Assembly: GCA_030649205.1 (NCBI GenBank)
Contig: JAUSGE010000029.1
Coordinates: forward strand, 1-51,599
From: a bacterium
GTDB lineage: Bacteria > Patescibacteriota > Patescibacteriia > Patescibacteriales > GWC2-42-12
DNA length: 51,599 nucleotides
Direction of reading: 5' to 3'
The position numbers and the translations under genes are program-made. Of the stretch, positions 1 through 51,599 are shown one piece after another. How positions within the stretch are numbered: the first letter of the stretch is position 1; each line of letters begins with the position of its first letter. A model generated the notes under the pieces. The model ran no database searches, was not told the DNA's origin, and saw nothing but the letters and a program-made list of their open reading frames with translations.

Positions 1-1
1 G

Positions 2-1648
2 CTCACTTACAATGTTAACCCGCTGAAAATTTCTACTGACAATGCCGCGCCTTATATCAATGCGACTTCCACTATCACCGTGGAACAATTCGGCCTGGAT
101 GCCAGCTGGAATCCGGTTTGGACTGCGGCCGCGTCCAGCAGTTTGGACATAGCCGGGCAGGAAGCTGAAAATGGCAGCGGAACTTATATCTACACTGCTA
201 CTACGACAGCGCCGGTTTTAATCTATGGGAAAAAAGGCGGTTTTGCTGATAGTGACGCATTAGTGATAACGGCCAAACCGGCCCCGATTGATAATACTGC
301 CAGCAATAACCAGTCGGGCGGCGGCAGTGTAATTTTACCAGCCAGGAGTAGCAGCCCGGCGCCGGCGCTAACGGCCAAAGTTAATTTGGCTAAAGCCATT
401 GATTTTTTAATTAACAAACAAAGCGCTGACGGCTCATTCGGTTCAGCTTTGGTGACTGACTGGGCGGCCATGGCTTTAGCCTCGGTTAATCCGGGCGGCT
501 CGGCCGGCCAAAAAATAAAAAGTTATTTGCTGGCCGACCCGAATCCATTAGTCGGCATGAATCCGGTCTCGGATTACGCGCGCCGCGCCATGGCTTTAAT
601 GTCGTTAAACATCCACCCGTATAACGGCACAAAAACAAATTACCTAAAAAAGATCACCGACTTATTTGACGGCGCTCAATTCGGCGACGCGGAATTATAC
701 AATGATGACATTTTTGCGCTCTTAGTGTTAAGTAAAGCCGGTTACGCGGCGGATGATGAAATGATAAAAAAAACAGTTGATTTTATCATGGCTAAACAGC
801 AAGCCGACGGCTCCTGGCAAGGCGTGGACATGACCGCGGCCTCAATTCAAGCATTAAAACCATTTTCAGCGCTTGACAACATCAGCGCGGCCATAGCAAA
901 AGCCAGAAACTTTTTGTCTAATGCCCAAGGCGCGGACGGCGGCTATGGCAACACTTATACAACATCTTGGGCGATGCAGGCGATCGCGTCTTTGGGCGAA
1001 GACGCAGCCGGCTGGCAAAAAAATAATAACACGCCGGAAAACTATTTGGCCTTGAGCCAAGGCGCGGACGGCGGTTTGGAAAAAAATGATTCCTTTCCGG
1101 CTAATCGCGTCTGGTCAACCGCTTACACCATCCCGGCCATACAAGGCAAATCTTGGCTTAATATCATGAGCAGTTTTGCCAAAATGGAAGACAAGCCAGC
1201 GTTAACGGCAGCCAGCCTCAACGATCCGAGCGATTTAATCGCCACTTCAACTTTAGAAAATTTAAACATCGCCACCTCAACGCCTAAGGATTTAATTACG
1301 ACCAGTAGCACACCGGCTACGACGACAGAGGAAACAGATAAAATTAAACCCCAAAGTTCAGAGAAGACCCCCGGAACCAAAAACACGGTATCTGCCCCAA
1401 TTAAGCCGGCGGAGCCTAAAGTGTTGGCCGTGAAAATAGCTTCAGAAAAAACAAAAGCCGTTGCGGTAAATAAAATTGAAAAAAAACCGATTCAAAAAAC
1501 AGCAAAAACACTCGGTGTCCCCAAGACACCGAGTGTCCAAACCGCGCCAACAGTCAACCCGCCCGCGCCTAAAACCAGCTTTTTAGCTGTAACCGGCCGC
1601 CTGATTTACCGCGGCTTAAAATACATCTTGAACTTATTAGGTCTTTAA
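2..1648 (+). CDS. Secreted/surface protein with prenyltransferase/squalene-oxidase-like (alpha/alpha-toroid) repeats, a T/P/K-rich low-complexity tail and a C-terminal hydrophobic anchor; the 5' end runs off the window
   Basis: The frame is open from base 2, with no stop upstream of the GTG at 80. Spaced repeats ADGSFG / ADGSWQ / ADGGYG / ADGGLE are each followed by W/Y-rich helices. The C-terminus is FLAVTGRLIYRGLKYILNLLGL. Confidence 0.6.
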   Translation, partial: LTYNVNPLKISTDNAAPYINATSTITVEQFGLDASWNPVWTAAASSSLDIAGQEAENGSGTYIYTATTTAPVLIYGKKGGFADSDALVITAKPAPIDNTASNNQSGGGSVILPARSSSPAPALTAKVNLAKAIDFLINKQSADGSFGSALVTDWAAMALASVNPGGSAGQKIKSYLLADPNPLVGMNPVSDYARRAMALMSLNIHPYNGTKTNYLKKITDLFDGAQFGDAELYNDDIFALLVLSKAGYAADDEMIKKTVDFIMAKQQADGSWQGVDMTAASIQALKPFSALDNISAAIAKARNFLSNAQGADGGYGNTYTTSWAMQAIASLGEDAAGWQKNNNTPENYLALSQGADGGLEKNDSFPANRVWSTAYTIPAIQGKSWLNIMSSFAKMEDKPALTAASLNDPSDLIATSTLENLNIATSTPKDLITTSSTPATTTEETDKIKPQSSEKTPGTKNTVSAPIKPAEPKVLAVKIASEKTKAVAVNKIEKKPIQKTAKTLGVPKTPSVQTAPTVNPPAPKTSFLAVTGRLIYRGLKYILNLLGL

Positions 1649-1753
1649 GTTATAATTAATATATATTCTTTCTGCTTGGCTTTAGCCAGAATTAAGTAAT
1701 AAATTAATCCCTTAAAAATCTCCATACAGAGACATTTAATGGAGCAAGTAATT

Positions 1754-2320
1754 ATGACAACTATAACAAACATTTCCAGCGGGGCGAAAAAACTATTGCC
1801 GGCTTTTATCTTAATCACTCTCGGTATCGCGGCCAGATTTCTGCCGCATCCGGCCAACTTCGCGCCCATCGGCGCCATCGCTATTTTTTCCGGGTTGTAT
1901 CTGCCAAAAAAATGGGCGCTGATTCTGCCTTTGGCCGCCATGTTGGTTAGCGACTTATTCATCGGTTTTTACAGTCTGCCCATCATGACCTCGGTTTATG
2001 CCGGATTTATCATCATGGGGCTGATCGGTTTGGCGGTTAGGAAAAATAAAAAACTTTCAACGGTTCTGGGTGGCACGATTTTAGGCAGTGTGGTATTTTA
2101 TCTGCTTACCAACGGCGCGGTCTGGGCCTTCGGCTCGCTTTACCCGCACACCGCGGCGGGCCTGCTCCAAAGCTATGTTATGGCCATTCCGTTTTTCCGA
2201 AATAGCCTGTTCGGCGACTTGCTTTATACCGGCGCCCTGGTCGGCGCTTACGAAACCAGTTTGGTGCTATCCTTTGGACACTCGGTGTCCACTGGACACC
2301 GAGTGTCCATTTCTAAATAA
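1754..2320 (+). CDS. Polytopic membrane protein (DUF6580-like / ECF S-component-like putative transporter)
   Basis: ORF 1739..2320; the ATG at 1754 has GGAG 9 nt upstream. There are five to six hydrophobic helices. The N-terminal RFLPHPANFAPIGAIAIFSG resembles that family from memory. The last ~15 codons are a 15-bp-stem palindrome (2276-2308). Confidence 0.55.
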   Translation: MTTITNISSGAKKLLPAFILITLGIAARFLPHPANFAPIGAIAIFSGLYLPKKWALILPLAAMLVSDLFIGFYSLPIMTSVYAGFIIMGLIGLAVRKNKKLSTVLGGTILGSVVFYLLTNGAVWAFGSLYPHTAAGLLQSYVMAIPFFRNSLFGDLLYTGALVGAYETSLVLSFGHSVSTGHRVSISK

Positions 2321-2356
2321 AAAATATTGACTTTTCAGCAAATTATGTTATATTAT

Positions 2357-2386
2357 AAAAGTTGCCGCCAAGGCAACTTTTGTTTA
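2357..2386 (+). terminator. Rho-independent terminator-like hairpin
   Basis: aaaagttgcc-gccaa-ggcaactttt followed by a T-rich tail, 37 nt after the stop at 2320. Confidence 0.6.
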
Positions 2387-2398
2387 AAAAAAAATTAT

Positions 2399-2474
2399 GG
2401 TGGCCATAGTTCAACGGCTAGAACTCTTGCTTGTGGCGCAAGAAATCTGGGTTCGACTCCCAGTGGCTACCCCA
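2399..2474 (+). tRNA. tRNA-His (anticodon GTG) with encoded G-1 and CCA
   Basis: Cloverleaf folded by eye. Acceptor gtggcca/tggctac has an extra 5' G. Anticodon stem cttgc/gcaag with loop ttGTGgc. T arm ctggg-ttcgact-cccag, then discriminator c and cca. Confidence 0.9.
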
Positions 2475-2488
2475 TTAATAAAGCGGCC

Positions 2489-3544
2489 TTATTTGCTTAT
2501 TACAATCATATTTTTTTCTATTTGGTTGATAATTTCGTGATAACCGGTGGGATAATCGCGGATGGCTTCAAACAGTACGGCATCATCATAAAGATAAAGC
2601 TCGCCATTTCTTGTCCCCGGGTCGTTAGTGATGAATTGTTTAGTCCCCGGGTCGTAGCCGCGGATAACTATCATGTGCCGCGGCGGCCCCGGCGCTTTAT
2701 AATTGGGATTATGCATAATCTGGCCATTCATGGGCGTGATTATCAAATTGCCTTTAGCTAATTCGGCAATAATATCATTAGCGGTTATATCGTGAACCAA
2801 GGTAATTTTATTATATTTAAAGTAGTCCTTAAAAATCCAGTCAACCGTGTTTTCGGCGGAAATGTCCCGATATTCGCCGTATTTTTTTAAAAGCCAATCC
2901 GAGAGGCCGGTAATTTCTTTTAAAGCTTCGGCCTTGGTCAAATTTTGTCCGCGCGCCCATTTAACCGCCATCAAAGCGGACGATTCTTCACAACCGTCTT
3001 GCTGGCGTTGATCGTTCCAGCCGCCGAACGGCGCTTGCGAAGTGAAAGGCACGTTATCAATCAATACTTTTTTATGGAAATCAAAATCGGCCACCGGCTC
3101 GCCAATCACGCCGATAGGAAGATTGGCTAAATTGGCGTTAGTTATGCCAAGTCCCAGCTCGCGCATAATTTTAAAAGCGTCAGCCGGCCGTCCCAGATAA
3201 TATTTTTTTAAATTCTTAGGATAAATATAATAAGCTTCGCCGCTGGCTTCCGTATCCAATAGAATCAGGCCGGCCAGTCGGTCGGAAAAAACGCTCGTGT
3301 TGACAATAAAATCATGCTTAACGCCAAGCGCTAAAGTTTTCATGATATTAAAAGCGTCAGCCGGCCGGCCCAGATAATAGGACTTGCCGTTAGCCGGATA
3401 AACATACCAAGCTTCGCCGCTGGCTTCAACTTGCAAAAGAATATAGCCAATCGCCCCTCCGGCATAATGCGCGCCGCCGGCCATGAGAGGCGAAAAGGCG
3501 GCCAACGATATGGCCAAAGTTAAAATAATTTTTTTTATATTCAT
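2489..3544 (-). CDS. Secreted C39-like cysteine peptidase domain protein with a duplicated ~45-aa N-terminal repeat
   Basis: Signal peptide MNIKKIILTLAISLAAFSPLMAG. Two copies of EASGEA(W/Y)Y(V/I)YP...YYLGRPADAF.IM..L.LG. The C-terminal domain VPFTSQAPFGGWNDQRQQDGCEESSALMAVKW is typical of Peptidase_C39_2-like proteins. Confidence 0.65.
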   Translation of the reverse strand: MNIKKIILTLAISLAAFSPLMAGGAHYAGGAIGYILLQVEASGEAWYVYPANGKSYYLGRPADAFNIMKTLALGVKHDFIVNTSVFSDRLAGLILLDTEASGEAYYIYPKNLKKYYLGRPADAFKIMRELGLGITNANLANLPIGVIGEPVADFDFHKKVLIDNVPFTSQAPFGGWNDQRQQDGCEESSALMAVKWARGQNLTKAEALKEITGLSDWLLKKYGEYRDISAENTVDWIFKDYFKYNKITLVHDITANDIIAELAKGNLIITPMNGQIMHNPNYKAPGPPRHMIVIRGYDPGTKQFITNDPGTRNGELYLYDDAVLFEAIRDYPTGYHEIINQIEKNMIVISK

Positions 3545-3615
3545 GGCAATTTATAATTTGCCGCTGGCCAGCGCTTAGCCGGATCGGCTGTTCGGCGGAT
3601 TTTATTTTATTAAAA

Positions 3616-4113
3616 TTATTCTATTTTTACAATCTCATACTGGACTTCCCCGCCAGCCAGCTTAATTTTTACTTTATCGCCAACTTTACACCCCATTAAG
3701 GCCGAGCCCAGCGGCGAACTATGCGAAATAACGCCCCGTTGCGGGTCGGTTTCCGCCGAGCCGAGAATTGAATAGGTTTTTTCTTTGCCTGCCGCCGCGA
3801 CAGTCACACGGCTGCCCAGCTGGACTGTGCCGATATTTTTAATAGGCTTAATGATGACGGCGCGCTTCAAATGATCTTCAATTTCTAAAATTTTTTGATT
3901 CATGCCCCTTAAGCGGCCTTTGGCAATCTGGTAAGCCGCGTTTTCCGAAAAATCGCCGTCCGAAGCGTATTTTTTAACCTCTTCCGCCAGCCGCGGACGG
4001 TTAAATTTAAGCCGGTCAAGCTTATTTTTAAGTTCATCATATTTGGCCTGGGTCAGATGCTGATCCGGCTTTAAATAAGTATATTTCCCTGGTTTTCTAA
4101 TTGGCAGCTGCAT
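3616..4113 (-). CDS. greA: Transcription elongation factor GreA
   Basis: N-terminal coiled coil with the acidic tip DGDFSENAAY. C-terminal Gre domain ...YSILGSAETDPQRGVISHSSPLGSALMGCKVGDKV. Confidence 0.9.
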   Translation of the reverse strand: MQLPIRKPGKYTYLKPDQHLTQAKYDELKNKLDRLKFNRPRLAEEVKKYASDGDFSENAAYQIAKGRLRGMNQKILEIEDHLKRAVIIKPIKNIGTVQLGSRVTVAAAGKEKTYSILGSAETDPQRGVISHSSPLGSALMGCKVGDKVKIKLAGGEVQYEIVKIE

Positions 4114-4173
4114 TTAATCAGTATAAAATAAAAATTGTTTTTTGGCCATTAACATGATAAAGTTTAGATAATT

Positions 4174-5409
4174 ATGATCTACGACGCGGTAATCATTGGC
4201 GGCGGACCAGCCGGCCTAATGGCGGCCGGACGAGCGGGCGAGCGGGGAGCGCGCGTGCTTTTGCTTGAAAAGAACAATCAGCTTGGCCTAAAACTTCTAG
4301 CCACCGGCCATGGCCGCGCCAATATTACCAACAGGCTGGCAGATAAAAAACCGGCTATTGGCGCTTACGGCAAAAACCATAAATTTTTGTTCTCGGCTTT
4401 TAATAGATTCGGAGTTCAGGACACCGTGGATTTTTTCAATAAACTTGGCTTAGCCACGAAGGAAGAAGACCGCGGCCGGATTTTTCCCTTAAGCGACCGA
4501 GCAGGCGAGGTGCGAGGGGCGCTGATAAAATATTTAAAAGATAATAACGTTGAAATCAAACTGGGCGCTGAAGTTAAAAAAATAGTTGCTTATGATGGAA
4601 AAATCAAAAAAGTAATTTTAAACAACGGCGAAGGAATTTTTAGTAAAAATTTTATTATTTCCACCGGCGGCCAGTCCTATCCCGAAACCGGCTCAACCGG
4701 CGATGGCTATAAATGGCTTAATAATCTGGGGCACAGGATTATTGCGCCCCGGCCGGCCTTAACGCCGATAATCGTCAAAGAAAAAATTGTCAAAAATCTA
4801 GAAGGCTTAAGTTTAAGCCAGATTAAAATCAGTATTTTTCAAAATAACAAAAAAATTATTAGCCGAACCGGCGATATTATTTTTACGGCCGACGGTTTAA
4901 GCGGCCCGGCCATAATTGATTTAAGCGAACGGATCGGCGCGCTTTTGTCGGCGCTGACTTTTTTAAAAATTGATTTTAAGCCGGAAATTGAAACCGCTCG
5001 GCTGGAAAAAAAATTACAAACTGATTTTCATCAAGCCGGCGGCAAAATGTTAAAAAAATATTTGACCGGCCTGCTATCGCCGAAATTGGCGCCGGTTATC
5101 ATTAAACTGACCGGCATTGATGAGACCAAGCAAATTAACGCCGTTACTAAGCTTGAGCGCCAAGCGCTGGTAAGCGCCCTAAAAGAATTTACCGTAGAAA
5201 TAAAAGAGCTCAAAGGCTTTGCCAAGGCCATGATAACGGCCGGCGGGGCTGATCTAAAAGAAGTTGACCCTAAAACCATGCGCTCGCGCCTGTATGAAAA
5301 TTTATTTTTGGCCGGAGAAATATTGGACTTGGACGGGCCAAGCGGCGGCTACAATTTACAGATCTGCTGGAGCACCGGCTATACGGCCGGAGAGAGTTTA
5401 CTTTTTTAA
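4174..5409 (+). CDS. NAD(P)/FAD-dependent oxidoreductase, HI0933/BaiN (aminoacetone-oxidase-like) family
   Basis: Rossmann motif VIIGGGPAGLMAAGRAG, LLATGHGRANITN, and a C-terminal GGYNLQICWSTGY; the length and layout fit that family. Confidence 0.75.
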   Translation: MIYDAVIIGGGPAGLMAAGRAGERGARVLLLEKNNQLGLKLLATGHGRANITNRLADKKPAIGAYGKNHKFLFSAFNRFGVQDTVDFFNKLGLATKEEDRGRIFPLSDRAGEVRGALIKYLKDNNVEIKLGAEVKKIVAYDGKIKKVILNNGEGIFSKNFIISTGGQSYPETGSTGDGYKWLNNLGHRIIAPRPALTPIIVKEKIVKNLEGLSLSQIKISIFQNNKKIISRTGDIIFTADGLSGPAIIDLSERIGALLSALTFLKIDFKPEIETARLEKKLQTDFHQAGGKMLKKYLTGLLSPKLAPVIIKLTGIDETKQINAVTKLERQALVSALKEFTVEIKELKGFAKAMITAGGADLKEVDPKTMRSRLYENLFLAGEILDLDGPSGGYNLQICWSTGYTAGESLLF

Positions 5410-5468
5410 GTATTATGTTAATATGAAGTAACTGGCGTAATCGCGCCTTTTTTATTTTTAAATTTTAT

Positions 5469-6920
5469 ATGGCCGAAGAAGTAATTTTGCGCTTTGATGA
5501 AGTAAATTTTGAGTATGAACATAATAAGCCCATCCTGGATGAGGCCAGCTTCAGCGTGCGCCGCGGCGCCAAAATTACTTTAATGGGGCAAAACGGCGCT
5601 GGCAAAAGCTCTTTATTTGCTTTAATCATGGGTGAATTACAGCCAAAATCAGGCCGCGTTTCTATTACTAACGGCGCCACTATCGCCACGGCCAGACAGG
5701 TCGTGGCGCGCGAAAATTTAGAGCTGACAATTGATGAATATTTTGCCGAGGCGTTTGAGCTGGCGCCAGGTAATCTAGCCAGCAGAATATCTAAAGTTTT
5801 AACCGCGGTGAATTTGGACGCGCCGATCAATAAGCGCGTCGGCGATCTGTCCGGCGGACAGCAAGCTCGTCTGCTCTTGGCTTTCGCCTTAATTCAGAAT
5901 CCAGACATACTTTTACTGGATGAACCGACTAACAATCTTGATCAGGCCGGCATTGATCATTTAATAGAATTTTTAGTTATGTACGATAAAACCGTAATTG
6001 TAATTTCGCATGACGCGGATTTTTTAAATTGTTTTACCGAAGGCGTGATCTATCTGGACGTGTTCACTCATAAAATTGAGACTTACGTCGGCGACTATTA
6101 TTCGGTGGTGGAAGAAATCGGCAAACGAATTGAGCGCGAGCAGAGGAAAAATGCCCAGCTAAAAAAACAGATTATAGACCGAAAAGAAAAAGTTAATTTT
6201 TTCGCCAACAAAGGCGGCAAAATGCGCAAACTGGCCAAAAAATTAAAGGATGAAACCGCCGAGCTGGAAGAAGAAATGATTGACGTCAGGCAGGAGGATA
6301 AAACTATCAGGGAATTTGATATTGAAGCGCAAGACATCACGGGCGAGATTGTTAAAATCAGCGCCGTGAAAATTATTCATCATCACGAGCCGATCATAAA
6401 AAAAGTTGATAAAATTATCCGCCAGCGCATGCATCTCCTGGTTACCGGGCCGAACGGCGTGGGCAAGAGCACATTTTTGCGCTCGCTGGTCGGCGGTAAA
6501 AACGAGCAGGCTCAAATTTTAGATAATGTCCGCGTCGGTTATTACAGCCAGGATTTTTCCAATCTTGATTTTAACCAAACGGTTTATGATTCGCTCTCCG
6601 GCGCCCTCGCCCGGGGCGCGGACACGCAAGCTATGCGCTCGGCCGCGGCCGGATTTCTCCTCCACGGCGATTTGATGGGCCGCCTGGTTAGCGAACTGTC
6701 TGAAGGGCAAAAGGGATTGTTGTCTTTCGCGCGCCTCAAACTGATGCGGCCCGGGCTGTTAATTTTAGACGAACCGACCAATCATATAAATTTTCGCCAT
6801 CTGCCCGTGATTGCCCAAGCGATTAACGGCTACGCTGGCGCCCTGATTATGGTCAGCCATATGCCGGAATTCGTCAAGCAGATAAAATTTGACGATTATT
6901 TGGATTTAGGCAAAATTTAA
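5469..6920 (+). CDS. ABC-F family ATPase (two ABC cassettes, no membrane domain)
   Basis: Walker A GQNGAGKSS and GPNGVGKST. Signature motifs LSGGQQARL and LSEGQKGLL. A charged K/E-rich linker lies between the cassettes. Confidence 0.85.
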   Translation: MAEEVILRFDEVNFEYEHNKPILDEASFSVRRGAKITLMGQNGAGKSSLFALIMGELQPKSGRVSITNGATIATARQVVARENLELTIDEYFAEAFELAPGNLASRISKVLTAVNLDAPINKRVGDLSGGQQARLLLAFALIQNPDILLLDEPTNNLDQAGIDHLIEFLVMYDKTVIVISHDADFLNCFTEGVIYLDVFTHKIETYVGDYYSVVEEIGKRIEREQRKNAQLKKQIIDRKEKVNFFANKGGKMRKLAKKLKDETAELEEEMIDVRQEDKTIREFDIEAQDITGEIVKISAVKIIHHHEPIIKKVDKIIRQRMHLLVTGPNGVGKSTFLRSLVGGKNEQAQILDNVRVGYYSQDFSNLDFNQTVYDSLSGALARGADTQAMRSAAAGFLLHGDLMGRLVSELSEGQKGLLSFARLKLMRPGLLILDEPTNHINFRHLPVIAQAINGYAGALIMVSHMPEFVKQIKFDDYLDLGKI

Positions 6921-6948
6921 ATCCCCCGCCAATTATGGCGGGGGATTT
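6919..6948. terminator. Bidirectional terminator hairpin between convergent genes
   Basis: aaatcccccgcc-aattat-ggcgggggattt sits exactly between the stops at 6920 (+) and 6959 (-). Confidence 0.75.
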
Positions 6949-6958
6949 AAATTAGAAA

Positions 6959-8770
6959 TTATTCTTCCTGATTGCCGCCTTGTTTTAAGAAGGCGTCAGG
7001 CAAATCTACTTTAACATTATAATTATTATTTGCTTTGATTTGCGGCTCCATATTGACCAAGCCGAATTCCTGCAAAGCATCCTGGATTTCTTGGCGAGTG
7101 TTAAAGGCTTCATCAATTTTGTCGGCCAGCTCATCGGCTCCGGCTTTTTCTTTCAGCATAGTTTGGATTTCGTCAAATTTGGCTTTTAAATTATTGACCA
7201 AATCCTGCAATTCGGCGATATCTATTTTTTTCTTGGCCAGCAATTTTATTTGAGAAGCGTACTTTTTCAGCTCGCTGTTGATGTTTTTCATGCCCTGGCT
7301 GATGTTTAAGACCACATCAATCTGCATCTGGGCATTTTTTAAATTATCCATGTTATTCCAAAAATCTTCTTCCAGTTTTTCCATGGCCGAATCCGGATCG
7401 GTTTTGGCCAAAGATTTGGCTTGGGCTAAAGCGTCTTTCAAGCCGTTCACCACATTTTTATATTCAGCCACCTGTTCGCTCAAATCAACTTTTTTATTGG
7501 CTTTGGCGCGCGATTCAATCTGCTTAACGCCGCGGTCCAAACTTTTTGACTGGCGGTCAGCTTCTTTTAGCATCTGGCACAGGCGGCTTAAATCGCCCAT
7601 GCGCGGACCCCAGTCCTGAATAACCGAACCGACATCCTGAACATCGCCCATAACTTCATCTAATTCATCCGCGGTTTTGGCGGCGTTAATTTTTGTTACC
7701 AGGTCGTCAGCCTGATTCAAGGCGCTGGTTAATTCTTCCGGCAAACCGACGCCGCATTTAGCGACTGAAGCTTTTACTCTTAACATGGCTTTTTTAGTCA
7801 TGGCCACGCCGCGGGAGAATTGAGAGATGCCGCGTTTCATGTCTTTAAAGCGGCGCTCATCCATTTTTTTCTGGTCTTCTTCGGATGGCCCTTGCTGCCG
7901 TCCCTGTCCCATTTGGCCGTCCTGGCCAGACGGGCCTTGATTATTGTATTTTTCACATGAGCCAGGCACTTCCACGCCGTTAATCCGGCAAGTTTGGCTG
8001 GCTCCTTGATCGCCTGAACTCGGCTGCATGGGCTGTTTATAAAATTGCATCTGATTCATGCCGTCTTGATTTTGCGGCTGTTGCGGCATCGGCGGTTGAA
8101 ATTTATCGCTATTGGTTGGCGGCATCGGCGGCTGTGGTTGAGAGGGCTGATTTTGATCGCCGCTAATCGGCGCGCTCGTATTATTGTCGGCCGGAGGAGG
8201 CGTTGACGGTTGCGGCTCGGTTGGCGCGGGCGCTGGTGTTGATTCAGGAGCTGGCGAGGGAGCAGGAGCAGGCACATCCGCCTCGGCAATTTTTACGCCC
8301 AGCACCTTAGCGGTACTCACCGGAACATAGGCATAAGTTATGTCCGTCTTTTTTGAAAAAGGATTTTCCTGGTAGCTAATGACCAGTTTATCTGAAACGG
8401 CCTTAGCGGAGACGGCGGCCGAAGAGGTTTTCCAGCCTTGGTTGGCTAAAATCTGGCGATAAAATCTGGCCACCGCGCCAGCCTTGGCGTTAACGCGATA
8501 ACGCACTAAATATTTACTATCAAAAGATAATCTTTTGGCTCCAGACATTAGAGGAACGTTAATATTAGCCAAAGATACTTTGCCGTTTTGCCAAACATCT
8601 GAACTTTGCCTGTCCAGCAGTGAATTTGCAATTGACAAAGAATTTATTAAACCGTTGTCCTTTTTGATTTCCTTCAGGAAAATCTGTTCAGACAACAACA
8701 CCGCGGTTACAATAATTAACAGCGCCGCGGGTAGAGAAACTTTTACCTGGAACATGTTTTTAATGGTCAT
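6959..8770 (-). CDS. Membrane-anchored/secreted protein with a P/Q-rich low-complexity block and a long C-terminal coiled coil (unknown function)
   Basis: 603-aa ORF. N-terminal hydrophobic anchor LPAALLIIVTAVLL. APAPSPAPESTPAPAPTEPQPSTPPP...QPQPPMPP block. The C-terminal ~300 aa show heptad-like K/E/D/L periodicity. Confidence 0.6.
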   Translation of the reverse strand: MTIKNMFQVKVSLPAALLIIVTAVLLSEQIFLKEIKKDNGLINSLSIANSLLDRQSSDVWQNGKVSLANINVPLMSGAKRLSFDSKYLVRYRVNAKAGAVARFYRQILANQGWKTSSAAVSAKAVSDKLVISYQENPFSKKTDITYAYVPVSTAKVLGVKIAEADVPAPAPSPAPESTPAPAPTEPQPSTPPPADNNTSAPISGDQNQPSQPQPPMPPTNSDKFQPPMPQQPQNQDGMNQMQFYKQPMQPSSGDQGASQTCRINGVEVPGSCEKYNNQGPSGQDGQMGQGRQQGPSEEDQKKMDERRFKDMKRGISQFSRGVAMTKKAMLRVKASVAKCGVGLPEELTSALNQADDLVTKINAAKTADELDEVMGDVQDVGSVIQDWGPRMGDLSRLCQMLKEADRQSKSLDRGVKQIESRAKANKKVDLSEQVAEYKNVVNGLKDALAQAKSLAKTDPDSAMEKLEEDFWNNMDNLKNAQMQIDVVLNISQGMKNINSELKKYASQIKLLAKKKIDIAELQDLVNNLKAKFDEIQTMLKEKAGADELADKIDEAFNTRQEIQDALQEFGLVNMEPQIKANNNYNVKVDLPDAFLKQGGNQEE

Positions 8771-8788
8771 ACTTTTGTTTTTATTTTA

Positions 8789-8825
8789 GGGGGTATCGCC
8801 GAATACGACATTCGGCGATACCCCC
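8789..8825. repeat. Perfect 16-bp-stem palindrome
   Basis: gggggtatcgccgaat-acgac-attcggcgataccccc lies 19 nt upstream of the minus-strand start at 8770. There is no T-run on either side. Confidence 0.7.
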
Positions 8826-9022
8826 GCATTCAATTAAAAAAACAGCCGCCAATGGGGCTGTAAGAGTCCTTAAATATATAAATTATTTGTTTTTTTAATG
8901 GGGAAGAAAAACATTTTATTTTTTATTTTTGTTTTTTGCTTGCTAAGGCTTTATGCTCTAACAAACTTTATAATTTCATTATAGCATGCCGCGAGTATTC
9001 TTTCAAGTGGATAACTCATTTT

Positions 9023-9097
9023 TGTCATTGCGAGCGACCGAAGGGAGCGCGGCAATCTCAAGTTTCTTCCGTCATCCCTGCGCAGGCAGGGATCAAG
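9023..9097. repeat. Family A half-element (tgtcattgcgag...gcaatctca) fused to a family B hairpin (gtcatccctgcgcaggcagggat)
   Basis: 9023-9060 is 36/36 identical to 37670-37705. 9071-9097 is a gtcatccctgc/gcagggat hairpin. Confidence 0.85.
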
Positions 9098-9151
9098 AAA
9101 AAAATAAAACATAAAAAATATGCCGCCAATCTTGCATGGCGGCATAAAGCG

Positions 9152-9535
9152 TTAAGACAGTCTTGAAACTTTTTTGAGCATTGATTCTCTTTTCCCCTCC
9201 TTGGTTAATTTTTTTACTTCCTCTCTTAGCTCTTTCATTTCCTGCCTTAACTCCGCAATCTCGTCTTTTTGATTTTTTTGCTTCCGACAATCATACGCGG
9301 TAGCCAAAACAGCCCCGATAAAAGCTCCCGCGTTGGACGGAATCGCATAATCAAAATTTTTAACGAAATAGAATACGGCTAGCTGGCTGCTAAAATTTAC
9401 CAGCAATGCGAAAAATCCTGCCTTAATAGCTTTATTGCCGACTACATTGTCAATCAAAAATACCGTTAAAAAAAAGTAGACACAGTCGGCAAAAAAAATA
9501 ATCAAAGCAATGGATAAACTAAACTGGGCTTCCAT
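9152..9535 (-). CDS. Small membrane protein with a C-terminal coiled coil (unknown function)
   Basis: 127-aa ORF. Three hydrophobic helices are followed by KQKNQKDEIAELRQEMKELREEVKKL. Confidence 0.5.
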   Translation of the reverse strand: MEAQFSLSIALIIFFADCVYFFLTVFLIDNVVGNKAIKAGFFALLVNFSSQLAVFYFVKNFDYAIPSNAGAFIGAVLATAYDCRKQKNQKDEIAELRQEMKELREEVKKLTKEGKRESMLKKVSRLS

Positions 9536-9795
9536 CGTCGGCCTCCTTTTGTTTGATGGAATAGTTTTTGATTTTGTTTTTATGCTAACAAAATAAATAA
9601 ATTAAGTCCAGAGGTGATTGAATACCCTTGTCTTATTAAAAATTATTTGCTATAAATGCATAAAACAAAGCTAAATTTGCTCATTAAAATATTATAAATA
9701 AACAGAATATAAAGAGGAGGTGCAAAGGCATAGGCAATAACAGCACAGCAGTTAAATTTATAGTTAACCAAAAACGCAAAACGGGAGAAAAAATC

Positions 9796-10890
9796 ATGAA
9801 AAGATTTCATTACGCTATTATTATTGCAGCAGCCGCGGTAATTTTGGGCATTCTATTAACCGTATGGCGGCCAGAAATGACCACAGGTACGCCGCCGCCA
9901 AAACTATTAGTTTATGCGACAATAGCGGCGTTGGCGCTGATGTTAATTTTTATATCAATTAACATTATAATCATGAGGCGCAGGGCGATGAGGAAAATAA
10001 TAACAGACCCCATCAAAGATTGTGAAAGAATTATAGCTAAGTTACAAGCCGATAACACAAAAGTTCAAACTTCACTGAACTTTATAAAACAACATTATTC
10101 CAGCTCGGCTTGGAAACGCGTTGAGGATAGATTGAATTTTTTTGAGCATGAGATGAAGGGATCTCAAAAAGTTTTTAATAATCTAAGCCAGACGCATAAT
10201 AAACCTTACCTAACTGCCAGCCACCTAAAGGACCTATCAAACAGCTTGAATAATTTTCACGGACTGTTAAACCTTTTAATGGTTCCGATGCTAACCAACA
10301 TTGCTGAAACTCTGGAAAGCATTCCCCGCGAGGCGGATCAAACCAGAGAGCAGAGCATAACTCTTCTGAAAAAATTGCCCACAATGATTAAAAGCGCGCG
10401 GGCTACTTACCAGGAACTGCCTGATCAAAGATTAATAGCGATAGTCAAAGGTAACTTTGAGGACGCGGTAATAGCCAGCGCGAGTAAGTCAAGCGAAACA
10501 GACTGGCTGAAAATTCATAAAATTCTTTGCGCCGTAAAGCAGGCGCTGGAGGATATCCGAACCGCCGCCGAAGAACGAAAACAGGCGATTGAGCAGGAAG
10601 AGCAAGCCAAGCAAACTGCTCCTAAACTATTAGAAACACTTCTGCTCGCTGTAGAAGGGGCGGAGAATAAAAACGATTCCGAGGAAGTAAAATCTTTGTT
10701 GGCCGACGCCGGCAGGGTTTTATCCGCCGCGCAAATACTTGCCAGCCTGGAACCTTGCTCTTGGAGCAAAGTCAGCCAATTGCTCAACGCGGCTGAAAAA
10801 CTTTATTGCCAATCAATTGACAGCCGCGCCATTGATGAAGCGCACGCCTCTCTGCGCTCAAATCTAATAATTTCACAAGATCAGAAATAA
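9796..10890 (+). CDS. Membrane-anchored helical/coiled-coil protein (unknown function)
   Basis: 364-aa ORF. GGGAGA lies ~8 nt upstream of the ATG. Two N-terminal TM helices are followed by a long alpha-helical region. Confidence 0.55.
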   Translation: MKRFHYAIIIAAAAVILGILLTVWRPEMTTGTPPPKLLVYATIAALALMLIFISINIIIMRRRAMRKIITDPIKDCERIIAKLQADNTKVQTSLNFIKQHYSSSAWKRVEDRLNFFEHEMKGSQKVFNNLSQTHNKPYLTASHLKDLSNSLNNFHGLLNLLMVPMLTNIAETLESIPREADQTREQSITLLKKLPTMIKSARATYQELPDQRLIAIVKGNFEDAVIASASKSSETDWLKIHKILCAVKQALEDIRTAAEERKQAIEQEEQAKQTAPKLLETLLLAVEGAENKNDSEEVKSLLADAGRVLSAAQILASLEPCSWSKVSQLLNAAEKLYCQSIDSRAIDEAHASLRSNLIISQDQK

Positions 10891-10928
10891 GGAGAAAAAT
10901 AATTTAAAAAGCTAAAATTAGAACCTAT

Positions 10929-10972
10929 AAGCTCTTAGAGGATGTTTATCTGCCTCTAAGAGCTTTTTATTT
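10929..10972 (+). terminator. Rho-independent terminator
   Basis: aagctcttagagg-N11-cctctaagagctt followed by tttattttgg, 39 nt after the stop at 10890. Confidence 0.8.
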
Positions 10973-11042
10973 TGGCAGGCGTGTTTGAGCACTCCGGTGA
11001 TTTTAAATTGTATTTATTAGCGAGCCTAGAAAAATTAATGCT

Positions 11043-11167
11043 GGCTCCATAGTGGCGCTAGCCCTATGGAGCCTTAATGCGAATTTCATTCCGGCTCCAT
11101 AGCCCTTCGGGACTATGGAGCCAACCAGGAATTAATCCATATAATAACGCCGGCTAAAGCCGGGCAG
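11043..11167. repeat. Two family C hairpins (ggctccatag...ctatggagcc) plus one family D unit (gccggctaaagccgggcag)
   Basis: Family C copies at 11043-11073 and 11093-11122; family D at 11149-11167. The same units recur at 14570-14599 and 30791-30821 (C). They also recur at 14885-14906, 25298-25320, 41249-41271 and 42229-42253 (D). Confidence 0.85.
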
Positions 11168-11219
11168 AAAATAATAATGATTGAATAAAACGCGCGTTTG
11201 AATTATACTGAATAACAGT

Positions 11220-12161
11220 ATGAGCGCCTTTAATAAAATTTCTCAAACCGTAATTTTCATCGCCCTAATGGCCGGCCTGGGCTATTATTTCAGGAATGAT
11301 CTGGCTTTATCGTGGAAAAATTTAAATAAAATCGTCAGTCCCTGCGACCAGCCGATCAATTATTCCATCGGAGAGCTTGATAAAAGATTCGGCTTGAGCC
11401 GGGAAGAATTTATCAAAAGAATCAGCCAGGCGGCGCTAATTTGGCAAGATCCGGTGGGCAAGCGATTATTCAGCTACGCCCAAACCGGCAGCCTAAAAGT
11501 AAATTTAATCTATGACGATCGCCAGGAGGCCACGAATAAATTAAAAGCCCTGGGCATTAATATCAATAACAATAAAGCCGGTTTTGAAGCGCTAAAAAGC
11601 AAATACGACATTTATAATAAAGCCTACCAGCGGCAGAAAACCGAGCTGGACAACACGGTAAATTATTATAACGAGCAAAAAGCCAATTACGAAGACGAGG
11701 TCAAGGCGGCCAACCGGCGCGGCGGCGCGGCGCCGGCCGAATTCGCCATTTTAGATCAGGAACGCCAAAGCTTGAATGATTTGGCCGCCGGAATAAAACA
11801 AAAGCAAGACTCGCTTAACAAAACAGCCGATGATATCAACGCGCTGGCCAGCGTGATGAATAAATTAATCCGCCAGTTGAATTTAAGCGTGAATAACTAC
11901 AATGCCGTGGGCGCCGGCGCTTCGGGCGAATTCCAAGAAGGTCAGTATACCAGCGATTCATCCGGCGAAAAAATAGATATTTTTCAATATGACAGCCAGG
12001 AAATGCTGATTCGAGTTCTGGCCCATGAATTGGGCCACGCTTTGGGACTGGAACATCTTAATAACCCCAAAGCCATCATGTATTATCTGAACGAAAGCGG
12101 CAACAGCCAAATTACGGCCGACGATCTGACCGAGCTGAAACTGGTTTGTAAAATAAAATAA
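11220..12161 (+). CDS. Matrixin-like (M10 family) zinc metalloprotease, membrane-anchored
   Basis: HELGHALGLEH matches HExxHxxGxxH and is followed by a Met-turn-like AIMYY. There is an N-terminal TM helix and a central coiled coil. Confidence 0.75.
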   Translation: MSAFNKISQTVIFIALMAGLGYYFRNDLALSWKNLNKIVSPCDQPINYSIGELDKRFGLSREEFIKRISQAALIWQDPVGKRLFSYAQTGSLKVNLIYDDRQEATNKLKALGININNNKAGFEALKSKYDIYNKAYQRQKTELDNTVNYYNEQKANYEDEVKAANRRGGAAPAEFAILDQERQSLNDLAAGIKQKQDSLNKTADDINALASVMNKLIRQLNLSVNNYNAVGAGASGEFQEGQYTSDSSGEKIDIFQYDSQEMLIRVLAHELGHALGLEHLNNPKAIMYYLNESGNSQITADDLTELKLVCKIK

Positions 12162-12164
12162 TTT

Positions 12165-13433
12165 ATGTCACTATTCAGCGATTTCTTGCTAAACTTACCT
12201 TTGCCCTTGGTTGACCACTGGGGTTATTTGCTGGTTTTTCTGTCCGCCTTGGTTGAAGCCTTGCCGGTTATCGGCTCGTTTTATCCCGGACAAACAGCCG
12301 TAATCTTAAGCGGCTGGTTCGCGCAATTGGAAATTTTAAGATTAGACGCTACTATCTTCGTGGCTTCAACCGGCGCTATCATCGGCGACTTGCTAGGCTA
12401 TATTATCGGCCGCCGCTGGGGCGATGAATTTATTTCGCGCTATGGCAAATACTTTTTCTTTGATAAAAATAAATATGAAAAAACCGGACAATTAGTGCGC
12501 GAACACGCGGGTAAATCCTTAATTATCGGCCGCTTCAGCCCGTTCACCAGAGCTTTCGCGCCCTTTATTGCCGGCGCGTCGCGAGTAAAATTTTATAAAT
12601 TTATTGCTTACGATATTTTAGGCGGCATCACCTGGGCGGCCGGCTCAATTTTAATCGGTTACATTTTCGGCTTAGGTTTTTCCACGGCCGCGAAATATTT
12701 CGGCCGAATTATCATGATCGCGGTGGTAGCCATAATTTTATTAGTTTCGGCCTATCGTTATTTTGACAGAAAAAAACATATTTTTTTAAAAAATCACCTG
12801 ATTTTTTTAGTTCTGAACGCCATATCAATTTATGCTTTTTCCAAAATGGCCGAGGATTATTTAGATCAGGAATCAACTTACTGGCTTGATCTTTGGCTGG
12901 CGCAGCGCATCTCTTCCATCTGGCTGCCCTGGCTTAATAAGCTGATGGTTTTAATTACCGCGGTTTTCAGTCCGGAGGTTTTATTGTCCATAGCCGTGCT
13001 GGCCGCGGCTTATTATTTTATAAAAAAATGCTGGTACCGCGCGGCCTTGGTTTTTTTAAGCGCGGCCGGCGGCGCGGCGCTGGGCGCGGCCATGAAACTC
13101 TTGATCGCGCGGCCCCGTCCGGCCGGCGGTCTAGTTTCCGAAACCGGCTTCAGTTTTCCCAGTAATCACGCGCTGATGGCCATGATATTTTTTTATTTGT
13201 TAATTTTATTGTTTGGCGAAAAAATAAACAAATTCTGGCTAAAAAATTTGTTTATAGCAATGGGTCTGACTTTAATTTTATTAACCGGCTTTTCGCGAAT
13301 TTACTTAAAAGTTCATTATTTTAGCGACGTCCTGGCCGGCTTTGCTTTGGGCTTGTTCTGGCTGACACTATTAATTTTATTATTTAGAATAGGTTTTAAG
13401 CTCTGGGGAAATCACCCTTGGATAAAAAAATAA
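12165..13433 (+). CDS. Fusion protein: DedA/SNARE-associated membrane domain + PAP2 (acid/lipid phosphatase) domain
   Basis: The N-terminal half looks like DedA (GYIIGRRWG..., GRFSPFTRAFAPFIAGAS). The C-terminal half has PAP2 motifs KLLIARPRP, SFPSNH and SRIYLKVHYFSD. Confidence 0.8.
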   Translation: MSLFSDFLLNLPLPLVDHWGYLLVFLSALVEALPVIGSFYPGQTAVILSGWFAQLEILRLDATIFVASTGAIIGDLLGYIIGRRWGDEFISRYGKYFFFDKNKYEKTGQLVREHAGKSLIIGRFSPFTRAFAPFIAGASRVKFYKFIAYDILGGITWAAGSILIGYIFGLGFSTAAKYFGRIIMIAVVAIILLVSAYRYFDRKKHIFLKNHLIFLVLNAISIYAFSKMAEDYLDQESTYWLDLWLAQRISSIWLPWLNKLMVLITAVFSPEVLLSIAVLAAAYYFIKKCWYRAALVFLSAAGGAALGAAMKLLIARPRPAGGLVSETGFSFPSNHALMAMIFFYLLILLFGEKINKFWLKNLFIAMGLTLILLTGFSRIYLKVHYFSDVLAGFALGLFWLTLLILLFRIGFKLWGNHPWIKK

Positions 13434-13453
13434 AAAAATAAATTTTATCTATT

Positions 13454-13978
13454 TCATTCAATACAGCAGTCAATCACTTTTTTAACCACCTCGGAAAATT
13501 TAGCCATTAGGCCGGTTTTTTTTTCATCTTGTTTGTTAAGCATGCCGTCATCAAGCTTTTTCAAACCGCTGGTATTCATCACGCCCATATTAACGGCCCA
13601 AAACAAAGAGTACAAATCAAAAGCTTTTTTAAACAAATCTTCGGCTTCATCTTTCCGCTCACGGCCCAGCTGCTTAGTGCCAACCTCCATCAGGCGCATG
13701 CTGGCGGCCAGCAAATGTTTGGAAATACACCAGACTTCGCCTTCATAATCTTTGATAATTTTTTTTAACAGCTCTTTGCGCATGGAGCGCACTTGATTGA
13801 GTAAATCAAGATAGCTCGCCTTGCCGGTTTTTTCCGCTGTAAAAAAGAAGTGCTCTTCAATGCTGATTAAATTCATGATGGCGATGGACAAATCTTGGTC
13901 GCTGGACAGGTCCATCTTGTCTTGTTTTTTTAAGTCATCAATTTTTTTTACCAGATCTTGATAGTTGTTGATGGCCAT
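13454..13978 (-). CDS. Hypothetical soluble helical protein
   Basis: 174-aa ORF, 8 nt from the downstream gene on the same strand. No recognisable motif. Confidence 0.5.
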   Translation of the reverse strand: MAINNYQDLVKKIDDLKKQDKMDLSSDQDLSIAIMNLISIEEHFFFTAEKTGKASYLDLLNQVRSMRKELLKKIIKDYEGEVWCISKHLLAASMRLMEVGTKQLGRERKDEAEDLFKKAFDLYSLFWAVNMGVMNTSGLKKLDDGMLNKQDEKKTGLMAKFSEVVKKVIDCCIE

Positions 13979-13986
13979 ATTGTTTA

Positions 13987-14496
13987 TTATTTATAATGGG
14001 TAATAAGATAAAAAACCAAGCTTAGAATCGCCAGCGAGCCGACCGGCACAACGACCTTCTGGAAAGGAAAATACGCTTTACCGCCATTTTTTTTCTTAAG
14101 ATATTCATTAAACAACACGCTGGCGGTAAAACCAATTGTGCCGATAATAATGCCGATAATTAATTTATCAATTCCCCACAATTTATTCAAAGGATGGCCG
14201 GCGATCTTATAATAAAAAAGCGGCCAGATCATCATGGCGTAATAGGCGATAAAAATCAACGGCTGCCGGCCCAAGAATCTAATATTTTTTTTGGTCAGCC
14301 AATTAATGGTTAAAAGCGACGCTGAAACCGCCAGAGCGCCGATCCACAGTCCGGTAATGGTATCATCAACGCCCAGCCAGCGGGAAAAACCCACGCCGGC
14401 GGAGACGGCCGCCGTGCAAATTACGCAAATCGGCAAGGCCTTGGCCGCGGCCAAAGGCAGGAGCAGTAAAAACGAGAAAATTATAAAATATAGCAT
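13987..14496 (-). CDS. Hypothetical polytopic membrane protein
   Basis: 169-aa ORF with about five hydrophobic helices; it leads a two-gene minus-strand unit. Confidence 0.55.
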   Translation of the reverse strand: MLYFIIFSFLLLLPLAAAKALPICVICTAAVSAGVGFSRWLGVDDTITGLWIGALAVSASLLTINWLTKKNIRFLGRQPLIFIAYYAMMIWPLFYYKIAGHPLNKLWGIDKLIIGIIIGTIGFTASVLFNEYLKKKNGGKAYFPFQKVVVPVGSLAILSLVFYLITHYK

Positions 14497-14541
14497 AATT
14501 TTGATTAATTATTTTACTTGATCATTATACCATATACTTTT

Positions 14542-14599
14542 TGTCATTGCGAGGGAGATTTTTCCGGTTGGCTCCATAGTCCCGCAGGGCTATGGAGCC
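14542..14599. repeat. Family A 5' end fused to a family C hairpin
   Basis: tgtcattgcgaggga... is followed by ggctccatagtcccgcagggctatggagcc. Confidence 0.8.
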
Positions 14600-14701
14600 A
14601 AGCACCGACAGTGATAACATTTGACTATTTATTTTTTAATGTTAGTATTATTTTAAAACTAAAACAAAAAACCATTATAAGGAGAATGAGGAAATGAGAG
14701 A

Positions 14702-14806
14702 ATGGCTAACCGAGCATTTAGTGGTGGCGCCGCTTTACGGCCTGATGCTGTGCCTACGGCGGCTATTTTTAAGTTGCTACGCCGGCAAAGTAAAAGCAAC
14801 TTATGA
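14702..14806 (+). CDS. Candidate 34-aa small ORF (MANRAFSGGAALRPDAVPTAAIFKLLRRQSKSNL)
   Basis: GAGGA lies ~10 nt upstream of the ATG at 14702. The TGA at 14804 sits immediately before a terminator hairpin. The competing 70-aa track ORF (14694..14906) reads through that terminator and through repeat units. Confidence 0.3.
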   Translation: MANRAFSGGAALRPDAVPTAAIFKLLRRQSKSNL

Positions 14807-14810
14807 GCAG

Positions 14811-14850
14811 AGCGGGTGTCGTGCTAGTCACGCACCCGTCTTTTATTTTT
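14811..14850 (+). terminator. Rho-independent terminator
   Basis: gcgggtg-N14-cacccgt followed by cttttatttttgg. Confidence 0.65.
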
Positions 14851-14958
14851 GGACTATTTTTCTGCCCTGCTTTAGCAGGCTTTTAACTCCGGTTAAAGCC
14901 GGGTAGAAAAAAATATAACAATATGATAAAATACAGATAGTATTTTTTAATCAATAAT

Positions 14959-15243
14959 ATGATAAACGTAAATAACAAGCTGGACAAAATTAAAAGCGAA
15001 AGTTCTAAAATTTCCCGCGAAGTTAAAGACAGGACTTTCGGCTTTATTATCACGGCCTTAAGCCTGGTGGCCGGCCTGGCCTGGAATGAGGCCATCCAAT
15101 CGCTCATCAATAATTATTTTGCCATGAACAAAAATTCCATTTTGGCAAAATTTGTTTATGCCGTTATTTTGACATTAATACTTACATTGATTACAATTTA
15201 TCTGGCCAAAATTTTCGGCCGGAACGATCAAGAAAAAGAATAA
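14959..15243 (+). CDS. Small two-TM membrane protein (DUF5654-like from memory)
   Basis: 94-aa ORF. FGFIITALSLVAGLAWNEAIQSLI and a second helix FVYAVILTLILTLITIYLA. Confidence 0.55.
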   Translation: MINVNNKLDKIKSESSKISREVKDRTFGFIITALSLVAGLAWNEAIQSLINNYFAMNKNSILAKFVYAVILTLILTLITIYLAKIFGRNDQEKE

Positions 15244-15439
15244 AATATTCCTCCCTGCTTTAGCAGGCCGTTATTAATATGAAAACGCGAGCGCGAACCA
15301 AAATCGGCGGCCGCCAAGGCAATCCGGCTTACCGCACGCCGTCAGGATTTAAATACAGGAAGTCCGTGCAAATAAGAAACATTAGGTATGCTAAATAGTT
15401 TTTTTAACAGAAAGTTCTTTTATAATTTGGAGGCAATGG

Positions 15440-15724
15440 ATGAAAAAAACAAATTCAGACAGATTAGGCGACAGAACCGGTGAGATTGCCGAAGTGTTAA
15501 AAAAATTGCCGGATCAGAGCCAGGCAGATATAGTAAGACTGTTGGTAAAAAACGAGTTGGCTGAAGTGCGCCAAATCATCAGGGCAATTAATAAAATTTT
15601 AGTCCGCGTTGATAAGCTTAGCCAGGAAAAAGCGCGCCAGGCGATTAAGGAGGCGCACTCTTTAAACAAAAGTCTTGCGGCAATAAGACAAAACAAAGGC
15701 TTAAGCGCTGGTGTTTTGCAATGA
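15440..15724 (+). CDS. Hypothetical small helical protein
   Basis: 94-aa ORF with GGAGG 7 nt upstream of the ATG. It is followed 20 nt later by a second small gene. Confidence 0.5.
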   Translation: MKKTNSDRLGDRTGEIAEVLKKLPDQSQADIVRLLVKNELAEVRQIIRAINKILVRVDKLSQEKARQAIKEAHSLNKSLAAIRQNKGLSAGVLQ

Positions 15725-15744
15725 CAATATTGGGAGGCATAATA

Positions 15745-15957
15745 ATGGTTAAACAACTATTGGCAGAAATTTCTACCATCGTTTTTTCGCCTGGTCAGGA
15801 GTCGGCCGGTTTTAGGTTGCTCGTGTTAAAAACAAAAAGGCACATGTACATCCGCCGGAATGAGAAAGGAGAGAACTGTTACGGGGTGGAACAGAGCGAT
15901 TTAGAACTGCTTGACCGGACCGGTATAGCCTACGAGGTTATAAATAACCAAAACTAA
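15745..15957 (+). CDS. Hypothetical small protein
   Basis: The ATG at 15745 has GGGAGG 8 nt upstream; the track ORF start at 15721 is less likely. 70 aa. A terminator follows. Confidence 0.45.
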   Translation: MVKQLLAEISTIVFSPGQESAGFRLLVLKTKRHMYIRRNEKGENCYGVEQSDLELLDRTGIAYEVINNQN

Positions 15958-15973
15958 AAAATTTTTTAAATGA

Positions 15974-16002
15974 GGGACGAAGCTAATTCGTCCCTTTTAA
16001 TT
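15974..16002 (+). terminator. Rho-independent terminator
   Basis: gggacgaa-gctaa-ttcgtccc followed by ttttaattt. Confidence 0.75.
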
Positions 16003-16045
16003 TATACTTAATTAATATATAGTAAATTCAGTATCTCCTTGATAT

Positions 16046-16867
16046 ATGAAACCATTTAAAATCATCAGCTTAATAATTATCTTTTTACTAATCATTTTCG
16101 CGGGCGCGTGGGCCTATTTTAATTCCAAAAAAATTTCCCAGCCGCCGTCGGCGCCGGCGGAGATTATTGTTGATTCGCCCCGGCCCAATCAGACCGTGGC
16201 CAGCCCATTTCTCTTAAAAGGCAAAGCGCGCGGCAATTGGTATTTTGAAGCTTCGTTTCCCGTTAGATTACTAGACGACCGAGATAAGGAATTATTGGTT
16301 GTGCCGGTACAGGCCAAAGGCGACTGGATGACCGCTGATTATGTGCCATTTGAACAGCTGGTGGCATACCATATTTCGGCCACAACCTCCGCTGTTTTAG
16401 TTTTGCAAAATGACAATCCATCCGGCTTGCCGGAATTGGCCAAAGAAATCCGCGTCACTCTTACTCTAAATCCAACTAATGACATAAAAATTAAGGCGTA
16501 CTTCAATAATAATAATTTAGATCCGGAAATATCCTGCAATAAAGCTTTCGCTGTTGACAGATGGGTGGCGAAAACCGCGGCCGTAGCGCGGGCGGCGCTA
16601 GAACAGCTTCTGGCCGGGCCAACCGAGCAGGAAAAAGTGCAAGGCTACTTTACTAATATCAACCCGGGCGTTAAAATTCAGAAACTGGAAATTACCAATG
16701 GCGTTGCCAAAATTGATTTTGACCAGACGCTGGAGCAAGCCATGGGCGGTTCTTGCCGCGTCAGCGCCATCCGCGCGCAGATTACGGAAACTTTAAAACA
16801 ATTTTCTACGGTTAAAAACGTGATCATCTCAATTAACGGCCGGACTGATGATATTTTGCAGCCGTGA
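16046..16867 (+). CDS. Membrane-anchored Gmad2 Ig-like + GerMN domain protein
   Basis: N-terminal TM helix. IVDSPRPNQTVASPFLLKGKARGNWYFEASFPVRLLD is Gmad2-like. AALEQLLAGPTEQEKVQGYFTNI...KIQKLEITNGVAKIDF is GerMN-like. Confidence 0.7.
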   Translation: MKPFKIISLIIIFLLIIFAGAWAYFNSKKISQPPSAPAEIIVDSPRPNQTVASPFLLKGKARGNWYFEASFPVRLLDDRDKELLVVPVQAKGDWMTADYVPFEQLVAYHISATTSAVLVLQNDNPSGLPELAKEIRVTLTLNPTNDIKIKAYFNNNNLDPEISCNKAFAVDRWVAKTAAVARAALEQLLAGPTEQEKVQGYFTNINPGVKIQKLEITNGVAKIDFDQTLEQAMGGSCRVSAIRAQITETLKQFSTVKNVIISINGRTDDILQP

Positions 16868-16921
16868 TGATGTCCGGGCGGGAAAGTAATTTCTCCCGCC
16901 CGTCTATAACGAAAAACAATT

Positions 16922-17950
16922 ATGAATTTGAATAATTTAGAAAAAGCGTTGAGTGAAGAGCCAAAGTTCAGATTGAAACAGGCCAAACAAGCGATTTTTG
17001 TTGACTTAACAGATAACTGGGACAAAGCGACGATTTTTTCTTTGCCGTGGCGCGAAAAATTAAACCAAGACTGTCCGCTGGGAATTAAAGCGGAAATTTT
17101 TAAAAGCCATGATAAAAATTCTTTGAAGGCTTTGATTGATTTAGCTGACGGTCTAAAAATTGAAACCGTCTTGCTTAAGCATGCTGACGGACGTAACACA
17201 GTTTGCGTGTCGTCGCAGGTCGGCTGCGCGCTCGGCTGTTTGTTTTGCGCCACCGGAAAGATGGGCTTTAAAAGAAATTTAACAGTTGATGAAATTATTG
17301 AGCAGGTTTTGTTCTGGGCGCGGCAGTTAAAACATAACCCCCCAACCCCCCTTTCAAAGGGGGGCGCCGGAGGGTTAAACATTGTTTTCATGGGCATGGG
17401 CGAACCATTTTTAAATTATGATAACGTCCTGGCCGCGATTAAAATTTTAAACTCCGCGGATGGTTTAAACATCGGCGCCCGGCATATTTCCATTTCCTCG
17501 GTCGGCGTTAGCGACGGCATCAAAAAATTAGCCAAAGAAAACTTACAGCTTAACCTGGCGCTATCACTGCACGCGCCTTCAGATAACCTGCGCGCGGAAA
17601 TTATTCCTTATAACAGCGCCAACCCTCTAAAAAATTTAATTAAAGACCTAATCTATTATCTGAAGCAAACCGGTCGGCGCGTCATGATTGAATATTTAAT
17701 GATTGACGGCTTAAATGATTCGCCGGAGCAAGCGCTAAAATTAGCAGAACTTTTAAAAAATATTGATCCGCCGCTATTTTTCGTTAATTTAATTGCCTAT
17801 AATCCGACCGCTGACTTTAAGCCATCAACCCCGCGAGCAATCTTTGAATTTAAAAAAATCCTAAGAGATAAAAAAATTGACGTGACCGAGCGCTACCGCT
17901 TCGGCCAGGATATCAGCGCTGCCTGCGGACAATTGGTGGGGAAGCTTTAA
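16922..17950 (+). CDS. rlmN: 23S rRNA/tRNA (adenine-C2)-methyltransferase RlmN (radical SAM)
   Basis: CALGCLFCATG (CxxxCxxC), FMGMGEPFLNYDNV, and a C-terminal SAACGQL. It carries an in-frame palindromic repeat at 17335-17380. Confidence 0.9.
   Translation: MNLNNLEKALSEEPKFRLKQAKQAIFVDLTDNWDKATIFSLPWREKLNQDCPLGIKAEIFKSHDKNSLKALIDLADGLKIETVLLKHADGRNTVCVSSQVGCALGCLFCATGKMGFKRNLTVDEIIEQVLFWARQLKHNPPTPLSKGGAGGLNIVFMGMGEPFLNYDNVLAAIKILNSADGLNIGARHISISSVGVSDGIKKLAKENLQLNLALSLHAPSDNLRAEIIPYNSANPLKNLIKDLIYYLKQTGRRVMIEYLMIDGLNDSPEQALKLAELLKNIDPPLFFVNLIAYNPTADFKPSTPRAIFEFKKILRDKKIDVTERYRFGQDISAACGQLVGKL
17335..17380. repeat. Family E C-run/G-run palindrome located inside the rlmN reading frame
   Basis: aaccccccaacccccctttcaaaggggggcgccggagggttaaac encodes NPPTPLSKGGAGGLN. 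The same architecture occurs at 24995-25065, 30282-30315, 30633-30667 and 30747-30779. Confidence 0.85.
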
Positions 17951-18004
17951 AACTATTGTATAAAAGTGATATTAAAATTAACCTTTTTATAGTATAATTA
18001 AGCC

Positions 18005-19318
18005 ATGACAATAAACAATATCAAAACTAATCATAAAATAATACGAGGAGATTCAAGGCGGATGAAAGAATTGGCCAACGATTCTGTCCATTTAGTAATT
18101 ACATCGCCGCCATATTGGCAGCTAAAAGACTATGGTACTGAAAATCAAATTGGTTATCACGATAGTTATGAAAATTACATAAATAATCTAAATTTAGTTT
18201 GGCAAGAATGCTACCGGGTTTTAGAAAATGGCTGCCGTTTATGTATTAATATCGGAGATCAGTTTGCTCGTTCGGTTTATTATGGGCGATATAAGGTTAT
18301 ACCAATAAGAACAGAAATTATTAAATTTTGTGAAACTATTGGTTTTGATTATATGGGATCCATTATTTGGCAAAAATCTACCACCATGAACACGACAGGC
18401 GGAGCAACAATCATGGGATCATTTCCTTATCCTCGAAATGGGATCATTAAACTTGACTATGAATTTATTTTGATATTTAAGAAAAACGGGGAGCCACAAA
18501 AATTAAATAAAGAATTAAAAGAATTATCAAAACTAACCAAGGAAGAATGGAATTTATATTTTCAGGGGCACTGGCATTTTAACGGAGTAAGGCAAGATGA
18601 CCATATTGCAATGTTCCCCGAAGAATTGCCAAAAAGATTGATAAAAATGTTCTCTTTCGTCGGCGATACAATAGTTGATCCATTTGTGGGCAGTGGCACA
18701 ACATTATTGGCTGCAAAAAATTTAAGCCGAAATTCTGTTGGTTATGAAATAAATCCGAAATTTATAAATACAATCAAACAAAAATTAGAAGTTAACACTA
18801 ACAAAATGTTTGATAATTCAACTGCGAACTTTATAGATCAAGGCAATACAAAAAGTGATTACAGCGAAGAAATTTCCAAATTGCTTTATATTTTTAAAGA
18901 CCCTATTAAACTTGATAAAAAAATAGACCTAAAAAAATTACAATTTGGATCGAAAATAGATGATAGCAAGACACAAAGAATAGATTTTTTTACCGTAAAA
19001 GAAATAATAGATCCGAAAACGATTAAATTAAACAACGATTTAGTTGTTAAATTATTGGGTATAAAAATTAATCCTGAAAAAAGCGAGGACGCTAAAAAAT
19101 ATTTATTAAATAAAACCAACAAACAAAAAGTTTTTTTAAAATTTGATAACTTAAAATACGATAAAGAAAACAATTTATTGTGTTATTTATATTTACAAAA
19201 TAAAACTTTTATTAACGCTCATTTAATTAAAGAAGGATATGTTTTTGTCAATAATGAAATGGATTACAAATGTAAAGAAAAATTTATTAATTTATCTCAA
19301 AATAATTATGAAAAATAA
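18005..19318 (+). CDS. Type II DNA methyltransferase (beta-class N4-C/N6-A amino-MTase) fused to a C-terminal staphylococcal-nuclease-like OB domain
   Basis: Motif IV VITSPPYW lies near the N-terminus and motif I FVGSGTTLLAA downstream (PF01555-type order). The C-terminal LLGIKINPEK...CYLYLQNKTFINAHLIKEGYV is SNase-like. The region is clearly more AT-rich than its flanks. Confidence 0.8.
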   Translation: MTINNIKTNHKIIRGDSRRMKELANDSVHLVITSPPYWQLKDYGTENQIGYHDSYENYINNLNLVWQECYRVLENGCRLCINIGDQFARSVYYGRYKVIPIRTEIIKFCETIGFDYMGSIIWQKSTTMNTTGGATIMGSFPYPRNGIIKLDYEFILIFKKNGEPQKLNKELKELSKLTKEEWNLYFQGHWHFNGVRQDDHIAMFPEELPKRLIKMFSFVGDTIVDPFVGSGTTLLAAKNLSRNSVGYEINPKFINTIKQKLEVNTNKMFDNSTANFIDQGNTKSDYSEEISKLLYIFKDPIKLDKKIDLKKLQFGSKIDDSKTQRIDFFTVKEIIDPKTIKLNNDLVVKLLGIKINPEKSEDAKKYLLNKTNKQKVFLKFDNLKYDKENNLLCYLYLQNKTFINAHLIKEGYVFVNNEMDYKCKEKFINLSQNNYEK

Positions 19319-20006
19319 AACATCAAAGAAATTTTCAGCCGATTTCGGCAAAAAGGAAAAGGTGTTAAATTATGCTTGCCAAACTTATCAATTGTCCCGA
19401 CCCAATAAAGTCGGTGCGGTAATGGCATTAATAAGAGAATGCCAACCCAAGACAATAGACGAATGGGAAAAATGGTATTTTGAAAAAGCATTTACTGAAA
19501 GCAAGGAACCCATAAAGGTAACACAAGAAATTTTGAAAGAATTGGGCGAGCGCTTGCATGAAAAAATTACCGAGGTTGTCATACCAGAATGGCAAGCCGC
19601 TTTCATCGAATTATCGCTACAAGATTGCAAAGATTATATTTATAACCTGACAATAAATCGTACTTACGATGGTTTTATTCGTGAAAAATCTGTTGTCAAC
19701 GATGGATTAGCTAAACATTTTCCAGAAGTAAAATTTATTGAAAGCGACAACGACCTTGATCATGCTGGAGATATAGATTATTTAGGATTTGTAGACGAAA
19801 AAGCTTTCGGAATACAAATCAAACCGATTACTGCAAAAGCAAATTTTGGTAATTATTCCGTATCCGAAAGAATGAAAAGGAACTTTCTTGATTTTGAAAA
19901 AAAATATCAAGGCAAGGTATTTATTGTTTTTAGTTTAGACGGAGAGATTGGAAATAAAGAAGTTATAAAGGAGATTGAAACAGAAATAAAGAGACTAAAA
20001 AAATAA
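19308..20006 (+). CDS. Putative type II restriction endonuclease (PD-(D/E)xK-like), translationally coupled to the methyltransferase
   Basis: The ATG at 19308 overlaps the MTase stop (19316-19318) by 11 nt. HAGDIDYLGFVDEKAFGIQIKP fits D-x(n)-(E/Q)-x-K. The track ORF start at 19239 lies inside the MTase gene. Confidence 0.5.
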   Translation: MKNKTSKKFSADFGKKEKVLNYACQTYQLSRPNKVGAVMALIRECQPKTIDEWEKWYFEKAFTESKEPIKVTQEILKELGERLHEKITEVVIPEWQAAFIELSLQDCKDYIYNLTINRTYDGFIREKSVVNDGLAKHFPEVKFIESDNDLDHAGDIDYLGFVDEKAFGIQIKPITAKANFGNYSVSERMKRNFLDFEKKYQGKVFIVFSLDGEIGNKEVIKEIETEIKRLKK

Positions 20007-20013
20007 AGATTAT

Positions 20014-21033
20014 TTACAATTTTGTGACTAATTTAGTTATATCTTTAACACAGTTTATGCGGTAGGCCTCTTTAACCTGTACTCTCTGCCCCAATAAATC
20101 CAAACGACCGGAGGATAGTTTATAAAATGGGCAGCCCCTTGCAAATGCAACCACTCCGGTTGTCTGAAAATCTCTAATGTCAACCACACCATCTTTAAGG
20201 CCATTGAATGTAAATATGGCCCCTTGCGTAGTTAATAAAGATTCTATATCGCCATCAATCGCAGTTAATACGGTGTGATAAGCAGAAGCTGGCCCCATAT
20301 ATTGAGTGAGACGATTTTTTATAATTAAATGTACCTTAGGTAAAGTGCGTTGTGCTTCTTTCAACTTTTCAGCAAAGGCGTATTTTGCATAAATTTCTGA
20401 CGGCAATTTCAGGCCATAGATAAGCGAAAAAACATTTTGAATCGCTCTCCTAGACGAATCATCCGCCATCACCGGCAGAAGTAGCATTTCTGCTGATGAC
20501 AATGCAATTTGAGTATAAATAGAAAAGCTGGGGTTTGTATCAATAAAAATAACGTCGTACTTATCATTTAACGGTTTAATAAAATCGCTAAGCCAATCAA
20601 TGATTGAAATCCATGTGTTGGTGCCAGGAATTTGGTTATTTGCCAAAGTTGATATTGCATTAGCTTGAAGTTCTAATAACGGATCGCCGCACAAAAGATC
20701 AATATTTTTTGGTACCTGATCATTATATTGGAAGGGCTTTGTCAAAAAATCCTGTGGAACAAACGAAGGAGTACTATAAGGAGAAGGTAATCTTATCTGG
20801 AAATATCCACCGATAGTTGCTCTCACGGATTCGCCTTGACGTTTTAATAAATTATCACTACCTCCGTGATGCAATCCGCCTAAAAACAATTCGGAAAGAT
20901 TGGCCTGAGGACAGACATCAATCGATAGAACTCTTTCTTTTGGATGATTATCCGCATAAGTACATATTGTCTGAAAGGCAAGACTTGTTTTGCCCGTTCC
21001 CCCTTTATTATTCCAAAATACATACTTTTTCAT
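20014..21033 (-). CDS. ParA/MinD-superfamily P-loop ATPase (orphan; no ParB partner seen)
   Basis: Deviant Walker A NNKGGTGKTS at residues 8-17. Walker B-like VIFIDTNPS. 339 aa. It converges on the endonuclease gene with an 8-nt gap. Confidence 0.75.
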   Translation of the reverse strand: MKKYVFWNNKGGTGKTSLAFQTICTYADNHPKERVLSIDVCPQANLSELFLGGLHHGGSDNLLKRQGESVRATIGGYFQIRLPSPYSTPSFVPQDFLTKPFQYNDQVPKNIDLLCGDPLLELQANAISTLANNQIPGTNTWISIIDWLSDFIKPLNDKYDVIFIDTNPSFSIYTQIALSSAEMLLLPVMADDSSRRAIQNVFSLIYGLKLPSEIYAKYAFAEKLKEAQRTLPKVHLIIKNRLTQYMGPASAYHTVLTAIDGDIESLLTTQGAIFTFNGLKDGVVDIRDFQTTGVVAFARGCPFYKLSSGRLDLLGQRVQVKEAYRINCVKDITKLVTKL

Positions 21034-21227
21034 AATTTTAAGGTTAATAAATAATATATTGACATTATAGCGTACATTAAAGACGTATGCAAGTCAAAAT
21101 TATCCACAATCAAGTACCTAATAAATTAACAACAAAATAGAGGAAATATGAAGTTTTGTTGCAGTATATAACCTTTTTTTGATAGACCAAAATAAAAGAA
21201 AAAATAAGATTATTTATTAATAAATTT

Positions 21228-21500
21228 ATGTTTAAAAAAAATTTTACAACCGAAGCAGCTAAAAAAATCGGGGATGAGATTGGAATTGATTGGAATCAGA
21301 TGGACATAGAGCAGTTTAAACAGGGTTTGCATGTTGAACTGGAGCATGGCTTGCACGACGGCCAGACTAATGTGACTAACGATGACTTGATTACCACGGG
21401 TAAAATCGCCTGGGCGCATTTAAAAGAGTTCGCGGATTATTATACGCGGCTGAAAAAAATGGAAGACGAAGCCGAAGAATATTGGGAAAATAAAAATTGA
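21228..21500 (+). CDS. Small acidic protein (DUF5661-like from memory)
   Basis: 90-aa ORF. GLHVELEHGLHD...GKIAWAHLKEFADYY. A terminator follows. Confidence 0.5.
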   Translation: MFKKNFTTEAAKKIGDEIGIDWNQMDIEQFKQGLHVELEHGLHDGQTNVTNDDLITTGKIAWAHLKEFADYYTRLKKMEDEAEEYWENKN

Positions 21501-21532
21501 CATCTGCTAAACGCTATGTTAGTATAGACACT

Positions 21533-21568
21533 AAGGCTAGTTGATTAAATTCAAACTAGCCTTTTTTA
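21533..21568 (+). terminator. Rho-independent terminator
   Basis: aaggctagtt-N11-aactagcctt followed by ttttt. Confidence 0.8.
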
Positions 21569-21593
21569 GTAAATAAACTTAAGCAACAATTTT

Positions 21594-22796
21594 ATGTCAG
21601 ATATAACTAATGCTATCAAACAGATTTGCGAAGAAAAAAATTTAAGCTATGAAGCGGTCTTGGAAACCATTGAGTCGGCCCTGGCCGCGGCTTACCGTAA
21701 GGATTTTGGTGAAAAAAATCAGAATATCAAGGTGGAATTTGACCCGGAAACGGCTAAATCCAAGGTTTATGACGTCAAAACCGTGGTGGAGGATATGCCC
21801 GAGGAAGAGGTTGAGGAAGTAGAAAGTGAAAAGTCAAAAATTGAAAGCGAACACGCCTCCGCTGAACCTTCGGCGAGCGAGGAAGAAGTTAGACGCTTCA
21901 ACCCTAAAACCGAATTACAGCTGAAAGATGCTGTGCTAATCAAGAAAATCGCGAAAATAGGCGATATCATAAAAACCAAATTAACCATACCTGACGCTTA
22001 CGGCCGCATGGCCGCGCAAACCGCCAAACAAGTCATTATCCAGAAATTACGCGAAGCTGAACGCGACATGATATTTTCTGAATTTAAAAATAAAGAGCAT
22101 GAAGTCGTGGCCGGTGTAATACAAAGGCGCGAAGGCCGGGTCGTGCTGGTTGATTTGGACAAAGCAGTCGGCATTCTGCCGGCCGAAGAACAAATTATGG
22201 GAGAAAGATACCGTCCGGGCGACCGTGTTAAAGTTTATGTCAAACAGGTAGGCGTAACTCCCCGAGGTCCGGAAATCGTTCTATCCCGCACCTCTGATGA
22301 AATATTAAAAAAAGTTTTTTATTTGGAAATCCCGGAAATTTCCAACGGCCTGGTAGAAATCAAAGCCGTGGCGCGCGAAGCCGGCAACCGCTCCAAGGTG
22401 GCGGTAGAGGCCAAAGGGGAAAACGTTGACCCGATCGGCTCCTGCGTGGGCCAAAGAGGCGCCAGAATCCAAACCATTATCAGCGAATTGGGCGGAGAAA
22501 AAATTGATATTATAGAATACAGCGAGGACGTGGCCAAATTCATCGCCCAGGCATTAGCGCCGGCCAAAGTCTTAAACGTGGAACTAAATGAAGACGGGAC
22601 GAAAGCCGTAGTTAAAGTAGCCGAAGATCAATTATCGCTGGCGATTGGCCGTGAAGGGCAAAACGTCCGCCTGGCCGCGCGCCTGACCGGCTGGAAATTG
22701 GATATTGTGGGAGAAAAAGCGGAAAAGCTGAAAGTTGAAGAAGAAGTTAAGCCGGAAGAGGAGACGGAAAAAACAGAAATTGAAAAAACAGAATAA
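21594..22796 (+). CDS. nusA: Transcription termination/antitermination factor NusA
   Basis: N-terminal NusA domain, an S1-like segment (VVAGVIQRREGRVVLVDL), and KH1/KH2 (GSCVGQRGARIQ, AIGREGQNVRLAARLTGWKLDI). There is an acidic insertion and an acidic tail. Confidence 0.9.
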   Translation: MSDITNAIKQICEEKNLSYEAVLETIESALAAAYRKDFGEKNQNIKVEFDPETAKSKVYDVKTVVEDMPEEEVEEVESEKSKIESEHASAEPSASEEEVRRFNPKTELQLKDAVLIKKIAKIGDIIKTKLTIPDAYGRMAAQTAKQVIIQKLREAERDMIFSEFKNKEHEVVAGVIQRREGRVVLVDLDKAVGILPAEEQIMGERYRPGDRVKVYVKQVGVTPRGPEIVLSRTSDEILKKVFYLEIPEISNGLVEIKAVAREAGNRSKVAVEAKGENVDPIGSCVGQRGARIQTIISELGGEKIDIIEYSEDVAKFIAQALAPAKVLNVELNEDGTKAVVKVAEDQLSLAIGREGQNVRLAARLTGWKLDIVGEKAEKLKVEEEVKPEEETEKTEIEKTE

Positions 22797-22811
22797 AATT
22801 TATTATAATAA

Positions 22812-22991
22812 TGTCATTGCGAGGAGCTGCCTTTAGCCCCGTGCTTGACACGGGGGACGAAGCAATTTCCGGTTAAGAGCCACGTTCGTGAGATTGTCAT
22901 GGCTACGCCAGATCTCGCGTAGCGATTGGCTTCGCTCCTTTCCCGCCTCGGCTTCGCCGTTAGGCGAGACGGGCAGTCGCTCGCAATGACA
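22812..22991. repeat. Composite 180-nt family A palindromic element filling the nusA-hppA spacer
   Basis: It starts with tgtcattgcgag and ends with ctcgcaatgaca. Internal modules are gacgaagcaat and gggcagtcgctcgc. The track ORF 22814..22996 is its translation. Confidence 0.85.
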
Positions 22992-23002
22992 AGCAAAACT
23001 CT

Positions 23003-24994
23003 ATGACCCTAACAACCCTATTCATCATCGGCAGTGCCATTTTAGCCATTGCCTACGGCCTGATTTTAATCAGCCTGGTCATGCGCTTGCCGGCCGGCAA
23101 TGAAAAAATGCAAGCCATTGCCAAAGCTATTCAGGAAGGAGCCAAAGCTTATTTAAACCGCCAGTACAAAACTATCGCCGTCGCGGCCGCGATCATTTTT
23201 TTAATCATAGGTTTAATTCCCAAATTAGGCTGGTCTATGGCCGCGGCTTTTTTGCTGGGCTCGTTTTTGTCGGCCTTAACCGGCTATATCGGTATGAATG
23301 TCTCGGTGCGGGCCAATGTCCGTACTGCTGAAGCTGCCAGAGGCGGACTGGCCAAGGCTTTGAAAGTTGCGGTTCAAGGCGGCAATGTTACCGGCATGCT
23401 GGTGGTCGGCCTGGCGCTCTTGGGCACGGCCGGTTTTTATTTTATTACTCATGACATTCGCGCCTTAATCGGCCTGGGTTTCGGCGGTTCGCTGATTTCC
23501 ATTTTTGCGCGCTTGGGCGGCGGCATTTTTACCAAAGCCGCGGACGTAGGCGCTGATTTAGTGGGCAAAGTTGAGGCCGGCATTCCGGAAGACGACCCGC
23601 GCAACCCGGCCGTAATTGCCGATAACGTGGGCGACAATGTGGGCGACTGCGCCGGCATGGCCGCGGACCTGTTTGAAACTTACGTGGTCACTTGCGTTGC
23701 CACCATAATTTTAGGCACGCTATTATTCTCCGGTTTTCAAAACGCCGTGCTTTATCCTTTGGTCATCGGCGCGGTTTCCATTATAACATCAATTATCGGC
23801 AGTTTCTTTATTAAACTAGGCAAGAGCCAAAACATCATGAACGCCTTATATAAAGGTTTGATTGTGGCCGGAGTTCTGGCCGCGATTGCTTTTTATCCGG
23901 TTACCAGCCGGCTGATGGCGGGCAACGGCTCTTACAGCGTCATCAACTTATATTTAGCCTCGCTCATCGGACTGGCCGTGACCGCGGCCATGGTCGTGAT
24001 CACCGAATACTACACTTCAAAAAGCTACGCGCCGGTAAAGTCAATCGCTGAAGCATCGCGCACCGGCCATGGCACCAACATCATCGCCGGCCTGGCTGTT
24101 TCCATGAAATCCACGGTTTGGCCCATAGTGGCTATCGTAGCCGCGATTTTGGGCGCTTACAGCCTAGCCGGACTTTACGGCGTGGCCGTGGCCGTCATGG
24201 CCATGCTGTCCATGGCCGGCATCATTGTGACCATTGATTCTTACGGCCCGATTACGGATAACGCGGGCGGCATTGCCGAAATGGCGGAAATGGGCGACGA
24301 GGTGCGCGCCGTTACCGACCCGCTGGACGCGGTCGGCAATACCACCAAGGCCGTGACTAAAGGCTATGCCATCGGTTCAGCCGCCTTAGCGGCGCTGGTA
24401 CTGTTCGCCGATTACACGCACAGCCTGCCGGACACTTACCAATTTTTAATCAATGACCCCCGAGTTTTGGCCGGCCTATTTTTAGGCGGACTATTGCCGT
24501 ATTATTTCGGCGCCCTGGCCATGCAAGCCGTGGGCAAAACCGCGGGCGCGGTAGTGGATGAAGTGCGCCGCCAATTTAAGGAAAAGCCCGGCATCATGGC
24601 CGGCACGGACAAACCTGATTACGGCCGCACCGTGGACATTGTTACCAAAGCGGCCATTGCGCAAATGATTGTTCCGGCTTTAATTCCGGTAGCCGCGCCG
24701 ATTTTGGTGGGTTTTATTTTAGGCGTACAAGCCCTGGGCGGCTTATTGGTCGGCTCCATCATCACCGGAATTTTTGTGGCCATTTCCATGACCTCGGGCG
24801 GCGGCGCCTGGGACAACGCTAAAAAATATATTGAAGACGGCAATTTCGGCGGCAAGGGTTCGGACGCGCATAAAGCGGCCGTGACCGGCGACACGGTCGG
24901 CGATCCTTATAAAGATACGGCCGGCCCGGCCATAAACCCGATGATTAAGATCTTAAACATTGTGGCGTTATTGATAGTGGGGTTGCTGGTATAA
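23003..24994 (+). CDS. hppA: Membrane-integral proton/sodium-translocating pyrophosphatase
   Basis: [39 protein letters not shown], a C-terminal [21 protein letters not shown], and about 15 TM helices. Confidence 0.95.
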
Positions 24995-25365
24995 AACCCC
25001 CTTTAACAAAGGGGGTTAGGGGGATTTAATTTAATCCCCCTTGTAAAGGGGGATTAAGGGGGTTTTGTCATTGCGAGCGTTAGCGAAGCAGTCTCCGGTT
25101 TATTTTCGGTATCCTTACCATTACCCGTCATCCCTGCCCGTCTCGCGTCGGCGCGAGCCGAGGCGGGCGAAAGCAGGGATCCAGAAAGAATTGTCATTGC
25201 GAGGAGCGCCTTTAGCCCCCGACCCGATCGGGGGGACGAAGCAATCTCCGGTTAAATGGCATAATGCTCGGCTAGGGAAAATTATTTTTTAAATTTTCTA
25301 CCCGGCTTTAGCCGGAGTTAATCCAGCCTTTTGTCATGCCGGCCTTGAGCCGGCATCCAGGAGGG
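24995..25365. repeat. 370-nt intergenic block built entirely of nested palindromic units (families E, A, B, D)
   Basis: 24995-25065 holds two E units. A units lie at 25066-25098 and 25192-25254. 25127-25190 is a long B hairpin, 25298-25320 is a D unit, and 25331-25365 is gtcatgccggcc/ggccggcat. Confidence 0.85.
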
Positions 25366-25388
25366 AGCGGCAGAAATGAAATTATTGC

Positions 25389-26309
25389 ATGAAACAACAA
25401 AATAAATTTTATCAAAAGAATAACCTAATGTTTTATGCGTTAATAATTTTTATTATTACTTCTCTTTTTATTGGTACGGGAGTTTATCTATGGCAAAATT
25501 CAGTACTTAAGGCGACTAAAATTAATTACAACTCCGAGATAGCTGATCTACAAAACAAAATAACCGGCCTGCAAAAAACAAGCTCCAATGATGACAAGGG
25601 GGCGGAATATCAATTTTCGGAAGTATCTGCTAGCAAGCTCAAAAAGGATAGTGCCGTTTCCTTAACTCCTAACGAAGGATTTTTTATCACTACCTCAATA
25701 TTATCAAATAAAAAGGACAGGATTGTTTATTTGGAAATGAGCAATTCAATAAAGAACATTAAAAATAATTATAACGCTTACTGGGACTACAGTATTTATG
25801 TAAAGAATCTCGCGAATGGGGAAATCAGAAAAATTTATTCCCCGACTACCGGCCTTTGTTCGTCAGTATACTTTCCTATCGCCTGGTCCAGTAATGATGT
25901 AAAAATAATATTAGAGTATGCGCTTCCTCATGATGGGTGCGGATCCGGCGCTGCCCCGTATTATTATACGGCCGCGATTAATCCAAACGACGGCGATCTT
26001 TCCGTTTTAGCCACTGACGATCCCTTATTTATTAATAATTACGAAAGCGTTATATATGTTGAAACGAGCGCAAATTCTCCCGTTGAATGCGGACCTCCGG
26101 GGGATATTAACAGCGGCGCGGTAATTCTTAAAAACATTAATGCAAACAGTGAAAAGATCTTAGCGGAAGAAAAAAATTCAGATTACACAATAGTGAATAT
26201 TGACAGTGAAAATATACTTACTTACACGGTAAAAAAAGTTAAGGAAGCGGACGGCTGTTCTCAACTTGACGAGTCTATACCGGAAAAAACACTGAAAATA
26301 AAAATATAA
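25389..26309 (+). CDS. Hypothetical membrane-anchored extracytoplasmic protein
   Basis: 306-aa ORF with an N-terminal TM helix (MFYALIIFIITSLFIGTGVYLW). The remainder is beta-rich with no recognised motif. Confidence 0.55.
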   Translation: MKQQNKFYQKNNLMFYALIIFIITSLFIGTGVYLWQNSVLKATKINYNSEIADLQNKITGLQKTSSNDDKGAEYQFSEVSASKLKKDSAVSLTPNEGFFITTSILSNKKDRIVYLEMSNSIKNIKNNYNAYWDYSIYVKNLANGEIRKIYSPTTGLCSSVYFPIAWSSNDVKIILEYALPHDGCGSGAAPYYYTAAINPNDGDLSVLATDDPLFINNYESVIYVETSANSPVECGPPGDINSGAVILKNINANSEKILAEEKNSDYTIVNIDSENILTYTVKKVKEADGCSQLDESIPEKTLKIKI

Positions 26310-26310
26310 T

Positions 26311-26595
26311 AATTCCTGCGGCTCACCCCTGGATTGCGGGTCAAGCCCGCAATGACAATATAAAAATACCAAAAATAAGCGTAATATTAAGAATGTAATC
26401 ACTAAATTACGCCAAATAGCGGGAATAACAAATAAAATGATAAAAAAATTAAATCCCCCTAATCCAGACTGTCCGAAAAGTACCGTCATTCCTGCGAAGG
26501 CAGGAATCCAGAAAAAATATTTGGCTAAAATTAAACTATTTCTGGATCCCCGTTTTCACGGGGATGACGAATTTATGAGTTCTCGGACAGTCTGG
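26311..26595. repeat. Palindromic repeat cluster including a ~130-nt composite hairpin
   Basis: 26333-26356 is attgcgggtcaagcccgcaatgac. The outer stems ccagactgtccga (26464-26476) and tcggacagtctgg (26583-26595) enclose two B-type hairpins at 26485-26514 and 26539-26568. Confidence 0.8.
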
Positions 26596-26609
26596 GCAGA
26601 TAAAATAAT

Positions 26610-27902
26610 ATGACCATCACCAAAAAATCCTTAGGCAATTCGCAAGTTGAAATAATCGTGGAGTTAACGGCCGATGAATTTAAGCCGTACACTTTGCGCG
26701 GCGCGGAAAAAGTGTCGCGCGAAGTTAAAATTGAAGGCTTCCGGCCGGGCAAAGTTCCTTACGGCATCTTAAAAGCCAAAATCGGCGAAATGACGATTCT
26801 GGAAGAAGCGGCGCGCATCGCCATTGATAAAACCGCTGACCAGGCGGTTAAAAATAATATTGCTGATCAGCTGGTGGGCCAGCCGCAGATCAGCATCACC
26901 AAATTGGCGCCTGACAACCCGCTGGAATACAAAATCACAGTCACGCTTTTGCCCGATGTAAAATTAGGAAATTACCAAGATTTAAAAATCAAAGAAGCCG
27001 CCGCTGTCGCCACTGACCAGGAAGCGGAAAAATTAATCGCCGAACTGCGCGAGATGCGCGCGCATGAAGAAGCCTCTGACGCTGAAGTTAAAGATAACAA
27101 TCGCGTCATCCTGGACATAGAAATATTTTTGGACAAAGTTCCGGTGCAAGGCGGACAAGGCAAAGATACCTCGGTTTTAATCGGCAAAAATTATGTCATT
27201 CCGGGTTTTGACAAGCAAATACTCGGCTTAAAAAAAGGCGAGACGCGCGACTTTAGCCTGCCTTATCCGGCCGAATATCATGACAAAAATTTAGCCGGCA
27301 AATTGGCTGAATTCAGAGTTAAAATAAAAGGCATTTTTAACCGCGTTCTGCCGGAAGTTAATGACGACTTTGCCAAAGGCTTTGGCTTAAAATCGCCGGC
27401 CGAGCTAAAAAGCAATATTAAAAAAAGCCTGACCGCGGAAAAAGAACAGGCGGAGGCGCGTAAAAGCGAAACTGCCATGCTGGATAAAATAATCAGCGCT
27501 TCAAAATTCGGCGACATTCCGGAAATCTTAATCAAGCATGAGGCTGAAGTCATGATAAGCGAACTGGAGCATAACGTTAAACAACAGGGCGCGAAGTTTG
27601 ATGATTATTTAATTCATCTTAATAAGACGCGGAATCAAATCATGCTGGACATGATGCCGGACGCAGTCAAACGGGTAAAAGTTTCCTTGATTATTAGAGA
27701 GGTGGCCAAGCTGGAAAAAATTTCCGTTGACCATGAAGAAATTCATAAAGTAATTGACGGCCTGGCCAAACAATACCGAGGCAACCAGGCCGTGCTGGAC
27801 AGAATCAACAATCACGCTTATCATGATTACGTGGAAAATAATTTGACCGGAAAAAAAGTCATGGAAAAATTAAGAGAGTGGAATGTTCACCCTGTTAAAT
27901 AG
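26610..27902 (+). CDS. tig: Trigger factor
   Basis: N-terminal ribosome-binding domain with IEGFRPGKVPYGILKAKIG, a central PPIase-like segment (GKNYVIPGFDKQILGLKKGE), and a C-terminal arm domain. Confidence 0.9.
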   Translation: MTITKKSLGNSQVEIIVELTADEFKPYTLRGAEKVSREVKIEGFRPGKVPYGILKAKIGEMTILEEAARIAIDKTADQAVKNNIADQLVGQPQISITKLAPDNPLEYKITVTLLPDVKLGNYQDLKIKEAAAVATDQEAEKLIAELREMRAHEEASDAEVKDNNRVILDIEIFLDKVPVQGGQGKDTSVLIGKNYVIPGFDKQILGLKKGETRDFSLPYPAEYHDKNLAGKLAEFRVKIKGIFNRVLPEVNDDFAKGFGLKSPAELKSNIKKSLTAEKEQAEARKSETAMLDKIISASKFGDIPEILIKHEAEVMISELEHNVKQQGAKFDDYLIHLNKTRNQIMLDMMPDAVKRVKVSLIIREVAKLEKISVDHEEIHKVIDGLAKQYRGNQAVLDRINNHAYHDYVENNLTGKKVMEKLREWNVHPVK

Positions 27903-27955
27903 CGCTTCGCGCTAATTTTGCCTTCAGCAAAATTATTTAACAGGGTAAAAATAAT

Positions 27956-28438
27956 ATGCCGGTACTGGCAGTCAATAAACGCGCTAATTTTGATTATGAC
28001 ATCCAAGAAACTTATGAAGCCGGCTTGGTGCTTTTGGGGCATGAGGTTAAAGCCGTTAAAACCGGTCATGTCAGCCTGAAAGGCAGTTATGTTACTTTTA
28101 AAAAACGCGCTGGCCAAAATTTGCCCGAAGCCTATTTGACCAACGCGCATATTCCCTTATACAAGCACGCGGGCAAAATTACTAACTACGAACCGGCCCG
28201 GCCCAGAAAACTGCTGTTAAAAAAGAAAGAGCTCGCATATTTAATGGGCAAAAAAGATGAGCAAGGCTTGACATTAGCGCCCATAAAAATATATACTAAG
28301 CGTAGTTTTATTAAGCTGGAATTCGGCGTGGGCAAAGGCCGAAAGAAATATGATAAGCGGGAAGTAATAAAGAAAAGAGAATTAGACAGGAATATTAGGA
28401 CCTTAACAAAGAATAAAATTCTAAATACGAAATTCTAA
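27956..28438 (+). CDS. smpB: SsrA-binding protein SmpB
   Basis: NKRANFDYDIQETYEAGLVLLGHEVKAVK...; a basic C-terminal tail; tmRNA lies immediately downstream. Confidence 0.95.
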   Translation: MPVLAVNKRANFDYDIQETYEAGLVLLGHEVKAVKTGHVSLKGSYVTFKKRAGQNLPEAYLTNAHIPLYKHAGKITNYEPARPRKLLLKKKELAYLMGKKDEQGLTLAPIKIYTKRSFIKLEFGVGKGRKKYDKREVIKKRELDRNIRTLTKNKILNTKF

Positions 28439-28557
28439 ATTCTAAACAAATCCAAAATAGTAAATTCAAAATTCCAAACGAGATGCAGACAGTTTTGAAC
28501 ATTTGGATTTTGAGTTTGTTTAGGATTTAGATATTAGAGTTTAGAATTTAAAAATTT

Positions 28558-28943
28558 GGGGATGCCAGGCATCGATAATAAAATTTTTTTTCAGCATTCA
28601 GAAGTGCGCGTTAGCCGTCACTTTAATCCGAGCTAGCTAACATAATAAGTGCCAAAAACTTATTAAGCAAAATGACATTCTCTTGGAGAATGCCCGCTTT
28701 TGCGCCAGTTGCCGCTTAATTGCCGCAACCATCCGCCCGGCCTAGCCTAAGGGTCGGATCACGGGTGTCATATTTTAGGCTCGTACAGTCGTCCGCTTTA
28801 GGCGATTGTCTTAAAAATTTAAAGCTAGCCGCGGCCGATTTTGTCCGGTTTTTACGGGCGCGGCGAAACAACAAACCGCTCTAATCTGTAAACTTGCTTT
28901 AAAAAATTTATTAGACAGGGGTTCAATTCCCCTCATCTCCACC
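28558..28943 (+). ncRNA. ssrA: tmRNA (SsrA)
   Basis: The 5' ggggatgcc pairs with the 3' tRNA-like end ggggttcaattcccctcatctccacc. The candidate tag frame is 28651-28719: GCC resume codon, AKNLLSKMTFSWRMPAFAPVAA, then TAA. It lies directly after smpB. Confidence 0.85.
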
Positions 28944-28949
28944 GGGCAA

Positions 28950-29032
28950 GGTCCAGTGGCGGAACTGGTATACGCACAACACTTAAAATGTTGCGTCTTA
29001 TAGGCATGTGGGTTCGACTCCCACCTGGACCA
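28950..29032 (+). tRNA. tRNA-Leu (anticodon TAA), long variable arm
   Basis: Acceptor ggtccag/ctggacc. Anticodon stem caaca/tgttg with loop ctTAAaa. T arm gtggg-ttcgact-cccac. Discriminator a. Confidence 0.9.
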
Positions 29033-29042
29033 CTAGATAAAC

Positions 29043-29114
29043 GCGGGTATCGTATAATGGCTATTATATTACCTTGCCAAGGTAGAGATACGGGTTCGAT
29101 TCCCGTTACCCGCT
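29043..29114 (+). tRNA. tRNA-Gly (anticodon GCC)
   Basis: Acceptor gcgggta/tacccgc. Anticodon loop ttGCCaa. T arm acggg-ttcgatt-cccgt. Discriminator t. Confidence 0.9.
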
Positions 29115-29165
29115 CCGATAGGCAAAATTGACAAAAAATTATTATTAAGCTAATATCCAAACATT

Positions 29166-29498
29166 ATGTTAATGATTAGATTATCAAGAATTGGCAAAAA
29201 GAATAAGCCGTTTTATCGCGTCATTATTTCGCCCAAGCAAAAGGACCTTTACGGCGATGCTTTGGAAATTTTGGGTTCATATAATCCTCACACTAAAGAG
29301 CTGAAAATCAACGCGGAAAAAACCAAATACTGGCTATCAAAGGGCGCCGGTATGTCGGACACGGTTAATAATTTGCTGATTGAAAAAAAAATAGTTGAAG
29401 GCAAAAAGGTTAAGGCGTCAAAAGACAGGAAGCCCAAAAAGGCGCCGGCCCAGGCCGCGCCGGTTGCAGCGCCGGCAGGAACTCCGGCTCAAGCTTGA
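29166..29498 (+). CDS. rpsP: 30S ribosomal protein S16 with an A/P/K-rich C-terminal extension
   Basis: MLMIRLSRIGKKNKPFYRVIISPKQKDLYGDALEILGSYNPHT. Confidence 0.95.
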   Translation: MLMIRLSRIGKKNKPFYRVIISPKQKDLYGDALEILGSYNPHTKELKINAEKTKYWLSKGAGMSDTVNNLLIEKKIVEGKKVKASKDRKPKKAPAQAAPVAAPAGTPAQA

Positions 29499-29616
29499 CA
29501 AATATTTAATTTGTGTTATAATAAAATAACCCTAATTTAGGGAATAATAATTAAAAAAATCTTTCACTTCTGACAGGAAAATTTAATAAGTCAGCTTTGA
29601 AAGAACCAGAAAAACT

Positions 29617-29949
29617 ATGGCTGCCAAACCAACAGATCAAGCATTCTTGGAGTTCATCGCCCAGTCCGTCGTTTCTAACCCTGACGCGGTATCAGTGGAA
29701 AGAACGGTTGATGAAATGGGAGTACTATTGACTCTGAAACTCGATCCGGCTGATATGGGATATATCATCGGACGAAAAGGCCAAACCGCTCAAGCGATCC
29801 GCACTTTGCTGAAAATCGTCGGCGCTAAGAACAACGCCCGCGTGAACCTAAAAATTTACGAGCCCGAAGGCTCGCGCCGGCCGGCCAGAAGCGAAAGAAG
29901 CGAAAGCGCCGGTATTGACACTTCATCGGTTGATGATTTAAAAATCTAA
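29617..29949 (+). CDS. KH-domain RNA-binding protein (YlqC/UPF0109-like)
   Basis: MGYIIGRKGQTAQAIRTLLKIVG (GxxG KH core). The position after rpsP is conserved. Confidence 0.85.
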   Translation: MAAKPTDQAFLEFIAQSVVSNPDAVSVERTVDEMGVLLTLKLDPADMGYIIGRKGQTAQAIRTLLKIVGAKNNARVNLKIYEPEGSRRPARSERSESAGIDTSSVDDLKI

Positions 29950-30059
29950 CAGCAAAAATAGATATAAACAAAAAGCCACATTAACTTGTGGCTTTTTGTT
30001 TCTACTGTCATTCCCGTCCTTGTCATTCCCGCGAAAGCGGGAATCCATTTCCTTATTAT

Positions 30060-30758
30060 ATGACCTTCCACATCATCACAATTTTTCCTCACATCTTTGA
30101 CTCTTATTTTAACGAGTCAATTCTTAAGCGCGCGCTAACCAATAAATTGATCACTATAAAAATTCATAACCTGCGCGACTGGACAACGGACAAGCATCAA
30201 ACCGTGGACGACGCCCCGTTCGGCGGCGGCGCCGGCCTGGTCATGAAGATTGAACCATTATACAAAGCCCTGCGCGATATTACCCCCCTTGCAAAGGGGG
30301 GCAGGGGGGTTAAAACCATATTATTATCCGCTAAGGGCAAAACCTGGAACCAGCGCCTGGCAAAATCGCATAGCCAGCTTAAGAATATCATCCTAATCTG
30401 CGGCCGCTACGAAGGCGTGGATGAAAGAATCACAAAATTTATTGACGAAGAAATTTCCATCGGCGATTATATTTTAACCGGCGGCGAGATCGGCGCTCTG
30501 GCCATTATTGACTCCATCACCCGCCTTCTGCCCGGCGCTTTAGGCAACGCGGACAGCGCCAAATACGAATCGCACTCCACTGCCGGTGTTTTAGAACATC
30601 CGCATTACACCCGCCCGGAAATTTTTACCGCCACCCCCCTTATAAAGGGGGGCAGGGGGGTTAAATCCTACCGCGTTCCCAAAGTATTATTATCCGGTAA
30701 TCATAAAAAAATAGCCGACTGGCGCGCCAAAAAATCAAAGCGCCTTCACCCCCTTTAA
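30060..30758 (+). CDS. trmD: tRNA (guanine37-N1)-methyltransferase TrmD, carrying two in-frame repeat insertions
   Basis: The start is the ATG at 30060 (MTFHIITIFPHIF); the track start at 29988 lies in repeat DNA. Motifs: DDAPFGGGAGLVMK, ICGRYEGVDERI, ISIGDYILTGGE, LLSGNHKKIADWR. Repeats at 30282-30315 and 30633-30667 encode TPLAKGGRGVK and TPLIKGGRGVK. Confidence 0.9.
   Translation: MTFHIITIFPHIFDSYFNESILKRALTNKLITIKIHNLRDWTTDKHQTVDDAPFGGGAGLVMKIEPLYKALRDITPLAKGGRGVKTILLSAKGKTWNQRLAKSHSQLKNIILICGRYEGVDERITKFIDEEISIGDYILTGGEIGALAIIDSITRLLPGALGNADSAKYESHSTAGVLEHPHYTRPEIFTATPLIKGGRGVKSYRVPKVLLSGNHKKIADWRAKKSKRLHPL
30282..30315. repeat. Family E palindrome inside trmD (copy 1)
   Basis: accccccttgcaaaggggggcaggggggttaaaac. 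Confidence 0.85.
30633..30667. repeat. Family E palindrome inside trmD (copy 2)
   Basis: accccccttataaaggggggcaggggggttaaatc differs from copy 1 in the hairpin loop (gc versus at) and in the last 3 nt. Confidence 0.85.
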
Positions 30759-30947
30759 CAAAGGGGGTTAGGGGGATTTTTATCGTTTTTGGCTCCATAG
30801 TGCCGTCAGGCCTGTGGAGCCGTTTTGTTTATTTGTCATTCCCGCCCGTCTCGCGTCGGCGCGAGCCGAGGCGAGCGCAGGAGGGAATTCAAAAATTTAT
30901 TGTCATTGCGAGAAGCCTGTAATCAGGCGACGAAGCAATCTCACGAA
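30747..30947. repeat. Repeat cluster E + C + B + A after trmD; the E unit contains the trmD stop codon
   Basis: 30747-30779 caccccctttaacaaagggggttagggggattt (TAA at 30756-30758). Also 30791-30821 (C), 30836-30895 (long B hairpin) and 30901-30947 (A left half). Confidence 0.85.
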
Positions 30948-31022
30948 GACTCGAAGTTGACATAAACAAAGCGAGAGAGATATAATTACAATATAATTTC
31001 AAAATATTTAATCATACATGTT

Positions 31023-31436
31023 ATGCAAGCACAAGACCTGCAACAAATCGGCCAGTTAATGGACGAAAAACTTAAAGAGAATAACAAAATATTAAAAGAG
31101 GAAATAACCAGCGAATTGACTAAAAAAATTGATAATAAAATTGATGAATTGGCAATTACTGTAAATTCAGCCTTTAGCGAACAAAAAGAATATTTAGATG
31201 AAAAGTTTGTTGAAATAGACAAAAAGTTTGTTGAAATAGGCGATAACTTCAAAGAGGTTAAAGAAGAAATAGCTAAACGGCCGACCACGGATAAAATGTT
31301 TTCCTGGGCGGATGAAAGGATAACGACTTTGGAACTGGACACGGATAAAATAAAATATCTGCATCGTGAAGAATGGAAAAAATTGCCAAGCGCTCCAGAG
31401 ATAAATAAGTCTCTAATAGAAGCGGGCATTAATTAA
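31023..31436 (+). CDS. Hypothetical coiled-coil protein
   Basis: 137-aa ORF, K/E-rich, with an internal tandem EKFVEIDKKFVEIGDNF. A terminator follows. Confidence 0.5.
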   Translation: MQAQDLQQIGQLMDEKLKENNKILKEEITSELTKKIDNKIDELAITVNSAFSEQKEYLDEKFVEIDKKFVEIGDNFKEVKEEIAKRPTTDKMFSWADERITTLELDTDKIKYLHREEWKKLPSAPEINKSLIEAGIN

Positions 31437-31459
31437 TAAATCATTTAACATTAGCCATA

Positions 31460-31487
31460 AAAATCGTCATTCGTTGACGATTTTTTG
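31460..31487 (+). terminator. Rho-independent terminator
   Basis: aaaatcgtca-ttcgt-tgacgatttt followed by ttg. Confidence 0.8.
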
Positions 31488-31678
31488 ATTTTATGCTATG
31501 GTTAGCAGTTAGTTCTTTTAGCATTGTTATGCCAAACAGAACCAAATCGAACCTTTATATCTCCCTCTTGACCTGTTTATTTTTAGGCAGGCCAAGGGTG
31601 AGGCACAAAGGTTCGATTGTCGGACTTTGAAAATTGAAAAACAACAAACAATCAAAAAAATTTTGGAGGAAAATTATC

Positions 31679-32689
31679 ATGGCAAAAAAACCTACAAGTA
31701 CAGCAACGCCTACTACTCCCCCTGCTACAACCGCAACGCCACCAACTCCTGTTGTACCCGTTGTTGTACTTCCAACACCCACTGCTACCACCCCGGCCGC
31801 TGCTCTAAGTGATCCAGTTGAGTTGCAACTGCTAAAAAGTGAGTTGCCTAACAGGGACATTAGAATTTTCGCCCGCGTCCTCAATATCGTGGATAAGGGC
31901 TTGGGGCGGAAGCAGGTAGTCTTCACCCGTGACGGAGAACAGAAAGTCGCCATCACCAATAGTCAAGGGGATACGATGTATCCTGACCCCATAACTCCTC
32001 TCCCGGCAGGGAAAGAGACAAAAGTCTCGGCTCATATTTCCGGGATTAGAAATTTTTCTGTCATGCATATTATTAAAAGGGTTGTTAAGACCCCGGCGCA
32101 AATGGCAAAGGACAGAAGAAATAATAAAATTGCAAAATATTTTATTCTTTTTATGGGCGCCCTTTGGTTGGCCAGTTGGTTGATTGCTTTTATTTTTGGA
32201 TTAGGCAATCCACTAATTGATTTTTCCCAAACTAAACTCTCGGATCAGCAGGTATTTTTTAATAACCTGCCGGGAGTCAAAGGGAGCGCTAAGGAAATAA
32301 AATTAGACCAACCGCAGAGTTTGGGACAATGGCAAAAACCATTTTTTCTGGCGGTTCTTCTATGGACCATATTTTGCATTTTTTATGGCATTCTTGCTTG
32401 CCGTGAGGAAGCCATGGAAGGATTCCGCAAGGGGATAGAAAAGCTGGTGGACAAACACTATAATACTGCCAGCGCCCGAGATCCGTTTTTTGAAAGGCTT
32501 TTGGCGTTCTCTGGACATCTTGCTACTGCCAAAAGACCAACTTCAACCACTGCCACCCCTGCCGGAAGTGCTACCACACCGCCGACTAATGTCAGGCCAT
32601 CTTTTTGGGAGTTATTTAGATCTGACATTTTGTCAGATCTAATTGTTGAAGTGCTTCCCAGTGTAATTAAATCCGTTCGTGGGCGATAA
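31679..32689 (+). CDS. Hypothetical membrane protein with T/P-rich termini
   Basis: The ATG at 31679 has GGAGG 9 nt upstream; the track start at 31634 is less likely. N-terminal TSTATPTTPPATTATPPTPVVPVVVLPTPTATTP. Two TM helices (FILFMGALWLASWLIAFIFGL; FFLAVLLWTIFCIFYGILA). A second T/P-rich patch lies near the C-terminus. Confidence 0.55.
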   Translation: MAKKPTSTATPTTPPATTATPPTPVVPVVVLPTPTATTPAAALSDPVELQLLKSELPNRDIRIFARVLNIVDKGLGRKQVVFTRDGEQKVAITNSQGDTMYPDPITPLPAGKETKVSAHISGIRNFSVMHIIKRVVKTPAQMAKDRRNNKIAKYFILFMGALWLASWLIAFIFGLGNPLIDFSQTKLSDQQVFFNNLPGVKGSAKEIKLDQPQSLGQWQKPFFLAVLLWTIFCIFYGILACREEAMEGFRKGIEKLVDKHYNTASARDPFFERLLAFSGHLATAKRPTSTTATPAGSATTPPTNVRPSFWELFRSDILSDLIVEVLPSVIKSVRGR

Positions 32690-32732
32690 CTGTGGAAGAT
32701 AACAAAGAATTTAATTTTTAAAGGAGGTCCTA

Positions 32733-33506
32733 ATGAAAATTTATGCTAAGTATAGTATTATTACTTTTGTGGTTGCCTTTTTGTTGGCGCTACTGACATG
32801 GCGTTTGCAAGTAGGGATAGCTACTCTGATGCTGTTCCAATTAGGTTACGGAATCCACAGTCTCCGCAAAACATACCCATGGATAGCGGTAATTACCGGT
32901 TCAATAATTAGCGTCGTAATTATTTGTGGATTACTTTGGTGGTTTTTTAGAATAAACTTTCCCCTAAGTTACGATACCTTTCCGTGGGGAAAGAATTACC
33001 GCGATGCCCAAATCGCAAAATTCATTGACCCCGGTTTGTCGGAAGCCAGGTCGGTACTCTTTTTGGAATTACGAAAAAAGGACGATGCCCTCGCCGCCGA
33101 TATTCCCAACTTAATGAAAGATGGGAAATATGATGAGATAAAAAAACGAACTCAAGAGTTAATTGATCACCGTAAGGAGATTGAAAAACTCATAGCACAA
33201 ACTGATCCGCCGCCAGCGCCCAACCAGATTCCCTCTGCGGCCCAGCCAGTCATTGAACTCAAAAAAGGCGACAAACGCCTTTATGAGATCAGCGATGATG
33301 GTTATTCGTCAAGGATATTCGTCCCTAGCGGCGTTCATTATGATTTGACCTCAACGGGCGGCAAGCCTTACGAGGTCGTATTTGACAACGGACTACGGAT
33401 TGCGGTTGTGCCTGGTGAGCCGCATATCAACGCTCCAACAGTTAATCCCTGCATTTTCCGCATATATAGTAAGGAAAAGCAGGGGATTTTAATTGAAGGA
33501 AATTAA
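32733..33506 (+). CDS. Hypothetical membrane protein (three N-terminal TM helices + soluble C-terminal domain)
   Basis: AGGAGG lies 6 nt upstream of the ATG. 257 aa. It lies between 31679..32689 and the pilin-like gene on the same strand. Confidence 0.55.
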   Translation: MKIYAKYSIITFVVAFLLALLTWRLQVGIATLMLFQLGYGIHSLRKTYPWIAVITGSIISVVIICGLLWWFFRINFPLSYDTFPWGKNYRDAQIAKFIDPGLSEARSVLFLELRKKDDALAADIPNLMKDGKYDEIKKRTQELIDHRKEIEKLIAQTDPPPAPNQIPSAAQPVIELKKGDKRLYEISDDGYSSRIFVPSGVHYDLTSTGGKPYEVVFDNGLRIAVVPGEPHINAPTVNPCIFRIYSKEKQGILIEGN

Positions 33507-33582
33507 AAGAAGGAGGAAAAATTTAGTACACTAGGGGTAAGTCCAACTTGCCCCTTTTATTTTTTTAAAAAAATCTGCTATA

Positions 33583-34140
33583 ATGTTAGTAATTATAATT
33601 TATACTCAAAATGTGCTTAAAAAAATTTGTTTAATTACTGTTCTATTTTTTGCGTTTCTTATAACTGCTCGTCACGCTAAAGCTGATAGCAATGCTATCT
33701 GCGACTGCGACGGAAATACTAGTTGGGTAACTAATTGCAGTACTGACAACTGCCCTGATGTGTGCTCTTGCACATACTCGCCAAATTCTAACATAAGTGG
33801 TAATGGAGCTGTTGCACCCAACATTAGCGGGCCTGGAGCAAGCGGCGCCCCCGGTCAACCGGTCCAACTCACCAACCCCCTGACCGGCAACGCCACCAGC
33901 AAAGACATTCCCACTCTGCTCGGCAACATCATCCAATACGCCATGGGCATCATCGGCTCGCTGGCTTTGGTGATGTTTATTTTCGGCGGCGCGACTTGGA
34001 TGCTGTCGGCCGGCAACCAGGAGCGGGTAACCAAGGGCAAAAATATTATTATCTGGGCGGCCCTGGGCCTGGCCATGATTTTCACGGCCTACGCTTTGGT
34101 CAGATTCCTGATTGAAACTCTGGGCAAGTCGGGCGGCTGA
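33583..34140 (+). CDS. VirB2/TrbC-like T4SS-pilin family protein with a Cys-rich, G/P/N-rich mature N-terminus
   Basis: The C-terminal module FGGATWMLSAGNQERVTKGKNIIIWAALGLAMIFTAYALV matches the other ten paralogs. There are 8 Cys in ~35 aa after the signal peptide (AICDCDGNTSWVTNCSTDNCPDVCSCT). The start may instead be the GTG at 33613. Confidence 0.7.
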   Translation: MLVIIIYTQNVLKKICLITVLFFAFLITARHAKADSNAICDCDGNTSWVTNCSTDNCPDVCSCTYSPNSNISGNGAVAPNISGPGASGAPGQPVQLTNPLTGNATSKDIPTLLGNIIQYAMGIIGSLALVMFIFGGATWMLSAGNQERVTKGKNIIIWAALGLAMIFTAYALVRFLIETLGKSGG

Positions 34141-34150
34141 CAACTCGCAA

Positions 34151-34601
34151 CTCATAGCTCATAACCCGTAACCCAAATTCAAAAAACTTCCCTAAGGAAG
34201 TTTTTATTTTATCTTGCTTATTATTCCCCAAACCATGCCGCCGATATCATCCGCTAATTTTGATAATAAGTCATAGTCATCCTGCTTTAAATAATTTTCC
34301 GATAGAGCAAAATAGATTAAATACTTTGTTTCTTTTAACGAGCCATACGATATTTCTAAAAAATTTTTATATACTTTGCAATTATCGCCTTTCCTTCTGG
34401 CAAAACCCTCTATGTAATTTAAAATAATTGACAAGGCCGCTCTTCTTAATTGAGATGTAAGCCCATATAATTCGTCTCTGGGAAAATTTCTGCTGGCTTT
34501 ATATACGGATTTCACATACTGATGCATCTTTAATTTAAGTTCATCATGATATCCCATAAAATAGAGTTATGAGTTGCGGGTTACGGGTTACGAGCTATGA
34601 G
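34151..34601. other. Inverted-repeat-bounded cassette carrying the four-helix-bundle gene
   Basis: The left arm ctcatagctcataacccgtaaccc (34151-34174) matches the reverse complement of 34578-34601 at 23/24 positions. Confidence 0.7.
34204..34557 (-). CDS. Four-helix-bundle protein (23S rRNA intervening-sequence protein family, TIGR02436-like)
   Basis: FPRDELYGLTSQLRRAALSIILNYIEGFARR...ISYGSLKETKYLIYFAL is the family signature from memory. 117 aa. Confidence 0.8.
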   Translation of the reverse strand: MGYHDELKLKMHQYVKSVYKASRNFPRDELYGLTSQLRRAALSIILNYIEGFARRKGDNCKVYKNFLEISYGSLKETKYLIYFALSENYLKQDDYDLLSKLADDIGGMVWGIISKIK

Positions 34602-35458
34602 ATCAGCATCGCCGCGCCAATCGCTCCGGCGTTAGAGCCCAGCTTGCCTTTAACTATTTTTACAACTTTGGCTTCAGGCGACTTAATATATTGGCGCATG
34701 ATTTTTTTGGTGCGGGATAAAAACAAATCGCTGGATTCCACCACGCCGCCGCCCACGATGATGATTTCCGGATCTAGGATGTTCACTATGTTGGCTAAGC
34801 TAATGCCCAGATAATGGCCGAATTCATCATAAACTTTTTGCGCCAAAACATCGCCGCGATAAGCTTCGTCAGCCAAGGCGGCCGGACTGTTTTGCGTAAG
34901 TTTATGATAGGCCTGCTCCAAGGCCATGCCTTCTTTAAAATCAACAATCAGCCAGCCGGCTTCAGCCGCGCCGCCGTGCGCCCCCTGGTAAATTTCATTA
35001 TTATGCCACCAAGCGCCGCCGATGCCAGTACCCACGGTAATGCCAAAAACATTTTTATATTTCCGGCCGGCGCCGAATTTAATTTCCGCGCGCAAAAAAC
35101 AATTAACATCATTATCCATTTTAATCTGTTCCACTCCCAGTTTAGCCGCCAGATTCTCCGGCAATTTAAGTCCGTTCAAAAACGGTAAATTCGGCGCTTC
35201 AACAATCTTGCTTTCTTTATAATCCAGCATACCCGGAATGCCCAAGCTAATGCCTTTAATGACAGCGCCGCTGACTCTGGCTTTTTCCTGCAATGGCTCA
35301 ATCAAAGCCTTAAGCATAATCATGAAATGCTCCAGATCATCTTTGGGCGTGGCCAAAACATAATCAGCCAAAACTTTTTGTCCGTCAAATAAAACCGCGC
35401 TCATCTTTGTTCCTCCTATATCCACGCCAATGGAATAATTTTTATTTGGTTTAGTCAT
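34595..35458 (-). CDS. ROK-family sugar kinase (glucokinase-like)
   Basis: N-terminal IGVDIGGTKMSAV, central GITVGTGIGGAWW, and a C-terminal GSNAGAIGAAML. There is no Zn-binding CxCGxxGC motif. Confidence 0.8.
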   Translation of the reverse strand: MTKPNKNYSIGVDIGGTKMSAVLFDGQKVLADYVLATPKDDLEHFMIMLKALIEPLQEKARVSGAVIKGISLGIPGMLDYKESKIVEAPNLPFLNGLKLPENLAAKLGVEQIKMDNDVNCFLRAEIKFGAGRKYKNVFGITVGTGIGGAWWHNNEIYQGAHGGAAEAGWLIVDFKEGMALEQAYHKLTQNSPAALADEAYRGDVLAQKVYDEFGHYLGISLANIVNILDPEIIIVGGGVVESSDLFLSRTKKIMRQYIKSPEAKVVKIVKGKLGSNAGAIGAAMLIS

Positions 35459-35487
35459 ATTTTTATTGTCATTAACAAAAACAATTC

Positions 35488-36659
35488 GCTCGGTTTGAAA
35501 AAATTGTTTTTATCGCGCATACGAAATTGTAGCGATTTTTTTGAGTTAAGAGAAAATTAGGGTGCTTAATAATTTGATTTTTGTTCATACTTTAGATAAA
35601 ATAACGGCACAATTTACAATTAACCGTAAATCTAAATGTATGGTATATAAAAAAATGTCCAGTTTGCCAAGCGTCAAAGGTAATTAAAAAAGGAAAGCGA
35701 CGCGATGTTCAACGGTATCAGTGCGCTACTTGCGGCGCCAGTTTCCAGAGCAAAAGGCGAAAACAAAAATTTCTCAAGAAAATTCAGAATGAATATATTT
35801 TTGGCCGTCAAACCGCTAAAATTCTCGGCGGGAAATATCATCGAAGTCGAAAATGGGTTTTACAACAATTGAAAGAAGTTAATGGCGACGATAGTAATAT
35901 CATCGACATTATTCCTCGGTCAATCGTAGTCGTAGCTGATGCCACTTTTTTCTCGCGATCAGACGGCATGCTAATTTTTAGAGAACCGAATTTAAAACAA
36001 AATCTAATCTGGAAAAAAATTTATGTTGAGACCGCGGGTCAATATGAACAATTAAAACTGGAGCTGGAAAGTAAGGGGTTCGCCATTAAAGCTGTGGTTT
36101 TAGACGGCAGACCGGGCATTAGAGATTCCTTTCGCGGCATACCGGCTCAAATGTGCCAATTTCATCAAGTTGCCATTATCCGAAGATATTTGACCAGCCG
36201 TCCAAAATTAGAGGCGGCCCAAGAGCTGATGATTATCGCCAGACAATTAACTAAAAGCAATGAAAAATATTTTTCCGATTTACTAACCGCCTGGTATGAA
36301 AAATGGCAAAAATTTTTAAAAGAAAAAACTATTAATCCGTTTACCAATCAATGGTTTTACACGCATAAAAGATTGAGAGCCGCTTTCCGTAGCCTAAAAA
36401 ACAATCTGCCATATCTGTTCACTTACCAGAAATATCCTGAATTGCACCTGCCTAATACCACTAATTCATTAGACGGATATATTTCAGCTTTAAAGAACTT
36501 TTTAAATGTCCATCGGGGTCAAGGCAGGAGCAGCCGAAACAAAATAATTTGCCAAATATTGAAAAAATAAGCACCCTAATTTTCCCTTAAACCATTTTTT
36601 TTGAAAAAAAATCGCCCAAATTTCGTCTAAGCAGGAAAAACAATTTTTCAAACCGAGCC
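35488..36659 (+). mobile_element. Insertion sequence (~1.17 kb) with ~80-bp imperfect terminal inverted repeats
   Basis: The left end gctcggtttgaaaaaattgttttt...gaaaattagggtgctt (35488-35567) mirrors the right end aagcaccctaattttc...aaaaacaatttttcaaaccgagcc (36569-36659). A single transposase frame lies inside. Confidence 0.85.
35869..36570 (+). CDS. DDE-type transposase (IS1-like N-terminal zinc ribbon; family uncertain); start codon unresolved
   Basis: The track ORF starts at the TTG at 35869. The same frame is open back to 35605 and encodes a zinc ribbon, CPVCQASKVIKKGKRRDVQRYQCATCGASF (35656-35745), with no ATG/GTG/TTG upstream of it. Catalytic-core-like VVVADATFF, VVLDGRPGI and TNSLDGYISALKNFL. 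Confidence 0.65.
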   Translation: MKEVNGDDSNIIDIIPRSIVVVADATFFSRSDGMLIFREPNLKQNLIWKKIYVETAGQYEQLKLELESKGFAIKAVVLDGRPGIRDSFRGIPAQMCQFHQVAIIRRYLTSRPKLEAAQELMIIARQLTKSNEKYFSDLLTAWYEKWQKFLKEKTINPFTNQWFYTHKRLRAAFRSLKNNLPYLFTYQKYPELHLPNTTNSLDGYISALKNFLNVHRGQGRSSRNKIICQILKK

Positions 36660-37661
36660 TTAATGAGCGAACAGCGTCCTCGCGTAATTCCAAACTTCCG
36701 GCCGCCCCTGGGACAGCTCCCAATACCACCACTCCACGCCCCAGAGGTAAAACTCTTTAAAGCCGGTTTGCCGCGCGAATTCAATCATGCCCTTAAATTT
36801 GCCTAAATTCATAGTCTGATCGCGCTCGGCCTGGGGCAAAGTCTGATAAGGCGCTTTGCCCCAGGGCTCGGCCTGCAATTCAATCACCAGCCAATCCTTG
36901 GGGCTGGCAAACAAGGAGGCTAAATTCTTTTTGAAACGAAAAAATCCCGGGCCAATGGGATAATGAATATAACTTTTAAAAAAACCGGAGTAAGTGTCGC
37001 GATACATAGTAGTGCCGAAAATGTCAGCCCGTCCGGCCGCGCCCAGCCAAAACGACAGTTCGCCTGAATCCGTAACTATAATCGGCCGGGAATCAAGGCT
37101 CTTAGCCAAAGCGATTTCCTGATCTAAAAATTGCTTGTCAAACTGCGGACAATCGCCAAAATGCGATAAAAACGGTTCATTTTCAATCTGCCAAGCCATG
37201 ATCTGCCGATTGCCTTTATAGCGCTCAAGCACTTGAGCCAAATAAGACAAAGTTTCACTTTCCACCTGCGCCTTCAGCCTGCCCTTGGTCCAATCCGGAA
37301 AATGGCACTCGGGCCAGCGCGGCAGCCGTCCGCCCACGGCTAAAATAATTTTGGCCTGGCGCTCGGAAGCCTGATTAATCTGCCAATCCAAGTCCTGCCA
37401 GGAATATTTTCCTTGTTCGCTTTCAATTTCATTCCAATAGGCCAGCAAACGGATTCTTTTTACCCCCAAATCATCAAAAATAGATAAATAAATTCTTTTC
37501 CAATCAAAGCCCAAACTGACCGCCTGTTTTTTAGAAAAAGTTACGCCATAACTCAATTCTTCTCTATTATAAACCTGCCCGCGGCTGAAAGAAAAAATAA
37601 AGAATAAAAACAACACTAAAATAAACAATAATATTTTAAGCCGATGAGCTCTTTTAAACAT
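36660..37661 (-). CDS. Secreted TIM-barrel glycoside hydrolase (clan GH-A; GH5/GH42-like)
   Basis: N-terminal signal/anchor. WNEIESEQGKYSWQDLDW. WQIENEPF (acid/base NEP). ELQAEPWG (candidate nucleophile). The stop codon abuts the IS right end. Confidence 0.6.
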   Translation of the reverse strand: MFKRAHRLKILLFILVLFLFFIFSFSRGQVYNREELSYGVTFSKKQAVSLGFDWKRIYLSIFDDLGVKRIRLLAYWNEIESEQGKYSWQDLDWQINQASERQAKIILAVGGRLPRWPECHFPDWTKGRLKAQVESETLSYLAQVLERYKGNRQIMAWQIENEPFLSHFGDCPQFDKQFLDQEIALAKSLDSRPIIVTDSGELSFWLGAAGRADIFGTTMYRDTYSGFFKSYIHYPIGPGFFRFKKNLASLFASPKDWLVIELQAEPWGKAPYQTLPQAERDQTMNLGKFKGMIEFARQTGFKEFYLWGVEWWYWELSQGRPEVWNYARTLFAH

Positions 37662-37669
37662 AAAACGTT

Positions 37670-37784
37670 TGTCATTGCGAGCGACCGAAGGGAGCGCGGC
37701 AATCTCACGGACAATTAATTTTAGAAAAAGTTCGATGTTTGTGAGATTGCTTCGTCGCCCGAGTACAGGCTCCTCGCAATGACA
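37670..37784. repeat. Full-length family A palindromic element (115 nt)
   Basis: tgtcattgcgagcgaccgaagggagcgcggcaatctcac ... gtgagattgcttcgtcgcccgagtacaggctcctcgcaatgaca. Confidence 0.9.
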
Positions 37785-37790
37785 ATCTCG

Positions 37791-38222
37791 CTAGGTCGGT
37801 ATAGTCCCGGTAGTCGCCCCAATCAATTGGTTGATGACAAAATTAGCCAGGGCAAAAGACGCTAAAATAATCACTAAGCCGATAACGCCGGCGATTAAAA
37901 TCTTCTTGGCCGCGGCCACATTTTCTTCATTGCCGCCGGCCGTCATCCAGCGAAAACCGGCGTAAAGAATTAATATAACCGCGATAATTCCCAAAAATCC
38001 CAGGGCAATATTGATTATCTTCACCGCCAGCAGGCGAGGATCATTATCGTTGACCCCGCCCAGAGGCCCGTTGTTGATCTCGTTGCGCACGCCGTTCCCC
38101 CAAATTTGATCCAAATTCGTGGCCGCCAAAATCGGCGCCGGCGAAGCAACGGCCAAGGCCCAGCCCAAAACCAATAAAATCATTGGCAGGGCAATAATCG
38201 TTTTATGCCTTTTTTTTCTCAT
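37791..38222 (-). CDS. VirB2/TrbC-like T4SS-pilin family protein
   Basis: Signal peptide, then YAGFRWMTAGGNEENVAAAKKILIAGVIGLVIILASFALANFV. Confidence 0.75.
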   Translation of the reverse strand: MRKKRHKTIIALPMILLVLGWALAVASPAPILAATNLDQIWGNGVRNEINNGPLGGVNDNDPRLLAVKIINIALGFLGIIAVILILYAGFRWMTAGGNEENVAAAKKILIAGVIGLVIILASFALANFVINQLIGATTGTIPT

Positions 38223-38251
38223 AATCTTAATTTTAAATATTAATTTATTTT

Positions 38252-38647
38252 TTATTCCATGCCAGTCGTGGCCTTAAAAATCTGGCTAATCACAAAATTA
38301 GCCAGCGCGTAGGAAGCTAAAATAATCACCAAGCCGATAACGCCGGCGATTAAAATCTTCTTGGCCGCGGCCACGTTTTCTTCATTGCCGCCGGCCGTCA
38401 TCCAGCGAAAACCGGCGTAAAGAATTAAAACCACGGCTATAACGCCTAAAAAGCCTAAAGCTATGTTAATAATGTCAATAATTGTGAACCTAATATCCCG
38501 CGGCGCGCCTGATTGGTAGGCCTGGCCAACCTGGTTCAATCCTCCGGTTTGAACTTTTTCCAAAATGGTTTCCGCTCTGGCCTGAAGCGGCAACCCGGAC
38601 AATAATATCATTGCCGCTAACGCAACAGCTAAGTTATGCTTAAGCAT
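38252..38647 (-). CDS. VirB2/TrbC-like T4SS-pilin family protein
   Basis: Signal peptide, then YAGFRWMTAGGNEENVAAAKKILIAGVIGLVIILASYALANFV. A 98-nt tract is 97/98 identical to the downstream paralog. Confidence 0.75.
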   Translation of the reverse strand: MLKHNLAVALAAMILLSGLPLQARAETILEKVQTGGLNQVGQAYQSGAPRDIRFTIIDIINIALGFLGVIAVVLILYAGFRWMTAGGNEENVAAAKKILIAGVIGLVIILASYALANFVISQIFKATTGME

Positions 38648-38706
38648 ATTATTTTGCTATAATAATTATATCTACATTATATCCAAATAAGCCAAAATAA
38701 GCAAAA

Positions 38707-40122
38707 ATGAAATTATTCGCGCAAATCGCTCACAATACCATCATACAAATAATCGGTAAAATTATCTCCACCATCCTAGGGCTGGCGGCGCTGGCTATCA
38801 TGGCCAGATATTTAAAACAAACCGGCTTTGGCCAATATATAACCATTATTACTTTTCTTTCTTTTTTCGGCATCATGGCAGATTTTGGACTAACCTTGGT
38901 AACTTCACAAATGGTCAGCCAGCCTCAAGCTGATCAGGCAAAGCTGTTAAACAATCTCTTTAGCCTGCGCCTGGTTTCCGCCTGCTTGCTATTACTGTTT
39001 GCGCCGCTGGCTATTTTTTTCTTCCCTTACGAGCCAATTATCAAATATGGCGCGGCCATCGCCAGCCTGTCTTTTTTCTTTACCGCTTTAAATCAAATTT
39101 TAGTCGGCTGGTTCCAAAATAATTTAACCATGGCCATCGTGGCCGCGGCCGATGTGGCCGGTAAAATAGCCTTGCTGGCCGGCATCATTTTAACCGCGCG
39201 GTTTAATCTCGGCCTGTTAAGCATTATGGCCGCCACTTTTATCTCCGGCTTGATCAGCTTTATAATTCATTATTGGTTCGCGCGCCGCCGGATTAAAATC
39301 GGCTGGCAAATTAATTTTGAAGTTTGGCGCGCCATTATTAAAAAATCCTGGCCTTTGGGCGTAACCATTTTCTTTAATTTGATTTACCTCCGGGCCGACG
39401 CCTTGATTTTATCGCTTTTAAAAAGCCAAGGCGAAGTCGGCCTTTACGGAGCCGCTTACCGAATCATTGATGTTTTAACTGCCTTGCCTTTCATGTTTGC
39501 CGGACTAATTCTGCCAATTTTAACGCGAATTTGGGCTGAACGCGATGCCGCGCGGTTTAATTTGGTTTTGCAAAAATCACTGGACGCCATGTTTATCCTG
39601 GCCGTGCCGTTAATCATCGGCGCGCAGATTACGGCCAAGCCATTAATGAGATTAATCGCCGGAGAACATTTTATCCTGGCCGGCGATATTTTAAAAATTT
39701 TAATTTTGGCGGTCGGCTTTATTTTCATGAGCTGCCTGTTAACCCATGCCGCGATCGCCATGGATAAGCAAAAAAAACTGATACCGGCTTATATTTTTAC
39801 CGCGCTAACCGCGCTAGCCGGCTATTTAATTCTTATACCCTTATATTCCTACTACGGCGCGGCCTGGGTAACGGTCTACAGTGAAATAGCCATCTCTTTG
39901 TTTTCCCTATATGCTGTAATCAAATACGGCCGATTCAGGCTTAAAATCAATATCTTATTAAAATCTCTGGCCGCCTCCTTAATCATGGTTTTAATTGTCT
40001 ATTGGCTGATTGATAAATATAGCTTATTTTTTATTATTCCCTTGGCGGCCATTGCCTACCTTGCCTGCCTCTATGCTTTTAAAGGCATAAGCAAAAAAGA
40101 TTTGACCGGATTATTAAATTAA
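38707..40122 (+). CDS. Polysaccharide/oligosaccharide flippase (Wzx/MOP superfamily)
   Basis: 471 aa with ~12-14 TM helices and an N-terminal IIQIIGKIISTILGLAALAIMARYL typical of the polysaccharide biosynthesis protein family. It is followed 4 nt later by a glycosyltransferase gene. Confidence 0.7.
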   Translation: MKLFAQIAHNTIIQIIGKIISTILGLAALAIMARYLKQTGFGQYITIITFLSFFGIMADFGLTLVTSQMVSQPQADQAKLLNNLFSLRLVSACLLLLFAPLAIFFFPYEPIIKYGAAIASLSFFFTALNQILVGWFQNNLTMAIVAAADVAGKIALLAGIILTARFNLGLLSIMAATFISGLISFIIHYWFARRRIKIGWQINFEVWRAIIKKSWPLGVTIFFNLIYLRADALILSLLKSQGEVGLYGAAYRIIDVLTALPFMFAGLILPILTRIWAERDAARFNLVLQKSLDAMFILAVPLIIGAQITAKPLMRLIAGEHFILAGDILKILILAVGFIFMSCLLTHAAIAMDKQKKLIPAYIFTALTALAGYLILIPLYSYYGAAWVTVYSEIAISLFSLYAVIKYGRFRLKINILLKSLAASLIMVLIVYWLIDKYSLFFIIPLAAIAYLACLYAFKGISKKDLTGLLN

Positions 40123-40125
40123 TTT

Positions 40126-41262
40126 ATGCCGCATAAAATTCTAATCATTAATTCTTCGGCCGATAAAAATAATCTGCTTCAGCGCGCTTTTAAAGAACTG
40201 GCGCGCCAGGATTTCAACTTCATCCTCTGGTCAAAAACAAAAACATTTGAACAAAATAATTGGCCGACTAATAAAATCTTTCTAGGGCCAAGCTTAAAAA
40301 ATAAAGCCGGCATGCTATTATTCTCAATCATGCTGCCATTCATTCAGCTTAAGCTCTTAGCGTCTTTGATCAGGCTAAAAATTAAGCGCCAAGCCGATTT
40401 AATCATCTGCCTTAATTTAAATGAAAAAATTATAGTTACTGTTTTAGCCTACGCGCTCAAGATAAAAGTCGTTTGGCTGGAAAGTCCGGCCACAAATTAT
40501 CGGCAAATTAATAAATTTTTATTGGGGCTGTATAAGCTGAATTGCGGCTTAGCCGAAATTATTGTCTTCAATAACTACGGCCGAATACAGCTTGAAAATT
40601 TTGGCGGGAGAAAAAAAATCAGCTTAATCTATCCTGGCGCGAAGCCGAATCAATACCAGGAAAATATTTTTAATAAATTAGCCGCCGCCAAACAGGCGAA
40701 TTTCCATAGAAAATATTTTACCGTCGGCGCGATCACGGAATTAAATCAGCGGCAAAAAATTGAAACAATTTTTCAAGCCATAAAAATCTGCTCGCCGGTC
40801 ATAGCCAATATCCAGCTGATTATTATCGGCGAGGGCGAGGAAAGAAAAAATCTTTCCTGGCTGGCAAAAAAAATGCAAATTGAAAATTTAGTCTGGCTGG
40901 TTGGCGAACAGGAACAATTGAAAAAATGGCTGGACGGCCTTGATGTCTACCTGGCCGCGGGCGACGCTTTAAAGCTTGATGATTATGGCAATATTTTAGA
41001 AGCTATGGCCGCCGGACTGCCGATATTGGCGGCGCGCAACATCGGCCTGGAAGACTTGGTTATAGAAAATAAAACCGGCTCATTGCTGGAAACCGACAAC
41101 TCGGAAATGCTGGCCAGACAAATCATAAAATTGCACCAGGACAAAAAATTGCGCTTTCAGCTGGGCAGAAACGGCCGGGAACGGGTTAATCAATTTTTTA
41201 CCCTTGACAAAATGGCGGAAAGCCTGAAAAATACCTTTAACATAAATTCTACCCGGCTTTAG
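40126..41262 (+). CDS. Glycosyltransferase family 4 (GT-B fold)
   Basis: C-terminal GT1/GT4 domain with IIGEGEERKNL and an ExxxxxxE-type LEAMAAGLPILAARNIGLEDLVIENKTG. The stop codon lies inside a family D repeat. Confidence 0.75.
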   Translation: MPHKILIINSSADKNNLLQRAFKELARQDFNFILWSKTKTFEQNNWPTNKIFLGPSLKNKAGMLLFSIMLPFIQLKLLASLIRLKIKRQADLIICLNLNEKIIVTVLAYALKIKVVWLESPATNYRQINKFLLGLYKLNCGLAEIIVFNNYGRIQLENFGGRKKISLIYPGAKPNQYQENIFNKLAAAKQANFHRKYFTVGAITELNQRQKIETIFQAIKICSPVIANIQLIIIGEGEERKNLSWLAKKMQIENLVWLVGEQEQLKKWLDGLDVYLAAGDALKLDDYGNILEAMAAGLPILAARNIGLEDLVIENKTGSLLETDNSEMLARQIIKLHQDKKLRFQLGRNGRERVNQFFTLDKMAESLKNTFNINSTRL

Positions 41263-41275
41263 CCGGCGTTATTAT

Positions 41276-42217
41276 ATGATTATTAATATATCGCCAGAAA
41301 TTTCCGGCCAGCGCCTGGATAAATTTTTAACCCAGCATCTCAAAGGCTTATCCCGCAGCCAGCTGCAAAAGTTGATTAAACTTGAGGCTATAACCGTTAA
41401 TAATCTTCCGGCCACCGCGCATTATCAGCTTAAGGCCGGCGACAAAATCAATATTGCGGAAAAAAATATTTGCGGAACAGCGAACGCTGAACGTCTAAGT
41501 GAAAAAAAATTGCCGAATATAAAAATTATTGATGAAACCGACGAATTTATAGTCATCAACAAACCATCTGGTCTGGCTGTTCATGGCCGCGCCGGCTACA
41601 CTTTAGCTGACTGGCTTAAAGCCAAATACCCGGCCATTACTGAAGTCGGCGATGAACCGGAGCGGCCCGGAATCATGCACCGCCTGGACAAGGATGTCAG
41701 CGGCCTAATGGTCATTGCCAAAACCCAGGCTTCATTCAACAATTTAAAAAGTCAATTTCAAAACCGAATCGTGGGCAAAGAATATGTCGCTTTAGTCCAT
41801 GGTAAAATTTTAAAACACAGCGGCACAATTAATTTTCCCATCATCCGCGCCAGCCAGGGCTATAAAATGGCGGCTCTGCCGGCGACAGTCAAAGGCGAGG
41901 CGTCAACCCTGGGTCGGCAGGCGGAAACGCGCTTTCAAGTGATAAAAAAATTTGTTAATTACACTTTACTGAAAATAAAAATAATTACCGGCCGCACCCA
42001 CCAAATCCGGGTGCATCTGGCCGCTTACGATCATCCGCTCCTCGGCGACAACATTTACGCCACGGCTAAAACCAGGCTGAAAAATAAGAAGCTCGGCCTT
42101 AACCGCATTTTTTTAATCGCCAACCGCCTGTCTTTTACGGACTTGCAAAACAACAAGATTAGCTTTAAAATAGACTTACCGCCGGAGTTAAAAAATATTT
42201 TGAAAACAGTCAAATAA
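41276..42217 (+). CDS. rluD: RluA-family 23S rRNA pseudouridine synthase (RluD-like)
   Basis: N-terminal S4 domain (GQRLDKFLTQHL...), catalytic HRLDKDVSGLMVIAKT, and GRTHQIRVHLA. Confidence 0.85.
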   Translation: MIINISPEISGQRLDKFLTQHLKGLSRSQLQKLIKLEAITVNNLPATAHYQLKAGDKINIAEKNICGTANAERLSEKKLPNIKIIDETDEFIVINKPSGLAVHGRAGYTLADWLKAKYPAITEVGDEPERPGIMHRLDKDVSGLMVIAKTQASFNNLKSQFQNRIVGKEYVALVHGKILKHSGTINFPIIRASQGYKMAALPATVKGEASTLGRQAETRFQVIKKFVNYTLLKIKIITGRTHQIRVHLAAYDHPLLGDNIYATAKTRLKNKKLGLNRIFLIANRLSFTDLQNNKISFKIDLPPELKNILKTVK

Positions 42218-42228
42218 ATTTTTTCATT

Positions 42229-42310
42229 CTGCCCGGCTTTAGCCGGAGTTAATGTTAATTGTCATTCTCGCGCAGGCGGCCTGCCTGCCGGCAGGCAGGA
42301 AATCAAGAAA
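42229..42310. repeat. Family D unit plus a long family B-type hairpin
   Basis: ctgcccggctttagccggagttaat, then tgtcattctcgcgcaggcggcctgcctgccggcaggcaggaaatcaagaaa. Confidence 0.8.
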
Positions 42311-42319
42311 TTAATAAAT

Positions 42320-42874
42320 ATGCCAAACAATATTTTTATCATTTCCGGTCCATCCGGCGCGGGTGAAGACAGTATCATTGACGGCTTGAAAAAAATCCTG
42401 CCGACAGAACGGGTTATCACCACAACCACGCGCCAGATGCGGCCTGGAGAAAAATCAGGCCAACCGTATTATTTTATCAGCCGAGACGATTTTACTAAAC
42501 TGATTGAAGAAAAAAAACTTTTTGAATATGCCCGGGAATATAATGATAATTATTACGGTGTTACCTATGATGAAATTACCAGAGTACGGAAAGGCGGCAA
42601 AATCGGTTTATGGAAAATAGAATATCAGGGCGTGATTACGGCAAAAAAATTAATGCCTGGCATTATCGCTATTTTTATCAATGCGCCGCTGGAAATATTG
42701 GAAAAAAGGATCAGGAGAAGAGGCAATGTAACCGAAGAATTCGTGCAAGAACGACTGCGATATACCAAGAAATGGTTGAAGCATCTGAATATTTATGACT
42801 ATATTATAGAAAATAAGGAAGGCGAATTAAACCAAACTATCGCCCAGGTTGCTCAAATCATTAGAAAACGCTAA
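42320..42874 (+). CDS. gmk: Guanylate kinase-like protein with a non-canonical P-loop
   Basis: GMP-binding TTTTRQMRPGEKSGQPYYFIS...F and a C-terminal lid are present. The P-loop reads SGPSGAGEDS instead of GxxGxGK(S/T). Confidence 0.75.
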   Translation: MPNNIFIISGPSGAGEDSIIDGLKKILPTERVITTTTRQMRPGEKSGQPYYFISRDDFTKLIEEKKLFEYAREYNDNYYGVTYDEITRVRKGGKIGLWKIEYQGVITAKKLMPGIIAIFINAPLEILEKRIRRRGNVTEEFVQERLRYTKKWLKHLNIYDYIIENKEGELNQTIAQVAQIIRKR

Positions 42875-42986
42875 AATTGGCTATTGACAAACCCCGCTAA
42901 TTGTTATAATATTGTATCATTATTAAATATTTACTATATTTAAAATAGAACTCTTGATGTTCTATTTTTAATACCCGCGAAATTGT

Positions 42987-43334
42987 ATGGCCAAAGAAAC
43001 AACCGGCACCATAATTAATGCCCAAGACCTGAAACCCGGCATGACCGTCAGAATTCATCAAAAAATTAAAGAACTCAACGCCAAGGGCGAAGAAAAGGAA
43101 AGGGTGCAATACTACGAAGGCATCATCATCGCCAAAAAGCACGGCAATGAAGCCGGCGCCACTATCACGGTGAGAAAGGTTTCCGACGGCGTGGGCGTGG
43201 AAAAAATCTTTCCCATTCATCTGCCTTCAATCACAAAGATTGAAATCAAAAAGCAAGCCAAAGTAAAGCGCGCTAAACTTTACTTCCTGAAGAAAGGCTA
43301 TAAGAAAAAACTTAAAGAAGTAAAACTCGCTTAA
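42987..43334 (+). CDS. rplS: 50S ribosomal protein L19
   Basis: RVQYYEGIIIAKKHGNEAGATITVRKVSDGVGVEKIFPIHLPSITKIEI. Confidence 0.95.
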   Translation: MAKETTGTIINAQDLKPGMTVRIHQKIKELNAKGEEKERVQYYEGIIIAKKHGNEAGATITVRKVSDGVGVEKIFPIHLPSITKIEIKKQAKVKRAKLYFLKKGYKKKLKEVKLA

Positions 43335-43340
43335 CTACCG

Positions 43341-43424
43341 GCCCAGGTGGCGGAATTAGTATACGCGCATGCTTGAGGTGCATGTGGAGGCAACTCCTTG
43401 CAGGTGCAAGTCCTGTCCTGGGCA
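43341..43424 (+). tRNA. tRNA-Leu (anticodon GAG), long variable arm
   Basis: Acceptor gcccagg/cctgggc. Anticodon stem catgc/gcatg with loop ttGAGgt. T arm gcagg-tgcaagt-cctgt. Discriminator a. Confidence 0.85.
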
Positions 43425-43431
43425 CTTGCAT

Positions 43432-43506
43432 GGATAGTTAGCTCAATGGTAGAGCACTGCGCTTACATCGCAGGGGTTGCAGGTTCGAGTCCTGCACTGT
43501 CCACCA
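43432..43506 (+). tRNA. tRNA-Val (anticodon TAC) with encoded CCA
   Basis: Acceptor ggatagt/actgtcc. D arm gctc-aatggta-gagc. Anticodon stem ctgcg/cgcag with loop ctTACat. T arm gcagg-ttcgagt-cctgc, then a and cca. Confidence 0.9.
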
Positions 43507-43618
43507 AACATTTAACGAGATAAGCCGAGGAGGCCTCTCCGTTTTGGATCTTCTGCCCCGAGGTTGGCACCGCCCCGTTTGGGCACCGAGGAGCAGCTTC
43601 GATCCCTCAAGCGCCCAC

Positions 43619-44044
43619 ATGAAATTTATCTCCGCCTCCGAACAACAAACTTTCGCCTTGGTTAAAAAATTCGCCAAAACCCTTAAAGGCGGCGAAGTTA
43701 TCGGCCTGATCGGCAACTTAGGCGCGGGTAAAACTATTTTTACCAAAGGTCTGGCCGCGGGGCTGGGCATTAAGAAGCGCGTTAACAGCCCGACCTTTGT
43801 ATTAATGAAGGTCTACCAGGTTAAATCGCCTAGCATCAAGCATCTGGTTCATATTGACGCTTATCGCCTTAAATCCGCCCAGGACATAATCGCCATCGGC
43901 GCGACCGAATATTTTAACCGTCCGGACACGGTTACGGTCATTGAATGGGCGGACAAAATAAAAAAAGTCTTGCCCCTGGGGACAAGACTGGTGAAAATAA
44001 GTTGCAAAAGCAAAAGCAACAGCAGAACAATTAATATCAATTGA
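43619..44044 (+). CDS. tsaE: tRNA threonylcarbamoyladenosine biosynthesis ATPase TsaE
   Basis: The ATG at 43619 is the likely start; the track TTG start at 43544 lies in a GC-rich spacer. GLIGNLGAGKTIFTKGLAAGLG, SPTFVLMKVY, HIDAYRL. Confidence 0.85.
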   Translation: MKFISASEQQTFALVKKFAKTLKGGEVIGLIGNLGAGKTIFTKGLAAGLGIKKRVNSPTFVLMKVYQVKSPSIKHLVHIDAYRLKSAQDIIAIGATEYFNRPDTVTVIEWADKIKKVLPLGTRLVKISCKSKSNSRTININ

Positions 44045-44345
44045 TATAATTGATTCTTACGCCAATATCCTGGCCGCATAAAGAACAAGCTTCTGACGTA
44101 AAATAAACGTTTTTAAAAACCTCGGGGGCTTGTGCTTTAGCTTGGCCGCACAAATATTCCGCTCCTTGTCGATTCACCTCGGATAACATTCCGCACTTTT
44201 GGCAAAACAAATAGGTGACCGCCTCTTTCCATTCAAACGGTTGCGAGAGCAAACTTAAATCTAACGTGGACGAGCCTTTTTTAGTTTGATCCGTAACCGA
44301 CTCCCCAAACAGTCGTTTTTTAATTTTTATGTCATCTCCTGGCAT
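44037..44345 (-). CDS. Hypothetical protein with two CxxC pairs (zinc-ribbon-like)
   Basis: 102-aa ORF. CQKCG ... CSLCG. It is the last gene of the minus-strand dksA-lspA unit and overlaps the tsaE 3' end by 8 nt. Confidence 0.5.
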   Translation of the reverse strand: MPGDDIKIKKRLFGESVTDQTKKGSSTLDLSLLSQPFEWKEAVTYLFCQKCGMLSEVNRQGAEYLCGQAKAQAPEVFKNVYFTSEACSLCGQDIGVRINYIN

Positions 44346-44360
44346 AATATACCTCCTATA

Positions 44361-44834
44361 TTATTTTGATTCTTTTATTCTATCAACCACTTGTTGGGCG
44401 ACTTCATTCACTATTTCATCATACCCTGCTTTATCTAGCTCCTGGTCAATACCGTCTGACGGCACAAAAAAAACAATATCCGCCTTATAGTTGTCTCCCT
44501 TGTTGGGATTTTGAGTAACGTCAAGCGTAACTACCACTTTCCTCCCTTGGCTTAAATCAGTCTCCACAAAAGCGTCAACGCCGTGGTATTTGTCCAAGGG
44601 CGTGCCAATTGCGGTAAATATTTTTATTTTATCAATACCAAATTCCATGATCTCGCCAATTTTAGAGCGTAAACTTATTGAAAATTCTGTTTCATGTATA
44701 GGCTGACGTTCTTTTGCTATATTCACGGCATCGCGATATTTAACATATCTGTCTTTCAATTCAGCATTTTTTTCAGGCTTTGCTCCGCCAAATAATTCTC
44801 TTTCAATTAAATGCCCGGTATAGGCTAAAGGCAT
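44361..44834 (-). CDS. Hypothetical protein
   Basis: 157-aa ORF, 5 nt downstream of lspA. No recognised motif. Confidence 0.5.
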   Translation of the reverse strand: MPLAYTGHLIERELFGGAKPEKNAELKDRYVKYRDAVNIAKERQPIHETEFSISLRSKIGEIMEFGIDKIKIFTAIGTPLDKYHGVDAFVETDLSQGRKVVVTLDVTQNPNKGDNYKADIVFFVPSDGIDQELDKAGYDEIVNEVAQQVVDRIKESK

Positions 44835-44839
44835 AAATT

Positions 44840-45277
44840 TTATTTAATGCTCTTTTTTAAAAAAAATAATAACCCCGCCGCTCCTCCCACAATCATCATG
44901 TCCGCCAGATTAAAGACGGTAAAATATTTTACGTCCAGATAATCAATCACATAGCCGTATTTCAGCCGGTCAAACAGGTTGCTGGCCGCGCCCAGCAGAA
45001 TGGAAACAAGGCAAGCGGCTTTCGGGTAATCCTTGGCCGAATATAATTTAACAAAATAATACAGCAGTCCAAAGATGATCAAACCGATAATCAGCTCCAG
45101 CGCGACACCGTAAAGCGGCAGAGAAAAGGCAATGGCAAAATTTTTAGTAAAAGATAATTGAAATATACTGCCGACTAATCTCACGGGCTCGGAGAAAACC
45201 CCTGAAACCGCCATCGCCTTTAATAACCGATCTAAAAAAATAATAGTCGCGAGCAAAGCTATTATTTTTTTTAGCAT
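44840..45277 (-). CDS. lspA: Lipoprotein signal peptidase (signal peptidase II)
   Basis: Four TM helices. NLFDRL and FNLADMMIVGGAAGLLF contain the catalytic Asp motifs. Confidence 0.85.
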   Translation of the reverse strand: MLKKIIALLATIIFLDRLLKAMAVSGVFSEPVRLVGSIFQLSFTKNFAIAFSLPLYGVALELIIGLIIFGLLYYFVKLYSAKDYPKAACLVSILLGAASNLFDRLKYGYVIDYLDVKYFTVFNLADMMIVGGAAGLLFFLKKSIK

Positions 45278-45281
45278 AAAA

Positions 45282-45653
45282 TTAACTCATTTTCTGCAAC
45301 CTGGTTTTACAGCTGATGCAAGTATTGGCCACCGGCCGGGCCAACAGGCGCTTTTCGCCGATCTCCTTTTTGCAATATTTGCAAATACCGTAGGTGCCTT
45401 TGGCGATTCTGTCCAAAGCGTTATCAATATCGCGCAGAGTGCTTTCTAAAACTTTTTCCGTGGCCAAATTAGTCGTGTACTCGTCAATCTCTTGCACATT
45501 TTCATCGCTCTTATCCCCATAATTGGGAAATTTAACATGATGATCATCTTTTTCATGCGCGTCTTTTTTGGTAAAAGCTTTTAAATCGCCTATGACTTGC
45601 TTTTTTCTGGCCAGCAGGTCTTTCTTAATTTTTTCTATAACTTTTTTGTCCAT
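45282..45653 (-). CDS. DksA/TraR-family C4 zinc-finger protein
   Basis: Coiled-coil N-terminus. C-terminal CKYCKKEIGEKRLLARPVANTCISCK (CxxC-N17-CxxC). Confidence 0.8.
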   Translation of the reverse strand: MDKKVIEKIKKDLLARKKQVIGDLKAFTKKDAHEKDDHHVKFPNYGDKSDENVQEIDEYTTNLATEKVLESTLRDIDNALDRIAKGTYGICKYCKKEIGEKRLLARPVANTCISCKTRLQKMS

Positions 45654-45762
45654 ATTTTTTTAAACTAAAAATTATCCTCGTAATGAGAATAAATCCTCTA
45701 TCATAATATAACAAACAAAAACATTTGGCAAGCGTGGTATATTTTTAAATTTAAAAGCGGCC

Positions 45763-45790
45763 CAGAACGGGCCCTTTTATAAAAAATAAA
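45763..45790. terminator. Bidirectional terminator-like hairpin
   Basis: aaaagc-ggccc-agaac-gggcc-ctttta. Confidence 0.5.
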
Positions 45791-46168
45791 TTTATGGCCG
45801 TCATGAGCCGCATCCCCAAAGACCTATTTCTAACCCATCCAGTGGGCAAAAAGGAAATTGATTCCTTGTTATCCGCTGGATGAGTCAAGAAAATCCCTAA
45901 TCTTCGAGGTTGTGAGCTTTCTTGTTCACTTGAAAAAAGCGATTTTCTACTGGCTAGTGGTAAATCTCCAATATATTTTTGTATTCATGAAGACCTACCG
46001 TTATTTTATTTTTGTTTTTTGACAAATTGCCATGTGAACTCTGGCATTTACGCTAGTAGAAACTTATAATATAAATATACCACTAAAAATAAAAAAAGTC
46101 AATGAACATAATAGATTAAAATAAATACTAATATTAAGCCTTTTAAAAACTGTTTATAATACTACTCT

Positions 46169-46330
46169 GACTTTAGTCCACATACACGTGGACTAAAGTC
46201 TATAGTTTATCCACACAATACACCGGTTATCCACAGATATCCAATACTTTAGTCCACGGTTTAGTGGACTTAAGTATTTTTTTAATAATATCGGTTAAAA
46301 GTAAAGTCCACATTAATGTGGACTTAAAGT
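46169..46330. repeat. Three related hairpins built on the core (t)ttagtccac / gtggact(t)aa(ag)
   Basis: 46169-46200 gactttagtccacatacacgtggactaaagtc. 46247-46274 ctttagtccacggtttagtggacttaag. 46303-46330 aaagtccacattaatgtggacttaaagt. Confidence 0.85.
46207..46235 (+). promoter_or_regulatory. Two perfect DnaA boxes (TTATCCACA) in direct orientation, 20 bp start to start
   Basis: ttatccaca at 46207-46215 and at 46227-46235. The only other perfect copy in the window is at 21100-21108. Confidence 0.6.
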
Positions 46331-46332
46331 TG

Positions 46333-46404
46333 AGGTCACGGTGGGAATTGAACCCACGTATAACAGTTTTGCAGACTGTCGCCTTACCGCTTGGCTACGT
46401 GACC
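46333..46404 (-). tRNA. tRNA-Cys (anticodon GCA)
   Basis: Reverse complement: acceptor ggtcacg/cgtgacc, D arm gcc-aagcggtaa-ggc, anticodon stem acagt/actgt with loop ctGCAaa, T arm gtggg-ttcaatt-cccac, discriminator t. Confidence 0.9.
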
Positions 46405-46517
46405 TAGGTTATTGTACTTCTTAAATATATCAAATATCGTTACCTAAAACAAGTTTACCGGTTAAATAATAGCGCACCCCTAATAGGGTGCGCTTGGGGT
46501 TATAATGAAATATCGCC

Positions 46518-47081
46518 TTATTGCTGTAAAACCTGAATTTTAGCTATCTTAACACCAAAATTTATTGCGTCAGGTTTTTCCAGCATCCACACGTCAACCC
46601 TGTTGGAAAATCTTCTATTCATTCTATCGCGCACTACAAACACTTTGTCGCCGAATAACTCTGGTATCCTAACCTTTGCGCCGAAAGGCAAAAAATTAGC
46701 CGCGATTGTATCTTCTATTCCATGATTACAAACGTTAAAATTGTTGGCCGTAATGCATGGACTGTCATCAGTTTGGCCTGGGTCTGAATTGTAGGCTGTA
46801 ACTACAAAACGGTTTGACCACCTGATAGCATCGCCGTTTTCCGGCAATTTTCCATTAAATTCTGCCATATTTGTTATTACAGCCTGATTAACACCGTTTT
46901 GCGCGTCAGCCACTATTCCTTGATCATGGCCTTGATTAGTTTTTTCTGCGATTTGATCAGCTAAAGAAGGCAGGGGAAATAGTATAAACTCAAAAAACAA
47001 AGCCGCAATTAAAATAATAATTATTTTTTTGGCTTGTTTTAGCTTAATTATTTTATTGTGGTTTTTTCTTAAAGCTTCCAT
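46518..47081 (-). CDS. Secreted 3D-domain (MltA/RlpA-like, cell-wall-active) protein
   Basis: N-terminal TM/signal. VTAYNSDPGQTDDSPCITAN...GAKVRIPELFGDKVFVVRDRMNRRFSNRVDVWM (conserved Asp triad context). Confidence 0.7.
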   Translation of the reverse strand: MEALRKNHNKIIKLKQAKKIIIILIAALFFEFILFPLPSLADQIAEKTNQGHDQGIVADAQNGVNQAVITNMAEFNGKLPENGDAIRWSNRFVVTAYNSDPGQTDDSPCITANNFNVCNHGIEDTIAANFLPFGAKVRIPELFGDKVFVVRDRMNRRFSNRVDVWMLEKPDAINFGVKIAKIQVLQQ

Positions 47082-47264
47082 ATTATTTAACCTTAGCCGT
47101 TTTTATAAACAAAAATCCCTATCCATTCCTCTTTGGAGTTATTTAGATAGGGATTTTCTTATTGATCTATTTTAATCTTATCATATCCTGGCCATCAAGT
47201 CAACCTTGATTTTTATTTGGCTATATATTAAAATATAAAATCAGCTCTTTAAAAAAGTTTTTTT

Positions 47265-47318
47265 CTACCCGGCTTTCCTGTCCAGAATACCAGAATAATT
47301 GAGGAAAGTCGGAGTTAA
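47265..47318. repeat. Family D variant with an expanded loop
   Basis: ctacccggctttcc ... ggaaagtcggagttaa directly abuts the MITE. Confidence 0.6.
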
Positions 47319-47320
47319 AT

Positions 47321-47444
47321 GCTCGGTCTGAAAAAATTGTTTTTCCTGCTTAGACAAAATTTGGGCGATTTTTGTAAAAAGTATTTTTTACAAAAATCGC
47401 TACAATTTTGTATGCGCGATAAAAACAACTTTTTCAGACCAAGC
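47321..47444. mobile_element. MITE: internally deleted derivative of the IS at 35488-36659 (both terminal repeats, no transposase)
   Basis: gctcggtctgaaaaaattgtttttcctgcttagacaaaatttgggcgattttt matches the IS right end (reverse complement). aaaaatcgctacaattttgtatgcgcgataaaaacaactttttcagaccaagc matches the IS left end (reverse complement). Confidence 0.85.
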
Positions 47445-47456
47445 AAAGCATCTATC

Positions 47457-47499
47457 TGTCATTGCGAGGGAGCGCTAGCGACCGAAGCAATCTCACGAA
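47457..47499. repeat. Family A left half-element
   Basis: tgtcattgcgagggagcgctagcgaccgaagcaatctcacgaa. Confidence 0.85.
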
Positions 47500-47531
47500 T
47501 TAGTTGTCATAACAAAAAAGGAGGATTTATC

Positions 47532-47999
47532 ATGAAATCAAGAACTTTCGCAGTATTATTAGTGTTGGCATCGGTAACATTATTTACCGGTTGCGCCGCT
47601 TACTTCGGCAACGAGGCACAATATAACAAAGGTGATTGGTACCTCTTCGCCGACTCCAGGGAAGTCGCCCACATTAAAAAAGACAAACTGGCGTTCAATA
47701 AATTGGAGGCCGAGCCAGTGAAAACCAATACAGTGAACGGCGTGTCGCAGGGCTACGAAGGGCTGGTTGCCAACCTAAGCAACAATAACCGCTATAATTT
47801 TAAACTCTTCGGGCCAGAAACCAAAAGTTATTTACTTGGCCCGGGTGAACGAGCCACCGACTACCTTATACCTGGAAAATATGTTTGTATTGTCTACCAG
47901 GGAAGTTATCAGGTAGGTTCATGGTCGTTCCAGGTTGGACCGCAACAGTCCATCTTCATGAATGAAAAACACCATTGGTATATTTACACCGACAGATGA
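47532..47999 (+). CDS. Lipoprotein of unknown function
   Basis: The ATG at 47532 has AAAGGAGGA upstream. Signal peptide with lipobox: MKSRTFAVLLVLASVTLFTGC. The track start at 47319 lies in MITE/repeat DNA. Confidence 0.65.
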   Translation: MKSRTFAVLLVLASVTLFTGCAAYFGNEAQYNKGDWYLFADSREVAHIKKDKLAFNKLEAEPVKTNTVNGVSQGYEGLVANLSNNNRYNFKLFGPETKSYLLGPGERATDYLIPGKYVCIVYQGSYQVGSWSFQVGPQQSIFMNEKHHWYIYTDR

Positions 48000-48020
48000 A
48001 AACGCACCAATGGTAGAGCA

Positions 48021-48057
48021 AAAAAGGCGTGGTCTTTACGACACGCCTCTTTATTTT
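48021..48057. terminator. Bidirectional terminator between convergent genes
   Basis: aaaaaggcgtg-N10-cacgcctctttatttt. Confidence 0.75.
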
Positions 48058-48073
48058 GTTTATTATTTTACTA

Positions 48074-48508
48074 TTAACTTCCGCCAACTATCGTTCCCGT
48101 ACTATTAACTCCCGATAAACTCTGAAACACGAAATAAGTGATGGCATAGGCGGCAAGAATAATGATCAGGCCGATGATCGCCCGCGTTAACGTATTTTTG
48201 GCTTTAGTAACCTTTTCATCATCGCCTTGCGCCGTCATCCAGTTATAACCGGCGTAAATGATTAACACTAAAAAAATTATGCCCAATAAACTTAAAAATA
48301 CGCTAACCACATCTTTGATCAAGTTTGGTAAATCGGCGGCCGGATCATTTACTGGAGTTCCCCAGCCGGTTGTTCCCGCGCTATCCAACTGGGTTTGTAA
48401 ATCATCCGCGGCGCTTGCTCGGCTAAACTGAACGGTGAAAACAAAACTAACAGCCATGGCCGCTATAAATAAAAAGCTAAAAATTAATTTTGTGTATGTT
48501 TTTATCAT
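48074..48508 (-). CDS. VirB2/TrbC-like T4SS-pilin family protein (array member 8, last in transcription order)
   Basis: The start is the ATG at 48508 (MIKTYTKLIF...); the track N-terminus MARLLRRDYAARNDK is repeat DNA. YAGYNWMTAQGDDEKVTKAKNTLTRAIIGLIIILAAYAITYFV. Confidence 0.75.
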   Translation of the reverse strand: MIKTYTKLIFSFLFIAAMAVSFVFTVQFSRASAADDLQTQLDSAGTTGWGTPVNDPAADLPNLIKDVVSVFLSLLGIIFLVLIIYAGYNWMTAQGDDEKVTKAKNTLTRAIIGLIIILAAYAITYFVFQSLSGVNSTGTIVGGS

Positions 48509-48519
48509 AACTTTACTTT

Positions 48520-48628
48520 TGTCATTGCGAGCCGCGTAATCGCGGCGAAGCAATCTCGCCAATAGCGTCTCTTGACCAAACTCGCCATCCGTTAGATTGC
48601 TTCGTCGCTGGCGCTCCTCGCAATGACA
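48520..48628. repeat. Full-length family A palindromic element (109 nt) between two pilin genes
   Basis: tgtcattgcgagccgcgtaatcgcggcgaagcaatctcgcc ... gattgcttcgtcgctggcgctcctcgcaatgaca. Confidence 0.9.
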
Positions 48629-48634
48629 TCAAAG

Positions 48635-49042
48635 TCATTGCAGAATGCCCGTGCCGGTAACCAGTTTATCAAACACCCAAGCGCTGATGGCATAGGCGGC
48701 CACAGTGATAATTATACCGATAATAGCGCGCGTCAGCGTGTCCTTGGCCTTGGTAACTTTTTCCTCATCGCCCTGCGCCGTCATCCAGTTATAGCCGGCA
48801 TAAATTACATAAATTAAAAATATCACGCCTAACAAGCCTAAAAACGCCTGGATAACCAAGCCGATGATACTGGCAATATCGTTTTCCCCCGGACTATACG
48901 CGGCATAAGGAGCAATACTGCCGCTTTCACCAGTATTTTTTAAATTTTCTAAAGCCGAGCTGTCGGCCGCGGCCAGATAAGGCGCGGCTATTAAAGCCAG
49001 CAATAGACTTGCCACAAAAATTTGTTTAATATTTTTTTTCAT
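48635..49042 (-). CDS. VirB2/TrbC-like T4SS-pilin family protein (array member 7)
   Basis: Signal peptide. YAGYNWMTAQGDEEKVTKAKDTLTRAIIGIIITVAAYAISAWV. Confidence 0.8.
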   Translation of the reverse strand: MKKNIKQIFVASLLLALIAAPYLAAADSSALENLKNTGESGSIAPYAAYSPGENDIASIIGLVIQAFLGLLGVIFLIYVIYAGYNWMTAQGDEEKVTKAKDTLTRAIIGIIITVAAYAISAWVFDKLVTGTGILQ

Positions 49043-49044
49043 AA

Positions 49045-49497
49045 TTATTCGAAGGCGGAGTTTAGATTTTCGGGATTGCTTCCGCCTTTTAAAGTTCCTT
49101 GCTCCAATTTGGACATGATAAAGACGCTGATGGCGTAAGCGGCGATAATAATAATCGCGCCGATAATCGCTCGGTTAAGCGTATCCTTGGCTTTAGTAAC
49201 TTTTTCCTCATCGCCTCGGGCCGTCATCCAGTTATAGCCGGCGTAGAGCATGTAAATTAACAGTATCACGCCGATTAAGCCTAAAAAAGCGCTGATGCCG
49301 ATTTGAATAACGGAAAAGAGAGTATTGCCAGTGCCGGTGTCATAACCTCCGGCATCGCCTGTTTTTTGCGCTTGATTATAAATATTTTGATTAACGTCCG
49401 GCTTTAGCGGTCCGGCGGCCGAACAAAAATTTACCGCGGCTAGCGAGAGGATGAACAAAATAATTACCAGGTTAATTTTTTTATGCTTACTAGACAT
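49045..49497 (-). CDS. VirB2/TrbC-like T4SS-pilin family protein (array member 6)
   Basis: Signal peptide. YAGYNWMTARGDEEKVTKAKDTLNRAIIGAIIIIAAYAISVFI. There is a 2-nt gap to the next gene. Confidence 0.8.
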   Translation of the reverse strand: MSSKHKKINLVIILFILSLAAVNFCSAAGPLKPDVNQNIYNQAQKTGDAGGYDTGTGNTLFSVIQIGISAFLGLIGVILLIYMLYAGYNWMTARGDEEKVTKAKDTLNRAIIGAIIIIAAYAISVFIMSKLEQGTLKGGSNPENLNSAFE

Positions 49498-49567
49498 AAT
49501 TATCGCGACCTATATGATTGATTAGTTAATCTTAATTTTTACTAAATTTCCTGTAGATTTGCGGGTG

Positions 49568-49942
49568 TTAAAACAATGCGCTGAAAATAAAAGCCCAGAT
49601 AGCGTAAGAGCCGATCACAATAATAATACCTATAATGGCGCGCGTCAGAGTATCCTTGGCCTTGGTAACTTTTTCTTCTTCGCCTCGGGCCGTCATCCAG
49701 TTATAGCCGGCGTAGAGCATGAGTATTAAAAATATCGTACCAATCAAGCCAAGAGCGCCCTGAACTACCGCGCCGATGACATTAGACAAGCCAATCTTAT
49801 CCACTGACTCATAAGGCCCGTTATTACTTCCAATATTTTGCAATTTATCCAAAGCGTCAAAGGCCCAGGCCGAATGCGGCAAACTAGCAATGGCCGTCAT
49901 CAGCCAAACAAACAAACTCGCATTTAGGTATTTTTTAGACAT
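49568..49942 (-). CDS. VirB2/TrbC-like T4SS-pilin family protein (array member 5)
   Basis: Signal peptide. YAGYNWMTARGEEEKVTKAKDTLTRAIIGIIIVIGSYAIWAFI. Confidence 0.8.
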   Translation of the reverse strand: MSKKYLNASLFVWLMTAIASLPHSAWAFDALDKLQNIGSNNGPYESVDKIGLSNVIGAVVQGALGLIGTIFLILMLYAGYNWMTARGEEEKVTKAKDTLTRAIIGIIIVIGSYAIWAFIFSALF

Positions 49943-49947
49943 GATTA

Positions 49948-50367
49948 TTATTTTAATACCTGACTGCCCAAAGCGTTGAGCGCATACCAGCTGATAGCGT
50001 AAGCGGCCAGAACTATTACCAAACCGATAATGGCGTTAATCAAAGTATTTTTAGCCTTTTCCACCATTTCATCATTGCCCCGCGCCATCATCCAAGTATA
50101 ACCTGCGTAAATCGCCAACACCAAAAAAATTACGCCAACTAATTCTATTACTGTCCTAATCACTAAACTAATCATGCTATCCGGACTGGCCAGACTAGCG
50201 TCAGTTTTATAGCCAGCCCCTTTTTCGCCGGCTACATTATTTAGAGGTTCTTTAAAAGCATTGCCTAAATTATCCGCATAGCAGAAAGCTGAATATAAAA
50301 AAAATGATGACAAAATCAGAGTCAAGGCAAAAACTTTTTTAAATCGCGCGTTATTAATTATTTCCAT
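49948..50367 (-). CDS. VirB2/TrbC-like T4SS-pilin family protein (array member 4)
   Basis: Signal peptide. YAGYTWMMARGNDEMVEKAKNTLINAIIGLVIVLAAYAISWYA. It overlaps the upstream gene by 10 nt. Confidence 0.8.
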   Translation of the reverse strand: MEIINNARFKKVFALTLILSSFFLYSAFCYADNLGNAFKEPLNNVAGEKGAGYKTDASLASPDSMISLVIRTVIELVGVIFLVLAIYAGYTWMMARGNDEMVEKAKNTLINAIIGLVIVLAAYAISWYALNALGSQVLK

Positions 50368-50756
50368 AAAGTTGCCGCCAATTGGGTTAGAGCGTAAGCG
50401 CTTAAAACTATGGCCAGGCCGATAGCCGCGCCATAAATAATCTCCCTGGCCTTAGTCACTTCTTGCTCATTGCCGCGCGCCATCAGCCAAATAATGCCGG
50501 CGTAAATTATTAAACCTAAAAAAATTATTCCTAAAAATGAGATAACCAATTTTAAGACTGAACCGATCCTTGAATACAGGCTGGCGGTTATATTATTATT
50601 TTGGTTAACGGCTGGGTACCCGATCGCATTAGCTGAATTATCCAAGCCTTGCTGGAAAGTTTTGGTGGATTCGGCCAAAACAGGAAGCGATAGAGTGTAA
50701 AAAAATATATTACTTAAAAGCGCTAAACCGAGAATTAAAAATAAAAGTTTCTTCAT
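50358..50756 (-). CDS. VirB2/TrbC-like T4SS-pilin family protein (array member 3)
   Basis: Signal peptide. YAGIIWLMARGNEQEVTKAREIIYGAAIGLAIVLSAYALTQLA. Confidence 0.75.
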   Translation of the reverse strand: MKKLLFLILGLALLSNIFFYTLSLPVLAESTKTFQQGLDNSANAIGYPAVNQNNNITASLYSRIGSVLKLVISFLGIIFLGLIIYAGIIWLMARGNEQEVTKAREIIYGAAIGLAIVLSAYALTQLAATLWK

Positions 50757-50764
50757 AATTACTG

Positions 50765-51157
50765 CTAAGTGGCCGTAAAAGTCGCTCCAATATAAGAAGT
50801 TATCACATAGGCCATTAAGATAATAATCAAACCAATGGCCGCGGCAATAATTACGTCTTTGGCTTTAGTAACGGTTTGTTCATTACCCATGGAAAACATC
50901 CACAAATAGCCGCCGTAAATCATTAAAACAAAGAAGACAACTCCCAAAAAAGCCAAGGCCGCGCCCACGACTTTGCCAATGGCTAAAGAAGGGTCCTGAA
51001 TGGCTGGCAAATTACCGCCATAGCCTTTGGTGGCCGTAGTATTTAAACCGCCCAGAGCATCATCAGTCCCTGCCGCTAAACTAATCGGCGCCATTATTAA
51101 AAATGATAAAACTATTATCAGGACGGAAAGAATTAATTTAGAGTGTTTGATAAACAT
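50765..51157 (-). CDS. VirB2/TrbC-like T4SS-pilin family protein (array member 2)
   Basis: Signal peptide. YGGYLWMFSMGNEQTVTKAKDVIIAAAIGLIIILMAYVITSYI. Confidence 0.75.
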   Translation of the reverse strand: MFIKHSKLILSVLIIVLSFLIMAPISLAAGTDDALGGLNTTATKGYGGNLPAIQDPSLAIGKVVGAALAFLGVVFFVLMIYGGYLWMFSMGNEQTVTKAKDVIIAAAIGLIIILMAYVITSYIGATFTAT

Positions 51158-51167
51158 AAACTCTATC

Positions 51168-51267
51168 TGTCATTGCGAGGAGGCCGTAATCGGCCGACGA
51201 AGCAATCTCACGTACTCGGAGCTTAATCAGAGATTGCTTCGCCCCGAGTACGGGGCCCGCAATGACA
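51168..51267. repeat. Full-length family A palindromic element (100 nt) between two pilin genes
   Basis: tgtcattgcgaggaggccgtaatcggccgacgaagcaatctcacgtactcgg ... gagattgcttcgccccgagtacggggcccgcaatgaca. Confidence 0.9.
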
Positions 51268-51370
51268 ATCTGATTTTCCACTGCTCTAAGCGCAAAAATT
51301 TATCTTACGCTTACGGCAGTGGCCCCGGAAACGGCCGGGAACCACTTTTTTTACTAATATTAAGGTTATT

Positions 51371-51599
51371 TTAGGTATTTGCGTTGGTCGCGATAAGCAG
51401 TTGACCCATGACAAAAGTCGCGATGGCATAGGCCGCCAAGATGATTACCAGGCCGATGATACCGGCCACAATCAATTTTTTAGCCTCGGCCACTTTGTCC
51501 TCGCCGCCCCCGGCCGTCATCCATTTAAAGCCGCCCAGCAGAATAATCACTACCGCGATAATGCCTAAAAAGCCTAAAATCACGTTAATGACTTGAGCG
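51371..51599 (-). CDS. VirB2/TrbC-like T4SS-pilin family protein (array member 1); the 5' end runs off the window
   Basis: The frame stays open to the window edge (...AQVINVILGFLGIIAV). LGGFKWMTAGGGEDKVAEAKKLIVAGIIGLVIILAAYAIATFV is the same subfamily as 37791/38252. Confidence 0.75.
   Translation of the reverse strand, partial: AQVINVILGFLGIIAVVIILLGGFKWMTAGGGEDKVAEAKKLIVAGIIGLVIILAAYAIATFVMGQLLIATNANT

Follow-up and report, generated by a model that had tools for sequence, protein, structure and literature searches.

A very small GC-run palindromic repeat, probably inserted in frame in the rlmN gene of a Patescibacteria genome

How does a GC-rich palindrome come to lie within the codons of a conserved RNA-modifying enzyme without breaking its reading frame? 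Such a repeat had been pointed out in rlmN by a first-pass annotation of the window (the whole stretch of DNA analysed, 51.6 kb), which compared it with intergenic repeats elsewhere on the contig and with the Rickettsia palindromic elements (RPEs). The repeat is indeed present in the 342-residue rlmN ORF, in frame and directly on the N-terminal side of IVFMGMGEP, except that the start given for it (17335) was one base early (Table 1). We consider it very probable that the element is a member of a family of tiny palindromic repeats built from GC runs, some 27-45 nt in length and dispersed in the genome, and that one copy was inserted into the codons of the linker between alpha1 and beta2 of RlmN, where it is predicted to be read as an extra Pro/Gly-rich loop.

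Table 1. Host genes and copies of the palindromic element in the window.
Feature	Position	Strand	Details
rlmN, 23S rRNA/tRNA adenine-C2 methyltransferase (radical SAM)	16922..17950	+	342 aa; ORF; homologues named RlmN; PF04055
Palindromic element in rlmN	17336-17380	.	aaCCCCCCaaCCCCCCtttcaaaGGGGGGcgccGGAGGGttaaac; encodes NPPTPLSKGGAGGLN, residues N139-N153
Outer C6 of rlmN element	17338-17343		
Inner hairpin of rlmN element	17346-17364		C6-TTTCAAA-G6
Spacer of rlmN element			cgcc
Degenerate outer G-run of rlmN element	17369-17374		GGAGGG
Tail of rlmN element			TTAAAC
H+-pyrophosphatase gene	23003-24994		PF03030
Intergenic copy	24997..25027	+	3 nt past stop of H+-pyrophosphatase gene
Second intergenic copy	25034..25066	+	ATCCCCCTTGTAAAGGGGGATTAAGGGGGTTTT; tandem with preceding copy
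trmD, tRNA (m1G37) methyltransferase	30060..30758	+	232 aa from ATG at 30060; P0121, PF01746; solved TrmD structures E 3e-58
trmD in-frame copy 1	30282..30314	+	ACCCCCCTTGCAAAGGGGGGCAGGGGGGTTAAA; encodes TPLAKGGRGVK
trmD in-frame copy 2	30633..30665	+	ACCCCCCTTATAAAGGGGGGCAGGGGGGTTAAA; encodes TPLIKGGRGVK
Copy across trmD 3' end	30749..30779	+	CCCCCTTTAACAAAGGGGGTTAGGGGGATTT; loop TAA 30756-30758 is the trmD stop

The element consists of an inner hairpin, C5-6 TT(T)-loop-(A)AA G5-6, plus one or two outer runs, (AT)C5-6 and G5-6(AT), that are able to pair with each other. The rlmN copy is a nested palindrome with an additional upstream C6 (C6, aa, C6, TTTCAAA, G6, cgcc, GGAGGG), and the strict family pattern fits it best on the minus strand, where its folding energy is -31.9 kcal/mol (z-score -4.0) versus -25 kcal/mol on the plus strand. 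In the window, C5-N4-14-G5 occurs 11 times compared to 0.28 expected from shuffles. A stricter scan (C5-6, TT..AA loop, G5-6, 2-5 nt, G5-6) defined a family of six copies, about one per 8.6 kb, and an independent grouping of the repeats of the window returned the same six as a single 36-nt family (D4); no degenerate copies beyond these six were found in the window when up to two mismatches (substitutions) were allowed. Three copies are contained entirely in reading frames, while a fourth runs over the end of a gene. The six are organised as a nested single unit in rlmN, a directly repeated tandem pair, and half units that stand singly. The comparison copies named in the first-pass annotation (24995-25065 and 30747-30779) were correctly identified and the architecture said to be shared with them does define the family, apart from the extra, nesting C6 of the rlmN copy, while the two in-frame copies in trmD and the overlap of the copy at 30749 with the trmD stop codon had been overlooked. 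The motif is not confined to rlmN: two copies follow the H+-pyrophosphatase gene, three lie in or at trmD and others occur in related genomes. The intergenic copies contain stop codons, and the position matching the copy beside the H+-pyrophosphatase gene is occupied in one relative (L001) and empty in two others (L081 and L430).

The rlmN product matches solved RlmN and Cfr structures (E 5e-70 to 4e-51), and in the RlmN alignment the catalytic residues C95, C102, C109 and C335 are invariant and C106 is nearly so. The gene had been called essential, yet E. coli can dispense with rlmN; of the two host genes in the window it is trmD that is essential. Several comparisons bear on the insertion. 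First, most of the 120 closest RlmN homologues carry a short linker, K-xx-xxRV-xN, at this point, and the linker of the closest relatives is 8-9 residues shorter than that of the window. The orthologue P0004 (79% identical, on a syntenic contig of 105-141 kb) has the short, empty linker LK-SRDERVT-N, and no copy of the element was found in the ~41 kb of its syntenic DNA that was examined. Second, NPPxPL..GG inserts occupy the identical point of the alignment in the window and in P0002, P0003, P0020, P0026, P0030, P0039, P0052 and P0072, with the order C-run, C-run, loop and G-run in all of the genes inspected at the DNA level (4/4). Filled sites are interspersed among empty ones on the RlmN tree, a quick neighbour-joining tree that is weak, so that the number of independent gains is only approximate. 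Third, the proteins of L430 and L431 are 92.5% identical and differ at the site by a clean net gain of 27 nt (KKQS versus KN[NPPGPLYQGGD]); neither this nor any other filled/empty pair has a visible target duplication.

Linker length alone is not the evidence, because the site is naturally variable in length: the linker of E. coli RlmN is only 4 residues shorter than that of the window. The earlier description of the canonical linker as short and variable was accordingly right about its variability, less so about its shortness. The same variation is what could be said for the view that the peptide is an ancestral or lineage-specific part of RlmN, with no insertion and a merely coincidental or convergent likeness to the intergenic repeats. 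We regard this view as effectively refuted and give it next to no credence, on the grounds that the closest relatives have the shorter linkers, that filled and empty states are interspersed, that the insert DNA is a near-perfect family member with the nested C6/G6 palindrome and the minus-strand fold described above, that the same DNA occurs with stop codons between genes, and that unrelated proteins hold an insertion of this very block. Moreover, relatives lacking the repeat also lack the peptide, and the indel suspected in the first-pass annotation is borne out by the alignment. Neither of the two refuting conditions named in that annotation (a homologous peptide in orthologues without the repeat, or a motif missing from the rest of the genome) applies. 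The interpretation of the rlmN repeat as an insertion is thus supported. The insertion is not recent: its 5' junction and loop are common to the orthologue P0002 (80% amino acid identity), and its 3' side has been remodelled since.

As to how such an insert is accommodated, an AlphaFold2 model of RlmN (mean pLDDT 86.5) places it as a coil between helix 122-137 and strand 152-157, with residues 142-148 below a pLDDT of 50, in line with the loop that had been envisaged for it. Compared with solved structures, the RlmN of the window has 8 residues more than 6fz6 and 11 more than Cfr. We propose, on partly shown and partly inferred grounds, a simple reason for its tolerance: whatever the frame, a C-run encodes Pro and a G-run Gly, and in the commonest subtype (loop TTTAACAAA) no stop codon interrupts four of the six frames, such that the element would always encode a flexible Pro...Lys/Arg-Gly-Gly turn. 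Selection would then retain only those copies that are in frame within permissive surface loops. Tolerance itself is inferred from the conserved catalytic residues and the persistence of the insert, and not from a measurement.

The trmD gene is a second host. The site of its first in-frame copy is empty in L086/P0148 (IKSKSQKSK there), and the second copy, an excess of 12 residues over the solved TrmD structure 5wyq, lies at a site that is empty in P0148 (IANGKKLTVPK there). Among 120 TrmD homologues both loops display rampant presence and absence along with several subtypes (PFNKGGKGD, PLIKGVRGI and SPLIRGARGV). The copy at 30749 provides the final residues of the protein (..HPL*), and the TrmD ends of relatives differ. 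A mechanical trmD ORF starting from the GTG at 29988 passes through an upstream repeat. Gene calling can be misled on both sides of this gene, by a false N-terminal extension that a different repeat causes and by a stop codon that the palindromic element furnishes.

In different RlmN clades the insertions recur in the same linker, orientation and frame. This recurrence could reflect target specificity or the recombination of patches between lineages rather than independent transposition, and the main alternative route of spread would be gene conversion, or the transfer of homologous patches, among copies and alleles. It is conceivable that the element entered rlmN in this way, from the allele of another lineage or from another genomic copy, and that the family was spread and homogenised mainly by recombination. 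P0039, which belongs to a clade with a KxxKQINN linker, carries the element subtype and the flanking GDRV codons of P0003, a member of a different clade; the two share the flanking GAT-AGR-GT, show a local rise in identity near the site and come from the same sample (ERZ27249422). The two trmD copies of the window are identical to each other at 31 of 33 positions, whereas the orthologous site 2 of L087 holds another subtype, and the rlmN hairpin is better conserved than the gene around it (28/30 positions identical between the window and L083 copies, versus 78% gene-wide identity). Nevertheless, the local rise in identity is modest and coincides in part with conserved motifs, and patch transfer moves copies between alleles but leaves the dozens of unrelated genes and intergenic sites unexplained. 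We therefore think recombination unlikely as the principal explanation and retain insertion of a dispersed element.

The element is widespread beyond the window. In a sample of element-rich loci, mostly from Patescibacteria, 33 of 155 copies (about 21%) lie within long open frames, and hosts confirmed by Pfam in related Patescibacteria include a UvrD/PD-(D/E)XK helicase, UvrC, a GatA-type amidase, QueA, PrmC, a MiaB-like enzyme, Dus, CysS, RecG and TsaD; metagenome contigs supplied additional in-frame cases. One exact subtype was found in 102 stretches among GTDB representative genomes, and a subtype with 27 specified bases is common to CPR, Acinetobacter and Deltaproteobacteria. The architecture also occurs in cyanobacteria (with many copies in Nostoc and Calothrix), Desulfobacterota, Nitrospirota, Acinetobacter and viral contigs. 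Outside Patescibacteria the copies often form REPIN-like inverted doublets, and doublets of Nostoc, Microcoleus and a viral contig have folding z-scores of -3 to -8. A BLAST search of a plasmid collection returned only five weak cyanobacterial matches with uninformative annotation. Tentatively, and with more doubt than conviction, we raise the possibility that the rlmN insert represents, in CPR, one undescribed family of mini-palindromes that extends over several phyla and is mobilised by an unrecognised enzyme or vector. Such a family would have an outer ATC5-6 / G5-6AT stem around one or two C5-6TT..AAG5-6 hairpins and would range over Patescibacteria, cyanobacteria, Desulfobacterota, Nitrospirota, Acinetobacter and (pro)viral contigs, and by virtue of its Pro/Gly coding bias it would repeatedly have given rise to loops in proteins, to stop codons and to sites resembling Shine-Dalgarno sequences.

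What might move so small an element is a matter of inference. Mobilisation in trans by a RAYT/IS200-type enzyme that recognises a single-strand hairpin is possible, although we would not count on it, and was not shown; it would be consistent with the hairpin and its conserved flanking run, with empty sites that are clean, with the lack of a visible target duplication and, in other phyla, with inverted doublets of the REPIN kind. No match to an IS608-TnpA query was obtained by tblastn in ~3-4 Mb of collected loci, a weak test, and no transposase was found between inverted pairs of elements, where the ORFs are ordinary genes such as those of NUDIX-like proteins.

The hairpin could instead be a functional cis-element and not selfish DNA, spread and maintained by selection and recombination with the in-gene copies as readable by-products. 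It might, for instance, be bound by a protein, serve as a signal of the DNA-uptake type, or form an RNA hairpin by which transcripts are stabilised or terminated or a Shine-Dalgarno-like G-run is presented or occluded. The conservation of the motif between phyla extends to an AT that the pattern did not specify and that follows the second G-run in 144 of 174 matches (flank (A)ATCCCCC / GGGGGAT(T)), the 27-base subtype recurs in distant groups, and in Acinetobacter the copy in the murC-ddl spacer is kept in four species. The higher conservation of the rlmN hairpin could likewise point to a role of the DNA or RNA itself and not to selfishness alone. Other copies of the element are located downstream of genes or shortly before start codons. 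G-runs were encountered 5-15 nt upstream of first start codons ~5x more often than at random positions, an excess that also speaks for this reading but is overstated because the control included coding positions, and intergenic copies that lie right after stop codons were flagged as weakly terminator-like. These flags (copies at 24997, 25036 and 30749) came only through alternative, weaker stems, and the main stem is not followed by a proper U-tract; as a general explanation, an intrinsic terminator was set aside on the basis that T-tracts are absent after the three in-frame copies. No Rfam family matched the motif, either at gathering thresholds over the whole window or at permissive E-values over 24940-25120, where only sub-threshold noise appeared. 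Nor do the copies keep to one orientation with respect to genes: within ORFs, 13 are forward and 20 reverse. As for uptake signals, the USS and DUS of Pasteurellaceae and Neisseriaceae have 9-12 bp cores, are lineage-specific, occur about once per kb and arise by substitution. They resemble the present motif in being short and over-represented, in frequently forming inverted pairs after genes and in lying within genes as well, in preferred frames and poorly conserved peptide segments. By contrast, the present motif is shared between phyla, is several times sparser in the window and comes as a +27 nt block, whereas uptake sequences are species-specific and grow by point mutation. On balance we hold a cis-acting function to be improbable, more so than spread by recombination, and continue to favour an inserted, selfish-looking repeat.

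Read in this manner, the data support the proposal, made by analogy, that this lineage may exhibit the pattern of "selfish DNA inside protein genes" known from Rickettsia, with a much smaller element. In-frame colonisation of proteins would then be no Rickettsia oddity, and an element of ~30 nt would suffice for it. CPR genomes are small and streamlined, yet the repeat lies within core translation and repair genes (RlmN, TrmD, CysS, TsaD, GatA, UvrC and RecG). It would account for many puzzling short indels in CPR protein alignments ("PL.KGG.G", "PFNKGGKGD" and "IPLTPFVKGG") and bears on orthologue alignment, phylogenomic trimming, structure prediction and gene calling. If the cross-phylum reading is true, the element would quite generally give rise to small indels in conserved proteins of bacteria, and if the motif is one family across phyla it would be a tractable case for learning how very small repeats move and cross phyla. 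The literature on palindromic or in-frame elements and on REPs in Patescibacteria/CPR yielded no description of it, as the first-pass annotation had surmised, and no published account of the element, its motif or its peptides was found.

Among the known systems, miniature inverted-repeat elements (MITEs; terminal inverted repeats with a target-site duplication, 50-500 bp) were considered and rejected, as no duplication is visible and the window copies are under 50 bp. The small dispersed repeats (SDRs) of Nostocaceae have been described as "very small mobile repeated elements" (Elhai et al. 2008, cited in PMC5861425). They are reportedly ~21-27 nt long, form hairpins, have properties of mobile DNA, are inserted within conserved genes and are reported only for that family. 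By analogy they may be likened to the present element in the tiny hairpin and the location within genes, and Nostoc and Calothrix hold many copies of the present architecture, whereas in-frame spread through CPR housekeeping proteins is not part of their description.

The RPEs are ~100-150 bp long, encode 30-50 residues and are restricted to Rickettsia (Ogata et al. 2000, 2002, as summarised in PMC10969869). The likeness is that of a palindromic repeat family found in frame in many unrelated housekeeping genes, translated at positions compatible with the fold and present or absent between orthologues. Unlike the RPEs, the present element is only 27-45 nt long (9-15 residues, three to five times shorter), and its architecture occurs in many phyla. 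A sequence relationship between the two is not expected. The resemblance to RPEs first suggested for the rlmN repeat thus survives for in-frame residence in housekeeping genes, less so for size and for confinement to one group. REP/REPIN sequences (Bertels & Rainey 2011, PMC3116915; Quentin et al. 2018, PMC6006769) are closer in build: short imperfect palindromes of 20-40 nt with a conserved flanking motif and many dispersed copies, often just after genes, with no visible target-site duplication and with inverted doublets that fold into long hairpins (PMC3116915, PMC6006769). Doublets of the present motif come from Nostoc, Microcoleus and a viral contig, and the window itself has only the nested unit, the tandem direct pair and half units. 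They differ in that REPs are extragenic by definition, whereas 3/6 window copies and about 21% of the wider sample lie inside reading frames; in their flank, GTAG rather than (AT)CCCCC / GGGGG(AT); in that a cognate RAYT (a Y1 HUH transposase) is typically flanked by REPs, while none was found near the present copies (between inverted pairs, or with the weak IS608-TnpA probe); and in that known REP families are lineage-specific, while the present motif is common to several phyla. By analogy, then, the comparison with RPEs may be taken to hold functionally, and the nearest structural analogue would be a hairpin of the REP/REPIN type rather than an RPE.

The ORF that hosts the palindrome, on this Patescibacteria (CPR) contig of 42.7% G+C, can be identified as RlmN from the names of its homologues and their PF04055 domain, from matches to solved RlmN and Cfr structures (E 5e-70 to 4e-51) and from the catalytic cysteines, which are invariant or nearly so in an alignment of 61 homologues. 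The first-pass annotation had placed a repeat in frame at 17335-17380, just before the IVFMGMGEP motif; the sequence is present and translation of the ORF confirmed its frame, with the encoded peptide directly abutting the motif, but its true start is 17336. This copy is a nested palindrome, built from C-runs in one half and G-runs in the other, with folding energies of -25 kcal/mol (plus strand, z -2.5) and -31.9 kcal/mol (minus strand, z -4.0). We consider it very probable that this segment belongs to a dispersed mini-palindrome family, one copy of which sits here in frame and is tolerated as a surface loop.

Alignment of the 120 closest homologues revealed that most carry a short, empty linker of the form LK-xx-xxRV-xN-(L/I)VFMGMGEP, as anticipated for an in-frame insertion in the window gene. 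The RlmN P0004, which is 79% identical and encoded on a contig syntenic with the window (105-141 kb), reads SRDERVT at the site. NPPxPL..GG inserts occupy exactly the same point in the window RlmN and in P0002, P0003, P0020, P0026, P0030, P0039, P0052 and P0072, and all four filled rlmN genes examined at the DNA level display the C-run, C-run, loop, G-run layout. (In P0020, P0030 and P0072, additional material is nested within the hairpin loop of the insert.) Filled sites are interspersed with empty ones on a quick neighbour-joining tree from which the linker columns were left out. Contigs L430 (encoding P0039) and L431 (P0077), with 92.5% protein and 86.6% DNA identity, differ at the site by KKQS versus KN[NPPGPLYQGGD], a net gain of 27 nt, and no target duplication is visible in this comparison. 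Approximately 41 kb of empty-site genome (L081 and L086) contained no copy of the element, and L001, whose RlmN is 70% identical to that of the window, has the element three times within 17 kb, including once at the corresponding position behind the H+-PPase gene. These comparisons demonstrate presence or absence of the element at orthologous sites, and we conclude that the rlmN segment is an insertion and not an ancestral linker.

To place the insert structurally, we mapped it on an AlphaFold2 model of the window RlmN (mean pLDDT 86.5, pTM 0.86), in which it forms a low-confidence coil (pLDDT <50 at residues 142-148) leading from helix 122-137 to strand 152-157, in keeping with the tolerated surface loop suggested at first. 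From radical-SAM barrel topology we infer a position for this alpha1-beta2 connection at the strand's N-terminal end, remote from the cluster/SAM site. The window linker exceeds that of RlmN 6fz6 by 8 residues and that of Cfr by 11, and such differences among solved structures indicate that the site is naturally variable in length. The supposition that the linker is normally short holds for most of the 120 homologues, but that of E. coli RlmN is only 4 residues shorter. Because unrelated repeat types (YPVKS...AEFNRV) occupy the same linker in other lineages, it is a permissive landing site and a general hotspot. Repeat-derived peptides other than the element, such as YPVKS..AEFNRV, NPLKFPFERGAGGLNF and SPFEKGGLRGI, were seen in the linker (window 17333-17380) of P0051, P0067, P0074, P0029, P0053 and P0103.

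Within the window, C5-N4-14-G5 hairpins number 11 versus 0.28 expected. A strict scan (C-run, loop, G-run, spacer, G-run) and an independent repeat grouping agreed on the same six copies, as one 36-nt family, which establishes the dispersed family that had been surmised from recurrences of the motif elsewhere; no additional degenerate copies were found in the window with up to 2 substitutions allowed. Three of the five remaining copies concern trmD; the first-pass annotation had missed the two in-frame ones and the overlap of the third with the end of the gene. The two in-frame trmD copies are identical to each other at 31/33 positions, the second (site 2) lengthening TrmD by 12 residues versus 5wyq. 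Both sites are empty in P0148, the TrmD from the same contig as P0004, and presence/absence polymorphism was found at both across 120 homologues, with loop subtypes PFNKGGKGD[LF]K, PLIKGVRGIK and SPLIRGARGV as well as decayed forms. By ORF, the element is demonstrably translated in frame within low-confidence, insert-tolerant loops. Mechanical ORF calling starts trmD at GTG 29988 and translates through an upstream hairpin repeat, ATTCCCGCGAAAGCGGGAAT (30025-30044), giving ..CHSRESGNP..; the intergenic repeats at 29988-30059 illustrate how false N-terminal extensions can arise.

Coordinates of the element copies, their host genes and neighbouring features (window positions unless a locus is named)
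Feature	Position	Strand	Details
rlmN	16922-17950		ORF; homologues named RlmN with PF04055
rlmN copy	17336-17380		aaCCCCCCaaCCCCCCtttcaaaGGGGGGcgccGGAGGGttaaac; encodes N139-N153, NPPTPLSKGGAGGLN
trmD	from ATG 30060 (true start)		232 aa
trmD in-frame copy 1	30282		33 nt, ACCCCCCTTnnAAAGGGGGGCAGGGGGGTTAAA type; encodes TPLAKGGRGVK
trmD in-frame copy 2	30633		33 nt, ACCCCCCTTnnAAAGGGGGGCAGGGGGGTTAAA type; encodes TPLIKGGRGVK
Third trmD copy	30749		overlaps gene end; loop TAA is the trmD stop codon
Last two window copies			tandem; first begins 3 nt past the H+-pyrophosphatase stop codon
Separate hairpin	6921-6946		ATCCCCCGCCAATTATGGCGGGGGAT; between convergent ORFs 5469-6920 (plus) and 6959-8770 (minus)
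N6/N4 DNA methylase	18005-19318		SNase-like tail; island
MjaI-like restriction endonuclease	19239-20006		island
ParA-like ATPase	20014-21033	minus	island
Other dispersed repeats	25067-25260, 30835-30945, 9003-9037, 14522-14556, 37650-37730, 47483-47517, 48546-48580, 51168-51232		
Small-gene arrays	37807-38473, 48133-51592	minus	paralogous genes
Acinetobacter sp. Ac_5812 copy	L209:5247-5276		30 nt; same locus in L218, L240, L243

Other repeats and genes of the window were recorded alongside. The separate hairpin has the ATCCCCC/GGGGGAT ends common to the family and a different interior. Other dispersed families share intergenic regions with the element, including the form TGTCATTGCGAG-(hairpin)-GACGAAGCAATCTC (families D6, D12, D16, D17 and D20), whose TGTCATTGCGAG repeats also lie downstream of trmD in relatives L086-L088, and a 61-nt repeat, GTCATYCCYGCCCGTCTCGCGTCGGCGCGAGCCGAGGCG.. 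(D11, at 25127 and 30835). The small-gene arrays (D1-D3, spacing ~400-550 bp) have PF18895 (T4SS_pilin) counterparts in syntenic relatives. A three-gene island (18005-21033) between rlmN and a DUF5661 gene (21228-21500) is missing in L081, L084 and L430, all syntenic relatives, and looks like a recently acquired restriction-modification module.

A search of GTDB representative genomes with the exact subtype CCCCCTTTAACAAAGGGGGNNNGGGGGATT (27 specified bases), for which our own arithmetic predicts essentially no chance matches, yielded 102 stretches, with many Patescibacteria MAGs represented by several contigs each. Among 155 copies in these loci, 33 lie in long open frames that extend 60 codons or more to either side, 20 at gene 3' ends, 49 at most 40 nt upstream of a start codon and 53 in other contexts. 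Pfam-confirmed housekeeping hosts comprise ten ORFs (UvrD/PD-(D/E)XK helicase, UvrC, GatA-type amidase, QueA, PrmC, a MiaB-like enzyme, Dus, CysS, RecG and TsaD). The in-frame copies are read forward in 13 cases (characteristically PFNKGG.GD and PPLTKG) and in reverse in 20 (characteristically IP.xPFVKGG and SPxPPLLKG), and the two TAA-containing frames are absent among them, matching the expectation under selection. The in-frame phenomenon is general in the Patescibacteria group. In a metagenome scan with the window's own subtype, TrmD site 2 was filled in three more contigs. Moreover, one large ORF (L433:4079-4212) has three copies stacked within ~130 nt, reading ..NSPNPLYQGGKNTNPPAPLSKGGGEGLNPRLEGGQIQPPLPPLSGG.., an arrangement that recurs in four metagenome contigs (also L434, L437 and L442), indicating that the element can build longer Pro/Gly-rich segments.

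Many intergenic copies, in either orientation, place a G-run 5-15 nt upstream of the next ORF's first start codon (Patescibacteria and others, L209-L309; examples are L142:924, L215, L225, L266 and L281). Such start-proximal G-runs account for ~8-9% of copies versus 1.8% of random positions, an enrichment that is overstated because the random control took in coding positions. The element may supply or occlude a Shine-Dalgarno-like site.

A looser pattern (19 specified bases) matched at least 120 loci, and the phyla among the matches listed include cyanobacteria, Desulfobacterota, Nitrospirota, Omnitrophota, proteobacteria, Chloroflexota and others. By our own arithmetic, 19 specified bases alone would yield ~70 chance matches in 596 Gb. 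Chance does not explain these matches, since an unspecified AT follows the second G-run in 144/174, many loci have several copies and isolate genomes are among the sources. Four Acinetobacter species have the exact 27-base subtype at one conserved locus, the murC-ddl spacer, where the murC-like ORF takes its last codons (..KSP) and its stop from the element (gene names from ORF translations, without a family-library check). Adjoining this copy, and upstream of the ddl-like ORF, is a second hairpin, CCTCCCTTTTCAAAGGGAGG. IMG/VR contigs, over a G+C range of 34-72%, frequently contain the motif as well. In Nostoc, Microcoleus and one viral contig we found an inverted doublet (GATC6, N2-3, hairpin, spacer, hairpin, N2-3, G6ATC); these doublets fold as one long structure (z -3 to -8). 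On the doublet view, the rlmN copy would consist of one inner hairpin enclosed by an outer stem, and the other five window copies would be half units.

The open frames and Pro/Gly coding follow directly from the element's sequence. We infer that tolerance stems from copies always encoding flexible Pro...Lys-Gly-Gly turns, and from selection purging copies outside permissive loops. How copies move has not been shown. Several traits recall REP/RAYT or IS200-type systems, namely a hairpin next to a conserved flank, clean empty sites, no duplications and doublets of REPIN-like form. By this analogy an HUH-type, REP-RAYT- or IS200-like single-strand system might mobilise the element, a tentative and rather unlikely proposal; a shallow search found no RAYT- or IS200-type gene. 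An alternative or additional route, by patch recombination among alleles or gene conversion among copies, remains a live possibility. P0003 and P0039 belong to different clades, yet a subtype with loop TTGATAAA and flanking GAT-AGR-GT codons is common to both (L084:824-849 and L430:10418-10443, respectively), both contigs were found in ENA sample ERZ27249422, and the nearest relatives of either protein are empty at the RlmN site, so that short-patch rlmN transfer between co-resident lineages is possible. Similarly, the two window trmD copies are homogenised and site 2 of a relative is occupied by another subtype, and the window copy matches that of L083 at 28/30 positions, compared with 78% identity over the gene as a whole.

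Rfam contains no model for the element, and our literature searches, which lacked the text of Elhai 2008, found neither an account of such an element in CPR nor the motif itself, in agreement with the initial impression that it is undescribed there. Its cross-phylum conservation is the aspect most likely to prove more novel. As a MITE it fails on target-site duplication and length. Structurally it is closest to the REP/REPIN hairpins (PMC3116915, PMC6006769) and, by general description, to the Nostocaceae repeats known as "very small mobile repeated elements" (PMC5861425, citing Elhai 2008); unlike REP, it is not confined to extragenic DNA and has neither a GTAG tag nor a known RAYT. Functionally, the element matches the phenomenon of Rickettsia palindromic elements (RPEs), as described in PMC10969869 (citing Ogata 2000 and 2002), but differs in size and host range, so that the likeness to in-frame RPE insertions drawn at the outset is both supported and extended.

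Follow-up and report, generated by a model that had tools for sequence, protein, structure and literature searches.

Dispersed palindromes lying in frame in genes have been described from Rickettsia as RPEs (Ogata et al. 2000), which measure ~100–150 bp and encode conserved peptides of ~30–50 residues (PMC10969869). REPs also occur inside genes, and their termini may supply stop codons (PMC3733652). REP/REPIN sequences are mobilised by RAYT (IS200-like Y1) transposases (PMC3116915; PMC3733652), and MITEs can become fused in frame to ORFs of the host (PMC10969869). Here we compare these systems with a short palindromic element found in a Patescibacteria genome, across the whole 51.6-kb stretch of DNA that was analysed (the window). 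No publication that we found describes the element, whether from Patescibacteria or through its sequence; the only sequence match there, to CRISPR repeats of Cyanobacteria whose GTTCCCCCTTCGGGGGGATC core looks superficially alike, was judged unrelated. Cyanobacterial small dispersed repeats (SDRs; Elhai et al. 2008) are reportedly 21–27 nt long, in some cases nearly palindromic, and mobile-looking with no identified enzyme.

Three copies of the element are associated with trmD (Table 1). The trmD product matches the PF01746 profile at 170.9 bits (cutoff 27.3; E = 3.4e-50) and TrmD entries in the PDB (best E = 3e-58), and Foldseek paired its AF2 model with H. influenzae and P. aeruginosa TrmD (TM ~0.6, probability 1.00). 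The invariant TrmD columns GRYEGVDER, LTGGE and YTRP are retained. By family profile and predicted fold, the product is TrmD, the tRNA m1G37 methyltransferase. Its start codon is the ATG at 30060, and the N-terminus MTFHI is present in 120 of 120 TrmD relatives; the GTG at 29988, which begins the mechanical ORF, is not the true start.

Table 1. Copies of the repeat and their host or neighbouring genes in the window.
Feature	Position	Strand	Remarks
rlmN copy, double-armed	17336–17377	+	in frame; rlmN CDS 16922–17950
H+-pyrophosphatase gene (hppA)	23003–24994		
First hppA-proximal copy, subfamily B	24996–25025	+	intergenic; starts two bases past hppA TAA
Second hppA-proximal copy	25035–25064	+	C5-TT-GTA-AA-G5-ATTA-AG5-TT; intergenic
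trmD CDS	30060–30758	+	232 aa; host of copies 1–3
Copy 1, subfamily A	30282–30311	+	ACCCCCCTTGCAAAGGGGGGCAGGGGGGTT, then AAAAC
Copy 1, hairpin C6TT/AAG6	30283–30301		
Copy 1, loop GCA	30291–30293		
Copy 1, second G-run	30304–30309		
Copy 2, subfamily A	30633–30662	+	ACCCCCCTTATAAAGGGGGGCAGGGGGGTT, then AAATC
Copy 2, hairpin	30634–30652		
Copy 2, loop ATA	30642–30644		
Copy 2, second G-run	30655–30660		
Copy 3, subfamily B	30748–30777	+	C5-TTT-AAC-AAA-G5-TTA-G5-AT; overlaps trmD 3' end

Copies 1 and 2 share the 30-nt form A-C6-TT-NNN-AA-G6-CA-G6-TT and are 92% identical over 36 nt, the mismatches being two loop bases and one base of the trailing TTAAA(A/T)C. In the trmD frame, copy 1 reads TPLAKGGRGV(K), in the linker ahead of the ILLSAKG strand, and copy 2 reads TPLIKGGRGV(K), between YTRPEIF and VPKVLLSGNH. 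The three-nucleotide hairpin loop is exactly one codon in each case (GCA, Ala78; ATA, Ile195). The sequences, coordinates and peptides of the trmD units given in the original prediction were confirmed; it had asked whether the insertions occupy surface loops. In the AF2 model, on which the inserts were placed by secondary-structure positions only, copy 1 forms the loop 75–83 between helix 64–74 and strand 84–95, and copy 2 forms the tip (192–201) of the beta hairpin E188–191/E202–205. On the predicted TrmD fold both positions are surface loops, and the open frames of the inserts suggest that both are translated as loop extensions.

Copy 3 is ~67% identical to copies 1 and 2 and represents a separate subfamily; an identical 30-mer lies just past hppA, at 24996–25025. 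As had been predicted, this unit donates the trmD stop, contributing CCC CTT TAA (Pro-Leu-stop) with the TAA at 30756–30758 drawn from the hairpin loop. Stop donation recurs among the TrmD relatives, 13 of which end in ...P(L/S)-stop, while 62 retain a short native end. Measured from its own hairpin centre, the reading frame of copy 3 is shifted by one base from that of copies 1 and 2, so the proposal that the units are always read in the same frame holds for the left arm only. A separate hairpin followed by a T-run is found downstream of copy 3, at 30791–30834.

The repeat is not confined to trmD. Three copies that had been overlooked are the one inside rlmN and the two after hppA, which form a direct tandem. 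The rlmN copy has the structure AACCCCCC-AA-[C6TT-TCA-AAG6]-CGCC-GGAGGG-TTA and encodes NPPTPLSKGGAGGL; its loop, TCA, likewise coincides with a single codon, and the copy corresponds to a gap of 8–12 residues in comparison with solved RlmN/Cfr. A degenerate pattern search of the window returned 7 matches, compared to 0.00 expected from 100 shuffles, and the number of in-register copies was 6. The family consensus is (A/T)-C5-6-T2-3-N3-4-A2-3-G5-6, followed by a spacer of 1–4 nt, (A)G5-6 and (A)TT. Four of the seven window copies lie at or just past stop codons, and four of the seven are coding or overlap a stop. Further copies were found in the flanks of relatives' loci. The repeat family is thus dispersed in this Patescibacteria genome, both within genes and adjoining stop codons. 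The original account is supported in that the trmD units are copies of a dispersed palindrome and are not native to TrmD. They are not, however, copies of one element, as the window holds two subfamilies and relatives hold additional ones.

We next consider occupancy of the in-gene sites among 120 TrmD relatives (from Patescibacteria) and 120 RlmN relatives. At the copy 2 position (site 2), 45 of the 120 TrmD relatives are empty and 75 are filled, with lengths of 22, 29, 30, 33, 34, 40 and up to 63 residues. The empty allele reads ...GCC AAC GGC AAG TCT..., and relative to it copy 2 is a net gain of 24 nt, with ~6 nt of the empty allele replaced. Fillers belong to several subfamilies and include nested versions such as APLVRGG-RLARRSLGVG-GGVK. 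The site 2 states carry almost no phylogenetic signal, requiring at least 31 changes on a neighbour-joining tree compared to 36 for shuffled states, and two pairs of near-identical TrmDs (P0010/P0013 and P0044/P0055) hold different subfamilies. In rlmN, 102 of 120 relatives are empty and 18 are filled, all at one point; empty and filled relatives were compared at the DNA level as well. The copy 1 position (site 1) is hypervariable, and relatives carry a Lys/Ser-rich simple-repeat linker or other repeats there. Site 1 measures 26 residues here and 21–25 in relatives, and since there is no net gain in length over many relatives, the "insertion" at this position is really a replacement of the linker. 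The term fits site 2, which has empty alleles and appears as a gap against solved TrmDs (12 residues in the alignment to P. aeruginosa TrmD). Occupants of one site differ among relatives in subfamily, length and orientation.

Every in-gene copy examined comprises a whole number of codons and has no stop in the host frame; such inserts would therefore be read through as loop extensions rich in Pro, Leu, Lys, Gly and Arg. For subfamily B, the three distinct coding copies have GGT AAG or GGT AGG where the four intergenic copies have GGT TAG in the same phase, a difference that would be compatible with translation. The original prediction would have been refuted by relatives encoding the same peptides in non-palindromic DNA; relatives retain the palindrome in their DNA, so this check does not refute it. 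Of 31 distinct inserts, 20 equal or exceed the top 2.5% of synonymous recodings in folding, and 9 outdo every one of the 200 recodings; in these 20 the stability of the DNA palindrome goes beyond what the peptide calls for.

Selection on an RNA or DNA structure, and not recent arrival or gene conversion, could also account for the retained palindrome, with copy 3 and the hppA-proximal copies kept as terminators or mRNA stabilisers and the internal copies as pause sites or attenuators in an operon of translation genes. The window hairpins are very stable (MFE −18.6 to −25 kcal/mol), the two G-runs of each unit permit mutually exclusive hairpins, and the share of copies at or just after stop codons fits a role at 3' ends. 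Copy 3, in an alternative pairing through its second G-run (30751–30775) and together with ATTTTTAT, fits a terminator-like pattern and was one of 3 matches in a terminator consensus scan of the region, for which 2.3 were expected. However, copies 1 and 2 lack this pattern of a G+C-rich hairpin with a direct T-run, and the T-run hairpin after copy 3 could be the true terminator. Against dinucleotide shuffles, the internal copies reach fold z-scores of only −1.2 to −1.3, since such C/G runs fold however they are arranged. Furthermore, no insert is present in 45 TrmD and 102 RlmN relatives, the occupants of a single site vary in subfamily, length and orientation, and some inserts have decayed (L128 site 1, L174). 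Maintenance as cis-acting structures is unlikely on this evidence. Co-option of the peptides, as flexible Lys/Arg/Gly-rich loops (KGGRGVK) that add an RNA-binding surface to TrmD and RlmN, is more doubtful still. Both hosts bind RNA, the insert peptides are net positive and glycine-rich, one reading phase (PLxKGG) dominates in TrmD relatives, and site 2 lies within the TrmD C-terminal domain, which contacts tRNA in TrmD-tRNA complexes such as 4YVI. Against this, inserts are scattered among relatives with hardly any phylogenetic signal, a single site can encode very different peptides (PFNKGGKGDLK; nested forms of 18–40 residues), the same DNA sits untranslated at intergenic positions, and other frames are used in other phyla.

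Given strong hairpins inside coding sequence, the inserts might also go untranslated, either skipped by hairpin-assisted ribosomal hopping or removed from the RNA like a mini-intron. A segment that is skipped or removed would need neither an intact codon number nor the loss of TAG, yet all in-gene copies examined are stop-free and of whole codons, and coding subfamily B copies are without the TAG that intergenic copies keep in the same phase. Take-off and landing codons that match and have a stop beside them are likewise absent, and we regard non-translation as very improbable. The probability of an assembly or sequencing artefact is smaller again and close to negligible. While the contig is metagenomic and homopolymer hairpins of G and C are error-prone, related elements occupy the same sites in dozens of independently made assemblies, drawn from four sources (NCBI, JGI, ENA and Logan), with the same architecture, the frames are intact, and identical loci recur across samples. 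The closest relative is 87% identical in protein.

The trmD units are most likely REP/RPE-like selfish hairpin repeats of ~30 nt, kept where a stop-free insertion in a multiple of three meets a permissive loop. Insertions or recombinational replacements would be frequent throughout the genome, and purifying selection would purge copies unless the frame is kept, no stop is introduced and the loop is structurally permissive, so that the same hot spots recur. The element may be unusually translatable because runs of C and G give Pro and Gly codons and seldom a stop, and at gene 3' ends the hairpin loop can furnish a stop codon. Frame-selective survival, as originally proposed, is a weak account of the internal copies, since the 30-nt core is stop-free in 6 of 6 frames for copy 1 and in 4 of 6 for copy 2; the real constraints are a multiple-of-three length and a tolerant loop. 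A resident copy is probably refreshed or swapped by gene conversion from other genomic copies, which would keep the palindrome intact. A within-genome similarity test for gene conversion gave 82 of 2000 permutations, a weak result from 7 genomes only. While not statistically significant, there was a trend for sites 1 and 2 within a genome to hold the same subfamily (Fisher p = 0.14). Pairs of near-identical loci yielded no fresh presence/absence events of the C/G element. The indels between near-identical loci involved other families, namely GTCATTGCGAG and a GTAG REP.

The likeliest movers would be a trans-acting HUH/Y1 transposase (RAYT-like and recognising single-strand hairpins) or the host's own recombination and template switching where hairpins form. 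No transposase was detected among the ~45 window ORFs scanned, and no Y1 transposase adjoins any C/G hairpin in the 2.4 Mb of loci examined. One relative (L181) does carry a RAYT-like Y1_Tnp gene (PF01797, 33 bits; cutoff 23), flanked by a different, GTAG-tagged REP; a phmmer search of 343 loci with this Y1 protein matched only that locus and one other (L172). Candidate target-site duplications, ATATT at copy 1 and TACCGC at copy 2, were rejected, as both halves are ordinary coding sequence in empty alleles. No evidence was found for the suggested targeted insertion. It should also be noted that no alignment of filled and empty alleles yields a clean 24- or 30-nt junction at site 2. Therefore, with neither target-site duplications nor clean junctions, classical transposition is not demonstrated.

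Compared to described systems, the element resembles RPEs in that palindromic repeats lie in frame in unrelated housekeeping genes and would be translated as an extra peptide compatible with the fold, in both cases in a small-genome bacterium and with no known transposase. It differs in being ~30 nt (10 codons) long, short of the RPE length, in its C/G runs and its Patescibacteria host, and in having relatives in several phyla and turning over quickly at fixed hot spots; relatedness in sequence to RPEs is not expected, and the likeness is one of description. The likeness to REPs lies in imperfect palindromes of 20–40 nt that are for the most part extragenic, often just downstream of genes, and that occasionally fall within genes or provide a stop codon, with seven window copies in 51.6 kb. 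The coding or stop-overlapping share of the window copies is, however, unusually high. Furthermore, the window copies are without the GTAG/CGTC tag, have CA, TTA or ATTA as spacer, and occur as singlets or a direct tandem (24996–25064) rather than the inverted doublets of REPINs, and no RAYT in the sequences examined is flanked by the C/G hairpin. MITEs such as Correia/NEMIS, ERIC and Nezha are likewise non-autonomous short repeats that can fuse in frame with hosts, but MITEs are ~100–400 bp long and carry target-site duplications as well as terminal inverted repeats, whereas the present element is ~30 nt and its flanking repeats are ancestral. Rfam covariance models gave no match over any copy in window positions 24500–31500 or in seven loci of other phyla. 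Strong Rfam matches were limited to tmRNA and tRNAs, plus HEARO at an unrelated locus in Nostoc.

If the trmD and rlmN copies are selfish repeats, in-frame colonisation of essential genes by palindromes would not be peculiar to Rickettsia and would extend to CPR bacteria, whose genomes are very small, with an element of ten codons. Recurrent sites over hundreds of natural alleles would then show which loops of RlmN and of the antibiotic target TrmD tolerate insertions. Such elements also account for features met in annotating Patescibacteria MAGs: variation in length, unusual C-terminal tails (..HPL, ..PPLTKGG, ..VIARSL) and short ORFs that are spurious.

The C/G hairpin core is not restricted to Patescibacteria. 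We found it in at least 120 genome stretches, mostly from Cyanobacteria, where Nostoc, Microcoleus and genomes related to them are rich in it, and also from Nitrospinota, Deltaproteobacteria, Bacteroidota, Planctomycetota and Patescibacteria. Like SDRs, beside which it is set by description only, the hairpin is mobile-looking and enzyme-less. Viral stretches with the core motif numbered at least 120, compared to 12 for a mirror-image control (at least ten-fold). One possible reading, which we offer tentatively and consider rather unlikely, is that C6-TT-loop-AA-G6-spacer-G6-AT marks one widespread, unnamed, ultra-small mobile family of Patescibacteria, Cyanobacteria, other phyla and phages, moved in trans by a single-strand, hairpin-specific enzyme and serving in streamlined CPR genomes as a recurrent stop-free loop-extension cassette that settles time and again in the same permissive loops of essential RNA-modification enzymes. 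If true, nature would be continually testing by insertion what proteins tolerate, and the Lys/Arg/Gly-rich peptides might have been co-opted to bind RNA. A cross-phylum core motif without an associated enzyme also bears on how very small repeats move. Flanks outside the search pattern are conserved, with a sixth C in 78% of copies and G-A-T past the last run in 77/67/81%. Spacers in other phyla are GTT, GCT, GC or GT before AGGGGG, and YTAG or GTAG occurs in a subset only. Inside long open frames we counted 25 of 138 copies of the core motif, and the in-gene copies of other phyla use other reading frames. In Nostoc loci the C/G hairpin forms REPIN-like inverted doublets, an arrangement seen only in cyanobacterial loci.

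The trmD gene carries two near-identical palindromic units inside its coding sequence, with the sequences given in the original prediction, and a third unit at its 3' end. The window is a Patescibacteria (CPR) genome stretch (G+C 42.7%), and its nearest proteins are from Falkowbacteria, Parcubacteria or Patescibacteria MAGs, in agreement with a Patescibacteria origin. In copies 1 and 2, eight base pairs (C6TT/AAG6) form the stem of a hairpin whose 3-nt loop is exactly one codon (Ala78 and Ile195); after the hairpin come CA, another G6 run and then TT. As had been predicted, the third unit donates the stop codon: CCC CTT TAA at the end of trmD is the left arm and loop of copy 3. A degenerate pattern for this C/G hairpin matches seven times in the window compared to 0.00 times in shuffles, and a repeat finder grouped six of the copies as one family.

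While all three trmD copies had been reported before, those in rlmN and next to the H+-pyrophosphatase gene had been missed. Among the seven window copies, three lie within genes, another overlaps a stop codon and two more adjoin one. The rlmN copy, in a gene for a radical-SAM methyltransferase (closest solved structure RlmN 6fz6, E 5e-70), is a fourth in-gene copy of the family. It has a C-run arm to the left of the hairpin and a degenerate G-run arm to the right. As in trmD copies 1 and 2, the hairpin loop (here TCA) makes up one codon. Four other palindromic families, together about 45 motif matches, are all intergenic. Such families, at least four in number, occupy most intergenic spacers and produce spurious short ORFs; a pile-up of such repeats follows the tandem pair of hairpin copies, and two perfect palindromes ending in CCCCC/GGGGG plus ATTTAAAT (AATTTAAATCCCCCGCCA/TGGCGGGGGATTTAAATT) may be distant relatives of the hairpin family.

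Features of the window, in forward-strand coordinates
Feature	Position	Strand	Detail
trmD	30060 (ATG) to 30756-30758 (TAA)	+	232 aa, PF01746 E 3e-50
rpsP	29166-29498		upstream of trmD
KhpA-type KH protein gene	29617-29949		between rpsP and trmD
Copy 1	30282-30311		ACCCCCCTTGCAAAGGGGGGCAGGGGGGTT; inside trmD; TPLAKGGRGV(K)
Copy 2	30633-30662		ACCCCCCTTATAAAGGGGGGCAGGGGGGTT; inside trmD; TPLIKGGRGV(K)
Copy 3	30748-30777		C5-TTT-AAC-AAA-G5-TTA-G5-AT; overlaps trmD 3' end
rlmN copy	17336-17377		in frame inside rlmN (CDS 16922-17950); NPPTPLSKGGAGGL
Tandem pair of copies	24996-25025, 25035-25064		direct; first begins two bases 3' of H+-pyrophosphatase stop (gene 23003-24994)
Repeat pile-up	to 25320		downstream of 24996-25064
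Other intergenic families			GTCATTGCGAG...CGAAGCAATCTC; GTCATTCCCGC...GGGAATCC; GGCTCCATAG (also GGCTCCATAG/CTATGGAGCC); CCGGCTTTAGCCGG
Positions of these families	9024, 14543, 22813-22990, 25067-25248, 26346, 30902-30942, 37671-37783, 47458-47494, 48521-48627, 51169-51266		plus others
Perfect palindromes	6914-6953, 8789-8825		18-nt and 16-nt arms
Perfect palindrome	2275-2309		17-nt arms, TGGACACTCGGTGTCCA; final codons of DUF6580 gene (1739-2320)
Inverted repeat	47320-47445		61-nt arms, 82% complementary
DNA methylase	18005-19318		N6_N4_Mtase + SNase domain; between rlmN and nusA
MjaI-type restriction endonuclease	19239-20006		between rlmN and nusA
ParA-like ATPase	20014-21033	minus	between rlmN and nusA
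Trigger factor	26610-27902		upstream of smpB/tmRNA
smpB, with tmRNA and tRNA genes directly downstream	27956-28438; 28558-29114		tmRNA 117.5 bits; then two tRNA genes
Sigma-70-type consensus	30957-30986		TTGACA, 18 nt, TATAAT; upstream of coiled-coil-like ORF 31023-31436
Paralogue arrays	37791-38647; 48074-51583 (minus)		T4SS-pilin/TrbC-like (PF18895)
rplS	42987-43334		12 kb from trmD

To place the units relative to orthologs, we compared 120 TrmD homologues (55-87% identity, all from Patescibacteria-type assemblies in NCBI, JGI, ENA and Logan). The claim that the units are insertions stands for copy 2 (site 2). Solved TrmDs show a 12-residue alignment gap falling exactly on TPLIKGGRGVKS, and the YTRP-to-VLLS segment is 22-23 residues long in 45 of the 120 homologues (consensus YTRPEIFTANGKKYRVPKVLLS). 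In the other 75 it is longer (29, 30, 33, 34, 40 and up to 63 residues), with recognisable element peptides such as TPLxKGGRGVK in 63 and some nested ones (e.g. APLVRGG-RLARRSLGVG-GGVK). At the DNA level, empty relatives read GCC AAC GGC AAG TCT where the window reads GCC ACC CCC CTT ATA AAG GGG GGC AGG GGG GTT AAA TCC; the net gain is 24 nt, and about six bases of the host sequence are replaced. The claim needs modifying for copy 1 (site 1), a hypervariable linker of 21-65 residues among relatives, many of which have a simple repeat rich in Lys and Ser (AAATCAAAAATCAAAAATC...) or sequence derived from other repeats there. A C/G-hairpin peptide is present there in 30/120 relatives, but because the window version is no longer than the plain one (26 residues compared to 25), the element replaced the linker rather than just adding to it.

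The trmD stop falls two to four residues past KKSK in 62 relatives, whereas 13 have the window-like ...P(L/S)-stop, eight read through the hairpin (PPLTKGG, SPLIKGD) and eight end in VIARS.., a translated element of the unrelated GTCATTGCGAG family. TrmDs of this clade end about 7 residues beyond the WR(A)KK helix, and P. aeruginosa TrmD runs on for about 30 further residues. In rlmN, the corresponding segment is 32 residues (empty) in 102/120 relatives compared to 40 in the window; in the remaining 18 the same point is filled by the C/G hairpin or other palindromic families, and both states were confirmed in DNA (one empty and two filled relatives).

Site 2 appears to turn over rapidly. On a neighbour-joining tree of 199 conserved TrmD columns, which is poorly resolved at this depth, its filled and empty states require at least 31 changes compared to 36 for randomised states, and are thus close to lacking phylogenetic signal. 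More telling than this count are two pairs of TrmD relatives (P0010 and P0013, P0044 and P0055) with identical site-1 inserts and tails but different site-2 subfamilies. Conversion between element copies has modest support: the two trmD copies are 91% similar in the window and 94-97% in two other genomes (loci L129 and L130), and similarity within genomes is only weakly above that between genomes (0.84 compared to 0.81; 82/2000 permutations, n = 7).

If relatives encoded the same peptides with non-palindromic DNA, this would argue against a DNA element. From 74 trmD loci we took 31 distinct inserts within the gene and compared the fold energy of each with those of 200 synonymous recodings, using local codon usage. 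Of the 31, twenty were at or below the 2.5th percentile, nine were below every recoding, and two have apparently decayed. The mobile palindrome therefore survives this test.

The three trmD units had been described as always read in the same frame, suggesting frame-selective survival or targeted insertion. Copies 1 and 2 do share a symmetric phase, with the loop forming a codon, and so does the rlmN copy. In copy 3 the reading is shifted from this phase by one base, and its TAA is thereby exposed. Copies in other phyla use other phases, most often PPLxRGxRG. Furthermore, the 30-nt core is open in 6/6 frames for copy 1 and 4/6 for copy 2 (2/6 for subfamily B, the type of copy 3), so frame-selective survival is superfluous for these two internal copies. 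In-gene copies are constrained to have a length divisible by three, to be free of stops and to fall at a tolerant site. Another explanation is that the inserts are spliced out or bypassed rather than translated. However, all in-gene inserts consist of complete codons, and the four intergenic subfamily B copies would read GGT TAG in the phase where coding copies have GGT AAG or GGT AGG. Both observations argue against splicing or bypass, and the loss of TAG fits selection for read-through.

An AlphaFold2 model of the window TrmD, built from 81 homologues (mean pLDDT 75.7, pTM 0.73), has the TrmDs of H. influenzae and P. aeruginosa as Foldseek matches (probability 1.00, TM ~0.6). In this model, insert 1 is predicted to be coil (75-83) between helix 64-74 and strand 84-95, the latter leading to the LLSAKG SAM loop. 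Insert 2 is predicted to make up the elongated tip of a beta hairpin whose strands are 188-191 and 202-205. It belongs to the C-terminal domain and comes 12 residues past conserved Glu179 of the LEHPHYTRP motif.

The core motif occurs well beyond this clade. The pattern CCCCCTT-N3-4-AAGGGGG-N1-3-AGGGGG was found in at least 120 stretches of species-representative genomes. Among the matches listed, most are from Cyanobacteria (Nostoc, Microcoleus, Oscillatoriales and others), with others from Nitrospinota, Deltaproteobacteria, Bacteroidota, Planctomycetota, Desantisbacteria, Poribacteria and Patescibacteria. Positions left unspecified are also conserved among them (sixth C, 78%; G 77%, A 67% and T 81% after the last G-run), and 25/138 copies (18%) are within long open frames, some exceeding 1000 codons. 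Viral contigs contained at least 120 stretches with the pattern, about 50 of those listed being one conserved phage locus; a composition-matched mirror-image pattern, run as control, matched just 12 stretches. One cyanobacterial locus (L036:5484-5701) has a match to HEARO (IscB-associated omega RNA) above the gathering score, away from its hairpin copies.

We found no transposase encoded in the window and no Rfam family matching the element. The apparent flanking direct repeats ATATT and TACCGC were rejected as target-site duplications because they are present in empty alleles. A relative (L181, contig Ga0076259_101) has a Y1/IS200-like (RAYT-type) gene at 2214-2880 (PF01797, 33 bits) flanked by GTAG-tagged REPs (GTAGAGACGCGATTAATCGCGTCTCTAC), showing that RAYT-type systems exist in this clade. 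One such REP is in frame within the Y1 gene itself (peptide RRDAINRVST), locus L172 lacks 360 nt between two copies, and the REP also occurs at five cyanobacterial loci (L012, L043, L048, L069, L127). None of the loci analysed, 2.4 Mb in all, has a Y1 gene next to a C/G hairpin.

Rickettsia palindromic elements are also in frame, translated and on protein surfaces (PMC10969869), and the C/G hairpin resembles them in being in frame within genes, open throughout and at predicted loops. Intragenic REPs are known, and REP termini donate stop codons (PMC3733652); the hairpin likewise lies inside genes and supplies a stop. However, its size differs from that of Rickettsia palindromic elements and MITEs, it lacks the target-site duplication of MITEs, and it has no GTAG/CGTC tag as in tagged REPs. 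Inverted doublets of the hairpin at Nostoc loci are reminiscent of REPINs. No description of the element in Patescibacteria was found in the literature, but it may correspond to one of the cyanobacterial SDR families. The trmD hairpin finding is real, neither chance nor artefact, and the central idea of a mobile palindrome tolerated in frame within an essential gene still stands once subfamilies, site 1, frames and targeting are corrected. The interest of the finding lies in the ten-codon size of the element, hot-spot turnover over hundreds of natural alleles, a further essential gene as host within the window, and a core motif shared across phyla with no known mobiliser.

Several neighbouring features were also observed. 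The genes between rlmN and nusA look like an inserted restriction-modification island (18005-21033), since rlmN-DUF5661-nusA is contiguous in two relatives (L208 and L210). rplS usually comes after trmD; here it is distant. The perfect sigma-70-type consensus, upstream of an unannotated ORF, lies within the terminal part of a GTCATTGCGAG-family element. The large inverted repeat lies within a probably spurious ORF, and the tandem arrays of about ten small PF18895 paralogues are the source of the window's largest direct-repeat families (D1-D3).

Follow-up and report, generated by a model that had tools for sequence, protein, structure and literature searches.

Gene layout and transcription signals

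Three open reading frames, g1, g2 and g3, follow one another on the plus strand of the window (the whole 51.6-kb stretch of DNA analysed), with intergenic spacings of 43 and 76 nt (Table 1); the coordinates and gaps given in the initial annotation, in which the third ORF ran from 33583 to 34140, were reproduced. The source is an ultra-small groundwater bacterium of the Patescibacteria. The only sequencing run containing the locus is a DNA metagenome, which yields one contig for it, at 17x depth and free of variants. The third gene encodes one of the 11 PF18895-type pilins of the window (g3 and ten paralogs, at least eight of which form a tandem run) and is a singleton outside the pilin arrays. 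Terminators or cassettes had been seen on both sides of the triad, and we found terminator-like hairpins 5' of it and past the pilin gene, as well as a 23S-IVS-protein cassette that lies 3' of the pilin gene and is bounded by inverted repeats. The neighbouring ORF (34204-34557) matches 23S_rRNA_IVP in Pfam with E = 1.1e-25 and bAvd with 27.8 bits, under the cutoff of 40.

Table 1. Positions of the genes, signals and segments of the locus in the window
Feature	Position	Strand	Basis
Terminator-like hairpin, 5' side of locus	31459-31485		
Predicted promoter of the putative g1-g2 operon, TTGACG-17 nt-TG-extended TATGGT	31474..31502	+	consensus scan
74-nt hairpin in the 5' leader of the putative g1-g2 operon	31545..31618	+	31-nt inverted repeat I4
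g1, 336 aa	31679..32689	+	ORF; GGAGG 9 nt upstream
g2, 257 aa	32733..33506	+	ORF; GGAGG upstream
Variable cassette, 655 bp	33204-33858	+	blastn homology breaks
Intrinsic-terminator-like hairpin and T-run, end of the putative g1-g2 operon	33533..33565	+	stem 33533-33555
Predicted extended -10 element of the pilin gene, TGCTATAAT	33574..33582	+	read off sequence
g3, VirB2-like pilin, 175 aa	33613..34140	+	GTG start; PF18895 match; public gene call P0021
Six-cysteine mini-domain CDCDGNTSWVTNCSTDNCPDVCSC	33700..33771	+	translation, 24 aa
Terminator-like hairpin past the pilin gene	34182..34205	+	

Upstream of g1, the pattern TTGAC-N17-TGCTATnAT is kept in 9 of 10 aligned related loci. The leader hairpin that follows has a minimum free energy of -39.1 kcal/mol (z = -6.8), and RNAalifold on five loci predicted 39 pairs over the whole leader, about 29 of them within the hairpin, and 7 pairs with compensatory changes. 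Its DNA is 80% identical to that of the related locus L004, while the coding sequence downstream cannot be aligned. No Rfam family matched the leader hairpin; a metagenome scan with a loose pattern of it gave chance matches among those listed, and none was left after a stricter filter.

The hairpin between g2 and g3 is the strongest terminator-like hairpin of the region, with a 10-pair stem that includes 5 GC pairs and is followed by TTTTATTTTTT. A GC hairpin with a T-run occupies the equivalent site in 9 of 9 related intergenic regions, with stem sequences that differ and are non-homologous, and (TG)nTATAAT-like boxes lie 3' of the terminator in most related loci. Since this terminator-like hairpin falls in the 76-nt gap, the three genes are probably not one transcript, and the single three-gene unit first proposed gives way to two transcription units: g1 and g2 probably form a two-gene operon, and the pilin gene is probably transcribed separately. 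With a separate predicted terminator and promoter, co-expression of g1-g2 with the pilin is not obligatory. The ATG at 33583, first taken as the start of g3, was abandoned as well: the codon overlaps the extended -10 element, and the close homologs P0022-24, together with P0021, start at GTG 33613. Translation most likely begins at this GTG, and the ATG probably lies upstream of the transcription start.

Architecture of the three proteins

From its N terminus, g1 comprises a T/P-rich tail (13 T and 11 P within aa 1-45), an Ig-like β-sandwich (aa 48-132), a first transmembrane (TM) helix, a conserved 48-aa loop carrying GLGxPL...WQKP, a second TM helix, REE helices, a T/P linker (aa 283-305) and a conserved 30-aa C-terminal helix (FWE..SDLLSD); hydropathy places the hydrophobic helices at 155-173 and 222-240. 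The protein had been described as having two TM helices and T/P-rich tracts at both ends: the helices and the N-terminal tract stand, and the second tract is not at the very C terminus. The AF2 model is of moderate quality (pLDDT 59 overall, 70-83 in the β-sandwich), and Foldseek searches with it retrieved nothing beyond generic Ig-like folds, all with E above 1e-3. The g1 family yielded 107 matches, in about 100 clusters, among 1.84e9 representative proteins, and the g1 profile (alignment A1) matched 2 GTDB species genomes. Some homologs carry N-terminal Zn ribbons, the g1 position of L006 is taken by a split-off Ig-like protein, which bears a Zn ribbon and lacks a signal peptide, and 9 K/R immediately precede TM1 of g1. 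Because the Zn ribbons of the homologs lie on the same side of the membrane as the Ig-like domain, and in line with the positive-inside rule, we infer that this domain is cytoplasmic, with a predicted N-in topology. The best named relatives of the cassette-bearing lineage are Candidatus Falkowbacteria. In Falkowbacteria a split g1 is found at the equivalent position; hhalign gave its two-TM core a probability of 92.6% (E = 4.6e-7), and the g1 Ig-like domain did not align significantly with the separate Ig-like proteins (E = 0.024, probability 2%).

In g2, three TM helices (within aa 1-75) are followed by a conserved helical stalk (aa 76-158), then by a Pro-rich hinge and a replaceable tip of about 90 aa (aa 168-257), in agreement with the three TM helices and soluble domain of about 170 aa noted at the outset, the soluble part amounting to about 180 residues. 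Among relatives the stalk is 43-70% identical, and the tip is unrelated in some and 72-88% identical in others. Stalk and tip are presumably extracellular. The AF2 model of g2 is poor (pLDDT 49): a helical hairpin is seen, the tip domain has a pLDDT below 35, and Foldseek retrieved helical hairpins alone, with E above 1.

Both membrane proteins fall outside known families, as had been supposed. Neither was matched in Pfam (E up to 1), in NCBIfam (E up to 0.01) or in a PDB profile search, and tblastn found no match to g1 in 72,556 plasmids or to g2 in 50,697 phage records. The proteins encoded at the corresponding positions in relatives likewise gave no meaningful match in Pfam, NCBIfam or PDB sequences. 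The suggestion that g1 and g2 might adopt VirB3-, VirB6- or VirB8-like folds received no signal in profile, PDB or Foldseek searches. VirB6/TrbL/PrgH were rejected for both proteins on TM counts (2 and 3 vs at least 5) and the lack of an HMM match, and VirB3/PrgI on size (336 and 257 aa vs about 100 aa), again with no HMM match. For g1, VirB8/PrgL/TcpC were dismissed, given an Ig-like β-sandwich N-terminal of two TM helices and Foldseek results containing no VirB8-like match. The VirB8 architecture (a single N-terminal TM helix and an NTF2-like domain) compares in g2 with three TM helices, a helical hairpin and the poorly modelled tip.

The third protein matches PF18895 (T4SS_pilin) with 50.2 bits (cutoff 26.6) and E = 2.8e-13 over profile positions 2-71 of 71, so the pilin C-terminal module recognised at first is confirmed above the curated cutoff. 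Its match to the NCBIfam Mbov_0395 pilin-like family (E = 1.9e-5) is under the family cutoff, and many close homologs also match PF04956 (TrbC). A predicted signal peptide (h-region LITVLFFAFLI, predicted cleavage between AKA and DS) is followed by a six-Cys head, a G/P/N linker whose DNA contains no tandem repeats, a 'PVQLTNPL' motif and the two-TM pilin module, with hydrophobic helices at about aa 102-131 and 145-163 (175-aa numbering) joined by the short basic loop SAGNQERVTKGKN. Conservation is highest in this C-terminal module, where close homologs are about 70-80% identical. The NPL motif occurs in 112 of the 120 best g3 homologs and not in the array paralogs of the window; by these sequence features g3 belongs to a distinct, well-conserved 'NPL' subfamily of PF18895 pilins. 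Of the scanned ORFs of at least 100 aa in the window, none matched VirB4, VirB6, VirD4, PrgI or TrsD, so that neither an ATPase nor another T4SS gene accompanies the triad there; the minimal assembly module suggested at the outset is conjectural.

The head had been credited with 8 Cys in about 35 aa; in the mature protein it holds 6 in 24 aa, a seventh Cys belonging to the signal peptide. The pattern CxC...C...CPxxC...C is common to g3, P0022 and P0023, and loosely to P0024. None of the ten paralogs in the window has a Cys-rich head, which upholds the contrast first drawn with them. Beyond the window the head is not unique and represents the extreme of a graded feature common among close g3 homologs: the best 120 homologs have 0 (66 proteins), 2 (31), 4 (12), at least 6 (7) or an odd number (4) of head Cys, and Cys-bearing heads (2, 4 or 6 Cys) are found in about 45% of the NPL subfamily. 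The almost always even counts suggest disulfides outside the cell, and a disulfide-bonded pilin head is plausible.

Conservation of the gene order and replacement of one segment

The proposed association of the three genes extends to related genomes. A g1-like gene, a g2-like gene and a pilin gene co-occur in the window, L001/L002, an ENA contig, L010 and L012-L015, and the order g1, g2-like, pilin is found on nearly every related contig long enough to display it. The order persists at about 25-30% g1 identity; in L013, g1 is 31% identical and the g2 HMM matches with E = 4.6e-18. L014 and the ENA contig of P0017 present the same order, as does L012 with one extra gene. In L015, NusA and H+-PPase flanks replace trmD and ROK, and the g1-like and g2-like (E = 1.5e-14) genes are still beside pilins. 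The insertions (AbiEii and HEPN/NTase toxin-antitoxin pairs, the IVS-protein cassette and a coiled-coil ORF) are all outside the triad. Most loci share the rpsP-KH-trmD...ROK synteny, which could account for part of the linkage as inherited gene order.

Within this conserved frame, the window differs from its closest head-less relatives by the wholesale replacement of one segment, the variable cassette, which contains the hinge and tip of g2, the terminator, the pilin promoter, the signal peptide, the Cys head and the G/P/N linker. Blastn homology ends at 33202/33203 (L001, L003) and restarts at 33859-33862 (L001, L004, L017), and the breakpoints recur between comparisons, at 33203 and 33214 on the left and at 33859 on the right. 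In L016, a DNA identity of 77.6% is confined to 33214-34205, that is, the tip, the intergenic region and the Cys-head pilin; the tip sits there on an unrelated membrane anchor and g1 is absent, so that pilin and tip can exist without g1. Type-B g2 tips are paired with two different pilin heads, and the L003 contig departs just past the pilin promoter, with no pilin seen. The joint replacement of tip and head could simply reflect their adjacency inside one recombination tract.

A diversity-generating retroelement was considered because a bAvd-like gene adjoins the pilin gene, and was rejected: the scanned ORFs contain no RT domain, and there is no template/variable repeat pair. No direct repeats of the head or tip sequence were found within 28-39 kb.

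Candidate role of the locus and comparison with known systems

We infer that the locus is most likely a pilin-specific surface display or adhesion cassette. Here g1 would be a mostly cytoplasmic membrane adaptor, with its Ig-like domain and REE helices inside and the conserved 48-aa loop outside, and g2 would be a helical stalk holding a swappable tip domain outside the cell. After cleavage of the signal peptide, the mature pilin would form a two-helix membrane hairpin with its N-terminal head outside, which in the window would be a mini-domain with three disulfides on the G/P/N linker. The g1-g2 pair may serve as the pilin's dedicated membrane partner, inserting, holding or anchoring it or passing it on to a T4SS encoded elsewhere; the g2 tip may bind the pilin head, or both may bind the same host-cell ligand, and a segment swap would then alter surface specificity (host range or evasion). 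We see an even chance that the locus is, in this sense, a lineage-conserved chromosomal cassette in which g1-g2 partner the pilin and tip and head are swapped together for surface specificity. It is quite unlikely, in our estimation, that g1, g2 and the NPL pilin make up a self-contained lineage-specific organelle, in which a matched tip/head pair, passed between strains on one fixed-breakpoint two-gene recombination cassette, sets host recognition and the g1 Ig-like domain provides cytoplasmic coupling.

The linkage might instead be inherited synteny only, g1 and g2 being envelope or housekeeping membrane proteins with no functional tie to the pilin. The whole region from rpsP-KH-trmD to ROK-GH-pilins-Polysacc_synt is indeed collinear in L001, L004, L006 and L010, and a terminator and a separate promoter part g2 from the pilin gene. 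However, the g1-g2 pair stays beside pilins in L015 although both flanks differ, and adjoins the pilin gene even in the most diverged g1 homologs; mobile insertions are found on both sides of the triad and none in its interior, and the g2 tip moves together with the pilin in L016. We regard inherited synteny alone as unlikely. Alternatively, the triad may involve no pilus: the 'pilin' would be a two-TM anchor displaying a disulfide-rich head and, with the stalked g2, would form an adhesin/receptor pair requiring neither polymerisation nor a T4SS. The absence of T4SS genes among the scanned ORFs of the window is consistent with this idea, as are the 813 of 1,948 CPR assemblies with pilin genes far from virB4 (PMC12102498) and large heads, such as that of a 242-aa, 17-Cys protein of L015, which might hinder helical packing. 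The strong conservation of the C-terminal module, on the other hand, fits tight packing constraints, the PF18895 and TrbC homology ties g3 to polymerising pilins, and the pilin arrays of Southlakia are essential alongside the T4SS (PMC12857230), which together leave the no-pilus explanation decidedly doubtful.

A further possibility is that g1 and g2 are extremely diverged components of a T4SS inner-membrane core (counterparts of VirB8/PrgL, VirB3/PrgI or VirB6), encoded with one pilin and away from virB4. Pilins require a membrane platform; CPR surveys recovered few VirB8 homologs (and, in some phyla, few VirB6 homologs), and the authors suspected strong VirB8 divergence (PMC12102498), and the polytopic 337-381-aa proteins found at the same position in Falkowbacteria, with their hydrophilic C-terminal domain, recall an extended VirB6, although hhalign detected no homology between them and g2. 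Against a diverged core stand the empty Pfam, NCBIfam and PDB profile searches, the generic folds retrieved with the g1 model, TM counts unlike that of VirB6, the lack of plasmid matches for g1 and of phage matches for g2, and a g1 family of about 100 clusters vs CPR VirB4 in thousands of genomes. Such an origin of g1 and g2 appears very unlikely.

The preferred reading, of a pilin with dedicated membrane partners, has parallels in other systems. The F-plasmid propilin TraA has a dedicated inner-membrane chaperone, TraQ (about 94 aa), and a modifier, TraX, and its membrane insertion and accumulation before assembly depend on such small dedicated membrane proteins of the same gene cluster. The locus resembles TraA/TraQ/TraX in clustering a VirB2-class pilin gene with membrane-protein genes, the dependence of g3 on g1-g2 being putative; unlike TraQ, g1 and g2 are larger, have no sequence similarity to it, and contain an Ig-like domain and a stalked external domain. 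In the archaeal Ced DNA import system, cedA1, encoding a VirB2-like pilin, is clustered with the genes for CedA and CedA2, and the VirB4-like ATPase CedB is encoded apart. A VirB2-like pilin gene beside a few membrane-protein genes, with the ATPase elsewhere, is a shared layout, whereas CedA, with its roughly 6 TM helices, is a polytopic protein, and no DNA-uptake link is evident at the g1-g2-g3 locus. Pilus variation by recombination is known from Neisseria pilE/pilS; in the present case, by contrast, the exchanged unit reaches across two genes, a silent donor copy of the cassette was not found anywhere in the window, and variation was seen from genome to genome and not inside one population. 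VirB2 paralogs also vary in Bartonella and Anaplasma (cited in PMC12102498). Common to the Neisseria, Bartonella and Anaplasma cases and our locus are a conserved assembly module with a hypervariable exposed part and segments swapped between conserved flanks.

Arrays of VirB2-like pilins occur widely among CPR bacteria and are indispensable to Southlakia (PMC12102498; PMC12857230), the essential array of Ca. Southlakia epibionticum comprising six pilins (Wang et al. 2023; Quinonero-Coronel et al. 2025, PMC12102498). Like the members of such Patescibacteria arrays, g3 combines PF18895, a signal peptide, a two-TM hairpin and a variable mature N terminus, and has many divergent paralogs; unlike them, it is a singleton of the NPL subfamily, is preceded by g1-g2 and its own terminator and promoter, and has no virB4 nearby in the available sequence. 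Companion genes and a co-swapped cassette are not described in the literature that we found on Patescibacteria VirB2-like pilin arrays.

A central open question about Patescibacteria is how these bacteria attach to host cells and live off them, and VirB2-like pilins are essential in the sole genetically manipulable strain. The locus offers a testable handle on this question: an NPL pilin subfamily, two companions that lack known relatives, a conserved transcription layout and a sharply bounded cassette, whose replacement exchanges both predicted exposed parts, the g2 tip and the pilin head, at once. If the tip/head pair sets host specificity, it would provide a sequence marker of host range in uncultured lineages and candidate proteins for binding assays; were the organelle reading true, the locus would represent a modular host-range switch of an epibiotic ultra-small bacterium.

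Architecture and conservation of the three-gene unit

Two uncharacterised membrane proteins, g1 and g2, and a distinct subfamily of VirB2-like pilins, represented by g3 and here called NPL-type after its 'PVQLTNPL' motif, make up a conserved cassette. The three plus-strand open reading frames exist as the initial annotation described, g1 and g2 each behind a GGAGG ribosome-binding site, and g3 matches the Pfam family PF18895 (T4SS_pilin; 50.2 bits, cutoff 26.6). The ATG at 33583, first taken as the start of g3, overlaps the TGCTATAAT extended -10 box; the GTG at 33613, which is the start in close homologs and in the public gene call, is likelier and gives a product of 175 aa. The 76 nt read as a gap between g2 and g3 hold the region's best terminator-like hairpin, followed by a T-run. 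A GC-rich hairpin with a T-run occupies this interval in 10 of 10 loci, followed in most by a (TG)nTATAAT-like box; since the stem sequences differ among loci, conservation extends to the layout and not to the sequence. These signals point to a predicted g1-g2 operon and an independently promoted pilin gene, whose predicted promoter is probably the stronger and whose short leader probably lacks a Shine-Dalgarno sequence.

The near-consensus promoter upstream of g1, TTGAC-N17-TGCTATnAT, is conserved across loci and precedes a 74-nt leader hairpin (MFE -39.1 kcal/mol, z = -6.8) with a CCUCCCUC-rich 5' arm and a GGGNGAGG-rich 3' arm. The hairpin matches no Rfam family, has a small number of compensatory changes among loci and is 80% identical to its counterpart in the Falkowbacteria locus L004, even though alignment is lost in the coding sequence downstream. 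Promoter and hairpin may constitute an undescribed cis-regulatory or stabilising leader.

Features of the contig discussed in the text
Feature	Position	Strand	Remarks
Low-GC island (putative restriction-modification system)	18005-20006		GC 0.30 vs ~0.43
Palindromic units in trmD	30282-30317, 30633-30668, 30749-30784		36 nt, GC-rich
REP-like unit (examples)	30899-30947, 37738-37786		
Promoter of coiled-coil ORF	30957-30986		perfect TTGACA-18-TATAAT
Coiled-coil ORF	31023-31436		137 aa; own terminator
g1 promoter and leader hairpin	31474-31618		
g1	31679-32689	+	membrane protein
g2	32733-33506	+	membrane protein
Variable cassette	33204-33858		g2 hinge and tip to pilin Cys head and linker
g2-g3 terminator-like hairpin	33533-33555		
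g3	33613-34140	+	VirB2-like pilin
Inverted repeats	34151-34174, 34578-34601		24 nt, 96% complementary
23S-rRNA-IVS-protein gene	34204-34557	-	PF05635, E = 1e-25
IS256-family element	35488-36658		between ROK and GH gene; terminal inverted repeats
IS256 transposase ORF	35869-36570		Zn-binding variant NF048019, E = 1.4e-74
PF18895 pilin pair	37791-38647		two genes, no Cys-rich head
PF18895 pilin array	48074-51583	-	at least eight genes, no Cys-rich head

In nearly all related contigs that are long enough, a g1-like gene, a g2-like gene and a PF18895 pilin gene follow one another. This order is present in the window, in L001/L002 (NCBI MAG JAUSEG010000022.1), in an ENA contig, in L010 (a 299-kb contig), in the far more divergent L013 (g1 31% identical; g2 HMM E = 4.6e-18), in the divergent L014 and, with one additional gene, in L012. 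L003 is an exception, its contig diverging directly past the pilin promoter and ending 460 bp on, with no pilin seen. In the Falkowbacteria loci L004 and L006, the interval from trmD to the homologous pilin is taken up by a split version, made of an Ig-like protein encoded on its own, a 2-TM core that hhalign relates to that of g1 (probability 92.6%, E = 4.6e-7), and a polytopic protein that is unrelated. Mobile insertions (toxin-antitoxin pairs, the coiled-coil ORF, the IVS-protein cassette) lie before g1 or after the pilin, and none lies inside the triad. L010 (CAZLKB010000001.1) is titled 'uncultured Gammaproteobacteria' but shares the gene order of the Patescibacteria loci (rpsP-KH-trmD-g1-g2-pilin-ROK); its taxonomic label is probably wrong.

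The membrane proteins g1 and g2

The g1 and g2 families are very small: a word-indexed search among 5.8e9 proteins retrieved 13 proteins related to g1 and 5 related to g2, all of them lacking Pfam domains and informative names. A g1-family profile gave 107 matches among 1.84e9 representative proteins, about 95 of them with the full g1 architecture and most 400-660 aa long; the weakest involved only Ig-like repeats of giant proteins. Inspected homologs have one to several additional N-terminal Ig-like repeats and, in some, an N-terminal zinc ribbon.

As initially read, g1 has two TM helices and T/P-rich tracts; the tracts lie at aa 1-45 and 283-305. In its AF2 model (mean pLDDT 59; 70-83 in the beta-sandwich), a beta-sandwich at aa 48-132 is followed by a long TM helix, a loop of 48 aa in which the motifs GLGxPL and WQKP are conserved, the second TM helix, and amphipathic helices beginning at an invariant R-E-E. 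A Foldseek search of the PDB with this model returned only generic Ig-like domains, none at E <= 1e-3. We infer that the N-terminal part is cytoplasmic from the nine K/R residues immediately before TM1, the absence of a signal peptide, the N-terminal zinc ribbons of homologs, and the lack of a signal peptide in the separate Ig-like proteins occupying the same position in L004 and L006, that of L006 also having a zinc ribbon. The three N-terminal TM helices of g2 are followed by ~180 further residues; its poor model (pLDDT 49) contains these helices and a helical hairpin at aa 104-155 and leaves the C-terminal domain unmodelled. The positive-inside rule predicts an extracellular stalk and tip for g2.

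Chromosomal setting, insertions and repeats

The window is ordinary Patescibacteria chromosome, with rpsP, a KH-domain protein gene, trmD, smpB and tmRNA, trigger factor, nusA, H+-PPase, ROK, glycosyltransferases, tsaE and lspA; among its scanned ORFs of 100 aa or more, no T4SS machinery gene was found. The closest named pilin relatives are Candidatus Falkowbacteria MAGs, and a groundwater DNA metagenome is the sole public run containing the sequence. The low-GC island encodes an N4/N6 DNA methylase-SNase-like domain fusion and an MjaI-type restriction endonuclease and is probably a horizontally acquired restriction-modification system.

The inverted repeats flanking the IVS-protein gene mark it as a discrete cassette (34151-34601); the pilin-ROK slot holds such a cassette in L006 and L010 and a HEPN/NTase toxin-antitoxin pair in L001, L004 and L017. 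The coiled-coil ORF, which matches no family, is specific to the window genome, and relatives carry an AbiEii/DUF6922 toxin-antitoxin pair there. The IS256-family element is missing from syntenic loci; its transposase ORF lacks the first ~84 profile positions and may be truncated or start elsewhere.

Two copies of the palindromic unit (CCCCCCTTGCAAAGGGGGG...) are in frame within trmD, coding ...PLAKGGRGV... and ...PLIKGGRGV..., and the third serves as terminator at the 3' end. Both in-gene copies align to sites of insertions/deletions in TrmD homologs and resemble the in-frame palindromic insertions (RPEs) known from Rickettsia. The listed trmD start, GTG 29988, is probably wrong, the conserved start being ATG 30060. 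The window has 15 occurrences of the REP-like unit GTCATTGCGAG...CGACGAAGCAATC (0.5 expected), most of them intergenic; one 45-nt copy has a 100% identical counterpart in L003, although elsewhere the two genomes are only ~70-75% identical. The tandem pilin array continues past the window end, and a 212-nt stretch is 83% identical between the two genes of the pilin pair. Array and pair are consistent with the published CPR arrays of 2-11 genes; such VirB2-like arrays and their variability have already been described (PMC12102498; PMC12857230).

The exchanged segment and its predicted exposure

The Cys-rich head of g3 stands, as does its absence from the ten other PF18895 paralogs in the window, with a corrected count: the mature head has six Cys in 24 residues, not eight. 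Among the 120 best g3 homologs, 66 have no head Cys, 31 have two, 12 four and 7 six or more, and an odd count occurs in only 4. The preference for even counts is good, if indirect, support for putative extracellular disulfide bonds, and, seen against the graded counts, the head of g3 is not unique but the extreme case of a common pattern. In L015, a 242-aa PF18895 pilin (10196-10924) has a 17-Cys head, and in a 292-aa protein (14310-15188) two tandem pilin modules come after a Cys-rich head. In this group, pilin heads can grow into large, complex domains.

Within a fixed regulatory layout, one segment that is replaced as a block takes in both regions with predicted surface exposure, the tip of g2 and the head of the pilin. 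At the protein level, seven relatives share 43-70% identity with the g2 stalk. Only P0002 and P0003 have a related tip (72-88% identity), that of all others being unrelated, and at least three tip types exist. DNA homology to L001 and L003 ends at 33202/33203 and restarts at 33859-33862, exactly at the 'PVQLTNPL' motif; in L001 and L010, whose pilins are close homologs without the head, this whole cassette is replaced relative to the window. L016 is 77.6% identical to the window across 33214-34205 only (tip, intergenic region, Cys head and pilin body), and upstream of this stretch g1 is missing and the membrane anchor is an unrelated one. Homologs of the six-Cys head are confined to P0022, P0023 and, in looser form, P0024; that of P0023 accompanies a type-A tip, as verified by L016, and that of P0022 presumably does likewise.

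We propose that g1 and g2 are dedicated membrane partners of the g3 pilin. A less likely alternative is that the genes stay together through inherited synteny only; in L015, where both flanks differ (NusA and H+-PPase upstream), g1-like and g2-like genes (E = 1.5e-14 for the latter) still adjoin pilin genes, the adjoining pilin being convergent and bearing a 17-Cys head. g1 and g2 might also be hyper-diverged T4SS core subunits, though this is less likely. Neither matched Pfam, NCBIfam, PDB sequences, plasmids or phages, which leaves the initial suggestion of VirB3, VirB6 or VirB8 relatives unsupported. As for g3, the termini of VirB2-type pilins are established to face outward in F and T pili, and by analogy its head would decorate the filament surface; g3 might instead be a non-polymerising surface anchor, again a less likely reading.

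In the papers searched, we found no description of the g1 and g2 families, of their fixed association with NPL-type pilins, of the conserved terminator-promoter and leader design, or of a two-gene swap cassette. The g2 tip and the pilin head may bind each other or a common host-surface ligand, and exchange of the segment would alter surface specificity.

What the first reader, a model, noticed from the sequence alone, without database searches (positions are those of the whole stretch)
48074..51599. Eight back-to-back VirB2/TrbC-like mini-pilin paralogs with a fixed C-terminal two-helix module and variable exposed N-termini, with no secretion machinery in sight
Eight consecutive minus-strand genes of 124-150 aa share one architecture.
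- Each has a signal peptide, then a 30-60 aa segment that is essentially unalignable between paralogs.
- Each ends in a strongly conserved module: TM helix, Y(A/G)G(Y/F)xWMxAxG(D/N)(E/D)ExV(T/E)KAK loop, then TM helix AIIGxxIxxxAYAI.
- This is the VirB2/TrbC pilin topology, and the CPR-specific T4SS_pilin family as far as I can recall it.
- Genes are packed at -10 to +8 nt. The exceptions are a 70-nt gap and two spacers occupied by full-length family A palindromes.
- With 33583, 37791 and 38252, the window holds eleven paralogs.
- I see no VirB4/VirD4/VirB6/VirB10-like gene, no prepilin peptidase and no relaxase anywhere in 51.6 kb.

A conserved membrane-embedded core with a diversified exposed head, in so many tandem copies, suggests one of two things. 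It could be a heteropolymeric surface filament, or a repertoire of alternative surface subunits for host-cell attachment in an episymbiont. Neither has been characterised mechanistically.
Basis: partly seen in the sequence, partly recalled or inferred. Interest (0 to 1): 0.8.

Follow-up and report, generated by a model that had tools for sequence, protein, structure and literature searches.

The report
Tandem T4SS pilin genes, Patescibacteria
The window ends in a real tandem array of eight small pilin-like genes of a type IV secretion system. Such arrays are already published for these ultrasmall bacteria, so this is a new example, with some new detail on its fixed gene order and on a conserved RNA structure inside it.

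Summary
There are seven complete minus-strand genes of 124-150 aa and an eighth cut by the contig end. All have a signal peptide, a variable segment and a conserved two-helix module. All score above the Pfam T4SS_pilin (PF18895) threshold. Three dispersed paralogs make eleven. No VirB4, VirD4, VirB6 or relaxase domain is detectable in the 51.6 kb.

The window is the whole contig, from a Falkowbacteria-like (class ABY1) Patescibacterium.

The phenomenon is published. Pilin arrays of 2-11 genes occur in 383 Patescibacteria assemblies, and one is essential in Southlakia epibionticum.

New points found here:
- The eight genes are 1:1 collinear orthologs of arrays in related genomes, next to PBP1A-dnaN-dnaA, so this is an ancient ordered set and not a fast-varying cassette.
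- dN/dS is below 1 everywhere.
- Four of five related MAGs carrying the array are listed as having VirB4 elsewhere.
- PF18895 is not CPR-specific. A Bacillaceae megaplasmid has it at the VirB2 position of a VirB6/VirB3/VirB4/hydrolase cluster.
- Homology to classical VirB2/TrbC is not demonstrable.
- A covariation-supported structured RNA with no Rfam match sits between gene 1 and gene 2.

Best reading: subunits for a T4SS encoded elsewhere, possibly one major plus seven accessory.

The parts
51371..51599 (-). Pilin gene 1 of the array. Only its C-terminal 75 codons are present, because the contig end cuts it. It belongs to the most conserved orthogroup and is the candidate major subunit.
   Evidence: PF18895 at 35.5 bits. 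It is 80% identical to the position-1 gene of L002. The position-1 orthogroup averages 78% full-length identity, against 47-62% for positions 2-8.
51266..51368 (-). Conserved structured RNA motif between gene 1 and gene 2. It consists of a palindromic hairpin, a GC hairpin and a long stem enclosing a covarying hairpin.
   Evidence: Covariance model R1 scores 82 bits here, E 1e-20, and this is the only hit in the window. There are 23 distinct copies in related arrays, always after gene 1. In the structure, 88.8% of cells are paired, against 37-47% in the slid controls. 18 of 29 pairs show double-sided changes. No Rfam family matches.
51168..51267 (.).
   Evidence: Relatives carry a variant of the same element at the same position.
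50765..51157 (-). Pilin gene 2 (130 aa).
   Evidence: PF18895 at 32.7 bits. Its ortholog is L002 7742-8128, 60% identical.
50358..50756 (-). Pilin gene 3 (132 aa).
   Evidence: PF18895 at 29.2 bits. Its ortholog is L002 8185-8607, 47% identical.
49948..50367 (-). Pilin gene 4 (139 aa). It overlaps gene 3 by 10 nt.
   Evidence: PF18895 at 38.4 bits. Its ortholog is L002 8592-9047, 55% identical.
49568..49942 (-). Pilin gene 5 (124 aa).
   Evidence: PF18895 at 32.5 bits. Its ortholog is L002 9129-9503, 61% identical.
49045..49497 (-). Pilin gene 6 (150 aa, with a Gly-rich C-terminal tail).
   Evidence: PF18895 at 34.6 bits. Its ortholog is L002 9520-9972, 56% identical. dN/dS against L115 is 0.056 in the core and 0.34 in the N-variable region.
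48635..49042 (-). Pilin gene 7 (135 aa). This is the protein that was modelled.
   Evidence: PF18895 at 38.4 bits. The AF2 model has pLDDT 82, with hairpin helices at 56-88 and 93-130. There are 633 homologs, all PF18895. dN/dS is 0.037 in the core and 0.20 in the N-variable region.
48520..48628 (.). Palindromic repeat element in the gene 7 - gene 8 spacer. This insertion is lineage-specific.
   Evidence: Relatives have only 5-12 nt at this junction.
48074..48508 (-). Pilin gene 8 (144 aa from the ATG at 48508).
   Evidence: PF18895 at 45.5 bits and NF045849 at 47 bits. Its ortholog is L002 10393-10842, 60% identical.
38252..38647 (-). Dispersed paralog of the position-1 type.
   Evidence: PF18895 at 35.3 bits. 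It clusters with the position-1 orthogroup.
37791..38222 (-). Dispersed paralog of the position-1 type.
   Evidence: PF18895 at 35.0 bits. It clusters with the position-1 orthogroup. Syntenic pilin genes lie beyond the flippase gene in L001, L002 and L005.
33583..34140 (+). Divergent dispersed paralog (185 aa) with a Cys-rich insertion in the exposed N-terminal segment.
   Evidence: PF18895 at 50.2 bits.

Best explanation
**What it is.** The array encodes the VirB2-position subunits of the monoderm-type type IV secretion system that most Patescibacteria carry.

**Proposed mechanism.**
1. Each product is exported by Sec, and its signal peptide is removed at an AxA-like site (inferred from sequence).
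2. The mature protein of about 95-120 aa sits in the cytoplasmic membrane as a helical hairpin. Both termini face outside, and the conserved charged turn (G-D/N-E-E-x-V-x-K-A-K) faces the cytoplasm (predicted).
3. A VirB4-driven machine encoded elsewhere in the genome extracts these subunits and polymerises them. The result is a surface filament or an envelope-spanning conduit. The conserved hairpin forms the wall, and the variable N- and C-terminal tails form the exposed surface (inferred by analogy and gene neighbourhood, not shown).

**Nature of the set.** The eight genes are not a fast-changing repertoire. They are an ancient, order-conserved set of distinct orthologs kept next to the replication origin.

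**Roles within the set.** Gene 1 is the most conserved. A conserved structured RNA separates it from genes 2-8. This suggests that gene 1 is the major subunit and the other seven are lower-abundance accessory subunits of one heteropolymeric structure. This last step is the most speculative.
For: **Family.** All 11 paralogs are above the PF18895 threshold. All hit NCBIfam NF045849 'pilin-like conjugal transfer protein', three of them above its cut-off.

**T4SS link.**
- A homolog (hhalign Prob 96.5%, E 9e-10 over the whole two-helix module) sits in a Bacillaceae gene cluster. The order there is PF18895, PF18895, TrbL/VirB6-like, TraL/PrgI-like, a 274-aa gene without Pfam match, VirB4-like ATPase, NlpC/P60+M23 hydrolase.
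- A series of predicted pilins inside the Southlakia epibionticum T4SS cluster is essential (PMC10633639; PMC12857230).
- Pilin arrays of 2-11 genes occur in 383 Patescibacteria assemblies (PMC12102498).

**Machinery elsewhere.** Four of five related ABY1 MAGs that carry the syntenic array are listed as VirB4-positive.

**Topology.** Three hydrophobic segments and AxA-like sites. The AF2 hairpin model has pLDDT 82.

**Ancient ordered set.**
- Best hits to L002 are 1:1 and collinear.
- The neighbour-joining tree groups genes by position across four genomes.
- The same PBP1A-dnaN-dnaA synteny is seen in L001/L002, L004, L005 and in 6-9-gene arrays in about a dozen species.
- Orthologs are more alike than paralogs in every region, including the N-variable region (38% against 19%).
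- dN/dS is 0.04-0.06 in the core and 0.20-0.34 in the N-variable region.
- Paralog cores are only 62-80% identical at nucleotide level, so there are no conversion tracts.

**Major/accessory idea.** Position 1 is the most conserved. A covariation-supported RNA structure follows it, and follows both leading genes in 9-gene arrays.
Against: - No T4SS component lies within 48 kb on one side in the window.
- None lies within about 20 kb on the origin side in a syntenic relative. The functional link to a T4SS is therefore indirect for this lineage.
- The window's own genome could not be checked for VirB4.
- Homology to structurally solved conjugative pilins is not demonstrable: PF04956 is sub-threshold, TrwL gives Prob 5.9%, no PDB sequence hit was found, and Foldseek is uninformative.
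- No T4SS-dependent pilus has been seen in any Patescibacterium or Gram-positive bacterium (reviews).
- The major/accessory assignment rests only on conservation and on an RNA element of unknown function.
- No expression data exist.
Confidence: 0.5

Rival explanations
1. The proteins are membrane-embedded parts of the T4SS translocon, not subunits of an extracellular filament. They would line or gate the channel in the cytoplasmic membrane and cell wall, as may be the case for their homologs in Gram-positive and Mycoplasma conjugation systems, where no pilus is known.
For: - The closest demonstrable relatives are in monoderm conjugation clusters (NF045849, Mycoplasma ICE family; Pontibacillus cluster).
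- No similarity to solved pilus subunits was found.
Against: - Eight to eleven paralogs with diversified extracytoplasmic tails fit a surface-exposed structure better than a channel lining.
- A cleavable signal peptide with both termini outside is the VirB2 layout.
- Reviewers of the field favour a pilus-like structure, though without data.
Confidence: 0.2
2. The array is a repertoire of alternative surface subunits. One or a few would be expressed at a time to match different host strains or to evade host or phage recognition, as proposed for the virB2 paralog families of Anaplasma and Bartonella.
For: - The exposed N- and C-terminal segments are the most divergent parts (19% and 15% paralog identity).
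- They evolve faster than the core (dN/dS 0.20-0.34 against 0.04-0.06).
- The published survey suggests this reading (PMC12102498).
Against: - Gene order and identity of each position are conserved across species.
- dN/dS is below 1 in the variable region.
- There are no gene-conversion tracts.
- All seven complete genes are intact and tightly packed, with gaps of -10 to +8 nt, as in a co-transcribed unit.
- No invertible or phase-variable elements were seen.
Confidence: 0.15
3. The proteins are T4SS-independent small envelope proteins. They might organise the membrane or cell wall, and would be retained next to PBP1A and the origin for that reason. On this view the 'pilin' name is only an annotation by association.
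For: - The array is syntenic with PBP1A and with a conserved secreted neighbour that may bind cell wall.
- No T4SS gene lies within tens of kb.
- One related MAG with the array is listed as VirB4-negative, though at 619 kb it is probably incomplete.
Against: - Family members lie inside T4SS clusters in a Firmicute and in Saccharibacteria.
- Four of five related MAGs have VirB4.
Confidence: 0.1
4. The proteins are holin-like or small-solute channel proteins.
For: They are small proteins with two transmembrane helices. The truncated copy has a sub-threshold Holin_9 hit at E 0.08.
Against: - They have a cleavable signal peptide.
- There are eight tandem copies.
- There is no endolysin or phage context.
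- All score above threshold for PF18895.
Confidence: 0.02

Closest known systems
VirB2-like pilin arrays of Patescibacteria (Quinonero-Coronel et al. 2025, PMC12102498; the essential pilin series in the Southlakia epibionticum T4SS cluster, Wang et al. 2023, PMC10633639)
   Same: - Same Pfam family (PF18895).
- Tandem arrays of 2-11 divergent paralogs. The published within-array average is about 25% identity. Here it is 50% in the core and 19% in the N-variable region.
- Origin-proximal chromosomal location.
- No relaxase nearby.
   Different: - This array is physically detached from virB4: at least 48 kb on one side, and at least about 20 kb on the other side in relatives.
- It belongs to class ABY1, not to the Saccharimonadia or Microgenomatia where arrays were reported as most abundant.
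- The strict positional orthology and the intercistronic RNA motif do not appear in the passages of those papers that I read.
NCBIfam NF045849 'Mbov_0395 family pilin-like conjugal transfer protein' and PF18895 genes in Firmicute T4SS clusters (example: Pontibacillus sp. ALD_SL1 megaplasmid NZ_CP062975.1)
   Same: - Same two-helix module with the motif Y-[AS]-G-[YF]-x-[WY]-[MI]-T-[AS]-Q-G-D...A-K...G-[LI]...A-A-[YF] (hhalign Prob 96.5%).
- Signal peptide plus hairpin.
- Monoderm host.
   Different: - There are one or two copies, lying directly upstream of VirB6-, VirB3- and VirB4-like genes on a mobile element or megaplasmid.
- Here there are eight plus three chromosomal copies with no machinery nearby.
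Classical VirB2/TrbC/TraA conjugative pilins (Pfam PF04956; for example TrwL of R388, VirB2 of Agrobacterium, F-pilin)
   Same: - Sec signal peptide.
- Two hydrophobic helices joined by a short charged loop.
- Small size.
- Gene position ahead of VirB3/VirB4 in the Firmicute homolog cluster.
   Different: - No significant sequence or profile similarity could be shown.
- The fold search was uninformative.
- Classical systems have one major pilin plus VirB5, not eight paralogs.
virB2 paralog clusters of Anaplasmataceae and Bartonella T4SSs (cited in PMC12102498; further details from general knowledge)
   Same: Several tandem VirB2 paralogs with divergent exposed parts, encoded apart from other T4SS operons in reduced genomes of host-dependent bacteria.
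   Different: - Those are diderm Alphaproteobacteria with true PF04956 VirB2.
- Variation there is linked to immune evasion in animals.
- Here the paralogs are old, order-conserved and under purifying selection.

Membership tests
Pfam PF18895 T4SS_pilin | Score at or above the curated gathering threshold (26.6 bits) across the 71-position model. | tested here: met
   All eight array proteins score 29.2-45.5 bits. The three dispersed paralogs score 35.0-50.2 bits.
Pfam PF18895 T4SS_pilin | Two hydrophobic helices joined by a short conserved charged turn, preceded by a signal peptide. | tested here: met
   The hydropathy scan shows three segments per complete protein. The AF2 model has helices 2-24, 56-88 and 93-130, with pLDDT 89-96 in the hairpin. 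The invariant columns are G72, G83, W86, G91, V96, A99 and G109.
Pfam PF18895 T4SS_pilin | Encoded in or with a type IV secretion system. | tested here: inconclusive
   - Not met on this contig.
- Not met within about 20 kb on the origin side in a syntenic relative.
- Four of five related MAGs are VirB4-positive in a published table.
- A homolog sits in a full T4SS cluster in a Firmicute.
- The window's own genome is not available.
NCBIfam NF045849 Mbov_0395 family pilin-like conjugal transfer protein | Score at or above the curated cut-off (40 bits). | tested here: inconclusive
   Three of the nine pilins scanned pass (47.0, 42.7 and 47.2 bits). The other six score 24-35 bits, with E 2e-5 to 6e-9. 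This indicates the same superfamily, not uniformly the same equivalog.
Classical VirB2/TrbC pilins (Pfam PF04956) | Score at or above the gathering threshold (27.9 bits). | tested here: not met
   The best score is 25.3 bits (E 1.8e-5). The others score 14.9-24.2 bits or give no hit. Unrelated membrane families score similarly, for example Cyt_bd_oxida_II at E 5.8e-5.
Classical VirB2/TrbC pilins (Pfam PF04956) | Profile similarity to a bona fide major pilin. | tested here: not met
   hhalign of the 74-sequence profile against R388 TrwL gives Prob 5.9%, aligning 23 columns of one helix only. The profile finds no pilin among PDB sequences. The template was a single sequence, so sensitivity was limited.
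Classical VirB2/TrbC pilins (Pfam PF04956) | Structural match to solved conjugative pilus subunits. | tested here: inconclusive
   The best Foldseek PDB hit has E 0.48. The top hits are generic helical hairpins such as ATP synthase c and CnrX, and no conjugative pilin is in the top 50. A two-helix hairpin carries too little information for this test.
Classical VirB2/TrbC pilins (Pfam PF04956) | Polymerised into an extracellular pilus by a VirB4-containing machine. Pilin processing, such as cyclisation or acetylation. | not testable with these tools
   This needs microscopy, proteomics or genetics.
Type IV pilus (T4P) pilins | Class III signal peptide with the G/(F,M)xxxE prepilin peptidase site and a single N-terminal hydrophobic helix. 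| tested here: not met
   The N-termini are Sec-type (basic, then hydrophobic, then AxA-like), and there are two further hydrophobic helices. No T4P Pfam family was hit.

The most novel reading that the evidence does not exclude
The eight order-conserved paralogs would be co-assembled into a single heteropolymeric T4SS filament or conduit of a cell-wall-bearing monoderm. Gene 1 would be the major subunit and genes 2-8 fixed-role accessory subunits. The conserved structured RNA after gene 1 would be a previously undescribed cis-acting element, such as a processing, stability or attenuation signal, that sets their stoichiometry. This would be the first multi-pilin T4SS polymer and a new RNA regulatory motif specific to it.
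Probability: 0.2. Interest if true: 0.75.

Novelty: new member of a known kind. Interest (0 to 1): 0.4.

Why it matters
Patescibacteria make up a large share of bacterial diversity and live attached to other microbes. The one genetic study available shows that their T4SS and its pilin series are essential. Nobody knows what the system transports or whether it builds a filament.

This window adds no new kind of system. It does show three useful things:
- In one class (ABY1) the pilin set is an ancient, fixed, eight-member ensemble kept beside the replication origin and apart from the machine.
- The family is shared with Gram-positive and Mycoplasma conjugation systems. This bears on whether the pilin came with the ancestral monoderm T4SS or was borrowed from elsewhere.
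- A conserved RNA structure sits inside the array.

These points give concrete, testable handles on subunit stoichiometry and regulation.

Tried and rejected
- **Looking beyond 51599.** This is impossible, because the window is the whole contig. Exact-sequence look-ups of two window pilins found no other record.
- **Searching for VirB4 near the array in relatives.** I found none within 10 kb either side of the array. I then walked 10 kb beyond YidC in the L002 contig and found only housekeeping genes.
- **Large ORFs near homologous arrays in other classes.** These were GyrA, PBP, SpoIID, SLT_2, M23 or H+-PPase proteins, not a Pfam-detectable VirB4.
- **Fold test.** The AF2 model is good, but Foldseek returns only generic hairpins. 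Profile and sequence searches of the PDB are empty.
- **Homology to R388 TrwL by hhalign.** Negative.
- **Plasmid collection tblastn.** One weak hit (E 0.2). It became informative only after a profile comparison.
- **Promoter and terminator scan of the array.** Counts do not differ from shuffles. No Shine-Dalgarno motifs lie upstream of the starts.
- **The conserved 187-aa neighbour (46518-47081).** There was no Pfam hit even at E 5 and no PDB hit. The single-sequence AF2 model is unusable, with pLDDT 44. The only lead is a weak NCBIfam hit to the C-terminus of EntB (E 0.009). My recollection that it resembles a 3D/DPBB cell-wall domain therefore remains untested.
- **Holin reading.** Rejected (see the rival explanations).
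- **Gene conversion between paralogs.** Rejected, because the cores are only 62-80% identical at nucleotide level.

Full report
**1. Observation**

The right end of the window holds seven complete minus-strand ORFs of 124-150 aa and an eighth that runs off the end at 51599.
- All eight score above the curated threshold of Pfam PF18895 'T4SS_pilin', at 29.2-45.5 bits against 26.6.
- An HMM built from them finds exactly eleven members among all six-frame ORFs of the window. The next-best ORF has E 0.045.
- The three extra members (33583-34140 +, 37791-38222 -, 38252-38647 -) also pass PF18895.
- Every complete protein has three hydrophobic segments and an AxA-like site around residue 25-32.
- The intergenic distances are 213, 8, -10, 5, 70, 2 and 126 nt.
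- The two long spacers contain a roughly 100-nt palindromic repeat. Its core GTCATTGCGAG occurs 15 times in the window against 0.5 expected.

So the description is accurate, with three corrections:
- The eighth gene is truncated. Only 75 codons are visible.
- The likely start of the last gene is the ATG at 48508, not the TTG at 48562 inside the repeat.
- The 'unalignable' segment is about 25-35 aa in the mature protein. It keeps a weak shared motif that AlphaFold2 models as a short helix.

**2. Context**

About 56 window ORFs were scanned against Pfam.
- They are chromosomal housekeeping genes: NusA, H+-PPase, trigger factor, SmpB, TrmD, S16, GreA, RluD-like, Gmk, TsaE, LspA, ROK kinase, a flippase plus a glycosyltransferase, and a restriction-modification pair.
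- Rfam adds a tmRNA and six tRNAs.
- No VirB4/TraG P-loop, AAA_10, DUF87, TrbL/VirB6 or relaxase domain is present.
- A VirB4 of the relevant type is detectable with these models, as the Firmicute control shows. The negative result is therefore meaningful.

The homology search shows that the window is the entire 51,599-bp contig, so nothing lies 'beyond 51599'. The best homologs come from Patescibacteria, Falkowbacteria and Parcubacteria-group MAGs. A published table assigns those MAGs to GTDB class ABY1.

**3. Related loci**

The same locus exists in several related genomes. The gene order is:

YidC-YidD-RnpA-L34 | DnaA-DnaN | PBP1A (about 980 aa) | 7-8 tandem pilin genes | two conserved small genes | DksA-type zinc finger | LspA | TsaE | L19 | Gmk | RluD | glycosyltransferase | flippase | further pilin genes.

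The right-hand part matches window 37.8-48 kb. The window array therefore most likely sits a few kb from dnaN-dnaA. Among the 29 loci fetched from species-representative genomes, about a dozen Falkowbacteria-like or Parcubacteria-group ones carry arrays of 6-9 genes, mostly beside a PBP1A-sized ORF.

Each window gene has a distinct best match in L002, and the order is the same. Identities are 47-61% over full length for genes 2-8 and 80% over the visible part of gene 1. A neighbour-joining tree of the arrays of four genomes groups genes by position, not by genome.

| Region | Ortholog identity | Paralog identity |
|---|---|---|
| Signal peptide | 42% | 25% |
| N-variable | 38% | 19% |
| Core | 73% | 50% |
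| C-tail | 38% | 15% |

Against the closest relative (L115, whose gene-7 product is 85% identical), dN/dS is 0.04-0.06 in the core and 0.20-0.34 in the N-variable segment. dS in that short segment is near saturation, so these values are rough. Paralog cores are only 62-80% identical at nucleotide level, so there has been no recent gene conversion.

Conclusion: this is an old, order-conserved ensemble under purifying selection. Its tails are relaxed but not diversifying.

**4. Where is the machine?**

- In a syntenic relative, the 10 kb beyond YidC hold only housekeeping genes.
- The array is therefore at least 48 kb from a Pfam-detectable T4SS ATPase on the window side, and at least about 20 kb on the origin side in relatives.
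- Table S1 of PMC12102498 lists four of the five related MAGs that carry this array as VirB4-positive: GW2011_GWC2_42_12, GW2011_GWE2_39_37, RIFCSPLOWO2_12_FULL_45_13 and CG23_combo_..._49_15. The fifth is VirB4-negative and is only 619 kb.
- The same paper finds the pilin gene near virB4 in 1,135 of 1,948 assemblies. It also reports that ABY1 T4SS loci tend to lie with comF/recG/radA.

A distal machine is therefore the expected situation, although I could not verify it for this genome.

**5. What the proteins are**

- The AF2 model built with a 74-sequence alignment has pLDDT 82. It shows a signal-peptide helix, a short helix, a coil and a long helical hairpin at 56-88 and 93-130.
- Foldseek against the PDB gives no significant match, only generic hairpins. 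The profile finds nothing among PDB sequences.
- PF04956 (TrbC/VirB2) stays below threshold, at E-values matched by unrelated membrane families.
- hhalign against the R388 major pilin TrwL is negative, with Prob 5.9%.
- By contrast, all nine paralogs scanned hit NCBIfam NF045849, 'Mbov_0395 family pilin-like conjugal transfer protein'. Three are above its cut-off.
- The only plasmid-collection hit is a Pontibacillus megaplasmid gene with that name. It aligns to the window family over the whole two-helix module, with hhalign Prob 96.5% and E 9e-10.
- That gene and a second PF18895 gene head a same-strand cluster: TrbL/VirB6-like (weak), TraL/PrgI (VirB3)-like (weak), a 274-aa gene without Pfam match, a VirB4-like ATPase, and an NlpC/P60+M23 hydrolase.

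So the family is not CPR-specific, and it occupies the VirB2 position of a monoderm T4SS cluster. This is the strongest evidence here for calling the window genes T4SS subunits. It also bears on the published question of whether Patescibacteria co-opted the pilin from another T4SS class.

**6. Prior knowledge**

- Wang et al. [quoted passage not shown]
- Quinonero-Coronel et al. 2025 reported 441 arrays of 2-11 VirB2-like genes in 383 assemblies. They noted origin proximity and proposed host-range versatility.
- A 2025 review discusses a possible pilus in these monoderms.
- The function of the T4SS remains unknown.

The finding is therefore a new member of a known kind.

**7. A by-product inside the coordinates**

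The 213-nt spacer after gene 1 contains more than the palindromic repeat. It also holds a conserved element of about 100 nt at 51266-51368, on the minus strand.
- A covariance model built from nine copies finds it once per related array, always after gene 1. In three 9-gene arrays it occurs twice, after each of the two leading genes. It occurs nowhere else in about 1 Mb of fetched loci, apart from weak antisense echoes.
- On 23 distinct copies, 88.8% of cells pair, against 37-47% when the partners are slid. 18 of 29 pairs have double-sided changes. There are 75 compensatory cells against 22.6 in shuffles, and 0 of 500 shuffles reach the observed value.
- Frequent G-U pairs point to the sense strand, the pilin mRNA strand.
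- An alternative helix between an upstream GUGG and the CCAC of the long stem is possible but weaker, at 64% paired.
- Rfam has no match.
- The position-1 orthogroup is the most conserved, at 78% against 47-62%. The dispersed paralogs 37791 and 38252 are of the same type.

I infer, without direct evidence, that gene 1 may be the major subunit and that the RNA element may set its expression relative to genes 2-8.

**8. Verdict**

The family and topology are right. 'CPR-specific', the implied novelty and the 'missing machinery' puzzle are not.
- The most likely mechanism is Sec export, membrane insertion as a hairpin, and extraction and polymerisation by a distally encoded monoderm-type T4SS. 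The product would be a heteropolymeric surface structure with diversified exterior tails.
- The main rivals are a purely membrane-embedded translocon role and an alternative-subunit repertoire.

Noticed in passing
window 51266-51368 (-); related copies include L005 7646-7750, L004 8110-8215, L092 701-805, L088 7015-7127 and L088 7657-7762: A conserved structured RNA motif of about 100 nt lies between pilin gene 1 and gene 2. It occurs once per array, or twice in 9-gene arrays. Covariation support is strong, and there is no Rfam match. It begins with an 18-bp perfect palindrome, CTTAATACCGGTATTAAG, which could alternatively be a DNA operator. That palindrome is degenerate in the window copy.
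   Followed up: partly
window 9024, 14543, 22813-22990, 25067, 25193, 26346, 30902, 37671-37783, 47458, 48520-48628, 51168-51267: This is a family of roughly 100-nt palindromic intergenic repeats with termini GTCATTGCGAG...CTCGCAATGAC. There are 15 core matches against 0.5 expected. Their translations create spurious ORF starts such as 'LLRRDYAARNDK'. Copies also occur in some related genomes, and a variant sits at the same gene 1 - gene 2 spacer in relatives.
   Followed up: partly
window 46518-47081 (-): A 187-aa secreted protein lies immediately downstream of the array. It is conserved at this position in L001/L002, L004 and L005. It has no Pfam or PDB match. The only hit is a weak NCBIfam match to the C-terminus of the cell wall-binding protein EntB (E 0.009). 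It might be a cell-wall-active partner of the array, but this is untested.
   Followed up: partly
window 47319-47999 (+) and 47320-47445: The listed 226-aa ORF starts inside a separate 126-nt near-perfect palindrome (arms 47320-47380 and 47385-47445). The real product probably starts at MKSRTF... and carries a lipoprotein-like signal (LFTGC). A 186-aa ORF is called at the equivalent position next to the array in relatives, but I did not compare the sequences.
   Followed up: no
window 33583-34140 (+): This divergent pilin paralog has an exposed N-terminal segment of about 75 aa that carries a Cys-rich insertion (CDCDGNTSWVTNCSTDNCPDVCSC). It has the highest PF18895 score in the window, at 50.2 bits.
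   Followed up: no
window 18005-20006 (+): This is a low-GC island (GC 0.30 against about 0.43). It holds an N6/N4 DNA methylase fused to a staphylococcal-nuclease-like domain, and an MjaI-type restriction endonuclease. It is probably a horizontally acquired restriction-modification system.
   Followed up: no
L005 5511-7082; L088 3811-5376; L089 4572-6170; L093 4446-6044; L096 5602-7158: In several relatives, an ORF of about 520-535 aa lies between PBP1A and the first pilin gene, on the same strand as the array. The two copies scanned (L005, L089) have no Pfam match. Whether the window's genome has it cannot be seen, because the contig ends.
   Followed up: no
L109 6500-11316; L110 5885-10406: Homologous 10-gene pilin arrays occur in Saccharibacteria MAGs. 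They are flanked by peptidoglycan-hydrolase-domain proteins: SpoIID upstream in both loci, and in L110 a 902-aa protein with an SLT_2 domain and an M23 peptidase downstream. None of the ORFs of 450 aa or more that were scanned there gave a Pfam VirB4 hit.
   Followed up: partly
L116 11776-21329 (Pontibacillus sp. ALD_SL1 megaplasmid NZ_CP062975.1): This is a monoderm T4SS cluster that begins with two tandem PF18895 genes. Published surveys state that Gram-positive T4SS classes lack VirB2-like genes, so this cluster and the NF045849 Mycoplasma-ICE family deserve a systematic look.
   Followed up: partly
window 34204-34557 (-): A free-standing gene for a 23S rRNA intervening-sequence protein (PF05635, related to bAvd) lies between a pilin paralog and a ROK kinase gene.
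   Followed up: no
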